Below, in pieces: positions 1 to 64,000 of a stretch of DNA of 64,000 nucleotides (positions are counted from its first letter, which is position 1; each line of letters opens with the position of its first letter). The translations under genes were made by a program, and so were the position numbers. The stretch comes from Microbotryum violaceum. Taxonomy: Eukaryota. The stretch lies in NCBI GenBank assembly GCA_001244265.2, contig CDLV01000004.1:434001-498000 (forward strand), written 5' to 3'. The notes beneath the pieces were generated by a model. The model ran no database searches. It was not told the origin of the DNA and saw only the letters and a list, made by a program, of their open reading frames with translations.

Positions 1-284
1 AAAGGGGAAGGCAGAGCGAGGAGCAGCTGCGGTCGATCCGATCAATCCGATCTGAGCAAGGCGCTCGGCGTACGTAAGGCATGGGCTATCGCTGCTGGAT
101 CTCGGACAAAAAGCGATCGGTACCTCGACCACTGCATCGATTCGACCTTGTCAGCGCGTTATCGACACAGTGACCCAACTTGCCTTATTCACATACAGCT
201 TATGACGTCGTACACGTCAAGCAGTAATGTGAGGGGGCTCTCGCATGAACAAGGCGGCGGCACTTCGCTAGCGACCGAACCCTG
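1..284 (-). mobile_element. KDZ transposase fragment (CxC1-like region), continues beyond window start
   Basis: Near-identical reverse complement of ~12476-12760; encodes QGSVASEVPPPCSCE...LAQIGLIGSTAAAPRSAF. Confidence 0.85.
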
Positions 285-558
285 AGGTGCGATGACGTCG
301 CCCCCAGCCAGGCGCAGCACAGACACATGAGGGGAACGGGGGCTGCGGAACGGTGACGGTGTAGTACCAAGACGAGTCAGGGCATCCGCAGATGCAGCCA
401 TAATGAAAGACTGACCATGTTGTGTCAAGAGTGAGATTGGATGGGTTATAGCGAGGCAGGAATGTGGCGCCAAGAGGGAGAGAAGACGCGCCCAATCGCG
501 GGTGGGGGACGGCGTCGGCCTCTGTCGGCCTTTCAGATCGGCAGGTCCATTAAGCCAG

Positions 559-1470
559 CACCTCTGGCTACATATATAAGCACGCTAAAAAGTGGCGCGC
601 GCCGCGCGCCTCCGACCCTCGCTTCCGCGCGACGTAGCCAAACATGTTGCCCCCCTGCAACCCGGGTTGCTGGATGGCCCGAGGACTAGGGCAACTTGCT
701 AATGAGATTGACCTATTATTAGGGAGTACTTGTGCAGTCGCCCGCAGAGCTGTCTCTTCCAGCCTCCCCCCGCTCAGCGCCAAATCAGACCCGCCTCAGT
801 TCTAAGACGAGCACCAACTATTGTAACACACAGTAATACATTCTCGAATTTGCATCAGACAATGGGCAGGCATAAATGGAATCGCTTCAAGTTCCGACCT
901 GACTACTTCGAGGGACATCCTGACTATAAGCCCCGACGCCTTCGTTCGGACCCTCAACTCCGCACCAACATCCCCGGAACCCGGCACATGGTTACGTACA
1001 CTGCGCGCCAAATTCAGCAAAGAACCTTCAATGAACATGCTCGTGGCGAAGCTAGCTCGCCGTCTCCTCGGCCTCCAATGGCCCTCCGATTCAGGCCGAT
1101 TTCGACGAAGCCGCCAACCCGAGTGGGATGGATTGGGATGATGAACGCCACAGCGAGTACGGTGGTGGCTATGAACGCGACTTTAGTCCGGCCCCATACT
1201 TTCCGGATCGAACATCCCATATACCAATCGCGCCTGACTATAGTGCAAACGCCGAGCGATTATCACTGGCTGATCTGCGCCAAGTCGAAAGTTTCGAACC
1301 AGCCACACGTGGTCAGTCGAAGCAAGAAACGTACAAGCAGTTCGTGTTCAACGACTCTCGTCTTAGGCGCTTGGAACGGCCAGCGCTTCTGCGCCAGTAT
1401 ATCGCGTTTTGCGCTGGGTTCAAAGGTCATCTACGGCCCTTGATTGACGTGGACGAGGAGCTGTGCCAGG
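559..1470 (+). mobile_element. 5' part of a KDZ transposon copy (terminus plus N-terminal coding region), inverted relative to its 3' part
   Basis: Near-identical to 11553-12479; both copies begin CACCTCTGGCTA with unrelated flanks. Confidence 0.85.
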
Positions 1471-1655
1471 CTGGAGCTGGTCTCCTCGGGAAGACCGCCA
1501 TCCTTGACGTTTGCGCCTATGATCAGGACCGACAGGGCATCTGGCGTCTTCCAGCATGGTGGACATCCACCTCTATTACACCCCAACTGACGTACACACC
1601 CACTCTCTTTCCCTGCCACGGTGATTCCTCGGCCCCACATCGCTCATTAACCACC

Positions 1656-2335
1656 ATCAGGGACTCGCCGCCAAAGTCGCCGCCTCGGGATCAGGCACAA
1701 CCGGAGGAGCTGCCCCTCCCTTAGCCCAATATGGTGCACGCCAACAACAGTACGGTGCTCCGCCCCAACAACAACAACAATACGGTGCGCCTCAGCAACA
1801 ACAGGCTCCCGCGTATGGTGCATCTCCGGGAAGTGGAGCGCCGGCTTATGGATCACAGCAGAAGCCGGCGGGTAATACGTATGCTCCTCCTCCGGGTCCG
1901 CCACCTCCAAGTAAGAATCGACGTGAGTCGACGGGAGAAATGGATACTACGGTAGGGATCAGAAAGAGCTAATGAAGCGAGGGATTGAATACAGCTACCA
2001 GTTACGGCGCTGCTCCTCCACACGGACAATACGGTCAGCCCCAGCAAGGACAGTACGGCCAACCTCAACCGGGTCAATATGGCCAGCAGCAGCAATATGG
2101 TCACCCTCAGCAAGGTTAGCCCGCGATTGCCGAGAGTTTGTCGTTTGGTAATTATTGTCTGGGTACTGATTCGCCCTTTATTTTGGTTCGGGCAGGGTAT
2201 GGACAACAGCCTCAGTACGGTCAACCTCATCAAGGTGAATTTCTTATCAAACGAGTTTCGACTTTTGAAACGATCAAGCTAATCTGACTCCGAGCCGAAA
2301 CAGGGTACGGTCAGCAACCACAGTACGGCCAACCT

Positions 2336-2368
<33 letters not shown>

Positions 2369-3487
2369 CACCATGGGGGTGCAGCCGCTGGTGGCGGGCC
2401 GGACGCCAACGCTATCCTTGCCACCTTGAGTCAATGCGTCGTCGACCAAAAGATCACGGCCTTCTACCCTCCCGGCTCGCTCGAGCCCATCGCTGCCAAG
2501 ATCGCCCAATCCGGTGCCCTGCCCCGTCTCGCTGGCGAATGGAACATTCCCATGGAAGTCGCGATCGATACGGCCAAGTTGGCGCTCTTCGACACGGTTC
2601 TGTACTGTGATGATTCGGGATCGATGGCATTCGAAGAAGGTGGAACGAGGATTGACGATCTCAAGGTCGTCATCTCGCGTTGCGCTTACGCGACGAGCTT
2701 GTTCGATTTCGATGGCATCCAAGTCCGCTTCATGAAGTCAGTCCTGCGTTCGTGGCATGATCGGTAGCATCGGTTTTTGATTGATACTTATCCACACCTC
2801 GAACACACCTGACAGTTCACGCGTCGAAGGCAATGGCATCAACTCGGAATCCGGGGCGATGCAGCTGATCGAAAACGTTAAGTTCAGCGGCCTCACTCCC
2901 CTCGGCCAAGCTTTGGACGAAAAAATCTTGCAACCCCTCGTACTAGGACCCGCGCGAGCAGGTCGTCTCCAGAAACCCGTCGTCGTCATCGCCGTTACGG
3001 ATGGAATCCCTTCGGAGCCAATGGATAATATTACGAGGGTCATCATCAATGCGAATAGGGAGTTGGCGAGGACAAGATATGGATCGGATGCGATCTCGTA
3101 TCAGTTCGCTCAGGTTGGGAATGATCAGAGGGCCAGGGCGTTCTTGGAGGAATTGGATAAGGTCAGTCGCGACTAGGCATGATGAACTTCCGGAGTCGCT
3201 GACTGAGAAGGGTTTGCTACTCTCATTTGCGAAACAGCATCCCGAGATTGGTGTTTTGATCGATACGACCAGCAACTACGAGAACGAAGCCGACCATTTC
3301 GCGCGCAACAACGCCGGTGTCGAGTTGACGCCTTCGTTGTGGTGAGTCTTTTCGGCCGGCTTCAATGAGGCTCTGTAAAGAAGTGGAACTGATTTTCAGC
3401 CTTGGGAATCTTACGCGCGCCTCACGCAGGCTCGTCAAGTTGTTGCTCGGTCCTATTGATTCGTCGTACGATACCAAAGATGAGTGA
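1656..3487 (+). CDS. vWA-domain protein with Q/G/Y/P-rich low-complexity N-terminus (7 exons; start codon appears disrupted)
   Basis: Exons ~1656-1910, 1995-2114, 2196-2234, 2304-2736, 2816-3161, 3238-3341, 3430-3487 joined by GT-AG introns in frame; MIDAS-like DDSGSM, GLTPLG and VIAVTDG motifs; ends LLLGPIDSSYDTKDE*. Confidence 0.88.
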
Positions 3488-4517
3488 GAGCACGAGCAAG
3501 CTCTAGTCGATTTGTGTTCGGAAAATTGTGCTTGTGGAAAAGGAAGGAAATTGGATCAATCACATAGCTAAGAACCTTTTAGCTTGTATGTGTACCTGTG
3601 TGTGCTTGATACACGGAAATTGAAATTTTGTGATGTCATTTGTGTCCTAAATGCCACATGAAGCGGGTCGTGGCGTCTCGGAGCCGGGAATTCGCAAGTG
3701 AGTGAGAGAGGAGACTGGTTTAAGTCGCCGCCTTAGCGACAAGTGGCTACAACGCTTGCAACCGGGCACAGGCTCAAAAGTGGGCCGTGAAACTACACCC
3801 ATCAGACGCTCCGAGTCCATACCTCTAGTCCGCTTCACATCCGAACCCGTCATGAGTGCGTGACGTGTAGGCCTGATCCGGCAAGGGCCCGCATTAGAAA
3901 GATCAGATCAATCAAGGCAGAAGCAAATCAGATCAGACCTTTCGGTGTCTTGATCTAATGGGGACCCTTGCTTGATTCTATCACGCGCAAGAAGGCCGAA
4001 CCCGCACGGGGTTGCTGGCGAGTGACATGACTCGTGGAGATTGAGCGCACAGCCCCGACGCGCGCAGGCGGGGTTTTGGGCTTGGCTTCCGTCCTGCCGA
4101 AGCCTTCGGACCCTCATCCTTCTCCTGAGCGTTCTTAGCTCTTCCTTCAACTGTCACCGAGTTGGACTACGACAGGGTTGGACGAGAATCACCACGCCAA
4201 CTTACTAAGCTAGACTTGAGATCGTCCTCCACCTGCATCTCACATCTCTATCGTCCAGAACGAGAGGTTCGGCCTTCAAGCTTGGGGCTCCCAGACGTCG
4301 TCGGTTGTTCTCTTGGGCAGGATCGCCGAGCTCTGGCGTACGGTCGCACGGGCGCATGGGCGCTTTCGGGACAGGCTGACGCGCTTAAAGGCTACGCGGA
4401 GTTTTGACTGACGAAGGAAGCCGAGGGAAAGAACGGACACTCTACGTCTTGTAGGTCAATACAGAGGTCAAGAGAAGGCGATGAAGTAAGTGATGAGAGC
4501 GGTGTACGTGCAAGAGG

Positions 4518-6506
4518 ATGGCGTATGCGTCGGTGACTGATCATCATCCGACTCCGCCCGACTACCCGATAACCAGTCCCCATACCCAACCGCCCATGCC
4601 ACCCCAACAAGTCTTCATCATCGTTCGCCCACCCCCTTCCAAAGGTGTAGATCTGAGAAACCTGCAGATCCAACTCGTCAATACCACACGAACTAACCCT
4701 GCGCATCCGAGTCAGGCGAAAGCAGGTGCGCCGACCCCACCCCCACATGCTCTTGGCAAAGAGACGGAAAGTCACTTCGGACCGGATGAAGGCGTCGGAT
4801 CCGAAGGGTGTGGTCAGGGGAGTGGGTCCTCAGCACATCCAGGACCTTGGATAACGAGCGGTACAGCGTCTACTTCGACATTGGGAGCCAAGTCGTTCGA
4901 TGCCGTAGCGGGAGCGACGATCGATTCCCACGACGGACCCATCGGATCGGGGCCGAACGAGATCGATCCTTCTAGTCCGCACCTCATGACACCTTGTACA
5001 GCTCAAAGACCCAGTCATCCAGGTTCAACAGAGATGATTCGAACTACGTCTTGGCAATCCGATAAATCCTCTTCCAGTGCGATCTCAAAGAGTTCGCTGT
5101 CTTCTTCCATTGGCTCGACGGGGACGGGGTACTCAATTGGTGGGTCGAGTGTAGGGACCAAGGGCAGTGGGGGTGGGGGTGGCAGTGGGAGGGATAGAAG
5201 AGGCAGAGGTAGTAAGAGACGGGTTATGCCGTTGTACAATTTGGGTTTTCATTCGTTGTTGCAGACTGTTGTCACGGATGCGGGTGAGTTGGCGAATGAC
5301 GGGGCTTTTGTTCGTTCGAAATCGGTGACTCGGACGAGCTGACGCGACCTGGTGTAAATAGGAACGGACGAGAAGATTGCCAAGTTTTCGAAAAAGGGCA
5401 CGATCGAGATGATGGATTTCGCACTCCTCGAGCCACTCGACCTAAGAGCACCTCCAACCATCTCAACGCCGTCAACTTCGTTGTCGACGGTTACATCTCC
5501 TTTGGCATTGATGCGATCAAGAGTCGCGGAGGAGTTGACGAATGGCGGGCAATCTCTGACGGGAGGTCTGTTATCAAAACTCAAAAAACTAGGGATGGGG
5601 AAAGCGGCGATGAAAGGGAATGGAGGAGGAAGTACCGGAGGAATGACAGCCTCCACATCGTCAAAACGACTTTCCATCAACGAACCACGTCCTAGTCTCG
5701 CCATACCCGACCAAAACGTCACTGTCGTGTCTCCTCGAAAATTACCAAGAGGGCATGCATTCACCCTCACCAAATTCCTGAGGAACGATCTCGTCGAAGC
5801 CAGAGACTTGATAGGGATGACTGTGCGCTTCGAATGGAAGCGCGTGGAGAAGAAGCGGTCAACAGGATTCCGAAATCAAAGTCGTTTCAAGAGTCCAAGG
5901 AAGGCGGGTTCGGACAGGACGGTGGGGACGGATGAGGAGGGGAGATTGGATTTGCCGCTTGAGGGGAGGGGCAGTAGAATGCCCTCGGTGGAGGAGGGTT
6001 CGGGATCGGACGTTTCGATTGGGTCCGAGAGGGCGTCGGGGGAACTGGATCGAGCCGTAATGGGTCTTGAGGGGACTCGACTTTCGTCCGAGGGCTCGGC
6101 GGACGAAGCTCTGGCGGAGCAAGGCGATGGCGAGGACATGGAGGAAGAAGAAGATTCCGACCTCGAGGATTCTGATCGACCCTGGTCTTGCACGCTCTAC
6201 ATCACCCAAGCCAACGCACCACAATCTCCCTCTAAATCCCCTTCCGAACCCTGGTCCCTTCCTCTCGCGCACCTCATCCCAGCACCCTACCACCCTCGCC
6301 TCGTAGCGAACCTTTCTTTCTCGCCGACACTTTCGGATGTGAGATTGGGGAATGGGGCGGGGATCAGTGAGGAGGACTTGAAAGATGTTGTAAGTGTGAC
6401 GGCGTTGTGGGTTGTGGCGAAGGACGGACTGGGGGGACGGGCTGGGGGCCTGAAGGTTGGGAATGGGAAAGGGAAGGGGAGGAAAGGGTCTTTCGAAGGG
6501 GGGTAA
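4518..6506 (+). CDS. Conserved hypothetical basidiomycete protein (2 exons)
   Basis: ORFs 4518-5342 and 5409-6506 join in frame via intron 5284-5361 (GTGAGT..TAG), giving RRVMPLYNLGFHSLLQTVVTDAGTDEKIAKFSKKG; later EDSDRPWSCTL and DLKDVVSVTALWVVAKDG blocks. Confidence 0.8.
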
Positions 6507-6938
6507 GGGCTAGGGATCAATTCGGCGGAATGGGGCTGGCGCGGCTTGGTGGACGATTTTGGTTTGCTTTCCTGTGCGTAGTGTGCTCTTTATGAAGTTG
6601 TTCGACTCTGTGTCTCGAGCTCGGGTGAGCTTTTGAGATGAGAGAAGGTATTCGTCCTGATCGCCGATCGGTCATTCTTTCTTTTGACGAGCTCGATCTG
6701 AATTGTACTTCACTGAGCAGAAACAGAAAAACATGTGCCATTATAGGTTACTCTTTCCATTCTGATTCTAAGTCACAGATTGTCCCCAGCGAATCTGAAT
6801 CTGCAGGACCTGTCTTCACGAGTACCGAACGGGTCTCGTCGCTTGCGCGCGCGCCGGCGCTCGTCCGATTGCCTAGTAGACTGCTCCTCCCGACCAGACC
6901 CGAAAGACTCGCCGGCGCCTGCGCGCCTGCGCGCTTTG

Positions 6939-7130
6939 CTAGAGGGGGAAAGCGCCCAAAGCTGGGGCGCTGGCGGTGTCCAGGGAGTGCTAACTTCGCC
7001 AACCGCGCGCGCGCTTGAGGCCCGCTTACGGCCCGATTAGGCATGAAGTTCGCGAAGTTAGCAGAGGCGCGGGGGAAGTTAGCAGAAGGGTGGGGGAAGT
7101 TGGCATTGGCCCACGAAGTTAGCAGAAGTC
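6939..7130. repeat. Terminal region of an unclassified repeat family (GGGGCGCTGGCGGTGTC plus GAAGTTRGC subrepeats)
   Basis: Homologous to ~11256-11390 (direct) and ~45596-45730 (inverted); hairpin AGCGCCC-N7-GGGCGCT next to CTAG at 6939-6942. Confidence 0.6.
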
Positions 7131-9453
7131 ACGTGTCGCCCGCGGCGCGACAATCGCATCGCGCGGGCGAGACAATCGCATCGAGCTCTTTCTCAGCCCC
7201 CTACCTGTCCTGATCTATGCCCAACGTCCGCACTTCTTCGGCCTTCGAGCCAACACAACGTATTTTGCCACGTCACCGCAAAACTCGCCATCAATTCTTG
7301 AATCCATCCGATGCCGTTCAGCAACGCCGATCGAAACGATTTGGCGTGAAAATCACGCGTGGGCGAGACACTGAACTAGCACACTTTACACTTTACGTCG
7401 ACAAAGACACGGAGTTGGGCTGTAATCCAATGCTCATCAACCTACATGAGCCATCGATCGAGCAAGACCGCCATTAATCTAGCATCACGAGCGCACCGAC
7501 GTCAGGCTCCCGAGGTCCGCCGTCCACCGCTTTCCATCGTCGTCAACCGCCTACAACGTCCCAAAGCATTCTTGAAGACGATCAGACCGATAAAGAAGCA
7601 AGTAGCAAAACTTGGAATACCCGCTGAGCAATACCTTCAGATGAGCCAAGTTCAGGAGTCGCCGACTCGATAAGGATCAGGTCGGAGCCAACGTTGGTCG
7701 ACCACGATCATTGGACTACGCAAGAAGTGCAGGTCAATGGTAACAGCTCGAATACTAAGGATCGTCTCGGGGATATCCGTTGCTAAGCTGACATCCATTG
7801 TCACAACATCTGCCATGAAATAGAGCCGTTCGAGAAAAGGTACCGTGAGTCATCGCCCGACCATTAGCCCGTTCCCCCTGCCACTCCATCTCGTGTACTG
7901 AAGTCGGCGTTTCTGTGTTCCCCGTTCCCAGAGGAGTGAATAGAAAGAAATCCGTTCATGTTCCGATACCCAGTCCGACTCGTTCAACGCATCTATAGTC
8001 ACTTTGAGCTACCCTTCGCTTCGACTTTAGTTCTACCGAGCCCACCCGGTCCGTATGGTCAAAGATCCGAACGGACGCCGTCTCTCAAGTGAGCAGAGCA
8101 ACGGACAAAGTCAGTTACTACTAAGAAAAATCAAACACACTTTACAAGCATCAGACGGCAAGAGTGTCGGGTCTTGTGCTCCCTCGGCGATTGAGGATTT
8201 GGAACTGCGGCGGGACGAAATCGTGACGCTATGCAACCACTAAGATCGGAACACAAGGAGGATACAGATTGGCTCCACGACCTGCCATCCAGCGTGCCAT
8301 CACTTCGCGCTACCAACAGACTTTGTATGAAGCTCGCAAGAAGAAGGACTGGCGTGAGTTCATGCTCGGCGGACCATATGACAAGATTTTCTGAACTCGG
8401 CTTGATCCTTATCGGCATCGGTATCGATCGGCATCCTTCCCTGCGCTTCTCTCATGGGCATCCTCGGTATCCTGATATTTCATCGGCCTTCAATTTACGA
8501 ATTATTCCACCATTCAGGATGTGCTCCAACGGATACCAGCGCAACAAAACGGTCCTCAAGAACGGTGATTCGAGACTCGCTGGTAGCTTGGATTGGCCTC
8601 GCCGAACCCGCGATCTCAATCGACCGGTGCCTTACTCTAAGCATTGGAACTCCAACAAGGTGAGATGTTCGCATAGTTTTTGTGGAAGCCATCTCTGGTA
8701 AAGCAAAGGATATATCTTGTAATCCACGGGTTCAAAGCTTGTTTGTTTCATTGCTCTTTACACTGCTGTCCGAGCTTTGAAAAGGCTTTGAAGTGAGGCG
8801 GCTGCGAGCGGGACTATAAACGTGTTTCTCAAGCTTAGGCATACCATCTTTGCGTGTACTTGGTGTTGGTGTAAAGATACCGAATTCGGGCAAGTTAAGA
8901 GAGTACTATATGTACATCATGTGTTCAACTTTCCTTATTCCCCCTTCTTCCCTTCGTTTCTTTATTTCCTTCCTTTTTCTTTCTCTTTTCTTTTCTTTTT
9001 TCCTTCCCCTCTTTCTCTTTTTTCTTTTTCTCTTTTTTTCTTTTTCCGCTTCGCCGGCAACTCCCTGGACATGGGTGGCGGCCCGGAAAGCTCGGAGATT
9101 CATCAGAGACACCCACTCCCACGCTGAGGAATTGCGAACGTCGTCGGAACCCTCGAACACAAAGTTTTTATCATAAAGGTTTGCACCTAGGGCCGCAAAA
9201 GGCCTTTAGCACGCAAGAGGTGCCATGAAATAGTAGAGGGTCCTTAATGCTGGGCCGGGTCGCGGCACCGCCGGCAGCGCCAATCGCACAGCCGGGTCCA
9301 CGCTTTCGGCCAAGGTCTCGCGAAGTGCTTTGGCCCCCTTCCCCCCCTCTCCCCTCTCCCCTCTCCCCTCTCCCCTTTTCCCTTCCTCCGTACGATCCAC
9401 AACTCCCTCGCCTCTTTCTTCGACGCTCGTTCCAACTTCACAAATCTGCAATC

Positions 9454-10779
9454 ATGTTGTTCGCTTCCTTGACGGCCACCATGGCCCTTTCCTCCTCAGG
9501 TGAATTGCTCGTGTCCGCTAACTCTCGCCGTCCGTTCGCATGCAATCGCAAGGCAGCGAGCGCCAAGTTGTTGTGTCCTCCTCTGGACGTGTGCGCGCGA
9601 ACACTTCGGCCCGAGCGCGAGTGCATGCATGCATGCAGCTTGCGGGCGGAGCGATCACCGGACCCCGATCAGGAGAACGGCTCGGCCATGTGCCAATGCA
9701 GGACAGCGTATGATGAGCCAGCAGTACAGTCAACTGACAATTAGATTTGTCTCTTCTTCTGCTTCGTAGTCCTCGCCGTGGCGGCATCGCAAGAGCTCAT
9801 CGTCGCGTCGCACATGGCTTTATTCCGCCGCGCGGACACGTCCGAGACGAGCTTGTCCTACTTGGCCAACATCCTCGGCATGGCCTCGAGCGCTTGCGCC
9901 GACTCGTGCAACACCGCTAACGCAGATTACACTGTACGTGCTCCGGATACTCAGGAGACGCTGGTTGGCTTTGCTGCTGTAGTCTGCGCCGCGCTGGGAT
10001 CTCCCAATCTCGCGTCAGATCGGCAGATCGCTACGGCGCCTTGGGAATCCAATTCGGTTCCTTCATTTCGCTGACGAGCCTCCGGTGCATTTTCTTGCCT
10101 CTCCTCTTTCCGTTAACGCCTTGCACAACACACATAATAGCAATGCGCCAATCAAACCAGTCAATCGAGCGTCGCCATGTGTGCATGCTCTGCCCAATCC
10201 CTTGGTGATCTTCGTCAGTCATTTCTTCGGGACGTGGGCCATGCCAGCGTTACCCAATTTGTACTGACTGCAATAGCCCTCGCGCGCATTTGGCTAAATT
10301 AGGTACATGCGCGAATTGCATCGCCAACATCGGGAACACGACGGCCAAGTCGAGTGCTGTTAGCAACTACAACTGTGAGTTCCTATCGAGAACACCAAGC
10401 GATGCGGATCGGTGTGCTAACATGAGAGAGTCGATGCGCGCCCGCCCAAAAACTAGCCTTCGTCGATCTCTGCGTTAAGGACGGCCTCGCGACCGTGACC
10501 GGCACCGTCTCCGTTGGTCAATCGACATCCGCCGTCCCCCGTGCAACGACGACCTTGGCCAGTTCCGCATCCCGAGCCGTCTACACCACCGCTGCATTCG
10601 TATCCGCTGTGACCGTCACTTCCCTTACCGGTAAATCTTTTGCCGGCAGCGCGACGGCGATGGCGACGGTGACGGGATCCGCTGCGCCGGCGTCGGCGAC
10701 TGCCAAGTCCGGGGCGGGCAGACTCATTTCGAGTGGTTTGGGCGCTATGCTCGTTGTCGCTTTGCGGTTATTGGCTTGA
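9454..10779 (+). CDS. Secreted/GPI-anchored-type Cys-rich, Ser/Thr-rich protein (multi-exon; internal exons approximate)
   Basis: Hydrophobic N-terminus MLFASLTATMALSSS|VLAVAAS (intron 9500-9769); Cys segments CADSC, CANC and DLC; Ser/Thr/Ala stalk; hydrophobic tail KSGAGRLISSGLGAMLVVALRLLA*. Confidence 0.7.
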
Positions 10780-11129
10780 TCGGACCTCGAGTGCTTCTTG
10801 GATCGATCTGTATTGACACGGACGGACGAATACCAGTACTGGATCCCGAAGCTCGCACCTTTGGAAAAACCCGCAAACCCCACAAATGCACCCCCTGTTA
10901 ATTAATAATATGTAGGCGGAAAGCTGGACCGCTTTTTTCTCTATCAGCATCTTCTTCTTTACTCCTCGCCAGACCTTTGGGGCCAGTGTCTGTTACTCCC
11001 TTCTCATTTATGTATGTTGTCCCCCTCTTTGGAGTATCTTCGCGGACGCTCTGTTTCCATCTCCCTTCTCCTTTTGCAACCTTTACTTGGCATTTTTTAA
11101 TGCACGCACACATAACCGCTCTAATCGCT

Positions 11130-11256
11130 CGTCACTCTGGGCTCACATAAGGTCGGCTTTTGGGCCACGCGTCGGAGGCAACTCTGGTCCCACATCGGAG
11201 GCGACTCTGGTCCCACATCGGAGGCGACTTTGGGATCACATCGGAGCGGACTTTGG
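11130..11256. repeat. Fragment of CACTA subterminal repeat array (~21-bp unit CGGAGGCGACTCTGGTCCCACAT)
   Basis: Reverse-complement match to ~46675-46770, next to the CACTA terminus. Confidence 0.7.
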
Positions 11257-11552
11257 GGGCGCTGGCGGTGTCCAGGGAGTGCTAACTTCGCTAACTTCAG
11301 GCGCGCGCGCGCGCTTGAGGCCCGCTTGCGGGCCCGCTTAGGCAATGAAGTTGGCGAAGTTAGCAGAGGCGTGGGGGAAGTTGGCAGAAAGGTGGCGTCG
11401 GCTCCTAGGACCCAAGTACTGGACGGTGTAGAAGGCTAGGTTATTTGAGAGGCTGAAATCGGGACCGGCGATTTTACGATGACTTACTCCCCCGAACCAG
11501 TGTCAAAGCCAATCATTAGATTCTGAGCAGGCGTTCCAAAGGAAACAGATCC

Positions 11553-14500
11553 CACCTCTGGCTATATATATAAGCACGCTAAAAAGTGGCGCGCGCCGCG
11601 CGCCTCCGACCCTCGCTTCCGCGCGACGTAGCCAAACATGTTGCCCCCCTGCAACCCGGGTTGCTGGATGGCCGAGGACTAGGGCAACTTGCTAATGAGA
11701 TTGACCTATTATTAGGGAGTACTTGTGCAGTCGCCCGCAGAGCTGTCTCTTCCAGCCTCCCCCCGCTCAGCGCCAAATCAGACCCGCCTCAGTTCTAAGA
11801 CGAGCACCAACTATTGTAACACACAGTAATACATTCTCGAATCAATCTACGGCATATGTATCAGACAATGGACAGGCATAAATGGAATCGCTTCAAGTTC
11901 TGACCTGACAGGCTACTTCGAGGGACATCCTGACTATAAGCCCCGAGGCCTTCGTTCGGACGCTCGAATCCGCACCAACATCCCTGGAACGCGGCACATG
12001 GTTACGTACACTGCGCGCCAAATTCAGCAAAGAACCTTCGATGAACATGCTCGTGGCGAAGCTAGCTCGCCGTCTCCTCGGCCTCCAATGGCCCTCCGAT
12101 TCAGGCCGATTTCGACGAAGCCGCCAACCCGAGTGGGATGGATTGGGATGATGAACGCCACAGCGAGTACGGTGGTGGCTATGAACGCGACTTTAGTCCG
12201 GCCCCATACTTTCCGGATCGAACATCCCATATACCAATCGCGCCTGACTATAGTGCAAACGCCGAGCGATTATCACTGGCTGATCTGCGCCAAGTCGAAA
12301 GTTTCGAACCAGCCACACGTGGTCAGTCGAAGCAAGAAACGTACAAGCAGTTCGTGTTCAACGACTCTCGTCTTAGGCGCTTGGAACGGCCAGCGCTTCT
12401 GCGCCAGTATATCGCGTTTGCGCTGGGTTCAAAGGTCATCTACGGCCCTTGATTGACGTGGACGAGGAGCTGTGCCAGGGTTCGGTCGCTAGCGAAGTGC
12501 CGCCGCCTTGTTCATGCGAGAGCCCCCTCACATTACTGCTTGACGTGTACGACGTCATAAGCTGTATGTGAATAAGGCAAGTTGGGTCACTGTGTCGAAT
12601 AACGCGCTGACAAGGTCGAATCGATGCAGTGGTCGAGGTACCGATCGCTTTTTGTCCGAGATCCAGCAGCGATAGCCCATGCCTTACGTACGCCGAGCGC
12701 CTTGCTCAGATCGGATTGATCGGATCGACCGCAGCTGCTCCTCGCTCTGCCTTCACCTTTCGACTTGTACAATTCCTCGACTTCTGGTGGAGCACCGCGC
12801 CGTTTCCTGTTGATGGAGCAGCTCGCGGGCTCGACATTTTCTATGAGCAAACTGGATGGGATCGGTCGGGCCTGAGTCAGCATAAATTCGTGAGCTCGAC
12901 CCCCTGTCATGGTTGCTATTGATCATTATCTGATATTTATCATCGTTCGCGCAGGACAAGGAGCTGCGAAAGCAACTCCAGCGCGCCCTTGACGAATTTC
13001 GGGCTCTCACGACATCCGAGCGAGAATTGGGCGACCTCGTCCTCGGTGTCGCGGATTCTCCCTCGGATAAGTGTCCAGCATGCTACGGATTGACGCGTCT
13101 AAATCAAGCCCACCATAGAGTCGAAGTGCAGCATCTTGTCGCTCTGGATGGCAACTTCCAACATTCTCGCGACACCTCAGCCAAATACGATTCTCAGGAG
13201 TCGACGCCAGCCCTCTTCATCGGCGAAGGCGAGCTCGAATCGATGAAGGAGAGGGCTGATGGTGGCGACAGCAAGAAGTCAGAAAAGGTCCGCTGATCCG
13301 AGCCGCCCCCTGCGATCCTTTCAACGCGCTGACGCCCTTCCTCTCGCGTCTTGAAGGCCTGTGCCGATTCGTGGAAAGCGGCCAACGGCGGTGCGACACA
13401 ATCTCGCGGGGCAAGTCCGATACGGGCCTAGTTGCCTGTGTTTGCCGTCACGATATCGCGTTGAAGATGGTCAACTTGTATCAATCAGGCGAAAAGCTCG
13501 TCAGCTCAGCTCCTCTTTCAACCGCTTACAAGGCCTGACGCTCGTTTTTGATGAGGCAGGCGCTACTACGGCTTATCGCTGCTGCAACATATTTCGAACC
13601 AACTCCCTTCCAACGATACACTCGGAGTGCTGTATGATGTTGCGTGTAATTTGGACGGCTACATGCAATCGGTCAGCAAGAGTGGCGGATCCGTCGTTCC
13701 TTAGATTTCTGGCCCTGGGGCGCCGCTGACCTGTACTGTACTTCGATCGCCTGCAGAGAAGTATCCTTCCCGATCTGTTTCCGAGATTGAAGTTTGCCAC
13801 GAGCGTGTTTCATGCTTTTGCTCATCAATGGCCCTGCCAGCCTGAGTACAACCCGCGCCTGATTCAGCACTTTGGGTTGACGGATGGGGAGGGATGCGAA
13901 CGCGTTTGGAGTCAGCTCCGATCGCTCATCCCGATCAATCGTCCTGCGAGCGCTTCTCACCGGCGCGTCAACATCTCGCGTCGCATCGACCTGATGAACA
14001 AGAACGGTGTTGACAGCCTCGGTATGCTCTGCCATCCACACTTTCACGCCGTGTTCGTTACTTAATTGTGCGGTCCCTTCGAATGCTCAAGATCAGCTTG
14101 GAAGGGCACAAACTGATCTGAGTGACGTTTCGGCAATATGGTCCGAGTCTGACCTTCTCGCGCAATGGGATTTACAACGAGCTGCTCAAACGGCCACAAC
14201 GGCGGGTCAACGTCGGGAGAACGAGGACAAGGAGCGATTAGAGCTGTTTAACATTGTACAGAGGCTACACCACATGGAAGAAAGGCTGTACGTTCGGCGC
14301 GTCAAACCCCATTGGAGGACGAGGGCGTAAAATTGACACTGAGTCTTGGCAGTGTGTGTTCAGATTCGATCCAATGGCTTCCGATGAAGCGAAAGCTCGC
14401 TTGCAGCAACAGCTAAGAGCTTACCAACAAGAATACGATCGCACGAAGGAGCTTGCAGCTTCAGGTGCGGCGCGCGTCCTATCTTTATGAGTATCGCCAC

Positions 14501-15738
14501 CTGATGTTTGATGTCCCATGACATACCTAGATTTCCAGCATTTGTGCAACTGCGTAGTCAAACTTCGCGCATTACACAAAGCGACGGTCCAATTGCAATG
14601 CTGTCAAGAACGAATTGACTCAATGGGTCGGGGACGAAGCGGCGCGACAATCGGTCAAGTCGAAGCCAGCAAGCTTGTCAGCGTCTCACAGACGCACAGC
14701 AAGAAAGTAAAAGTGGCAATCAATATGTACAATAAAGCGGTCGGGATTACCGAAATGCTGCGACCGAGCAATCGGCCCAGATTCTGGACAACTTACCGCT
14801 CGCTACCACAATTAAGTCGCTTGTGACTCTGTCGCCAACGGACGCTTTCTGGCCAGACGGTTTTTTCGTACACGACACTGCGCCTTGGGCATTGATACCG
14901 ATGTTCAGAAAGGGATCAAGGCGGTTTTACTCAAAGCCAGGGCGGAAGAAGAGATTCTCCGGATCGGAGCTGAGGTTCGACAACTACTTGCGTGGCTCGA
15001 AGATGAGGACACTCGCTTTGTTAGGGTATCTCAGGCATGGGCAGGGGACCGAGGTGAGATGGACACACCCTTTCTTTGTGTTGGTGCTATACCTTACGTC
15101 GCCCCTTCTATTAGTTCCCGAGAAACGATCGAAGCGGCTAAGAAACTTCTCGGAACTGACGGCGCGGGCGAGGTTGGCACTGCGGTGTGGCATGTGCTCA
15201 ACGCCGGCAGATTTCGTTCAAAGAGCGTCTGGATCGGCTCGCCGAACGCGATGATCTCTCGGTTGTCTGGTTTAGGACGCGTTCACCCGCAGTTCATGAA
15301 TCGCAGCCCTCGGCATTTGGTTTGATCGGGGGACTTTTCGCCGGACGGGCGAAACAGGTGTCGCGCCGTTCGCGCGGTAGTCCACGTCATTTCGGTCGCC
15401 GCCTTTCGACGCTAAATAATACTCAAATGCAGAGCCCCATCGCTGAGTCGAGCCGCAGCTTATCAGGTCCCTCTGCCGTGGACGTGCGCCACACACCCAT
15501 CGACCTCGACGCATTCCGAAGGGAACTTGGCCTGACCCCCGATTCAGCCGCGGAGCAGGCCGAGCGAGACCGTGATGACGTGTATGAAAGACGAATGGAA
15601 GAACTTTTGGGTTCACTATCGGAGCAGGAGGTCGAGGAAGAAGATGATGCTGAGCTCGGGGAGGGCGGCGGAGAGTCAGGCTCGACAAGGGGTGAAGACT
15701 CGGACGACCTCGAGATTCTCGACGAGCCCATGGGCTAG
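11553..15738 (+). mobile_element. KDZ (Kyakuja-Dileera-Zisupton) transposon; intron-containing transposase ~11868-15738 with an early stop and frameshifts; 3' end not defined
   Basis: CxC1-like cluster; CPACYG, LVALDGNFQH, CADSWKAA, TGLVACVCRHD, VLYDVAC, VFHAFAHQWPCQ and GLTDGEGCERVWS motifs. Confidence 0.9.
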
Positions 15739-16443
15739 CTAGGGATGGTTTAGCGCATTTGTTGACTGTAGATTATTTGTTATTGAAGAACTTTGCTTTT
15801 TGTATGCGGCCCATATCACACATGGTAGAATGTGGACGCCAGTGCACAAAAGTAAAATGGATGTCAGCCTTAATGAGGCGTTGACGCGTTGACGACCACG
15901 ATCCCACGAGCCGGTCGCCACGGCCACACTCACCGAACTGCAGTACGTGACAAGCTTGAAGGTTCTGCTAAGTTGAAAACTAAAAATTGGTGCGCATCGG
16001 TGCTGACATTTGCAGGTTCAGGTTTGGGAACGTTGCCAGAGGGGGCGGGGGGCGGTGAGGATTGGTGTTGCTGTAGTTGTTCTGTTCCAACAGCACCCCG
16101 AAGTGGGTCCAGACGCGTCCAACGGCGCTCCGTTGTACAGTGCTTGCGATAATATGTCAGCAAAAATCAATGAAATACGTCACCGCATACCTACTCCGTT
16201 GACGTGATAGTTTATGTAGTCGGATATTGGTCCATCGGCCAAGGACATTGTAGGGGCTGTGTACTCCCGGGGTACACATACACAGAGTCGGCGCGCGACA
16301 AGAGTGTAACCCCGGGGGACCCGGCCTGTGCCGCCGACAAAGCTGTGTACTCCCGGGGTGCCAAGCCGGTCACCGGTGGCAGATCACTGTATAATAACAT
16401 GTCCGATTCTACAACGGCAGGAGGTTAATCCTTTCGGTAAGTT

Positions 16444-16876
16444 CAGACACTTCCTGGGCTTTTAGCGGGAGCGTGGAAGTTTGTTGTAGTGCAGTTTCGC
16501 TCTGCTCGGTAGTTCGAACGGAGATTCAGTTAGGGAGTGCGTTGGCCTTGCGGGCTTTTCAGAGTGCAAGTCGGATGTAGCAAACAAATCTTTCGTCGGT
16601 CTTGTCGCAGGAGGGTATCCCGTTCAGTAACTGAAGACACATCCTCAGCTTCGAACGGGTGCGTGGAAGATTGTTCTAGTACAGTTTCGCTCTGCTCGGT
16701 GGTTCGAACGGAGATTCAGCTAGAGAAGTGCATTGGCCTTGCGGGCTTTTCAGAGTGCAAGTCGGATGTAGCAAACGAATATTTCGTCGGTTTCGTCGCA
16801 GGCGGGTGTTCCAGTCAGTAACTGCAGACACATCCTGAACTCTGAACGGATGCGTGGAAGTTTGTTGTAGTGCAGT
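16444..16876. repeat. ~190-bp tandem repeat, ~2.3 diverged copies
   Basis: GCGTGGAAG..TGTT.TAGT recurs at 16471, 16661 and 16852. Confidence 0.85.
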
Positions 16877-17249
16877 CAGCAAGGACGTCGGCGACGGACC
16901 GCGCCTGAGCCGTGGAACCCCGGGAGTACACAGCTGGAGAGGGCACCGGTCATGTGTACCTCCGGGGGTACACACCGCCACGCCGGTTGTACAGTGCTTG
17001 TTAAGAGTGTCCTAGAATTGATGAAGCATGTCGTCGCATACCGCTTCCTCGTTTCCGAAGGCGCAGGACTCTGTTCTAGTGTATCTACGCCCTGCCCTAA
17101 GGTTTAAGATTGAACTAGAATTTCCCCCTTCGGAGTGCATTGTACCTCGGAGTGAATCATGATTGCAGAGCAGGATCTCCATTAACACAACATACAAGCT
17201 AGACAGCTACACACGCTCACGGAAAATTCGGGATGGTCATCGCCTAACC

Positions 17250-18718
17250 GGTGAATTGACACTCATGGTGCCTCATGTCCCAGTATCCAGGCCGCGCTCC
17301 AGCTCGCTCAGACTGGTCAGCTCGGAGAGGGTGGAGAGGTTGCTTTCGGCCTCCGAACCGGCTGCCGATCCGTGGTCGGAATGTTGGCCGGTCGCCGAAC
17401 TCTGTTCCGATATCGCGTCCTCCTCTCGTGCCCCGAGGTCGACGCGGCGCCCTCTCCGCCGGACCCCTTCTTGCGCATCCAACAATACGCGTCCCTCTGT
17501 TTGCTCGACAGCGCCAACCACATGTGGGCACACTCAACAATCCAGGAGTCCCAGATCTTCTTCCTTTCGGGCTCGAGGTCCGCATCGGTGGGCGGCTTGG
17601 GAGGTTCGGGAACGTGGACGAGCACCGTCGTTGCAAATGGTCTGAGCGCTGCTTGCCAGGTGCGATGTTCGCTTTCTAACTGATCCCGGTAATCGTCCGG
17701 GACACGTTTCCCGAGAAAAGGGCGGTACACCTTTCAGATCCATCTTAAAAGGCGGTCACTCCCCCTCCTGGTCCTCGTCGGTCCTTACATCGTCCTCAGG
17801 GAGGGGGCGTTGGCACTCTTGGTACAGGGGTGAAAGGATTTCACTGAATAGGCGCGATTCCTCATGTTCGGCGGCAATGTCGACGGGGACGGTGAAGATG
17901 CGCGCGAGGATATCGTCGAAGTCTTGGATGCGGGTCCTATACTCCTTCAAAACTCTCGCACTCCCTCCACCTCTCTTTCGCTTCTGGTTATCGTATGCAT
18001 CGAACAACACGTTCCTCCAATGGATGAGCACGGTCAACAGGCTCCGAGGCAGACGTCCATTCCCTTTGTACCCTGCCCATTCATCCCAAACAGGCCACAT
18101 GACGTAGTAGATCTCCTCCCGGACCTCATAGTCAAAATTTTCGACGTCCTCGGGATTGGGTCTTGAGTCATGATGTCTTTGGGTTCCATCACCAGCCGAC
18201 GCGCCCTTTCCGCCGCCCACTCGTCGTGCCTCGCACGGTCCGCTTTCCCCGGCGCCTCCAACATGTCAAGCTTGGCCTGCAACTGCCGGCGGTATCTTTT
18301 CTTCAGGTGGCCAAAACCCTAATCAGATCAGATAGGTACATCAACAAAGGTTTAGCCGAATTCCACATATTTTGTATCTGATCTCCTGGGAAAGCTGTTT
18401 AGCACTCACCGCTTGGACCTCACGGTCGGTACCGATCAGCTCAAACGCCGCCTCGTTGCATCTGTACCGACTGTCGACCGTAGACGGATTGAACTCGCGC
18501 TTGTGTATACGAATGATTTTTTTTTTTAGGTTTCGTTTGGCCTCATGTGCATGTTCCGGTGCTACAGTTGGTCCGTCGAGTGACCTGTACCCTCCAAGCA
18601 GCTTGTAGTGTTTGTTGCAAAGTTCACAACGGACACGCCATTGGCCGGACTCGTCACGGATGAGATGCGAGTCGATGTCGAGCCAGGCGCGCTCGCCCTC
18701 GGTGGCGCGTGGTGCCAT
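17250..18718 (-). pseudogene. Hypothetical TE-associated protein, frameshifted; N-terminal CxxC and an HMG-box-like C-terminal helix
   Basis: Consecutive minus-strand ORFs 18341-18817, 18034-18282, 17756-18220 and 17317-17730; RCELCNKHY; CAHMWLALSSKQRDAY. Confidence 0.45.
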
Positions 18719-19908
18719 GTTGGAACTTGGAGTGGGGGTGAGGGGTGAGATCGGTGAGAGGGAAAGAGCAGTGTCCCAATGTGTACCCCCGGGGGTACAC
18801 GTCGCGCCTCGCGTCACCTCACGTCACCACAGCATCACCGACACCGAGCGCGTCGGACCTATATGGAAGCTTGCAGTGTATGCAAGCGACTCGGCCAACA
18901 ACGAGCTTTGCTACTACGAAGTCATTGACGCCTCAGCACCAAGCTGCCACTATATCGATGCCGAGTTTACGCGCCCTTCCATTGACAATTCAGCAGAAAA
19001 GGCATTGATTACGCGTAATGCAGCGTCGTATTTCCCTGGCACATATGGTCAGCTAGCCAGCTCGGACACCTTGCGATCTTGCGTCTGCAGGTCAGAACTG
19101 CTGAACTACTTTGTTCCCTGCTTCTGTTTTATATCTATTGTTCCAGCGTCAACGAATAATCTCGGCTTTCATTCTCACCGCGGGCACACCGTTTGGAGAA
19201 CCCAACGCGAAGCGTGTTATTACGGACATTCTCGACAGCTTGAAGGTTCTGCTCTCACTTCGCCGGCGTCTCGGGGGTCCGAAGGGGTAGTCGGAGAAAT
19301 TTGGGTGCTTTGCTGTTGTCACCCCCAAGCTCTGGGGCGAGCTTAACTGCAGTTTGACATTAGGTAGGATGCGTGAGTGCTTTATTTGGACATCCATTAA
19401 ATGCCTGAATTGAATGTCCGGAGTAAAGTCTAAAACGTTAGGCGTCAGTAAATCTGAGCTTGGTAGAGGGATGGTGTACCATTGCTCCCCCTCCTCGCAC
19501 ACTCTGGCACGGTGCACCTCTCTGGGTGTCCCACGAGCCGTGAAGCTTAGCTAATCGTGGTTAGAGTTATTCTTATAGACGATGCCAATCTTCCTATACC
19601 AATGTTCCCAAGAGTCGAATTCGGAACCGAAATGCGATATAGCTGTTGTACCCAATACCGCCTGCTGACAAGATGGAGGATACAACCAATGCACAGGTAA
19701 GACAGCTACTGTATTGACCTTCTGCCCCCCCTCCCTCCTAATTTTCTGTTTCTCTTCACTCACTACTTACTACCCCTGTTTTTTTCTTTAATTCAACAGC
19801 AGTACAACCATAGCAATACCTAAAAACCTGGGGAAAGTCGGAGCGAATGCAGTTGAGCACACTGACTAGTAGGCCAGCTTCGGAGCTTCGGATCTCGAAG
19901 ATGGGAGT

Positions 19909-22900
19909 AATAACAGACTGACGAGCGTGTAATCCAACCGTCAGTTAATTGCATATGATAGTAGCCGTAGTGCTAGATGTACGTACCTGACGAGCGTGTA
20001 ATCCAACCGTGGAGAGAAGACAACGGTTGGTGCGCATCGCCAGGCTTCACTAAACAAACGCGCGCTTCTAATCAAATAACCGAAAGCCGCCTTCCTGCTA
20101 ATCCTCATTCACAACACGCCAACTCGCCCCTTCACGCGATGAATCTATAAGCCCCATCGCGTGTACAAACTGATAGTGCTTCTGTGTCCCGAGCCCCTTG
20201 GTGAGGACGTCCGCAGCCATGGTGCCCGTGGGCACCCAGACCATCTCGATCGTGCCTTCCGCGATGTGGTCCCGGATGAAGTGAAAGTGGATGCCAATAT
20301 GTTTGGTACGAGCATGGAAAGCCGGGTGCTTGGCCAGAGTGATGGCGGACTGGTTGTCACCCCGCAAACGAGTCGGAGCGGTCTGCTCGAAGCCAAGATC
20401 CGCAAGCAAACGACGTAACCAAATCCCCTCGCGAGCGGCGTATGACATGGCCACATACTCGGCCTCGGTACTGGAGAGGGTGACGAGAGTCTGTCGCTTG
20501 GCAACCCAAGAGATAGCCCCACCAGCGCACATGAACACGTAGCCCGAGACGCTCCGGCGAGTGACCGGGTCGGCGCCATGATCAGCATCGACGAATCCCT
20601 CCAAGATTGCCGACATAGGCTGGAAGGACTTCTGATAGCGGATGCCAAAATTGCGGGTACCGACAAGGTAGCGCAGGATGTGTTTGAGCGCCTCCCAATG
20701 CTCCGCCGTGAAGTCGTTGCAGAAACGAGCAGCCTTTGAAACGGCGAACGCGATGTCGGGTCGGGTGGTGCCAGAGAGGTATAAGAGCTTGCCTACAATG
20801 GCGCGATAGGGGATCGAGGCAGTATCAAAACCGGAGTCAGCGCGATTCCTCAGAGTCGACGGAGCCGCGAGAGGCGTGGGGCGGGGGAGGCATTGGCCAT
20901 GTGGTGTTCCTCGAGGATGGCATCGACGAAATGTCCCTGGTTGACAATCGCAGCACCCGTCTTGCCCTCACGACGGATGCTCTGGCCGAGGAAGAAGGAA
21001 GCCTCGTCGGTGCTGCGAGCTTCGAACCGAGCCTTGAGCTGACAGAGCACGCCGTCGAGATCCCCGTCACCCGTGAGCAGACCGTCGTCGACATGAATGG
21101 AGAGGAAAGACCGTCGATCCCCCTCTTTGCGAACGAAAACGGCATGGTCACTGTTGGTGCAGGTGAAGCCAATGGACAGGATCCATTCAGTGAAGACCTT
21201 GTACCACTCGCGGCCCGCCTGAACGAGGCCGTAGAGAGCGCGCTGCAAGCGCACGATATCGCCTCCGGGTAGTCGCATGTAGATCTCGGTCCCGCCGAGG
21301 TTACCGTTGAGGTACGCAGACGAGACGTCGAACTGGCGGGTCTCCCACTCGTTCTCGACGGCGAGGGCGAGTAACAGTCGATGAGAGGCGGCTCGACCTG
21401 TGGGCGAGAACGAATTGATGTGCACCCCCGACGTCTTTGCATGTCCCCGCGCGCAACAAGTCGAGCTTTGTACTTGACAATTTGACCCTCCGCATTGCGC
21501 TTGACGAGGAGCACCCACATGCTCCCGATGACAATGGCCCCGGGCGGGGGTCGAACCGGCTTGGAGAACGCGTTCTTAGCGGCGAGAGCTCCCTCCTCCA
21601 CCGACATGGCGGCCAGCCAGTAATCACGAAAGGGGCCAGCGAGGGCGGCCTGGACCGAAGGAGTGTCATCGCTGTCGATCTTGGCGAGGAGCGCAGAGAC
21701 TTCCTCAAACAAGTACATCTGCGTGTCAGGGTCACCTTCATCGAAGTCATCGAACTGGATGGCTGCGTGGTCGGCAAACTCCCAATGCTGTGCCGCGTGA
21801 GCAAATCCGAGGTAGTCAGGCGGACGGCGGGTCCGGGTGGAGCGATCACCATCGGGCGGTGCGTTTGCCGGACCAGGGTTCGAAAATGCGAGGGCGGGCG
21901 GAACGGGTGGCGGAGCGGCGGCAGCGGGAGCCACGGCCGGCGCTTCGGCGACAGGGGGCGCAGCGGCGGAACCGATGCCGAGCGGCGCGGGCGGGTAAGA
22001 CAAACCGACCGCAACAGGGATGGCAGGCATGGCAGGGCTCACCGCAGGGGGAAGAAACGGTCCTCAAAGAACCCGGCCTGAGACGACTCAAAGACCTTGT
22101 TGCGAACCGGATCGAAGAAGCGCCAGGCCTTGGATCGCGAGGAGTAGCCAACAAAGTAGCAAAGGCGGGATCACGGGGCCAGCTTGTTGGGACGTTGCTC
22201 GGGGGCGAGCGGCACGTGAGCGGCACAGCCCCAGGTCTTGACACGGTCGAGGCGGGGGCGGCGGGTGTCCGTGACCGGGTCCGAGGGTTCGTGCAGCACA
22301 GAGTCTGGGGTGCGCTGCTGGAGCGGCGACGAGGGGAGCAGATTTATGACGTAGATCGCGGCGTGCGCCGCTTCATCCCAAAGTGCGGGAGGCAGTCCGA
22401 GCGATGGAGCCAGGCGCGAACGGAGTTGAAGATCGTTCGCCAGCTGCGTTCCTGAACGCCCATCTGGCCGTGCTCGTACGCTGTGGAGAGCTCGTGGAAA
22501 ATGCCCCGCACGGCGAGCCAATCCCGGAGCCTGTGGTTCACAAACTTGCCCCCTCTGTCCGTGCGCAGCGTCGTGACGCCCTGGCCCCCATACTGGGTCT
22601 TCAACATCGCAACAAAATCCTGAAGGACGGCTGACAAGTCACTCTTGAGCCGGATGCTGCGAGCCCAGCGGAAGCGCGAAGACTCGTCCGTGATGCCGCA
22701 GAGGTAACGAGCACCCGAAAGTGCGGGCACAGGGGAAGGACCCCACATGTCGGCAAAGACACGGGAGAAAGGTGCGTCCGCGGGGTGGCTCGCGGGTTCC
22801 CGGTTCGGGGAAGAGACGGTTTTGCCGGCGCAACAAGCATCGCACTGATCGAGGAGGCGAATCTGATCCGGAGTTACAGCTGCTACATCGAGTGGAATTT

Positions 22901-24880
22901 GACCCGACCTAACAAGCTCTACCAAACGACCCCAAGAAGGATGACCCAAGCGCTGATGCCAAAGCACTACGTCTGTAGGCAAGGTGGTGGCAGTCAGCGC
23001 CAGGTGATCCGCCCGAGGAGGTGGGTGAGAACTTGCCTGAAGCACGTAGTGGTTGCGATTGAGGGCGAAGGAAAGGCGGGAGGTCGCGCTCGAGATCGCG
23101 GTCCCGGTATGTTTCCCAGCCGCGTCGCACTCGTTGGATAGCTCATACCCGTCCTTCATCAGGCCGGCGAGTGAGACGAGTTCAGCGGACAGACCGGGGA
23201 CGAGGAGGACGTCATGGAGCTCGATGGACGCTTCGTCGACACCGAACCGGAGAGTGCCCGTACCGGTCGCCATGGCACTGGAGTTGAAGGCGCCGACGAC
23301 CCGGACGCGCTCCGTGGTGAAGGGCTTGAAGTCGATGAGGAGGTCCCGGCGAGTCGTCATGTGGCGGGTCACACCCGAATCAAGCAAGTAGCGCGGGATG
23401 TCGCTCAGGTACAGCGCCGTGTCGTCGTCACCAATGGGTACGCCGACGACCAAGTATCCCTCGTAGGCCTCGTCCTTGAGCTGAGCCTCGGGTGCACGGT
23501 CGACGGCGACGAGCGCCATTACGTCGGCCACGCCAATGGTGATGTTGTGCTTGGCGAGAACAGCGATGCGGCGGCGAGAGACCTCTGCCGATGGCACCGT
23601 GCATTCGTCGCCAAGATGTCCCTGCTCGTAGCACCTTCTGCACTGCATCCGACCCAGTTTCAGGCGACCAGCGTGCGAGATCCCGTGAGGCCACCTCTCC
23701 TTGAGGCCGGGCACCCTCGAGGCCTGAAGGAAGGGGGGCGCCGAGGGACCGGAAGGACGGCCCGAGGGTTTCGAGCGAGGACGACCCGAGGCTGGCTGAC
23801 TCCGAGACTGCACCCGTGCCGCTAATGCCTCCGCGATGGGCTCGATCTGCCGGCTCGAGGAAAGTGCGGCCCTACGTATCGCGCCCTCAACTTGCTCGAG
23901 CGATGGGAGCGTGCCGATGGAGTCGATGACCGTCACGAGGTTCCTCGGCATCCTAGCCTTCAAGAGGTCCATGCGAACGCCCTCGGACAGCGCGGGCGCT
24001 GGTACCCACTTGTCGAAATCGCTCTGGGTAAACGATGTGCCGTCGATCCTGGCGCGTTGATAGGCTTTGTCACGGGAGACGTGGGCGGCGACGAGGTCCT
24101 CAAACAACCGGTTGAAGTTCGCAAGCCATGGGTCGAGCGCTTCGCCGTCGACAAATGGCTCACACAAGAAGAGGGCGTCGAGCTTCGCTGAGCGCATGAA
24201 ATCGTCCGAAGCGCGACCGAGATCCTTATCGAGCGCGGCCCACAAGTCGTGCGTGGCGTTGGCTTTGACGCGGGCGAAGGTGGACTCCCCCAAGCATACG
24301 ATTAGCGTGTTGCGCGCCTGCGCAAGGGCCTGATCGAGAGCGTCGACATCCTGACGGTACAATCGAAGTTGGTTGCGATAGGTGGCCACATCGTCTACCC
24401 GGTTGTCGCCCTCCAAGCGAGTGAACTCGGACTGCAAAGGCTCGGGGCCGACGTCTAGAACACCGGTGACGTGCTTGAGGCGGCCCTCGCCTTTCAGGAC
24501 GTTCTGAAGTCGCTCCCTGGCAACACCCCAGTTGGTGGCGTCGACTTTGCCGTATAGGTCGCCCATCAGACTGACGTGGTCAGCCGTGGGAGTCGCCATC
24601 TTGGATATGCGCTGCGTCTTTTCTGCGTGCGGATCTGTGCCTTGCGGCAATACAGACGCTACCAAATAACAGACTGACGAGCGTGTAATCCAACCGTCAG
24701 TTAATTGCATATGATAGTAGCCGTAGTGCTAGATGTACGTACCTGACGAGCGTGTAATCCAACCGTGGAGAGAAGACAACGGTTGGTGCGCATCGCCAGG
24801 CTTCACTAAACAAACGCGCGCTTCTAATCAAATAACCGAAAGCCGCCTTCCTGCTAATCCTCATTCACAACACGCCAACT
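19909..24880 (-). mobile_element. Full-length Ty1/Copia LTR retrotransposon (family A)
   Basis: 216-bp LTRs at 19909-20124 and 24665-24880, identical by eye; TSD GGAGT (19904-19908 and 24881-24885); PBS TGGTAGCG (tRNA-iMet 3' end type); PPT GTGAAGGGGCG; domain order gag-PR-INT-RT-RH. Confidence 0.96.
20098..24599 (-). CDS. Copia gag-pol polyprotein (several frameshifts)
   Basis: [14 protein letters not shown] knuckle, [10 protein letters not shown] protease, [52 protein letters not shown]. Confidence 0.92.
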
Positions 24881-27800
24881 GGAGTTTCCTTTTGCCAAGT
24901 CATCTTGGGCCCTACTGGGTCTTAAGGGTATTAATGGTGGGACCAAAAGCTGACTGGTCACTTGCTGTGAAGTGTATTAGATATATATAAAATGTGGCTC
25001 ACGGTTCGCTCCCGCACTTTGAAGCTTTGACCTTGGCCCAAGCACGTGCACATCGACGCGTCGACGCACACTGGGTGACTAAATGCTCCTCAAATTGAGT
25101 CGGACCAGGTTCATGATTGGTCCCACTTCTTTTTTCATGTTCCTGTTCTTGTTCTTTTGCAATGATTGAGTGGGGGCGATCTTACACCTTGTCCAAACAC
25201 GACCTCATCGCTGTCTCTCGCGCCTCGCATCTTAACCAATGATCATTTTGTGATTGTTCCGCATCTCGATAGTTGACACAAAGCACACAAGGGGACCACA
25301 CCGGTGATATTTCCGGTAGGACGTCTCAGAATTTGGGTGTGTAGCTCATCATTCTCTCATCACCTGATTGTGTCCTATTCTCTGAAGTGCGACTTGACTT
25401 CTGACAAATCGCACTTTTCACAATGCATGCATGACCAGGGACTTCTCGCTTGACCCTCAGCTGCGCACCCAACGCAGCATCGGACAGTGCAGTAGAAGGC
25501 TATGGGCAAATTGATGGGAAGTGCAATACAGAGGGCGACTGATAAATCTCAGGTTCTATCTGCCATGTGGAAACCCGAGTATTCAAGACGATTTCGATCG
25601 CAATGTTGACCACCGGTGGATTTTCCCCGCGCCGGGTACCCTGACTCAAAAACCTAGTCACTTTCAGTGCCATTACAGTACGATCTGGTGATGACCCTCG
25701 TTCTTAAAAAGATGATTTCAAGCAAAAAAAAAACCGAGGAGACCGATTGAGATACCACCAGAACTGTCATCTGTAAAGGCTGCGTTGGTCGACAGTAGAA
25801 ACAGTCGGAGGCCAGCAATAGCTCGCAGGCCACTCGTGCACTCTGATGCGAGGAGGAATGGTAGGGTACGAAGAACAACATTGTGATCCTGACTCAGTGA
25901 TGTTCGTTCAGGTGTATACACCCCACTTTTATGTCCATAGCTAACTCTGAGCTTCCGCCTTTACGATGTAACAGTAGTACATGTACCGGTGAGAGCACGC
26001 AACAGATCGGGTCACACGGCAGAGAGCACATGAAAGGCGCAGGTGTGATTGGCATCAAAGTCACCTTTTTCTCAGCACCGGGACAGATATCATTGATATA
26101 TTGTCAAACTCATTCCTCGTTATCAAACTAGAATGAGTTCAATTGTACACGAACATCCCGTCAGGGGTATTAAGTGCGTCGTCATGTATCTGAAATGTCG
26201 AGAGTCGATAATGTCGACGCAAACGTACAACTGTCTAAGTGGCTGTGTGGCTTAAAGTGGCCAAGACAACAGCATTGAAAAGCACCGAAAAACAGATCGA
26301 GTATGGGACCAGATTAGCCTTCGTTCGAGAACACATTAGAGTGTTGGGGTAAATGGAGTCTGATAAGTAGCAATGTGATCTCTGCTGAGATCTCAGGAAG
26401 TATCAACAAAGACCTGGCACGGACTTCGGGCATCTGACTGGCCTGACTGCGCACGCTATAAACACCAAACGCAATGGCGGAAATTTGAAAGCGCACTAAC
26501 TAAGCGCAGCCAAGAAGAATGCCCGCTTATCTTATCGCCAGCAGCAGAGAGCTTTCCTTCTGGATCTCTAGCTGACCTGTTGGACCTCCCGCTGTCGGCA
26601 CTACTGCTGGGCAGTAACCTTTTCAAGCGGGCTAGAGCGCATTTAAGCGGTAGCCAACCCCTGTCAGCGTTGGTTGCTTCTCGGTCCTATGGTTGCTACT
26701 TTGCATTCCCTGCACTTCCGAGGGAAGGGCAATATTGTAAGACATGAAGAGACACTAGTCAATGAAAAGGCAAAAGCACGCGAGCGCTCGCATCATCTGT
26801 TTGGATTGAGGCTTTTGGAACAAGAGCCTTCGATTCCAGACAGCCATTAAACATTTCCCAAGTTTCGTCATCACTGCCATCATCTTCCGCATTGAACTCC
26901 CACTCCTCAAGCACAAATGCACCGTTGTCTGTGGCGTCGATAGAGTAATGACTCAAATCGTCGCTCAATTGATCACTCATGTCAAAGTCAACTCCTTCGT
27001 TCGTGTTGTCGTCCGTCTCATCAATCGTGTCACCAGGGCTGCGGGCAAACGAAGTTAGGCCATCCGCTGTCGTTTGCTGAAAAAGTTCAGCGTCGTCGGT
27101 ACACCAAAGCCGAAGCGCCACGCACCCCTCCATCGGTTGTTCGCCCGTGCCTTGGGTGCACTGCCACAGGTAGTAATCAAGGCTCGGGATCGATGGCTCC
27201 GATGAAGGAGGGCTCCGAGTCGGCCGACGTGTCGGACGCGGCCTCGTTGGGTTGCCGTGAATACTGTGCTACTCGGGATCCGGTCGCATCCGCTATTTCG
27301 ATTTCTCGAGGCTAATAGAAGTCGTAGCGGCAGTAAGTTCTGGACTCGGGCGTCTCGACGACGAGTCATTCCCGGCGGCCACGAGAGGAGGGAGGCTAAA
27401 GCCGGCTTACGGGAGGGAGAGGAAGAGGATGTGATTTCGAGGGGGCCTTCACTTTTGCGCCGCAAAGACTCGGAAAATGACGAGCAATGGTGGGATCGGT
27501 AAGGCAGCATTTGGAAGGAAGACCGAGCCCGATATGCGGAGGTTACAGTGAAGGGGAATGAACAGAAAGCAGCCGTTTGAACTGCCGGGACTTTTGAGGG
27601 GAGTTTTCTTCTTGTTTTCAGGAAAACTTTCCAGGATCCAATACGATATTTTTCTTGTCTCTCACTTTTTGCGTGTTTCAAGTCTCGTTTGGCATCGTCT
27701 CCAGCCTCCGTCCTCAGCGTTTCGTTCTCGAACTCGGCCTCGCTTCTCGATTCTACCCCACTGCAGTCTCTCGTGTCTCTCGCCTTGGTGTCTTAAAAGC

Positions 27801-28625
27801 TCTTAGTCATACCTTAGCTTTTATTATCATATCAGCTTTGATCGCTATACCATAATGCCAGCAGCGTGGCCGGAGGATTCTACAAACGCCTCGCTCTTCG
27901 GGGACACGACTGGCTCCTTTTCTTGCTCTCGCACGGGCCATGACCTCATGGCATCTTGTTCTTTTTCTTTTTCTTCTTCGCCCCATCCTCTGGCCCCGTG
28001 GTCGCCCCGCTCTCGATGATCGCGTCAGCCTTCTTCTTCTTCCTCCGCCTCGTGAATTTCTTACGCTTGGTCTTGGTGTCTTTTTCCTTTTCTTTCCCCA
28101 CTAGGGACGCTGGATTTGCTTGTGGTAGTGGCGATGTGTGTCGCAGGGAGCCTAAGCTCAACTAAGCCCTCCCTCTGGGAGGGGCTTACGAGTTATCGGC
28201 GCGCTTGGCCCAGTTGCCCTCCGAAATTTCAGGGCCATTTTGGGGTGGTTCTCTGTATCTTGGCAACTAGGCGCATTCCTGCAAAAGTGAGGGATACTAT
28301 TTTTCTTTATGCTCTAAAACTGACATAACCCAAGTGGCGGGAGCTCTCATGAGCTGTGGGTGGAGCTACAGCGATCTGAAGTCTGCGGTTTCGGTCGATC
28401 GGGCCTCAGATGGTGGCAGAGCGTGAACGGGCCGTGGCAATCGTCGAGCGAGGTTGTGCAGTGGTGGCGAGGCCGCCGTTAAGACGATCACTGTGCTTGA
28501 TACGACGGCCCAAAAAGTTCGACAACTCTCCGTGTTTTTCGGTGACCGTCTTGAAGTTGGTGAAGAACAGGCCGCAAGCAGTCATGATGTACGGTCGCCA
28601 CGCAGCATGAATCCGATCGCATATT

Positions 28626-28666
28626 TGTTGTGGGAAATTAGTGGGGTCTGCGGTCCAGAGGGACTT
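28626..28666 (+). repeat. 41-bp 5' end of a family-B Copia LTR
   Basis: Identical to 48610-48650 (TGTTGTGGGAAATTAGTGGGGTCTGCGGTCCAGAGGGACTT). Confidence 0.85.
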
Positions 28667-28827
28667 TCGACTCCATCGTAAGAGCGCAATGCGAACCGAA
28701 ATAGCTGGGATGGAGTCGGATTTGCAGCATAAGAACCAGGCATCCCGTAACAAATGGGATGGGTTGAAAATCTACCCACAAGAGACCATAGATAAGAAAG
28801 TAAAGGAAAGAAATAGACCAACATAAC

Positions 28828-31000
28828 CTAGTGGGAACCCGTTAAATTAACGGGAGGATGATATTCAAAAAATAGCAGGATAATCGAACAGTCTACATGA
28901 TTTCAGCGCAGAGGTTAAGAAAACATGGGTTGTACAGCAAAGAAACAAAATCCATTCATCACCGAAACAGCCTGGCCGTTGCTTGTTGCCGGACTTGGCT
29001 TTGAGCCCTCGTGCAATGAGGTCCGGACGGTTGTATGCTTTGTCGTTCGGCCCCAGTGCAGCCTTGATTTCCGGCCATTCGGGGTTGCACGTCACCGTGA
29101 TGAACAGCGAAGGCTTCCCGTATTTGACGACACACGCCATCGCATCTTGGTAACGCTGCGTGACCTCCCGCGGGCTATTCTTGAACGTCGACCCCAATAT
29201 CACCGAACGTCCAATCTGATCCGGGGTCAAACCTTTGGCAACGGCGTCGGTGATGCCCTGCGCCGTGGTTAGGCGCAGGTTCTCTTGATGAAAGCGGATA
29301 TAGTTAAGTCGATCGGTCTCGACTTGGGAGTATCCGTAAGTGACAAAGTCGAGGAGGAGACGCTGGGTGGCATGTGGGATTGAGAAGTAGTCGCCGCGTT
29401 CGTGCAAGTAGTATGCAAGATATTCGTCGTCTCCTTGATGATCGTCCTAGATGTTCGAGCATTCTATGTGAGTCTGTGCTTACATCTCAACAGAAAGGAA
29501 CATATGAGAAAGAGCGGAAGACGCTTACGTTCACCATCACCATTCTCTTCGTCCCCTCCTCGCCGTCTTCATCCTCATCGTCGCGGTCTTCGTCCTCCTG
29601 TTCGTCTTCTTCATCTGGACCAAGGCCGTCAAGTAGCTCGCGCAATTGGACACCATTGTCGATCTGCTCTCGGTTTCTGGCGATGGGCGGCCCAGCTTGG
29701 TTGAAACCGCAAAGAGGAATGTTGGGGTGGAAGCCATCTTCCCCGCGGGAAGAGTAGTGGGTACCGGAGAGGCATCGCAGACGGATGGAGCGAGCTAACG
29801 ATTTGGTACTTGGGCCGACCATCGGGACATCGATCACCGTGCACCTGGAGAATAAGGTCTTGCGGTCCACGATCCCCGTGTTGGTGTCGGAATCGCAGAT
29901 AAGCATCGCCATTTCCGTGCTTGACGTAGGAAGGTTGTGGGTGCGTCGGTCTCGGCCTGGTGGTAGGCAGAGGCGCAGGATCATCCACTCTTTGGCCGTA
30001 TCTCAACCTGCGCGAGGTTTGGCCGATGCGAACTCCCTCACAAAGCGATTGCCGGTGCGCAGGATGGACTCGAGCTTGGTCAAAGTAGATCGTCGCATGC
30101 GACTGTCTGCGCCGTCGGGTCCAAGTCGAGTGTCGGTGGCCTCGGCCGGGTCGATCAGCCATGTTTGAGCAAAGGCTGGGCGTTGATTCACGGCAGGGAT
30201 CAGGGCGCCGAGTCGATGGTAAAGACGACCGAACACGCGAAACACGGGAGGTCCTAGAGTGTCCACTTGAGTTTGGTCCCAGTGGGCAGCGAGCGAAGTA
30301 AAGGACAGTGCGTTATTGTAAGACCGGGCATCCTCGCGAAATGCTTTAGCGTCTGTGTAGGTGCATCGCACAGTTCAGCATGTGGGCCATACTGCAGAGA
30401 GATGTTGTTGGACGGAGCAACTGACCGCTATCCGAGCCTTGAAGAAGCTGCCGATACTCGAGATTGGGCTGGGGAGGGGGAGGTAGCCAGCCGCACCTTG
30501 CCCTGCGAGCAGCACGCGCTGAAGTGTCTGGTCGACTTCGACCTTTCGCACTCCCAGTGCCGAGCCTTGCAGTGGGTGCACACGGCCGTCTGGGGGCCGA
30601 GGTCGTCGCGGATCGAAACGTGGGCTTGAAGGGTTTGAGCGCGTTTCGAGCCCGGCGCACTCGCCTTCGCGGAGGAGGTGGTGGTGGGGCGAGCCCAGCG
30701 TCGAGTTGGCCATCGCGCTGACCACGCTGTCCGTTCTGCACAGCTGCACGGCGGGCTCGTATACGTGTCGCAATGCCAAGATCGGTTGCATTGTTGTCAT
30801 GACGCGCGGGGGGCTGATTCTGTTGATCGGAGCGGGACGAAGAGGAGGGTCGAGCCGCGGGGCGCCCAGCAGCGGGCGCTCGAGCAGGCCCATGGTACGG
30901 CGCTACCCTCGCGCCCAAGACTTGGCGAGGTTGCGATGGCCCTCCCTGGCGACCTTGGGACCGGGGCATTACACAGAAGCGAAGGTTTGTTCTTGAATGA
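28828..31000 (-). mobile_element. Internally deleted Helitron (RepHel N-terminal part plus 3' end); 5' boundary approximate
   Basis: YNNALSFTSL, YHRLGAL and DAMACVVKYGKPSLFITVTCNPEWPEI motifs; 3' hairpin CCCGTTAA-N-TTAACGGG (28838-28854) then CTAG; lacks the HUH motif and helicase. Confidence 0.88.
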
Positions 31001-31551
31001 GTGTCACTAAAATTGGATGAGAGTGGGAGGGAGAAAGGAAAGGTTCGAGGGAGTGGCACAGGATTATTTACGTGGTTTGTTTTGTTGTTTAGCCCCTAAT
31101 GCCGGTGGTTGACTGCCGGCCGGGCAATGACACGGCGGGCACGCCGCATCACGTGACAAATGTTAGCCCTCGCCCGCGCGTCAGCCGCCAGGCGCCAGGC
31201 GGAGCTGTGCTGTAGAGGCAATGTCATGCAAAGCCAGGCGCCTGCCGTCCATTAAATGCAATATAAGTGTAAGCATTGTTTGACGTCAACTGAAAAACGA
31301 AAGAAAATACTGGGAGCGCTGTAGCTTCGTTGGAACGGCGCGGAAAATACAAAAGTCACCACAGGGCTGGTACATGACTTCTGATCGGAACATGGACACC
31401 ACAGGCAGGTGCGGCAGACACAGCAGTATGCTGGTACATCCACCACAGGCGGCCCGGAGGGCCGCAACCTAGTTAAAAACAGCGATTTAGGTACATTCCT
31501 TAACTCACTTTTTTTTTACTAGTTAGGGTAACTAGTTAGGGTAAAGGGTAA

Positions 31552-34500
31552 CCAGTGGGAACCCGTTAAATTAACGGGAGGATGAAAATTAAATAGCAGA
31601 ATCGTGATCTCAGTTGAAGGTGAAACACACAATACAAAGGACAGCTTCAAAACTATTCCCCATTCATTGCTCTGAGAACAGAGCGGAAGACTGGGTTTGG
31701 GGTCGCGGTGGCTGCCGCTGCCGCTCGATCAACGGCTGTGTAGGTCGTCGTCATCATCGGCGGGGTCGCGAGAGGGCAGTAGCACCTTGATTCGATCAAC
31801 ACTCATGGCTCGAGACAATGCCACATACAGCTGCCCATGAGTGAAGACGGGATGTAGGGAGAGATCGACGCCAACACGATCGAGTGATTGACCTTGGGCT
31901 TTGTTGATCGTCATGGCCAAGGCAACGCGAAGCGGGAATTGGAGCCGGCGCATAGTGAAACCAAGTTGGCGACTGCCAGTCGCATTTGTCTCAAGTCGCA
32001 CGCGAGGGATGAAGACCGTGGTGCCCGCTCGATCTCCGGTCAAGATGATGGCTTGAATGACTCTCGATCTTGCGTGCGACACGATCAGGCGGGTACCGTT
32101 GCAGAGGCCCGCGTCTGGGTCCAAATTGCGAAGAAGAACGACGGGGATCCCTTCCTTAAGACGCAAGTGATGCGCGGGAAGTTGGATGGGTTGATTGAAT
32201 GTTGATACTCTGGCGAAATCAGTTCCGGCGCCATTCCACCCCAGTTTCGCCTGCCTCAACGACCTCATCTGCGCTGCGATACTCGATGTAGTCGCCATTG
32301 AACTCTTCCAGCAGCTTGGCATTGATGTGATCGACCGTTGCATTATGCGGAGCTAGGATTGCCTGACGTGAGAACAGCTGAATCAGGTCTTCGAGGGACT
32401 CCTTGTTCACGGTCCTTAAACCGGGGTAGACAAAGTTGATCAACCCTTCGGCCGTTCTTTGACCGTCCGGAAGCAGCAGGTAATCAGGCAACTGCGAAAC
32501 GGATAGAAGGGGTCTTAGTGTCGGTTGGTTGGGTAAAAGAGGGGAGCCAAACGTACTGCAATTTTGTCGTATGGGTGCATGTTGGCAGTTCCATCTCCCA
32601 CGGTGAGTAGCCATTCCGCAAAGTCGCGCGTTCGAGCCAATTGAGCCTCGTCCATCGCATCAGCGTTCGAGCTGAGACGCATGTTCTCGGTAAGTCGCAA
32701 GACACGAACGTCGCGCCAGAAGTCTGCCTTGATGAGGGATGCATCGACGATTTGACCGGGAGTTCCTTTGGGAACGACAGGAAGACACTGGCGAAAGTCC
32801 CCTACAAATTGGAAACCTCGTTAGCATGCCGCTGTTCAGAGCGGAGGCGGAAGAGCCCAACTGACCCGCAAAGATCATTGTCACCCCGCCGAAGTGCTCC
32901 TCGGTCCCTCGGAGATCACGCAGTAAACGGTCGACAGCTTCCACCGCGAATCGATGCGCCATTGGGGCTTCATCCCAAATGATGAGCTTGGTGGTACGCA
33001 GCATCAGCGCGAGATCACTCTCCCTGTCGACTGGACACGTCGAGGTTGGCAAGGTGTCGAGTGGGATTCGAAAAGTTGAATGCGCCGTGTGTCCTCCCTT
33101 GAGAAGCAACGCCGCTACTCCGGACGACGCCACCGCAATCGCTTGGTCGCCTCGAGCTCGCACAGTATCGAGAAGGGCATTTTCCACAAAAGTCTTGCCT
33201 GTACCCCCAGGTGCTAGCAGGAAAAACACATGCTGCGGCCCAAGGTTGTTGTCGCGCATCTGATCGACGACATCGAGCTCGACCGCGCGAAGACACTCGT
33301 CAAATGCAATTCGTTGGTCGTGGTTCAGACGGGCATGCGCCGCTTCGGCATCTTGCGCGCATTGCTGGCGATCAAAACGGGGAAGCCGTTCCTCGAGACG
33401 ATCAAACAGCCGCACTTCGTCCTCGGTCGGCTCGGGAAGATCAAAGAAGGCCAAAGTTCGATCGTTTGCCGCAAGGAGGAGACGAATCTTGTTGAGGATC
33501 CACAGGCGGATGGTTTGATCGTTGACGGGCACGTCTTCATAGCGTTCGATGTGATAACGGGCATCGTCGCTAAGAGAAGCAAAGTGACGATCCAGCAAAG
33601 CTGGTGGGTTGGCAACCGTCGCATGGATGAGCATGAACACGAATAACTGGCGTAGTTGGTCACCGGTTTCAATCTGTGCAGCTTCCCTGAGACAAATGTG
33701 ATGCTCGCCATCGTCGGCGAGAAGTCCGCGAGCGGCGCAAGCGGCGCGATAGGAAGGATACACGACGTCTTCGAACATGAGCAGGTCCGCAAACGATGTC
33801 GGGCCCATGACGACCTCGAGGAGCAGTCTGAGGTAAAAGCGCTCCCCACTACGCAGTGGGACGGTGTAGATTCGTCCAATGACATTGCGATCATGGACTC
33901 GGCGTTTCCAGCGCAACTTCTCCTTATTCCAGGAGTAGTAGCGCGGCACATTCGTGTAGAGCAACGTGGTAGTGAGCTCGCCGTCGGGAGCTGCAGCGCA
34001 CAGGTCGAAGAAGCCGGTCAGTTTGGAGCGAGTGGGCGGAGTGTCGAGGGGCAGCGGTTCATTGGGATTGATCTGCACAGATTGTTGATTCTCCAGATGG
34101 ACCGGTAGTCGATTGACGGGTGGCCACACTCTACCGACCGAGAATCCGAATAGGCGGTGGACCGCTTCTGGAGCACTGATGTAGCGACCTTCGACGAACT
34201 CGTTGATCTCATCTCGAACCGGTTCGTCCTCGCGAGCCCCTTCACCGTTCGCTGCACGCTCAACACGCGCCACAGCTCGATCCGGACCTTTGTACACATA
34301 CTTGAAGAGGTACTTGATCGCGCCGATCGTTGTCACAGCCTCCACATTGATATGCGCATTGTACTTGGCGCAGAGATAAGGCGAGTACGGCACGCAGTCA
34401 CCATCGTTGTAGATAACACCCCCATTGACAACGGCGTGGCGAAAGCGTCGGCGATACAACGGGTAGCCTTCAGGGTGCATGCGGGTGTGGGGGTTCTGTT

Positions 34501-36392
34501 CGCGAGGAAAACGGCGCTTGCACCTCGGATTACCGTACTTGTCCTTCTCCATGCAGGGCTGAGTCGAGTTTCCGCCACACTTGCCATGCAGCATGTGCTT
34601 TGTAACGGTCTCGTGGAGATCAGGATAGCGCGAAGGATCGGGTATCTCGGTCGAGATCATCTTGTCGATCGCTTCCGTCGACGAAGGATGATCGTCCGGC
34701 GCGAGGGTGATGAGGATATGGGCATGTGGCAGGCCCCGCTTCTGATACTCAATCACATGTGTATGCGTCAGAACCACGCCAAAACAGCCTGCACGTTGCT
34801 TGTTGCCAAAAACGTCGTCGCAGAGTCGGTTCAGCTTGGCCTCAAACACTCGTGCAATGAGATCCGGACGGTTGCATGCTTTGTCGTTCGGCCCCAGTGC
34901 AGCCTTGATTTCCGGCCATTCGGGGTTGCACGTCACCGTGATGAACAGCGAAGGCTTTCCATATTTGACGACGCAAGCCATCGCATCTTGGTAACGCTGC
35001 GTGATCTCGCGCGGGCTATTCTTGAACGTCGAGCCCAAAATCACCGAACGTCCAATTTGATCCGGGGTCAGGCCGTTGGCAACAGCGTCGGTGATGCCTT
35101 GGGCCGTGGTGAGGCGCAGACTTTCTTGATGCAACCGGATGTAGTTGAGTCGATCGGTCTCGACTTGGGAGTATCCGTCAATCACGAACTCGAGGAAGAG
35201 ACGCTGGGTGGCATGCGGAATGGAGAAGTAGTCGTCGCGTTCGTGCAAGTGATATGCAAAGTATTGGGAACGCGAAACTCGGGTTGATCCACCTCGACCC
35301 CTCTTGTTTGATCTTCGTCCTAGATTTTCGAATAATTTATGTCAGTCTGAGGGTGCGTCTCAACAGAGAGGTATATGAGAATGAGCCGAAGACGCTTAAC
35401 TTACGTTCACCATCACCATTCTCTTCGTCCTCCTCGTCGCCTTCATCCTCATCGTCCTCCTCTTTGTCTTCTTCATCTGGACCAAGGCCGTCAAGTAGCT
35501 CGCGCAATTGGACACCATTGTCGATCTGCTCTCAGTTTCTGGCGATGGGCGGCCCAGCTTGGTTGAAACCGCAAAGAGGAATGTTGGGGTGGAAGCCATC
35601 TTCCCCCGCGGGGAAGATTAGTGGGGTACCGGAGAGGCATCGCAGACGGATGGAGCGAGCTAACGATTTGGTACTTGGGCCGACCATCGGGACATCGATC
35701 ACCGTGCACCTGGAGAATAAGGTCTTGCGGTCCACGATCCCCGTGTTGGTGTCGGAATCGCAGATAAGCATCGCCATTTCCGTGCTTGACGTAGGAAGGT
35801 TGTGGGTGCGTCGGTCTCGGCCTGGTGGTAGGCAGAGGCGCAGGATCATCCACTCTTTGGCCGTATCTCAACCTGCGCGAGGTTTGGCCGATGCGAACTC
35901 CCTCACAAAGCGATTGCCGGTGCGCAGGATGGACTCGAGCTTGGTCAAAGTAGATCGTCGCATGCGACTGTCTGCGCCGTCGGGTCCAAGTCGAGTGTCG
36001 GTGGCCTCGGCCGGGTCGATCAGCCATGTCTGGGCAAAGGCTGGGCGTTGATTCACGGCAGGGATCAGGGCGCCGAGTCGATGGTAGAGGCGACCAAACA
36101 CGCGAAACACGGGGGGTCCTAGCGTGCCCACTTGAGTTTGGTCCCAGAGGGCAGCGAGCGAAGTGAACGACAACGCGTTGTTGTACGACCGGGCATTCTC
36201 GCGGAATGCAACCGCTTCTGTGTGGGTGGGTAGAACAGTTCAGCATGTGGGTCTACTGCAGACGAACGTTGTTGGACGGAGCAACTGACCGCTATCCGAG
36301 CCTTGAAGAAGCTGCCGATACTCGAGATTGGGCTGGGGAGGGGGAGGTAGCCAGCCGCACCTTGCCCTGCGAGCAGCACGCGCTGAAGTGTC
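31552..36392 (-). mobile_element. Helitron encoding RepHel (HUH Rep plus PIF1 helicase), 5'-truncated
   Basis: ORF 32660-35248: VIEYQKRGLPHAHIL, KYLFKYVYKG, APGGTGKT, IIWDEAPM; ORF 31729-32343: AMTINKAQGQSL, HGQLYVALSRA; same 3' hairpin followed by CTGG|T. Confidence 0.95.
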
Positions 36393-37144
36393 GTACGTCA
36401 TCGTGATGAGCAGCGGAGGCTTTCCATGTTTGACAACGCACGCCATCGCATCCTGGTATCGCTGCGTGATGTCGCGCGGTCTATTCTCGAACGTCGAGCC
36501 CAAAGTCATCAAACGTCCAATTGGGTTCGGGGCCAAGCCGTTGATGCCTTGGGTCGTGGTGAGGTATAGGTTCTCTTGATGCAACCGGATGTGTAGAGTC
36601 GATCGGTCTCGACTTGCAGTATATTCATAAATCACAGACTCCAGGAAGGGACCGTGGGTGCAATGCGGGATTGAGAAGTACTCGTCGCCTTTGGCAAGTA
36701 GTGCGCAAAGAATTGTGAACGCGAGACTCGCCACCTCGACCCCTTTACTGGACCTTTGTCCTAGGTGTTCAAAAGTTCAATGTCAGTCTGTGCTTGCGCC
36801 TTAAACAGAATGGAACATCAGAGAAAGAGCCGAAGACGCATACGTTCACCATCACCATTCTCTTCGTCCCCCGCCGTCTTCATCCTCATCGTCACAGTCT
36901 TCGTCCTCCTCTTCGCCTTCGTCAGCAAGACCGAGACCGGCAAGTACCTCCCGCGATTGGACACCTTTGCCGATCTGCTCTCGGTTTCTGGTGATTGGCA
37001 GCCCAGCTTAGCAAAGCCCGCAAAGAGAAATGTTGGGGTGGGACCCATCTTCCCCTGCAGGAAATAGTAGTGGCTACCGGAGAGGCAAGGCAGACGGATG
37101 GAGTGAGCTGATGACTTGGTACTTGGGCCGACCATCGGGACATC
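36393..37144 (-). mobile_element. Degenerate Helitron Rep fragment
   Basis: Diverged paralog of ~34930-35700 (QRYQDAMACVVKHGKPPLLITMT). Confidence 0.8.
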
Positions 37145-40100
37145 TGTTGCAACAAGGACTAAGAGGTACTCCACGACTCAGCTCCGAGATACACGAGTGA
37201 GATGATGAGAATAGCGTGGAGAAGGAACCCAGAAGGAAAAAAAGACGCAAAGACAAAGATAGGCGCGCGGTCCTGGTTCTACCACGCGCCTGGGTATTTC
37301 CAGGGCGCAGGGTGTTATTTCCACGCACGCGCTGATTTTACCCAAGGGCGTGGTAATTCCAGCCGTCACTTGGGAATACCAGGCCGTCGGGTATTACCCA
37401 GACGCCTGGGTATTTCCAGGTCGCGAGGTGATATCGCCCTGGCCGAAGGAGATTCTGCCCGTGGTAATACCAGCCGGCACCATTATTACCCTCGCCCGGT
37501 GGTTTTCCCAGCCAGGTATGGTATTGTCCACTTATATATTGGATCTAGATCCTAGTCATACCGCTACTCTCAGCTGTCTCAGCATGAGCCAAATGACTTC
37601 TAGCCTAGCAGATGGAAAACAGCTGGGAATGGATTACAAGTTCAAGAAATTGGGCCGAGCTTCGTCCTCCAATCGGTCAAAAATATACTCGCGAGGCTCC
37701 TCTCGAGTCTCGACCCACCCTCCGATAGATGCGACCAGATGAGCCTAAGATGCAGCGCAGATCTATAATCTCGATCGCTCCCAGAGTTCCTTGACCTCGA
37801 GTGAAAAACAAGTTTTGGTGCCTCTGCGCACTGACAACAAATGCAGCCTTTCTTTTTTGCCGCCTTTGCGCTGGCTTGGCCACCGGAGTCCGCTCGATAG
37901 CGTCGACGGCTTCCAATCGACTTAGATTAAGAGACCTGATCTTCCCTACCAGGAAAGTTTGTGGAGTGAGAGGCACAAATTAGTGTTTGTACGTGAGTCG
38001 TCGCCGTCGTCGTCGTCGTCGAATGGGAGCGAGCTACTAGAGCTGGAGCGGTCCTCGTATTCCAGGTCAGGAGACACCATTCCCCAATCAAATGCCGCGT
38101 CAAACTGTTGTGTCGCGAAAATCTTCTTCGTCCAATCCTAGCGCTTGGTCCTCACTTGACCCCATTGATCCCCGACCGAAGAAGCTCGCTCGGACTCGTA
38201 ATCTCCTTGAGAAGAGTAGGGACCTTTGGGACTGGTGGGCACTCCATATTGCGCTTCGTTTGTGGCTGATTGTGGTGGCGAGCGACTTGCAAACCAACCA
38301 GGAGTTGGTAAAGGGGCCTGGAACGATTGGGCCTCAGGAGCAAGCAACGTTGGAGGTTCCGATGGCTACCGCGAGAACTCGAGGATAGCAGTTGCGTCGG
38401 CTCTGGCAGAGTCAACAGGTTGTAGGCGTTTGTGGCGGTAGAACTAGTGTCGCTCTTGATACCATTGCATCATTGCACAACGAACAATGGCATAGGCGAG
38501 AAGACTGGTTGCGTGTCATGGTGGCGCAATCGATTGGTTAATTACCGTGAGACGTGAGACTGAAGAGCAACGAACGACGCTAAGTCCGGCAGGCCATCCG
38601 GGACATTAGGGCTACAGTAATGAGCAATACGAGCAGCGATTAGGCAGATTTGATTATGTGCGCTGAAGAATGGCGCCATGCGTCCGCGCGCTTCTTTCCT
38701 TCTTTCGCCTTCGATCCACTTGTGCCCACGTCGAAGCTCAACCGTCCCCGCCTACGTCTTCCTACCATGACACGAACATCGTCGACCACGGCAAGACGTA
38801 CAACAAGGATGGACAAGGAGAACTAACCACCGCATGATTGGCGCCCACGTGTGTACAGAGAGCTGAAATCTTCGCGGTCTGCGTCTGCACCGCCACAGTT
38901 GAGGGAACTTGCTGACGTGTTCTTTTTCAACCCCGCCGCCGTCCTTCACCATCGGCCCACTGCGGCTACCTGTCTTCTTGTTTCTTCCAGCCAGAAAATA
39001 CGTTGAAAAGACAAGGGTTCTATGAGCCTGCGCGAGTATACTATACTTGGGTTTGCGTGAGTACCGGCGGCTCAACGATCGGGGCGCGACGCCATCTCGT
39101 CGATCTGACTCCTCAGTGCTCACCATCTGTGTGATGTCCTTCGACCAGTCGGTTGTACGGGATGCACTAGTAAAGGCAGGAATCACCACACCTGACCCCA
39201 TCAACCTTTATGGTTGGCATGTGGACTCCAGACTACCACACGCCTAAGGGGTTCAACCTCAAGGACGCGTTCAGGCTCATTCAAGCCAAAACGCAAAGCA
39301 ACACTACTGTGTGGGACGTTTTGGACCTGCAAAACAACGAGATATCGTCAAATATGTGAGTTGCGTGGAACCTGCCAGTCTTGTACGGAGCGTGCGCTTG
39401 CTCGGGCACTCACTCGTCATCCTCTTTCAGATTCGTGAGCGCACGGCTTTCTTAAGGGTCATATCGGGCGACTGGCTCTATGAAGAACTTGTTATTGATG
39501 CGTTGGCGAATGTCCTGAGCCGCGTATAGACTGCAGTACGACCGTGAGGCCTGTCGGTTGGCGGGAATCATGGGACGGCTTTTCAGGGCGGGCATCACAA
39601 GATTGCTCAACGAGCTAGGCGTAGGATCTGCTCTGAAGGTTAGTCGCTACTCTCGATTGAACAAGAGGCCCGGGTCAGTCAAAATCGGCGAAGGAGGCGA
39701 ACGCTAAACAATCTTCTCGCATTAGCCAGAAGACGATCACCAGGTGGGTCCGTCGCAGAGAAGAAAGCGAGGAAGAGCAGTCTCGGGTAGAGGAAGAGGA
39801 GGAGGAAGAGGAAGAGGAATAATTAGAGCCGACTAAAGGGAATAAGAAACGGGCAAGAGGAGCGGCAGCCGGAGCTTCGGGCGGTTTAGATCTTGATCAA
39901 TCCGACAATCCAGACAAATGGGAGGAGCCTGTGACGGACGTGGACACTCAGTTTGTTGCTTTGTAGTGTACCTATATCATAATACAGTAGAAAACCCTGC
40001 ATTGAAAAACTACAATTCGGATATGAGCATTAGTACTACAAAGGTAACACCCATTACAAAAAACCTAATGTTAATTGCGCTCCGTCGTGCTCCGCACAAG

Positions 40101-40279
40101 AGCCCCTATTGAGATTTTTCGGGTGGAAATACCAGCTGAGAAAGTTAAGACCCAATCGACAGAAATGCCAGCGGCTTGGGTAATACCCCTCGTGAGGTGG
40201 TAATACCCGCGCGGCTGGAAATACCAGTGGGTCGGGTATTTTTGGTCGTCGCCGACTTGAAAAAGGAAACTCCTATTGG

Positions 40280-41703
40280 ATGGACAACAACAACAACACC
40301 AACAACGCCAGCCATGCTGCTATACCACCTCTTCGCCCTGACCCTCCCGATCCTCCGGCCAGGCCCCCGCCACCACCATCAAATCATACTCCGCCGCGGT
40401 CGGCGCCCGCTCCGCAACACGGAAACGCCACCGCCAACGCCTCGACTGCCGTCGCCGCCCATCCACTGATGCACAGCATCGAGAATTGTGTCATCATCAA
40501 CACCCCACCCTCAACCTCGGTCGAGCAAGTCCTCCTCGCGCTTGACAAATACTACCCTGGCCTTACCGGCGCAATGCCATGCGTCATCAAGGGTCAGCGC
40601 GGCCTCCGCTTTCCCAAGGCCGCCGATCTCGACACCCTGGTGGCCAACGGCGGCACTGTTGGCAAGACTCTGTGCAAAGTCGAGAAGCTGTACAGCTCTA
40701 CTAGAGGAGGTGTTGTACAATGCACCCTTACGGGCTTTTTCTCCGACCCGAGGGCCTCTGCCTATTCGATGAGCAGATCGCTGCCTATGGCACGGTCCTC
40801 CGTCGTCGCATCCAGTACATTGGAAAGACGAAACACATCTCTGGGGTGTACGACTTTATCCTTGCCCTTAAGGATGTAGATATTTTGCCCCCTGCCTCAC
40901 TTTCTATTGCTCGTGACGGTGTCACTGAGCGAATCCCATTGAGGATCACCGGTGGCATGCGCCACTGCGTCTTCTGCCGTTCCGCGGCTCACGTCCGTAA
41001 GGATTGCCCCGTCGCCCCGGCGTGCAAGTCCTGCGCGAGCACCTCGCACGCCACCCAGCACTGCCCGGCCCGTCATGCGTCGAGCCCCCAGGGACCCCCA
41101 CGTCACGTGCCCCGCAAGCCTCCACCGTTACCACCGCCGCCCCCGCCGCCGTGTCCAAGTCGATCTCCCCGGCCTCTGCCCACGACCGCACGACCAAAAA
41201 ACGTCGAGTGGAACAGGATCTGGCTGCCCAGACTGAAGATCTGTCCAACAGAGCTCAGCCCGATTCTCTGTCGAAGAATGCCCGCCCGAGTTCTCCTTCA
41301 ATTTCCCTTGCAAAACTGCCACTCCTCCTGCCCCCAGCCTGCCTCCAATCAGGGAATTGCCTACTCCCTCGTTGAAAAATCCTCCGAGTCCCCCAGCTCA
41401 GAGACCACCTCTCCATCCCCAAGCCCTCCTCCGGCCACGCCAAAGTCGATCATAACTCGATCCAAGTCGATTGCCGCCCTCTCCAAGCCAGCCACTCGTG
41501 AAGCTCCTCCCACTGCGTCTGCCCTCGAAGCCTCCGAGCCGAGCCCCGAGCCGTCTTCGCCCACGCCGTTGCCCTCAGCCGCGCCCAAAGCCCGACCCGA
41601 TGACGCCGACACCGACGACGAGGCCGACGAAGAAGCCGAAGACCAAGAAGCACCTCCTAAGGACGTGGAAGACGCTATGGACCAAGATGATGAGCACAAC
41701 TAA
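40280..41703 (+). CDS. LINE ORF1 (gag-like, two CCHC knuckles; frameshifted)
   Basis: CVFCRSAAHVRKDC and CKSCASTSHATQHC. Confidence 0.85.
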
Positions 41704-44700
41704 AATCCCAAACGTGTCTTTTGTTGCTGCCAACGTGCAGTCAATCAATGAAGACCGTAAGCGTGCCTCTCTTTTCTCCAATCTCCGCTCCCATAACGCC
41801 GACGTCTTTCTCCTGAGCGAAACTGGCCGACCTTCCCCGAAAGGGTGGCCCAGTGGACTCAGGAGTGCCAAGACTTAAAGCTCTCCGCTCTTTTCACTCC
41901 TTTCAACAACACTGCCATACTTTGGAAGAGCGACTCCGTGGTCATGACTTTGGATCCCGAGTCGCCTCCAAACACTCTTCGTGCCTCTTTCTCTTTCCCG
42001 GACCGAGTCACCGACGCCACCTTTTGTGTGGGTGATTCAAAAGTCCGGGTTGTATCAATATACGCGCCTTCCTCCGACAAGCCAGACAAAAAACGCTTCC
42101 TCTCACACCTCAGCACCGCCCCGACAAGTTGTACGTGACGAACCCTCGCCGCCTGCGCTCCTAGTCGGGGGGACTGGAATTGTGTTGAGTCCCAGCCCCT
42201 CGATTCGGAGAACCAAAACAGAACGAATTATGGGGGTCAGGAGATGCGCGACTTTGCCACGGCCAACAATCTTTTCGACGCCTATCGGCTCCATCATCCC
42301 AAAGGACGAGCCACGACGAATCGCTCAGCGCCCGGCACGTGCCGTCGCCTTGACCGCATCTATGTCTCGCCTGATTGGGTCGACCTCTTCCATGATCACA
42401 AAATTTGGGCTCCTGTCCTCAAACCGACGCACTCAATGGTTGTGGCACGGTTCCAAGTGCCGGGCGCAATTGACATCGGTCCGGGCAAATTCAAGCTGGG
42501 TTTGCACGTGATCGAGGGCGACGCGACCTGCGAGTACCTCACCTCCATTGTCCGCACCCTTTACAACAAAGCCCTCCTCCAGACGCCCAACGATCCACCA
42601 GCAGCTTGAACGTCCACCAAACACCGCCTGCTGCCCGAGCTGCAGGCTCTGGCCCGGACTTTCGCTCGGTTCCGTCGTGGCGGGTCGGAGCAAGAGAGGG
42701 CTGACCACTCGCGCTACGGCGCGGCCCTGCGGTCCCGCCTCGACCCATCTCTGGCGGGTCCCTCTTCCATCTTCATCCGCCTGCGCAAAGTGCGAGCATC
42801 CGACCTGATCCCTTCGCTCACGGTCAACGATGTTGTTCATTCCGACCCTGATTCGATGCTTGGAGCGGCCAGCGACTACTTCGAGCGGGTCTATGAGGAC
42901 CGCCCCATCGATGACGCGGCCCTGACGGCCTCGCTCCAACTCGCCTCTTCCCGCGGACTCATTCAAGCTCGAGGAAGCGTACCCGTTGGAGGAGATGACA
43001 AAGGCTCAAAGAGGCGTGTAAGTCGAACTGTTTGCCAGAGCCTGACAGCCTCCCGGTTGAGTTCTATCGCGCTACGTGGCCGGCCACTGGCCCAATTCTT
43101 CGAGACGTCATCAACTCGATCCCCACCGAGGCCCGTCAGCCTGGACCTCTTCCCCGCAACACCGCCCACATCCATCTCATCCACAAATGCGGCGAGAGGG
43201 ATCAGCTCTCGAACAAACACCCCATATCGCTTATCAATGCAGACAAGCGCATCATCTCGCAAGCCCACAACCAGCGCCTCGCTCCCCTGCTCGAGTCCCT
43301 GATTGGCCCAACCCAACGTGGCTTTGCTCCGAACCGTTGGATCGGCACGAACATTGCTGAGGTCCAATGTTTCATGGACCCTGGACTTCCAGGCTCAACA
43401 CCCGTGTCTGGCATGCTAGCGGTGATGGACTTTGAAAAGGCTTACGATCGTCTTTCCCACCCGTACCTTGATGCATTCCTCTGCGCCGTTGGCCTCGGCC
43501 CCAAAGCCCGCCAATGGTACCGAGCGACCTACACCAACCAATCCGCTTCGATCTTCCTCAACGGTTGGCTCTCTTCCACTTTCGACATCCTGTCGGGCAT
43601 TCGGCAAGGTGATCCTTTGGCTCCGTCTCTCTTCGTCCTGGCGATCGAAGGTTTTGCCTGTCAGATTCGATTCAGAGTCAAGGGCATCGATATTGCGGGC
43701 CTCCAAAACGTTCGCGAACTCCTTTTTGCCGACGACGCTTGCTGCGCACTCCACAACCTCTCGGACCTCGACCACCTCAATCGGGCGATCGAGCTTTACG
43801 AACGGGCAAGTGCCAGCAAGCTCAGCAACGTCAAATCTTTCCTCTACCCCCTTGGAGCTTTTCGGGATCGGTCGATCGCCCCAGATCGGGACCTGGCGTC
43901 TCAGCGATTCGCAGTTTCGCTACCTTGGTATTCAGGTCGGGGTGGAGATCGCCGAGGATGCGGGCTGGGAAGATGTCAAGGCCTTGACCATCGCTCGGAT
44001 ACGCTCGATTCCGATGTACGATCTCCCATATGCAGCCAAGTGTTCGATCATCAACATCTACTGCTACACAAAGATCTTGTACTACAGTCGATTCCTTCCC
44101 GCCCCAAGAGCGTTGTCAAGGAGATCGAGGAGGCCGCCATGCTCGCCATTCACGGTCGAGCTTCGGATGGTACTCAGCGACGTCCGAAGGTCTCCCGGTC
44201 ACGCCTCTGCACCCCTCTTGATCACGGCGGCTTCGGTTTGTTTGATTGATCTGCCTCGGCGTCTAGCAATTGATCACGCGAAGTGGGTCTTCCAGCTCCA
44301 GGCCCCGGACGGCTGCTTCACACGCCACCTCTTCGACATCCGCATCCGCCTCCAGGCACCAAACGAACCAACCCCTTTCACCTTGTCCAGACCGGCCCCC
44401 AACCAGCATCGTTGCCCTTGGATTTGGATCTGGTAGGCTTACTTTTGCCATCCTCCCCCAAAGTGGGACCATGCGGTGAGAAAAACGACAAAACTTCTTC
44501 CTGCTCGTTGGGTCCGATACTTCGAAGCATGGGCGTTGGTGACCACGCTCAATCCCCCGGAACTCTCCAAGAGCCAGAACCTCGAGCAATGGGCGACGCA
44601 CGTACTCTATTTCCCAGCGGGCCACGGAATACAACTCTCGGTAAACCCGACGCTTTTTCGAGGGCCGATGGCGAGGTGATGACCCCGTCTTCGTTTGTGA

Positions 44701-45245
44701 ACGCGTCCAAACGCCACCAAGTCTTCATCTTCCCCCTTATCTTCCCCAAGGGACACCAGAAGGTATTCGATCTGCCTGAGCAACGCTGGAACGCTTGGTG
44801 GAAGGCTTTGCGCAAGGTTCGCCGGGTTCACTCGGACGCCGAGGATACCGGCCACCTTCTCTCCCTGGGGTCCCTCCATCCGGGAAGCCAAGTCGCCTCC
44901 CCAACCAGCCCACATCCCAACAATCGATCTACCTCCTGTGTGATGTGCCTCTCGGAAGCACCCGAGTGCCTGGTTCACCTCGCGGTCGGCTGCCCATTTG
45001 CCCGGCGCCTCTGGTCTGCTCTGTCCCCGACCCCCCACCCAGTCTTTGTGGACTTTGTATGCCCGGTCGTGTCTCGCTCGAAACGTCGACTTGTCGAACT
45101 ACGAGTCCTCTTCTTTCACTCGATCTGGAAGCTCTGTCGCCGTCGTCGATTCTCGTCGGATCTTTTGGAACCGATCACCGAAACGGAGTTCGAGGGGCTT
45201 CGAGCCTCTATCCAGGAGTCCAAGGGTCGCCTAGTGTCTCTGTAA
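41690..45245 (+). CDS. LINE ORF2: AP endonuclease, reverse transcriptase, C-terminal zinc motif (multiple frameshifts)
   Basis: ANVQSIN, DVFLLSET, SIYAP, RLDRIYVS, DFEKAYDRLSH, GIRQGDPLAPSLF, LFADD, CVMC..ECLVHLAVGCPFARRLW. Confidence 0.92.
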
Positions 45246-45816
45246 GGCACCAAAGGGGGTTTTAGTGGGTATGGTTGATCCTGGTTCAGGGTCAATGAGT
45301 CCTACACTACTGGCTTCTGCCAGTGTGTGTAACAGCATTCCCTCCGACTTTTCCGAAGATTTCTAGGTATTAATATAATTATGCTGTTAATGACGTCTAT
45401 CAAATAAAAATAAAAACCACCTCACGAGGGTATTACCCAAGCCCCTGGTATTTCCAGCCGCGCGCCTGGAATTACCAGGCCAAAAAGGCCCTCAGTGTCG
45501 GCAACTCGACATCGAAGAGGGCACACCTGACCTGGGCCTTATCTGCTACCTGGGGTAGCAAGGCTGCAACCCGCCAGGGCTGTGCCTTGGAAGAGGGTTA
45601 ACTTCGCGAACTTCAGCTATTGCCTAAGCGGGCCGCAAGCGCACGTACCTCAGGCGCGTGCCCGCGCTTGTAATTGGAATTGGCAAGAGTTGGGCCTCGA
45701 CACCGCCAGCGCCCCATCTTTGGGCCGCCTACCTTGTCCTCTTTGTTTGTGGATGTAGATAACAAGTGAGGCTGGCTGTGTAGACTAGCTGAAAAGCTCT
45801 CATTCTCATTAGTGTA

Positions 45817-45900
45817 TCAATGAGTCCTACACTACTGGCCTAGCCAGTGTGCTTAACTGCATTCCCTCCGACTTTTCTAAAGTTTTCTAGGTATTGGTAT
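45817..45900 (+). repeat. Diverged second copy of the LINE 3' UTR core
   Basis: TCAATGAGTCCTACACTACTGGC..GCCAGTGTG..GCATTCCCTCCGACTTTTC..TTTCTAGGTATT is shared with ~45293-45371. Confidence 0.8.
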
Positions 45901-46127
45901 CACTATACTGTTATTGCAATGTAACAAACTAGGGCTCGTGGGGGCGCTCCGCGTCCACCTCCCTGCGTAAATGAATATAACAAATGAAAGAATAAAAATG
46001 CTAGCGTGCGCTGCCAAAATCAGGAGATCGGGGCAGTGCTCTTTTCTCATCTTCACCACTCGCTCGCTACATAAGTTCACTCTTTCCTCACAACACCGAA
46101 TCTATCCAAACGCTCAAATTCGCTACC

Positions 46128-46331
46128 ATGGCCCCCATCGCATTGTCCACCCCTTTCGCCGTCTCAGCCAAGTCCCAGCCTGCCCCGAGCCGCCTCGAAG
46201 AGCGCGGGTCTCCAGTCAACGTCACTCGCACCTACTTTCACTCTGAGAAGGACAACACTGGCAATCTTGTCGACGAGGAGCGCAATCCCAAGGATAATGT
46301 CCTTGGTGGGGAGTTCTGCATCATCGCCTGA
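46128..46331 (+). CDS. Putative lipopeptide pheromone precursor / CAAX peptide (67 aa)
   Basis: Ends VDEER-NPKDNVLGGEF-CIIA-stop; CT-rich leader, TACATAA box ~60 bp upstream, ACCATGG start context. Confidence 0.7.
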   Translation: MAPIALSTPFAVSAKSQPAPSRLEERGSPVNVTRTYFHSEKDNTGNLVDEERNPKDNVLGGEFCIIA

Positions 46332-47164
46332 AGGGGGACGCCTGCCTGAAAATGTGGCCCTTCGGAACTGCATTAAGCAGGGCTTGTCACGGTAGCGAGC
46401 AGCCGATGTGTGAGTCTAATAGATGTGCCAATGGGGATTGATCCGCCAGTGGGACCTGAACATGTAACACATGCGGCTGACCCTACTCGTACTTTTTCGA
46501 CATCGGAGCGACTCTCCAGCCGTGCGCATCACCAGACTACTGCATTGTCCGCCTTACCTCACCGGCCAGAAGTACTATCGACCTGTACATATATTATACT
46601 GCCGTCCCCAGAGTGATACATCACATATCGCAAGAGATACAGGCGTCTACACTACGTGGTATCAGAATGGCTTTCGGATGTGATCCCAAAGTCCGCTCCA
46701 ATGTGATCCCAAAGATGCATCCAATGTGGGACCAGAGTCGCCTCCGACGTGAGCCCGAAAGCCGGGCCGCCACCACCCCCCGGGGGGGTTGGGGTATGAG
46801 GCGCCTTTGGGAGGACCCCCGAAAGCCCAGCCATAGGCAGCCCTCTAAAAACGGCCTTTTTCGAGGCAAAGTGTCTAAATTTTTTCCAGATTTTGACTGA
46901 AAATGTCCAAATATGAGGGCCGCCTAGTGTTGAATAATTTTTGAAAACTACTCTACAAGCTCTACAATGCTCAGAAATTTTTCTGCGCACTGCGTTTTCA
47001 CCGCGCGCGGGCCGGAAAGGTCGCGCGCGCGCACACCAAGAGCGCCGCCAGCGCTCCGCTCCACACCCGCCCCGCCGCGATCCACCGCCGCGATCCACCG
47101 CCGCGCTTGATGGGCCAAGCTCTGACAAAGCTTACCGCCATACGAGCATGAGCCAGGCTGACCT

Positions 47165-48600
47165 TCATTCTTCATCATTGTTAACGCCCTTCGTCTTCGT
47201 CTCTGAACGGCCTCCTGGTGCAAGACAAGCAAGGGATGCTGCTCGAATTCCTTTGATGTTCTGCAAAAGCCTGTACCGTTTTTCTTGATTGACGGTGATG
47301 TGAATTTCCCGTTCATCACGCCAGTTAGATCGTGTGGAGTCCTTGACCTCGTAGTTGATGCTTGACAAGTCCGGTTCGAGCGAATTTATGATACAGCGCC
47401 CATCGACTTGACGAATGCGCGCGTTGCCCCGATAAGACAGGTTGGAGTAAACTCCCGGAGCGATGACACGTAGCTCTTGTAACACGGCATTTGCGACAAG
47501 AGCAAGAGAGTCAACACTTTCAACACTTTCGTAAGTTGTGCTTGACTTCTTGTAAATGTTCTTCACTGCAGGGAAGGTGACAAGTAAAATGCGCAGTGCT
47601 AGTCAGTCATGTGAAGTTTTCCCACACAAGTAGTAGTTTGGCATACCTATCCCGATTGCCAGTCGTTCCCCGCATTGTTCACCCAAAGGCAAACCCATAG
47701 GTTCTTCTGGGATTCCATACACGACCATTGTGTCCACCTTGAGAGGACGGAGTGCAGACACATCACCATCAACAGCTCGGACGAGTACGTGGTTCGACAT
47801 GATCTGACCATAGACCTCTTGTCGTCCTTTCATTTTGTCCTGTGGCGTCGGAGTCAAACGTCAGCGCAGGAAAAGGCACGCCCCAGCTTGGGTCATGATA
47901 CATCACGAATCAGCGACTAACGTGAGATCGTCCCTCGGTGATGATCGCAGTTGTCGCTTGCTCGTGCAACGTCTTCTCTCGGATATTTGCCCCTGAATTG
48001 CTGAAGCGAAGGTTCCTCTCGTTCCCACAAACTGTCGATACCTGTCCATTCCCATCGTCTCGACTATCCGTCGAAGTGCGGCAGAATGCACGTTGCCGCG
48101 GTGCTCGGTTCGGTCTTGGGCAAAGGGTTGATCTGACGTTACGTTCTGCGCGCCACCTTTAAACTTGATCTCCTCGAGGTGTCGGCATTGGTGTGCACGT
48201 CGTCGAGCGAGCAAGCTGTCCAAGTCGAGTGTGGGGACAGAGTAGAGGGCCCCCTTCTCTAGAAGATCACGCGGGTACGGGGCGCTTCCCACTGGTTGGG
48301 AACACGGGTCTGTATCGGTAAATGCATCGATCAACCGATAATTGCGCTCACTCACGGATTGCTCATGCTCATGGCATGCTTCGGCCAGGATCGTTTGAAA
48401 CTCTCGATCTTCTTCTTCTGCATCGGCTTGATCGAAGCCAGCATCAACAGCATCGCTGAGGGTTCAATATACGGTTGTTGGTGATCGTTTGTTGCTCTCA
48501 AACACCAAGCTACGTACATCAGAGCTTCCTGGTCAATGTCAAGCGCAGTCACCGAAAGAAGCGCGCTCAAAATCGTGTCGCGTTCCTCACGTCGCAGAAT
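47165..48600 (-). pseudogene. Unknown intron-containing ORF inside the CACTA end region (accessory or cargo gene, 5'-truncated by Copia)
   Basis: Co-oriented ORFs 48352-48570, 47903-48355, 47603-47857 and 47165-47566; no family recognised. Confidence 0.4.
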
Positions 48601-48609
48601 ACACGGTAA

Positions 48610-53483
<4,874 letters not shown>

Positions 53484-53929
53484 GGTTATGAGCCTAATGA
53501 GCAATACATCAGCAAAATGGCCACGCACGCAAACCCGCTTAAGGATTCGCCCAAGATTACGCGCGCTTAACGGTGCATAAGATGTGCATAAGGACGCATA
53601 CGCGCGTGGCTGAATTGGGCAAACCTCATAATCCACGCATAGCCAGCGCTGCAATGACTCGCCCTGCTTAAGGATCGCTTAACGCGCGCTTAACGTTTGA
53701 CCTTGCTTACATTTCGCATACGTAACTGCAAAGCCTGTACTTGCACACAAGCGGGCGGATTGCTTTCTTGACCCCAACAAGTTTCTGTGCTAAAATCCCA
53801 TCAAAAGGCGCTTCACTTGATTTTATTTGATGAGGCTAAGGAGCATATATTCAGGAAGTAGTTGGTCCATATAACACCGTGATTTCTACAAAAATAACTT
53901 TCCAGTAAAATCTATGCATCCGCCACTGG

Positions 53930-54107
53930 ACCCTACGGGAAATCCGCGCAACCGCAGTTGACCGCGGTTGGACAATTGCGCCAAAGTTAACCGCAGTTCA
54001 ACCACGGTCAACTGCGGTCCAACCGCGGTGCCCGTGGTTGCGCGGATTACCAACTGCGGTTGCAACTGCAGGAGGTCGCCAACTTGGGAATGCTCCATTA
54101 CGCCCTG
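53930..54107. repeat. hAT-like terminal fragment with AACCGC(A/G)GT subterminal repeats
   Basis: Clustered direct and inverted AACYGCRGT motifs ending in TGCTCCATTACGCCCTG (CAGGG-type end); partner end not seen. Confidence 0.45.
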
Positions 54108-56113
54108 CAATTCTCAGTTGGCTTGTAGACTAAGGAGAACAGCCTGACTTTGAGACCTTATCTAGTGCAGCAAACAACTCGTGATATAGTCTCGAGTGGT
54201 GCTCTAATTACATACATCAACCACATCAACCTAAAAATGTGTAACATCTCCAGATTCGAAGATGTGGTGGTCTTGGAATTGGACAAGGTTTCTAAAGGAT
54301 TGAAGTTAATGAGCAATTGGAAAAACTGCGCCCCTGTATCTTCAACCGGACGACCAAATGGAGAGCGCTCTGCCTCGTGTCAGTGCCAGGCGTCGACTCG
54401 GCGCAGAGGGGTCGCAGTTGAATGTGGAAACACAGATATCGCATATGTGTTGGGAGCTGTTACAGCTGGCCCTGCGCCTTGCGCAAGCTCGGCTGCGGCG
54501 GGAGGCGACCGCATTGTATTTGGGATGATGGACACGAGTTGGCGGAGACGTTCGACACCAATCAGGCTGAGGGTGCGAGGACCATCTACATCGAATCTCT
54601 CGTACAACCGCTGGATGTCCATGGCAACTGGAAGACATCGACCAACGAAAGCAATCGCTTCTCCTTCAGCGTCGTTATACCTAGCTCAACAAAGCACACA
54701 ACTTCGCCGGCGCGCTGTGAATTGTCGGCCTCCATTGACATCTGTGGATCCCAGATTTGCTGTAAAAAGTCTCTCTGCTGACATCAGATGTGATGAGTTG
54801 TTTTGGTGGCACTCACTCGCACAAATCTAGCCGTCTTGCAGTTGATGGTGCCTTGCGTGTTTCGCATCTTGTTACCGGATCCGAGCAACGTGACTGCCAA
54901 TGCACCTGCACCCTCAAGGCGCCGCCATCCTTTGTCAAGCGAGCTGCCAAAGTCCATCGCATAGAGGGTTCTTGGTGTAGTCGTTTGCATTCGACACCAG
55001 AGAGTTATCGACGTGACACTGCCTCCGTGGAAGACTGCGACCTCTTTGGTCAAGTCGACAAAATCTTGCGAAGGGCGTCGCGCCGTTTTCTTGAGCGTGT
55101 GCAGCTTGTAGCCCGGCAGCTGGGCATGCAAGGCATGACCCCTCGCAAAGTGTCCCGGAGATCGTCCATTGTAGGTATGTCGTACTTGAGTCGGAGGATC
55201 ATCATCATGTTCCGCATCTCCGCCGAATTCATGCCAGACTCAACAAGTTTTGACTTGCTTCTCATCCCCCCTTTGATGTAACCCATCATCGTCTCCGTTC
55301 TGCAAGCCGAGTACTCGCGAAGCGGCCCCATTATCTTCATAACATCGGGAACGTGCATAAGACGATGATTCGTGGCGGGGGAACAGATGAAGGAACTCGG
55401 AATCTCGATCATAGAGAAGCTTCTTGCGCAGTAGCAGCGTCTGTTTGATGAGAACATAGAGGTAGGTGTACATGATGGGAACCTCGCCCTTTTCATTGAG
55501 CTCGTATAGACTAAGTTGTTCGAGCCGGTCGACGTCCGGTAGGCGATCTAAAAAGTCAACGGAGTTGTCGATGAAGACATCGGTCTTCATTGCCACAAAC
55601 ATCCGGATGGTGAGCGCCGTCAGTTGCTCGAACTTGGGTTCCTTGAATTGCTAGTACGAAAGCGGTCCCAGGTCACGCAAGATGAACAGTTCCCGTTCGA
55701 TTGCTTTCCATTTTTTCCTTTTCTTGGCTAAGGGCCTGACAATCACACCCTCCACTCTTGCGAGGTACGGCCAAGACAACAGCTGCGCACGAGTCATGCA
55801 AGTGATCACGTCGGAGGACAACATCATGGAGTGCCTGCGTGCCTTCGAGTCCAAGTTGCCAACGAGGATATTGATGAAAGTGCTGCCACTGTTGATACCA
55901 ATCAGATGCATATAATCCAATGGTAGGAACATGGAGTAAGCATCCTTGAACAAGTCAAGCGCCTCGATCGGAGCTTCGCCTGATATCCCCGTACAACGCC
56001 GCAGCGATTCAAGCTTGGTCGGGTGTCGTTTCATTGATTTGACCACCCGACGGGAGTGCTTGTAGTTGCGCTCGTTATCCAATCGAACGTCCCGTCCACC
56101 GGGGGTTTGGAAT

Positions 56114-60881
<4,768 letters not shown>

Positions 60882-61497
60882 GGAATGTTGTGGCGGTGTC
60901 GACAAGCCCAGCCCACTCGGGATGGTCGAGCACCAATATGATCACTCCCTCGTCGTTTTCGAACATTTTCACATGAGGAACACAGAACGGCAGATAGCCT
61001 TTAGTGTTTCCAGGTGCGTAATGAGGTATGCTGATGATCGAGCAGATCAAGCACGAAGCGAGGCCTCTTGCTCCCACAAGGTTTCCAAGGGCTGCTTGCT
61101 CCAGCGTGTCGGCTATGCAAGCCATAATCCTGTCTCTGCAAAGCACGTGCCTGTCCCGAGCGGCTGAAAAGGATGTGCGCTCCCCTTCGAAGATGTGAAG
61201 CCGTTGACAGAATGTTTTGAGGAATGACTGCTCGTCTTTGGGTTTCTGAGGGCCGTTCACAGAGATGACAAAGTGCGATGATAGCTTCCAACAAAGTTCG
61301 GGGGGCAGGGTCATGGGTATCACCCTGGAGATGTGGGCGTTGACCTTGCGATTGGCGTTGGAGTGCGTGAGCACTTCGGTTCCATCGGAGAAGGTTGCAA
61401 GAGGGATGTCATCCGGCTTGAGATCGCCGTTTGCGTAAAGCGTCCGTGCGTGTAAGCCGTCAACCCATTGCCTCACGAACGGGTAAGAGCCCGAGCC

Positions 61498-61890
61498 TGT
61501 TGTGGGAAATTAGTAAAGGGTCAGCGGTCCAGAGGGACTTGTGGCATTGGGAAGTTGGCGCGCGCGTGGCGCGGCGCCGGCCGGATGGAGGCAGATGGCG
61601 GTGTGGCGTATTGATTGGACTCAAAGGTGGCTTGCACGCGGATACTATCTAAGGCTCTGGTCTCGTTCACTCTCTCCTTCTTCTTTAACACACACTCAAT
61701 ATCTATCCCGCCCATTCGCCTGCTACAAGTTGGTTGACCTTGGCAATACTCTATCTCACAATAGGTTAGTTGTAATACATTTAAACACACACTCGATATC
61801 TATCTCGCCCATTCGCCTGCTACAAGTTGATTGACCTTGGCGATACTCTATCTCACAATAGGTCATCTATCAACCCCGTGTAGCTACATC
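61498..61890 (+). mobile_element. Solo or truncated LTR of a related Copia family (C)
   Basis: Starts TGTTGTGGGAAATTAGT; same layout as family-B LTRs but diverged; 3' boundary and TSD unclear. Confidence 0.8.
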
Positions 61891-63177
61891 GAATCTTCAT
61901 TCATTCATTGGTACTCCAAGTCCAAATCCACAACAGAGCCACCTGACACCTTGTGCAAGTCGACGACGTCGTTGCTCGGCTTGGCATTGGCGAGGGTCGG
62001 GCCAATTACTGGGTGTGCACGAAGCGCTTCAACAAAAGGGGCGGGGTCATAAAAACGCTGCGTTGACCGTGCAATCTTCTCGCCATTCTTCCCCAGCGTG
62101 AAACGGTTCTCGCGGCACCCGGGCGTTGGACACTCCTCAAGATCTTCGAGCCGTTTGGCGCCATAGGACACCTGTTTTTTTTTTGAGTTTTTGTCCTGAT
62201 CCCTTTTACGATAATCAGGACAAAAAGCTTAAAAAAAAGAGGGCCTTGAATGGTCTATATAGTCTAGGCTGCAGATTGTCTCATTTGTTCGCATGTGCCA
62301 TGAGAGTTCCCTAGCAATTCTCCCGATTTTTAGTAGCCCTATTAATAACGACATTACTCATTAAAAGGTTTCGTCTAAAGCAGATAACCATGGTATAAAA
62401 TACCTTTATCTACTAGCGCCTTTTTATTTTCTTTTTGTCTCAGACAAAAACGACAAAAACGACGCAACCTTTGGGGCACTTCCCGACCTCCACAGTTCTG
62501 AAGCCGGTGAGATATCGTATCGTTCGGACCATTTTGTACTCGGACATGTCGCTGAGGTCGGCGTTGTGGAAAGTGTAGGTGCGCAGCAATGTGAGGAGGT
62601 CAGTCCAAGCGTCTCTCGAAAGCGAATGGTCCCGCTTGAACATGTAAAGTTGTAGCTTTGCAAGGTCATGGGGTGGAAGCGTTCGACTTTGAAGTCCTGT
62701 ATGAGGTAGTTACAGCATCAGCCCTCGTGTTCGTGTCAAATACGACCACTTGAAGCACAGCAAAACTTTGAGTCACCTTCGGCACCAAGCTCGGCGAGAT
62801 GAGCCTCAAGCGCGGCAATCTCATCTTCAGTGGGCTCGGGCTCTTCTGCCCCCTTGGACATCCTCTTCCTCTCTTGCGCCTCTCAGGAAGTTCTCATCGC
62901 TTTGCGCTCCACCCGCATGGGAGTCCGTATCGCTGGTATCTCTGTCACTATCATGTTCCTCCTATTAGAACCTAAAGCCGAGGCACGAGATAAGTTTAGT
63001 ACGAGAGCCGAGGATGATAGTAAAGACAGTTGGAGAAAGAAGACAAGCGCAGAGTAGGAGCGCGCGAGGCAACTAATATCAACAACTAGTAACTAATCAT
63101 GATCGGTAATAGAAGTGGGATGAAACAGCAATATACACTCTGACAACATTAAGCGTAATGGAGCCCTGCCCAACACG

Positions 63178-64000
63178 TTGATGTCAACTATTGAAGCTGT
63201 TGCCAATGCCGGTTGCCTCGCGTACATCGAAATACCGAGACAGCGCCAAGGGCAGCCACTTGCCGAGAAAATACACGATCCAGACCCTCGGAAGCAACCC
63301 AGGAACGATGGGTCGCGGTCGAAGTCGAAGATCACCTCCAATTCGCTAACCGACTCTGAGACGTCATTTGGCATCCAGACTCCTCAGATGAAAGCGAGGC
63401 TCTCGGAAACGATTGATGACCGGCTAGTCGAAGGCAATTTGGGATGGCCTACCGACGCTCACAACACCTACTTTCGCGACAATCGGGTGTTGCTCGCCAC
63501 GGTCTGCTATTCGCCAAGCGCTCGTCACTGGTTTCCGATCCTGTACTCCGTCGGCAACCACGAGTGATCGGGCTTCTACCGCCGACATTTTGCGCACCTA
63601 TTCCAGATTCTTGACGATGCCAATTATAGCGTGGAGGACATCGTCAACGGAGTCACATTTGTTGTCGATTATTCAAACGCGCAGATTTCGGGTCTTCGCC
63701 AAGCCATTTCGGATTGGTACGTGGCACGCAAGACCGCAGATGTGGGACGCTTGAACGTCACACCCAATCAGGTGTCACAGTGGACTGCAGAGGCTATTCA
63801 GATTGGCGAGAAGGCGGCAAGCGGGTGCGCCTTTCACTTCATTGAGCAGGTCAGGAGGTTCGGGGCGACATCTCAGTACGCAAACGGAGCGCAAACGATT
63901 TGCAATGCTGGTCAACACCATGCGCAACGCGAAGTCCCATGCATCGATTGAGTCCATGGCAAAGCGCACAATCGATGAGTTTCCTGTGTCAGAGAATTGG
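63178..64000 (+). pseudogene. MULE/Mutator-like transposase fragment with in-frame stop, runs off window
   Basis: TDAHNTYF..LLATVCYS..WFPILYS, YRRHFAHLF, VVDYSNAQISGL, GCAFHF (D..D and CxxH pattern). Confidence 0.65.

Follow-up and report, generated by a model that had tools for sequence, protein, structure and literature searches.

Both LTRs of a Ty1/copia element in the window (the whole 64-kb stretch of DNA that was analysed) carry a short unit twice, with a unique spacer between the two identical copies, so placed that a candidate intron would begin with the spacer and end with the second copy. That this layout is real, non-random, conserved and homogenised is, in our view, almost certain. 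The reading that we favour, with a probability of roughly 40 to 45%, is a leader intron inside R that would be rebuilt by normal first-strand transfer from spliced RNA. The element, a member of the copia group, is called family A below.

A duplicated unit with candidate splice signals at its edges

In both family A LTRs a pyrimidine tract leads into the 24-nt unit, a 45-nt spacer separates this unit from its identical second copy, and 9 nt close the LTR; the PBS follows the 5' LTR. On the minus strand of the 5' LTR, a pyrimidine-rich tract (24767..24780) adjoins copy 1 and forms a putative start-site context; in fungi, pyrimidine-rich tracts precede transcription start sites. Copy 1, the putative exon 1 or R, spans 24 nt (24743..24766), and the unique spacer that comes next (24698..24742, 45 nt, 60% A+T) starts with GTACGT and ends with AACTG. 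Copy 2 (24674..24697, 24 nt) is an exact duplicate of copy 1, whose terminal CAG would be the acceptor, and a U5-like tail of 9 nt, TCTGTTATT, completes the LTR (24665..24673). The putative intron (24674..24742, minus strand) thus measures 69 nt, with a GTACGT donor, a CTGAC branch motif, 23 nt after the branch A of that motif, and a CAG acceptor. Fungal introns typically have a GTNNGT donor, CTRAY 10-40 nt before the acceptor, a YAG acceptor and a length of about 50-100 nt, and the family A segment fits this description in its GTACGT, CTGAC and CAG motifs and in its 69 nt. An upstream ATG inside the spacer (24710-24708) is in frame with gag.

Each LTR has two perfect matches to the 24-mer, which makes four in the window, and no further copies were found there when up to 3 mismatches were allowed. 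The chance expectation for such a recurrence is 0.00 (100 shuffles), and the other short-range repeats in the window were only unrelated tandem arrays. An earlier sequence-only reading had proposed an exact 24-nt duplicate in both LTRs, lying precisely between a putative start site and a donor and again at the acceptor, with canonical donor, branch motif and acceptor at the unit edges; its coordinates all hold on the minus strand, the four perfect occurrences agree with the duplicate, and its position and the splice motifs are as described in both family A LTRs. The same reading made the duplicate start at the branch A. This is true of family A, but it fails as a general feature, being absent in two other families with the same layout (B and L001, below), so that the coincidence of branch A with the first base of copy 2 is probably incidental.

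The family A element

Family A covers 4,972 bp of the minus strand (19909..24880), as defined by its LTR pair and Pfam domains. The 5' LTR (24665..24880, 216 nt) and the 3' LTR (19909..20124, with copy 1 at 20010-19987 and copy 2 at 19941-19918) are identical at 216/216 positions. Their limits are backed by a 5-bp target-site duplication, ACTCC (24881..24885, partner 19904-19908, minus strand), which can be read from both flanks, and by DNA contigs of a public run that diverge into several flanks at the LTR ends 24665 and 24880. The putative PBS lies directly after the 5' LTR (24657..24664, minus strand) and starts with TGGTAGCG, which probably corresponds to the 3' terminus of initiator tRNA-Met; the 64-kb window contains 0 tRNA genes. 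A polypurine tract (20125..20133, minus strand) sits directly before the 3' LTR. The likely gag start codon is at 24597..24599 (minus strand), in the context AAGATGG, and P0001 and P0005 begin there.

The first ORF of 751 aa has Pfam matches to Pol_BBD, gag_pre-integrs and rve, and reverse transcriptase and RNase H motifs occur downstream of it in later, shifted frames; integrase thus lies upstream of reverse transcriptase, the order of copia elements. The closest proteins are Microbotryum gene models with 97, 95, 83 and 59% identity, which places the window in this genus of anther-smut fungi, and RVT_2 (PF07727) is present in the 95-97% identical relatives. The LTRs, the target-site duplication, the domains and the RVT_2 of these relatives all confirm the previous assignment to copia-type LTR retrotransposons. 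Like Ty1/copia elements (Pseudoviridae) generally, family A has LTRs, a 5-bp target-site duplication, a putative PBS and polypurine tract and the order protease-integrase-reverse transcriptase; it differs from them in its LTR ends, which are AG..TT (the LTR starts AGTTGG and ends TTATT) rather than TG..CA. Such TG...CA ends are usual for Ty1/copia, not strictly required; the LTRs of the three other families described below start with TG and end with CA.

Recurrence of the layout in other LTR families

The same design occurs in three more LTR families. Two are in the window. Family B is a second copia family, whose 80-nt unit ends in AATAG and is present one to three times per LTR. The 5' LTR of element B2 (60507..60881, minus strand) has two 80-nt units (60728-60649 and 60631-60552) around a 17-nt spacer that starts with GTTAGT, its 3' LTR (56114..56392, minus strand) has one unit (56238-56159), and the target duplication ATTCC is found at both ends. 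Three units are found in the 5' LTR of element B1 (48610..49082, plus strand; units at 48764-48843, 48861-48940 and 48958-49037). The solo LTR B' (61497..61925, plus strand), a diverged relative of B in the same window, has two 78-nt units (61687-61764 and 61784-61861), a spacer starting with GTTAGT and the target-site duplication GAGCC.

The third family came from metagenome contigs, which were scanned by pol alignment and yielded 80 copia loci. The closest of these, L001, is 43% identical to B2 in pol and has an intact gag-pol of 1,447 codons. In its LTR, an extended pyrimidine tract is followed by two identical 42-nt units, which end in ATAG and are separated by a 20-nt spacer starting with GTTAGT; 11 nt then lead to the PBS. 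B, B' and L001 thus all share with A a pyrimidine tract ahead of the first unit. The candidate introns of these three families have a GTTAGT donor and a TAG acceptor, their branch motifs are weaker and less canonical than that of A, and the intron-like lengths are 69 nt in A, 97 in B, 97 in B' and 62 in L001, all of them usual for introns of fungi. Spacers are A+T-richer than units in 4/4 families, and in L001 the junction of spacer and unit creates an upstream ATG. The PBS of family B and L001 contains the gag ATG, and is presumably of the half-tRNA primer type of Drosophila copia.

The metagenome loci also served as a control. Exact short-range repeats (at least 16 nt, period 20-300) numbered 134 on both strands of the 80 copia loci; two of the 134 end in AG followed by GT, both being the two LTR copies of L001, and none of the 132 others does. 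A non-overlapping repeat of at least 18 nt was found in one of 25 copia 5'-LTR ends, that of L001, and in none of the 24 others, the limits of these 25 ends being approximate (from self-alignment and PBS motifs).

Relatives of family A itself were informative to different degrees. P0003 (83% identity) keeps the spacer end and copy 2. In P0004 (59%), residues resembling the pyrimidine tract run straight into residues of the spacer end and copy 2, and this sequence may be read as that of a one-copy relative. The gene models P0002-P0004 read through LTRs, and their predicted introns leave the copy-1 region unreadable. A protein search with the leader and the gag N-terminus as query gave one protein, which begins at the gag ATG. 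With the layout present in both LTRs of family A, partly kept in P0003 at 83% protein identity and recurring in three other families, a recent and inconsequential neutral duplication in one element is extremely improbable, although the window has only one family A element, as such an event would predict.

Concerted evolution of the units and conservation of the donor

Units are alike within LTRs: 24/24 identical positions in A, 42/42 in L001 and up to 80/80 in B. Within family B their identity is 99-100%, and within the old B' solo LTR it is 95%; all four differences in B' are transitions, and CpG sites account for three. Unit identity falls to 75-81% between B and B', and the units of B cannot be aligned with those of L001 (358/500 shuffles score as well). 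The spacers of B and L001 are weakly similar (10/500 shuffles score as well). Units are thus alike within families and diverged between them, as is the case for R regions, and this pattern suggests that they are kept alike by a recurrent process. From these comparisons the two units appear to evolve in concert, and the spacer appears to be inherited between B and L001. Across the whole LTRs of B and L001 the sole match is an 11-nt stretch, ATAG+GTTAGTT, at the junction of unit and spacer; since nothing else is shared, this exon/donor junction looks selected.

These observations bear on two alternatives. In one, nothing is spliced, the repeats arise in R by out-of-register or premature first-strand transfer, and GT and AG are incidental. 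Direct repeats are gained and lost during retroviral reverse transcription, and the repeat starts at the expected RNA 5' end, as template-switch products do; a copy number of one to three in B and the lack of a joined 69-nt form in the contigs examined below also agree with this view. It leaves unaccounted for the donor hexamers and YAG at the exact unit edges (4/4 families, against 0/132 control repeats), the 11-nt junction as the sole part of the LTR that B and L001 have in common, and the unit-spacer-unit order with a unique spacer, unlike a plain tandem duplication. We consider it quite unlikely.

In the other alternative, R is copy 2 alone and begins with the transcription start, and U3 includes a duplicated promoter-proximal piece made up of copy 1 and the spacer. 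The mature 5' end would be the same as that expected from splicing, so the present data cannot separate the two, and the upstream ATGs would be avoided as well. However, copies 1 and 2 would then derive from the 3' and the 5' LTR, respectively, and would drift apart, contrary to the concerted evolution of the units. Moreover, the pyrimidine tract precedes copy 1 and not copy 2, spacers of 17-20 nt are presumably too short for a core promoter, and the conserved donor would have no explanation. A start at copy 2 is therefore very unlikely.

The LTRs of B2 complicate the picture. They are unequal, with two units in the 5' LTR and one in the 3' LTR, inside an intact target duplication, and the single 3' unit bears the variant base of unit 1 of the 5' LTR. 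No single reverse-transcription cycle of the regeneration model predicts this; the two LTRs differ at five other sites, so that later loss or conversion is possible. A similar difference in B1 (three units against one) was dropped as evidence, given that the downstream LTR is hypermutated and followed by a PBS remnant.

Possible splicing of the LTR candidate, and a second intron

Public sequencing runs were searched for spliced forms. Of 24 runs listed, 0 are recorded as RNA, and the contigs of four (X1, X6, X17 and X19) were compared. The two-copy form of the LTR is carried by contigs of X1, X6 and X17, and none of these has a 69-nt skip (joint 24743/24673); X19 has no LTR coverage. The LTR contig of X17 extends into U3 (46 nt) and into the PBS (3 nt), and so derives either from DNA or from unspliced read-through RNA. 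Contigs lacking the skip cannot decide on LTR splicing, because minor forms drop out of assemblies, the model itself expects an unspliced copy at the 3' end, and a spliced 5' end would have no diagnostic junction. Indeed, with a start at the first base of copy 1, the spliced 5' end would equal genomic copy 2, U5 and PBS letter for letter. Split reads would consequently be uninformative at the 5' LTR, and only RNAs containing U3 would be diagnostic.

A second intron, of 64 nt and the GC-AG type (22973..23036, minus strand), lies at the protease/integrase border of family A and has a GCAAGT donor, CTGAC 21 nt before the acceptor and TACAG at its end. It is joined (22972 to 23037) in contigs of X17 and X19, and not in those of X1 or X6. 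The joined form indicates that the host spliceosome probably acts on the family A element, through a branch motif and spacing like those of the LTR candidate. We consider it more likely than not that the LTR candidate is spliced. Removal of the 64-nt intron makes the ORF stop one codon past the junction, after 522 codons. No counterpart of this intron was found in L001, and a pattern search of B2, whose gag and pol frames overlap, identified no intron whose removal would join the two.

Splicing could also serve translation alone. In that case only unspliced RNA would be packaged and copied, units would occasionally be gained or lost, and the duplicate would have some other role, for example as branch or acceptor context or in start-site strength. 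Donor, acceptor and length fit introns under this explanation too, the upstream ATGs fall in the removable part, and the number of units in family B varies from one to three; in plants, copia elements are reported to translate one pool of RNA and to replicate from another (PMC3735527). The explanation does not account for a duplicate whose limits coincide exactly with the putative start site and the acceptor. Under it, homogenisation would also be slow, yet the units are identical at 24/24, 42/42 and 80/80 positions while those of B and L001 are unalignable. On balance we regard splicing for translation alone as unlikely.

A hairpin at the end of U3

The sequence-only reading had noted an 8-bp stem between the end of U3 and copy 1 (24786-24779 with 24766-24759). 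The stem is real and is the core of a longer, 59-nt hairpin (24742..24800, minus strand), in which the end of U3 is paired with the complete copy 1 and also with the initial G of the donor. The predicted fold of 24800-24742 has an energy of -27.6 kcal/mol (z -4.49), no shuffle out of 200 folds as well, and the fold is identical in a 146-nt context. The idea that copy 1 is paired by a stem possible only in U3-containing RNA has therefore strong statistical backing (z -4.49). A weaker pairing of U3 with the donor was seen in L001 (z -2.66, 4/200 shuffles, in a 99-nt window; z -1.55 in a 141-nt window), and no U3/donor hairpin was detected in B and B' (z +0.84 and +2.08). Copy 2 of family A also folds on itself, CTGACG pairing with CGTCAG, which in the predicted structure could mask the branch site.

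How the intron could be rebuilt

In the reading that we favour, rebuilding from spliced RNA, transcription would begin directly behind the pyrimidine tract, with the initial nucleotide of copy 1. Exon 1 would be the 24-nt unit, and the intron would comprise the 45-nt spacer and the exact second unit up to the acceptor. The 5' end of the spliced RNA would then read unit, 9 nt and PBS, which is also the string formed by copy 2, the 9 nt and the PBS. The unit would be the effective terminal redundancy of the spliced RNA, with U3, copy 1 and the spacer together acting as U3. Minus-strand strong-stop DNA would anneal to the terminal copy 2 at an unspliced 3' end, its extension would copy the spacer, copy 1 and U3, and each new LTR would regain the full intron; an unspliced 5' end would yield an identical product. 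Every spliced cycle would overwrite copy 2 with exon 1, keeping both copies identical. In family A, the U3-dependent hairpin would act only in the 3' LTR, where it would make copy 1 and the donor inaccessible and so block both splicing and mis-annealing.

Several features would follow from this model: a duplicate bounded exactly by the putative start site and the acceptor, the identity of the two copies, the retention of donor and acceptor, and the tolerance of upstream ATGs in the A+T-rich spacers of A and L001. Other observations count against it: an exon 1 of just 24 nt, the lack of a hairpin in B and B', the weak branch motifs outside family A, the unequal LTRs of B2, and a possible single copy in P0004.

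In a wider version, a fungal copia clade would replicate through spliced genomic RNA or tolerate it, and the spacer would hold a poly(A) signal. In the 5' LTR, where the donor would be free, its splicing or its binding by U1 would keep this signal silent; in the 3' LTR of family A, the donor would be covered by the hairpin and polyadenylation would prevail. We put this forward tentatively, as rather unlikely in its full form. U1 snRNP is reported to restrain premature termination (PMC5580714), which offers a lead for a choice between splicing and polyadenylation in family A.

Relation to known systems

Retroelements are expected to lose introns that are spliced from the RNA to be copied; this is the basis of intron retrotransposition reporters and of intronless processed copies. 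To our knowledge, no copia LTR has been described with an intron inside R. The accessible parts of the literature on LTR and R-region introns and on Microbotryum retrotransposons likewise mention neither an intron in a retrotransposon LTR or R nor its regeneration. In deltaretroviruses and foamy viruses the major splice donor is in R. As in family A, their donor is transcribed in both LTRs and needs different handling at each end; they differ in that the acceptor is far downstream, outside the LTR, and that spliced RNAs are not genomes. A model attributed to Rogers reportedly derives new introns from tandem duplication of a segment containing AGGT. Splicing from the GT of the first copy to the AG of the second would restore the unduplicated RNA, as in family A, which differs in having a unique spacer, a unit that starts at the putative RNA 5' end and a layout kept over deep divergence in a replicating element.

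Drosophila copia uses alternative splicing to make a Gag-only RNA. The same is reported, in the portions of the articles available, for Arabidopsis EVD (PMC5580714) and barley BARE (PMC3735527). The 64-nt intron of family A follows this strategy: it lies at the protease/integrase border, and once it is removed the ORF closes after 522 codons. The introns of EVD, BARE and copia lie in the coding region and would be lost if the spliced RNA were copied, and the putative LTR intron of family A is a separate feature. Another parallel is engineered: in the split-intron retroviral vectors of Ismail et al. 2000, as presented in the accessible text (PMC3182074), the copying of LTR parts by reverse transcription positions a splice donor in such a way that a leader intron forms in the provirus. 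A working leader intron arising by reverse transcription of LTR parts is what they share, as far as that text goes, with the family A layout. The design described there differs in being engineered, with a donor copied once from the 3' LTR and an acceptor outside the LTR, and it involves neither an exon duplicate nor rebuilding from spliced RNA.

If the favoured reading is true, the rebuilding of a promoter-proximal intron by ordinary strand transfer would depart from the rule of intron loss and form a natural counterpart to the split-intron vectors. The element would gain intron-dependent expression, or escape intron-sensing defences, with the integrity of its genome kept. Should the wider version be true, it would represent a new way for an LTR element to distinguish its identical ends, and the first heritable intron to survive the copying of spliced RNA. 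The signature to survey for is a unit at the start site, a donor, a spacer, the same unit ending in an acceptor, and the PBS; in such LTRs, a start site placed only by the mapping of 5' ends may be wrong.

Neighbouring sequences

Abundant copia elements and CpG hypermutation form part of the Microbotryum background, as far as the accessible text of one study goes (PMC4469406). A bacterial promoter and terminator scan was empty, and a viral contig search gave one distant match. The ORFs tested at 40-48 kb of the window included no recognised host gene; their only matches were to RVT_1, with a weak zf-RVT, and point to a LINE element.

Gag and pol coding in the two copia families

The coding region of family A, the Ty1/copia element at 19909-24880 on the minus strand, contains a 64-nt GC-AG intron (22973-23036, minus strand) at the border between protease and integrase. 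Of the contigs of four public sequencing runs (X1, X6, X17 and X19, none of them recorded as RNA), those of X17 and X19 alone show its joined form. When the intron is removed, the ORF reaches a stop one codon later and comprises 522 codons, corresponding to Gag plus protease. This arrangement matches a strategy described for copia elements of plants and for Drosophila copia, in which splicing yields a Gag-only RNA.

The second copia family of the window, family B, is represented by B1 (plus strand, 5’ LTR at 48610-49082) and B2 (56114-60881, minus strand). In both copies gag and pol lie in different frames that overlap by ~490 nt, and the protease DTG motif falls within the gag frame. A pattern search in the coding region of B2 gave no intron candidate that would fuse the two frames, so that a programmed frameshift between them is possible. 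The gag start codon of family B is located inside the PBS (GGTTATGAG...; 49083-49094 in B1 and 60506-60495 in B2), as it also is in L001 (1425-1436), a metagenome copia element with 43% pol identity to B2.

State of the individual copies

The integrase frame of the family A copy in the window is broken at about 22396-22401. At 22396 an additional base is present, at full depth, in DNA contigs of X1 and X6. The break is therefore either an error of the assembly or a change peculiar to the copy in the window. The pol of this copy has more apparent frame breaks beyond this one. The LTRs of family A start with AGTTGG (24880) and end with TTATT (24665) instead of TG...CA. Even so, the target duplication confirms these ends, as does the branching of DNA contigs at them.

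B2, flanked by the target duplication ATTCC, has gag and pol ORFs that look intact. Its LTRs are unequal, with two of the repeated units in the 5’ LTR and one in the 3’ LTR; the variant base of the first 5’ unit is also present in the lone 3’ unit. Downstream of B1 lies an LTR (53196-53497) that has the remnant of a PBS behind it. This LTR shares about 90% identity with the B1 5’ LTR and shows many CpG transitions; over the remainder of B1, identity to B2 is 98.8%. The downstream LTR looks like what is left of a tandem or recombined array in which hypermutation was patchy. Another family B LTR is represented by its first 41 nt (28626-28666), truncated by a further insertion with long repeats at 28994-30528 and 34835-37144.

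Other repeats in the window

Pieces of retrotransposons make up most of the repeat families in the window. The ORFs tested at 40-48 kb included no recognisable host gene; those at 42999-45242 (plus strand) encode a reverse transcriptase domain of the non-LTR kind (RVT_1; zf-RVT matched weakly), pointing to a LINE-type element. A tandem array of ~190-nt units (16417-16917) is unrelated to the LTR families.

Follow-up and report, generated by a model that had tools for sequence, protein, structure and literature searches.

In Saccharomyces cerevisiae (a-factor) and Ustilago maydis (mfa1/mfa2), mating pheromones are made as short precursors whose CAAX end is farnesylated and methylated and whose N-terminal extension is removed, and they act on an STE3-type receptor. 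During a-factor-type biogenesis the CAAX cysteine is farnesylated (an alanine at X directs farnesyl), the AAX residues are clipped and the cysteine is carboxymethylated. The closest described system is that of the anther-smut genus Microbotryum, whose pheromone loci were located with the help of Rhodosporidium sequences as queries and of their CAAX motif (Xu, Petit & Hood, Heredity 2015/2016, PMC4675872). The text of that paper describes a1 loci as tandem repeats of YPKATYTLPQC and a2 loci as carrying one iteration each, differing between loci; an a1 peptide and two a2 peptides were synthesised with farnesyl and methyl ester, the latter two (ERNPKDNVLGGESC(farnesyl)-OMe and ERNPMSNFWVAVC(farnesyl)-OMe) being derived from M. 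lychnidis-dioicae a2 genomes/loci. Both a2 peptides triggered conjugation in a1 cells and not in a2 cells, and cells given the peptide of their own type continued division. The same text reports that the N-terminal extension is more conserved than the mature peptide, and that the conserved form was present in all species with a2 sequences except one and was the stronger inducer. Passages of four further sources (PMC12119880, PMC6581054, 10.1101/2021.10.29.466223 and PMC7898863) assign two pheromone genes to the PR chromosomes of Microbotryum, and the peer-review file of PMC12119880 characterizes pheromone genes as small and rapidly evolving.

In the 64-kb stretch of DNA analysed here (the window), we found on the forward strand an ORF of 67 codons with ACCATGG around its ATG and a TGA stop, the translation of which, read directly from the window, is MAPIALSTPFAVSAKSQPAPSRLEERGSPVNVTRTYFHSEKDNTGNLVDEERNPKDNVLGGEFCIIA. 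EER motifs lie at E24-R26 and E50-R52, the C-terminus is CIIA, and this single, C-terminal CAAX box leaves room for one peptide iteration; the intact ORF, the EER-...-IIA end and the second EER upstream, all of which the initial annotation had pointed out, are thus present exactly as described. Prenylation of Cys64 is predicted by analogy with the established a-factor-type pathway. The features of the locus and of its surroundings are collected in Table 1.

Table 1. Features of the a2 pheromone locus and of the transposable elements in the window (positions count from the first letter of the window)
Feature	Position	Strand	Basis
KDZ/CxC1 transposase fragments	12611-14062		Pfam
Copia element, 216-bp LTRs (19909-20124, 24665-24880) 100% identical	19909-24880	-	
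Three related Helitron pieces (Helitron_like_N, PIF1 helicase), internal duplications 78-93% identical	28868-37144	-	
Degraded non-LTR (LINE-like) retroelement in several frames, upstream of gene	40196..45265	+	RVT_1 E=6.6e-18 on 42999-44246; ORF pattern
A/T-rich TATA-like stretches, candidate core promoter, 129-154 bp 5' of ATG	45974-45999	+	Sequence reading
a2 mating pheromone precursor gene (variant paralogue), probable	46128..46331	+	67 codons + TGA, intron unnecessary; homology
N-terminal pro-region M1-E50, best-conserved part of precursor	46128..46277	+	Family alignments
phero_a2_F primer site	46188..46203	+	0 mismatches, unique in window; primer as given in the text of PMC4675872
First LEER, within pro-region	46194-46205	+	Sequence
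Putative mature pheromone ERNPKDNVLGGEFC, E51-C64	46278..46319	+	Sequence and published peptide
Putative mature peptide NPKDNVLGGEFC, assuming a cut after ER	46284-46319	+	Sequence
F63 codon TTC, sole difference from published ERNPKDNVLGGESC	46314-46316	+	Peptide comparison
CAAX box CIIA; Cys64 = predicted farnesylation/methylation site, IIA removed	46317..46328	+	
phero_a2_R primer site, 22 bp past stop codon	46353..46369	-	0 mismatches, unique in window; primer as given in the text of PMC4675872
Copia LTR retrotransposon (gag, integrase, RVT_2), downstream of gene	48610..53483	+	
Inverted twin of the downstream Copia element	56114-60881	-	

The nearest described counterpart is the variant a2 pheromone ERNPKDNVLGGESC of M. 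lychnidis-dioicae, with which the window ORF shares its length of 67 aa, the pro-region, the CIIA end and the single iteration; it differs in having F, not S, directly before the lipidated cysteine. The window gene is almost certainly of the same locus type as the published variant a2 gene. The conserved a2 pheromone ERNPMSNFWVAVC, encoded in M. saponariae by g03611, has the same architecture, the DEER-N junction and the C[IV]IA end, while most positions of its mature region differ from those in the window ORF, and that region is shorter by one residue; its counterpart in M. intermedium (BQ2448_7001) is ERNPMANFWVATC. The Microbotryum a1 and Sporidiobolales RHA-type pheromones are likewise farnesylated CAAX lipopeptides from the same fungal class as the window gene, and differ from it in their tandem repeats, which according to the text of PMC4675872 number 3 in Microbotryum a1, 4-5 in Sporidiobolales a1 and 2 in Sporidiobolales a2, against 1 in the window ORF, so that the a1/RHA-type arrangement of at least two mature copies per precursor was not found here. 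The initial annotation had set the missing tandem repeats apart from anther-smut pheromones: the single copy is real, but it is no oddity, since only the a1 precursor is tandem in the published description. At a greater distance, the Ustilago maydis mfa1/mfa2 and S. cerevisiae a-factor precursors follow the same principle, the window precursor being longer (67 aa), and no sequence similarity to either was detected in the searches made. The motif ACAAAGGGA, which we take to be the Ustilago-type pheromone response element, gave 13 matches at one mismatch or fewer in the window versus 14.3 expected, none of them within 5 kb of the gene; this result, like the empty Pfam search with the peptide reported below, weighs against the pheromone reading.

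Searches against curated Pfam families returned nothing for the 67-aa peptide at E<=10, and a word-indexed protein search with the ORF matched all three of its candidates. The closest (P0001) was 99% identical to the window ORF (E=7.8e-36), ends ...ERNPKDNVLGGESCIIA (...GGESCIIA) and carries the published peptide ERNPKDNVLGGESC. The other two, 82-84% identical and both ending in CIIA, were M. saponariae MvSof-1269-A2 g03611 (P0002; 82% identical, carrying ERNPMSNFWVAVC) and g03593 (P0003) from the same 441-kb contig. A profile built from the window ORF and these three sequences retrieved three proteins at E<=1e-3 among 1.84e9 representatives (P0004, P0005 and P0006), two of which (P0004 and P0005) are family members, and the family therefore appears narrow and restricted to the genus. 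One of the two, M. intermedium BQ2448_7001 (P0005; 65 aa), is 57% identical to the window ORF and ends ...DEERNPMANFWVATCVIA. The other (P0004), the M. saponariae gene model g03610 of 209 aa, adjoins g03611, and its last 50 residues are a pheromone precursor; its first 143 residues are Helitron-like, with the N-terminal part 86% identical to the window Helitron at 34594-34178. A Helitron-pheromone fusion or capture by a Helitron was considered for this model and set aside in favour of simpler explanations, namely a gene-model join beside g03611 or an extra copy disrupted at its 5' end. The third protein (P0006), a 627-aa repeat protein (E=1.9e-5) with five stretches falling on profile positions 23-46, was rejected as a spurious, repeat-driven match. 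A second profile search matched 5 of 16 candidates and added BQ2448_7001 and a further sequence (P0007) ending ...QRNAMLPLYCIIA. The homologues in M. saponariae and M. intermedium are annotated with locus tags only.

Across the resulting family the C[IV]IA end was kept in all seven sequences, so that conservation of the CAAX box in relatives, proposed earlier as a check on the locus, holds at the protein level. The alignment further showed a pro-region that is nearly invariant through D-E-E-R-N, followed by 9-11 variable residues; the residue before the cysteine was the most variable position and differed in six of the seven sequences (F, S, V, G, T, Y). Within the pro-region the sequences group by species, S5, Q29, S34 and S37 being common to the M. 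saponariae copies and A5, P29, R34 and F37 to the window ORF and its 99% identical match, whereas the mature region groups partly by paralogue type, with N-V-L in the window ORF and g03593 and N-F-W-V-A in g03611 and BQ2448_7001. One way to read this species-versus-paralogue grouping, as far as the alignment goes, is that gene conversion could homogenise the pro-region while the peptide escapes.

Identification of the gene rests further on published reagents. The peptide encoded in the window differs from the published ERNPKDNVLGGESC by one substitution, S63F, adjacent to the lipidated cysteine, and the primer pair phero_a2_F/phero_a2_R predicts a product of 182 bp flanking the peptide-coding part. 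In a full-text literature search the peptide core occurred in PMC4675872 only, with 3 occurrences, equal to the count of the full GGESC peptide; the F63 spelling was not found in the running text of the papers searched, PMC4675872 included. On the strength of the homology, the bioactive peptide that differs by one residue and the exact a2 primer matches, we conclude, with a probability of about 0.88, that this ORF encodes the precursor of the variant a2 mating pheromone in an anther-smut fungus, in a form closest to that of M. lychnidis-dioicae, and that its transposon-rich setting is the one to be expected on the a2 mating-type (PR) chromosome. Homology and published function thus agree with the initial annotation, which had read the ORF as the precursor of a basidiomycete lipopeptide pheromone, ending in CAAX and yielding one mature peptide, and the case illustrates that a tiny but genuine mating gene can be recognised by a reader working from sequence only. 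The gene family itself is already known, published and functionally tested; the S63F allele is the only element that may be unreported. If correctly identified, the gene would mark the window as belonging to the a2 mating-type chromosome in one of the anther smuts, which serve as a leading model of sex-chromosome-like evolution, and of the two alternatives that the annotation had offered for the locus, that of a marker of a mating-type region is the one favoured.

By analogy with the described systems, the 67-aa precursor would be farnesylated on Cys64, IIA would be clipped and the cysteine methyl-esterified, and a pro-region of about 50 residues would be cleaved off near the conserved DEER|N junction. 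The resulting lipopeptide of 12-14 residues would then be exported and would bind the STE3-type receptor of a1 cells, leading to cell-cycle arrest and conjugation pegs. A genome usually carries two a2 pheromone genes, of which this would be one, while the other would encode the genus-wide conserved ERNPMSNFWVAVC. By analogy with mushrooms, the mature peptide had earlier been placed after ER; a single peptide near ER stands, while the active synthetic a2 peptides began at E-R (PMC4675872), and the N-terminus of the mature peptide may lie before or after ER. The activity of the F63 allele would have to be read across from the assayed S63 peptide, from which it departs at the residue adjoining the lipidated cysteine. 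A vestigial second peptide repeat, suggested by EERGSPVNV versus EERNPKDNV in the two halves of the precursor, was also considered and is unsupported (p=0.072 in the window ORF); similarity between the N-half and the C-half ranged from p=0.015 to 0.63 among six family members, the tests being non-independent.

The ORF was also compared with what chance would produce, using 200 first-order Markov simulations of the window. ORFs of 30-120 aa running from M to CaaX numbered two in the window against a simulated mean of 1.46, and at least one ORF with [ED]R 8-14 residues ahead of the CaaX cysteine occurred in 22 of the 200 simulated windows. As a bare pattern, the 67-aa ORF is no more than chance, and because the pattern by itself is non-significant, the case for a pheromone gene rests on homology and published function. 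The second CaaX-ended ORF (54686..54784, reverse strand, 32 aa, ...RRRSCVLC) has no ER motif and lies in the spacer that separates the two inverted Copia copies. That the 67-aa ORF is accidental and its resemblance to a CAAX-ended protein a coincidence would be compatible with the frequency of the pattern in the simulations and with this other CaaX ORF, but it is the least probable of the readings weighed here, being refuted by full-length homologues with E-values as low as 1e-41 from three named Microbotryum genomes/records, in which start, pro-region and CAAX box are all conserved, and by the exact matches of the published locus-specific primers.

A more serious rival among the alternatives, though an unlikely one, is that the gene belongs to the a2 family but is a decaying, redundant paralogue, its intact ORF drifting under relaxed selection within a non-recombining region invaded by transposable elements and contributing little or nothing to mating. 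Apart from TEs, the pheromone gene is all that was recognised in the 64 kb, and a repeat copy that ends about 200 bp before the ATG leaves little native upstream DNA; the residue before the cysteine, as noted above, varies throughout most of the family. According to the text of PMC4675872, moreover, the variant a2 forms as a group showed no departure from neutrality (Z=-0.82, P about 0.42) and the responses to the variant peptide were weaker than those to the conserved one (t=-2.99, P=0.01), from which it follows that a variant a2 gene may contribute little. Against decay stand the intact ORF with its strong start context, the pro-region and CAAX box, which are still conserved in M. intermedium, and the activity published for the S variant; the same text also reports that among the variant forms, too, conserved positions are more numerous in the pro-region than in the peptide (P<0.001), which points to a constrained precursor. 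A second possibility, raised in the initial annotation, was that of a peptide that resembles a pheromone but serves some purpose other than mating; such roles have been proposed in some mushrooms for pheromone-like genes that lie outside MAT. In its favour, no receptor gene was recognised among the ORFs scanned in the window, but the peptide that differs by one residue elicits a mating response in a1 cells specifically and not in a2 cells (PMC4675872), the homologues come from A2 assemblies, and the literature, in the portion of PMC12119880 consulted, maps such genes to the PR chromosome. A non-mating signal is therefore disfavoured and, in our estimate, very improbable.

With regard to the substitution itself, S63F adds one further state at the site where this mate-recognition peptide varies most. 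That it is non-neutral, altering the potency or the receptor preference of a lineage-specific a2 pheromone, is doubtful on present evidence. Were this reading true, the a2 pheromones would form a pair with one conserved and one variable member, the variant paralogue being the member that evolves, and it could favour a degree of assortative mating between sibling species of anther smut; the text of PMC4675872 states that a role in assortative mating between sibling species is not completely ruled out.

The surroundings of the gene were examined by Pfam scans of 432 ORFs, comprising 164 stop-to-stop ORFs of at least 110 aa and 268 of the 321 ORFs of 65-109 aa, the remaining 53 lying wholly inside five TE bodies and being left out. 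Only transposon domains were recognised; neither an STE3 receptor nor any host gene domain was matched among these 432 ORFs of at least 65 aa, in line with the initial annotation, which had noted the lack of STE3 and the stranding of the gene among transposons. No second a2 copy was found in the window by tblastn (next best E=0.27), and a six-frame search of the window at up to 3 substitutions detected neither the a1 peptide nor the conserved a2 peptide. On a rough tally, TEs of the Copia, Helitron, LINE and KDZ types span about 32 of the 64 kb. Copia, Ty3 and Helitron build-up has been described in non-recombining regions of Microbotryum mating-type chromosomes (10.1101/2022.08.03.502670, in the part consulted), and the TE make-up of the window fits such a region; on the mating-type chromosomes of Microbotryum, a gene isolated among transposons is what one would expect.

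The LINE-like element ends about 860 bp before the pheromone ATG. Between the two lies a direct repeat of about 113 bp (45292-45405 and 45817-45930, forward strand; about 85% identical, at a spacing of 524-525 bp). From the end of its second copy to the ATG there are about 200 bp, which leaves only a short, possibly native promoter; the two copies could belong to one small non-autonomous element, as its terminal repeats, or could each be a solo fragment. On the other side of the gene, the downstream Copia element and its twin are 98.8% identical over 4.6 kb and lie in opposite orientation on either side of a 2.6-kb spacer, so that together they resemble a large palindrome; the twin has one uninterrupted pol frame of 1078 aa, and the pol of the element nearer to the gene is split over two frames. 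The third Copia element, with its identical LTRs, was on that ground very recently inserted, and its coding region is split over several frames despite those LTRs.

Several minor features were also observed. At the start of the window, positions 1-1470 are 97-99% identical to 11553-12760 (1-284 inverted, 559-1470 direct), the latter adjoining the KDZ/CxC1 fragments, and these repeats and fragments are probably parts of one DNA-transposon family. A protein search with the ORF at 5358-6503 returned Basidiomycota clusters only. GC skew was strongly negative (-0.11 to -0.23) over 40001-46000, which takes in the LINE-like element and the DNA leading to the pheromone gene; the remainder of the window differs in this respect. 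About 350 bp 3' of the pheromone stop, three tandem 23-bp units (ATGTGATCCCAAAG...; 70-100% alike) occupy 46678-46746 on the forward strand, and imperfect inverted repeats were seen at 46656-46827, after these units.
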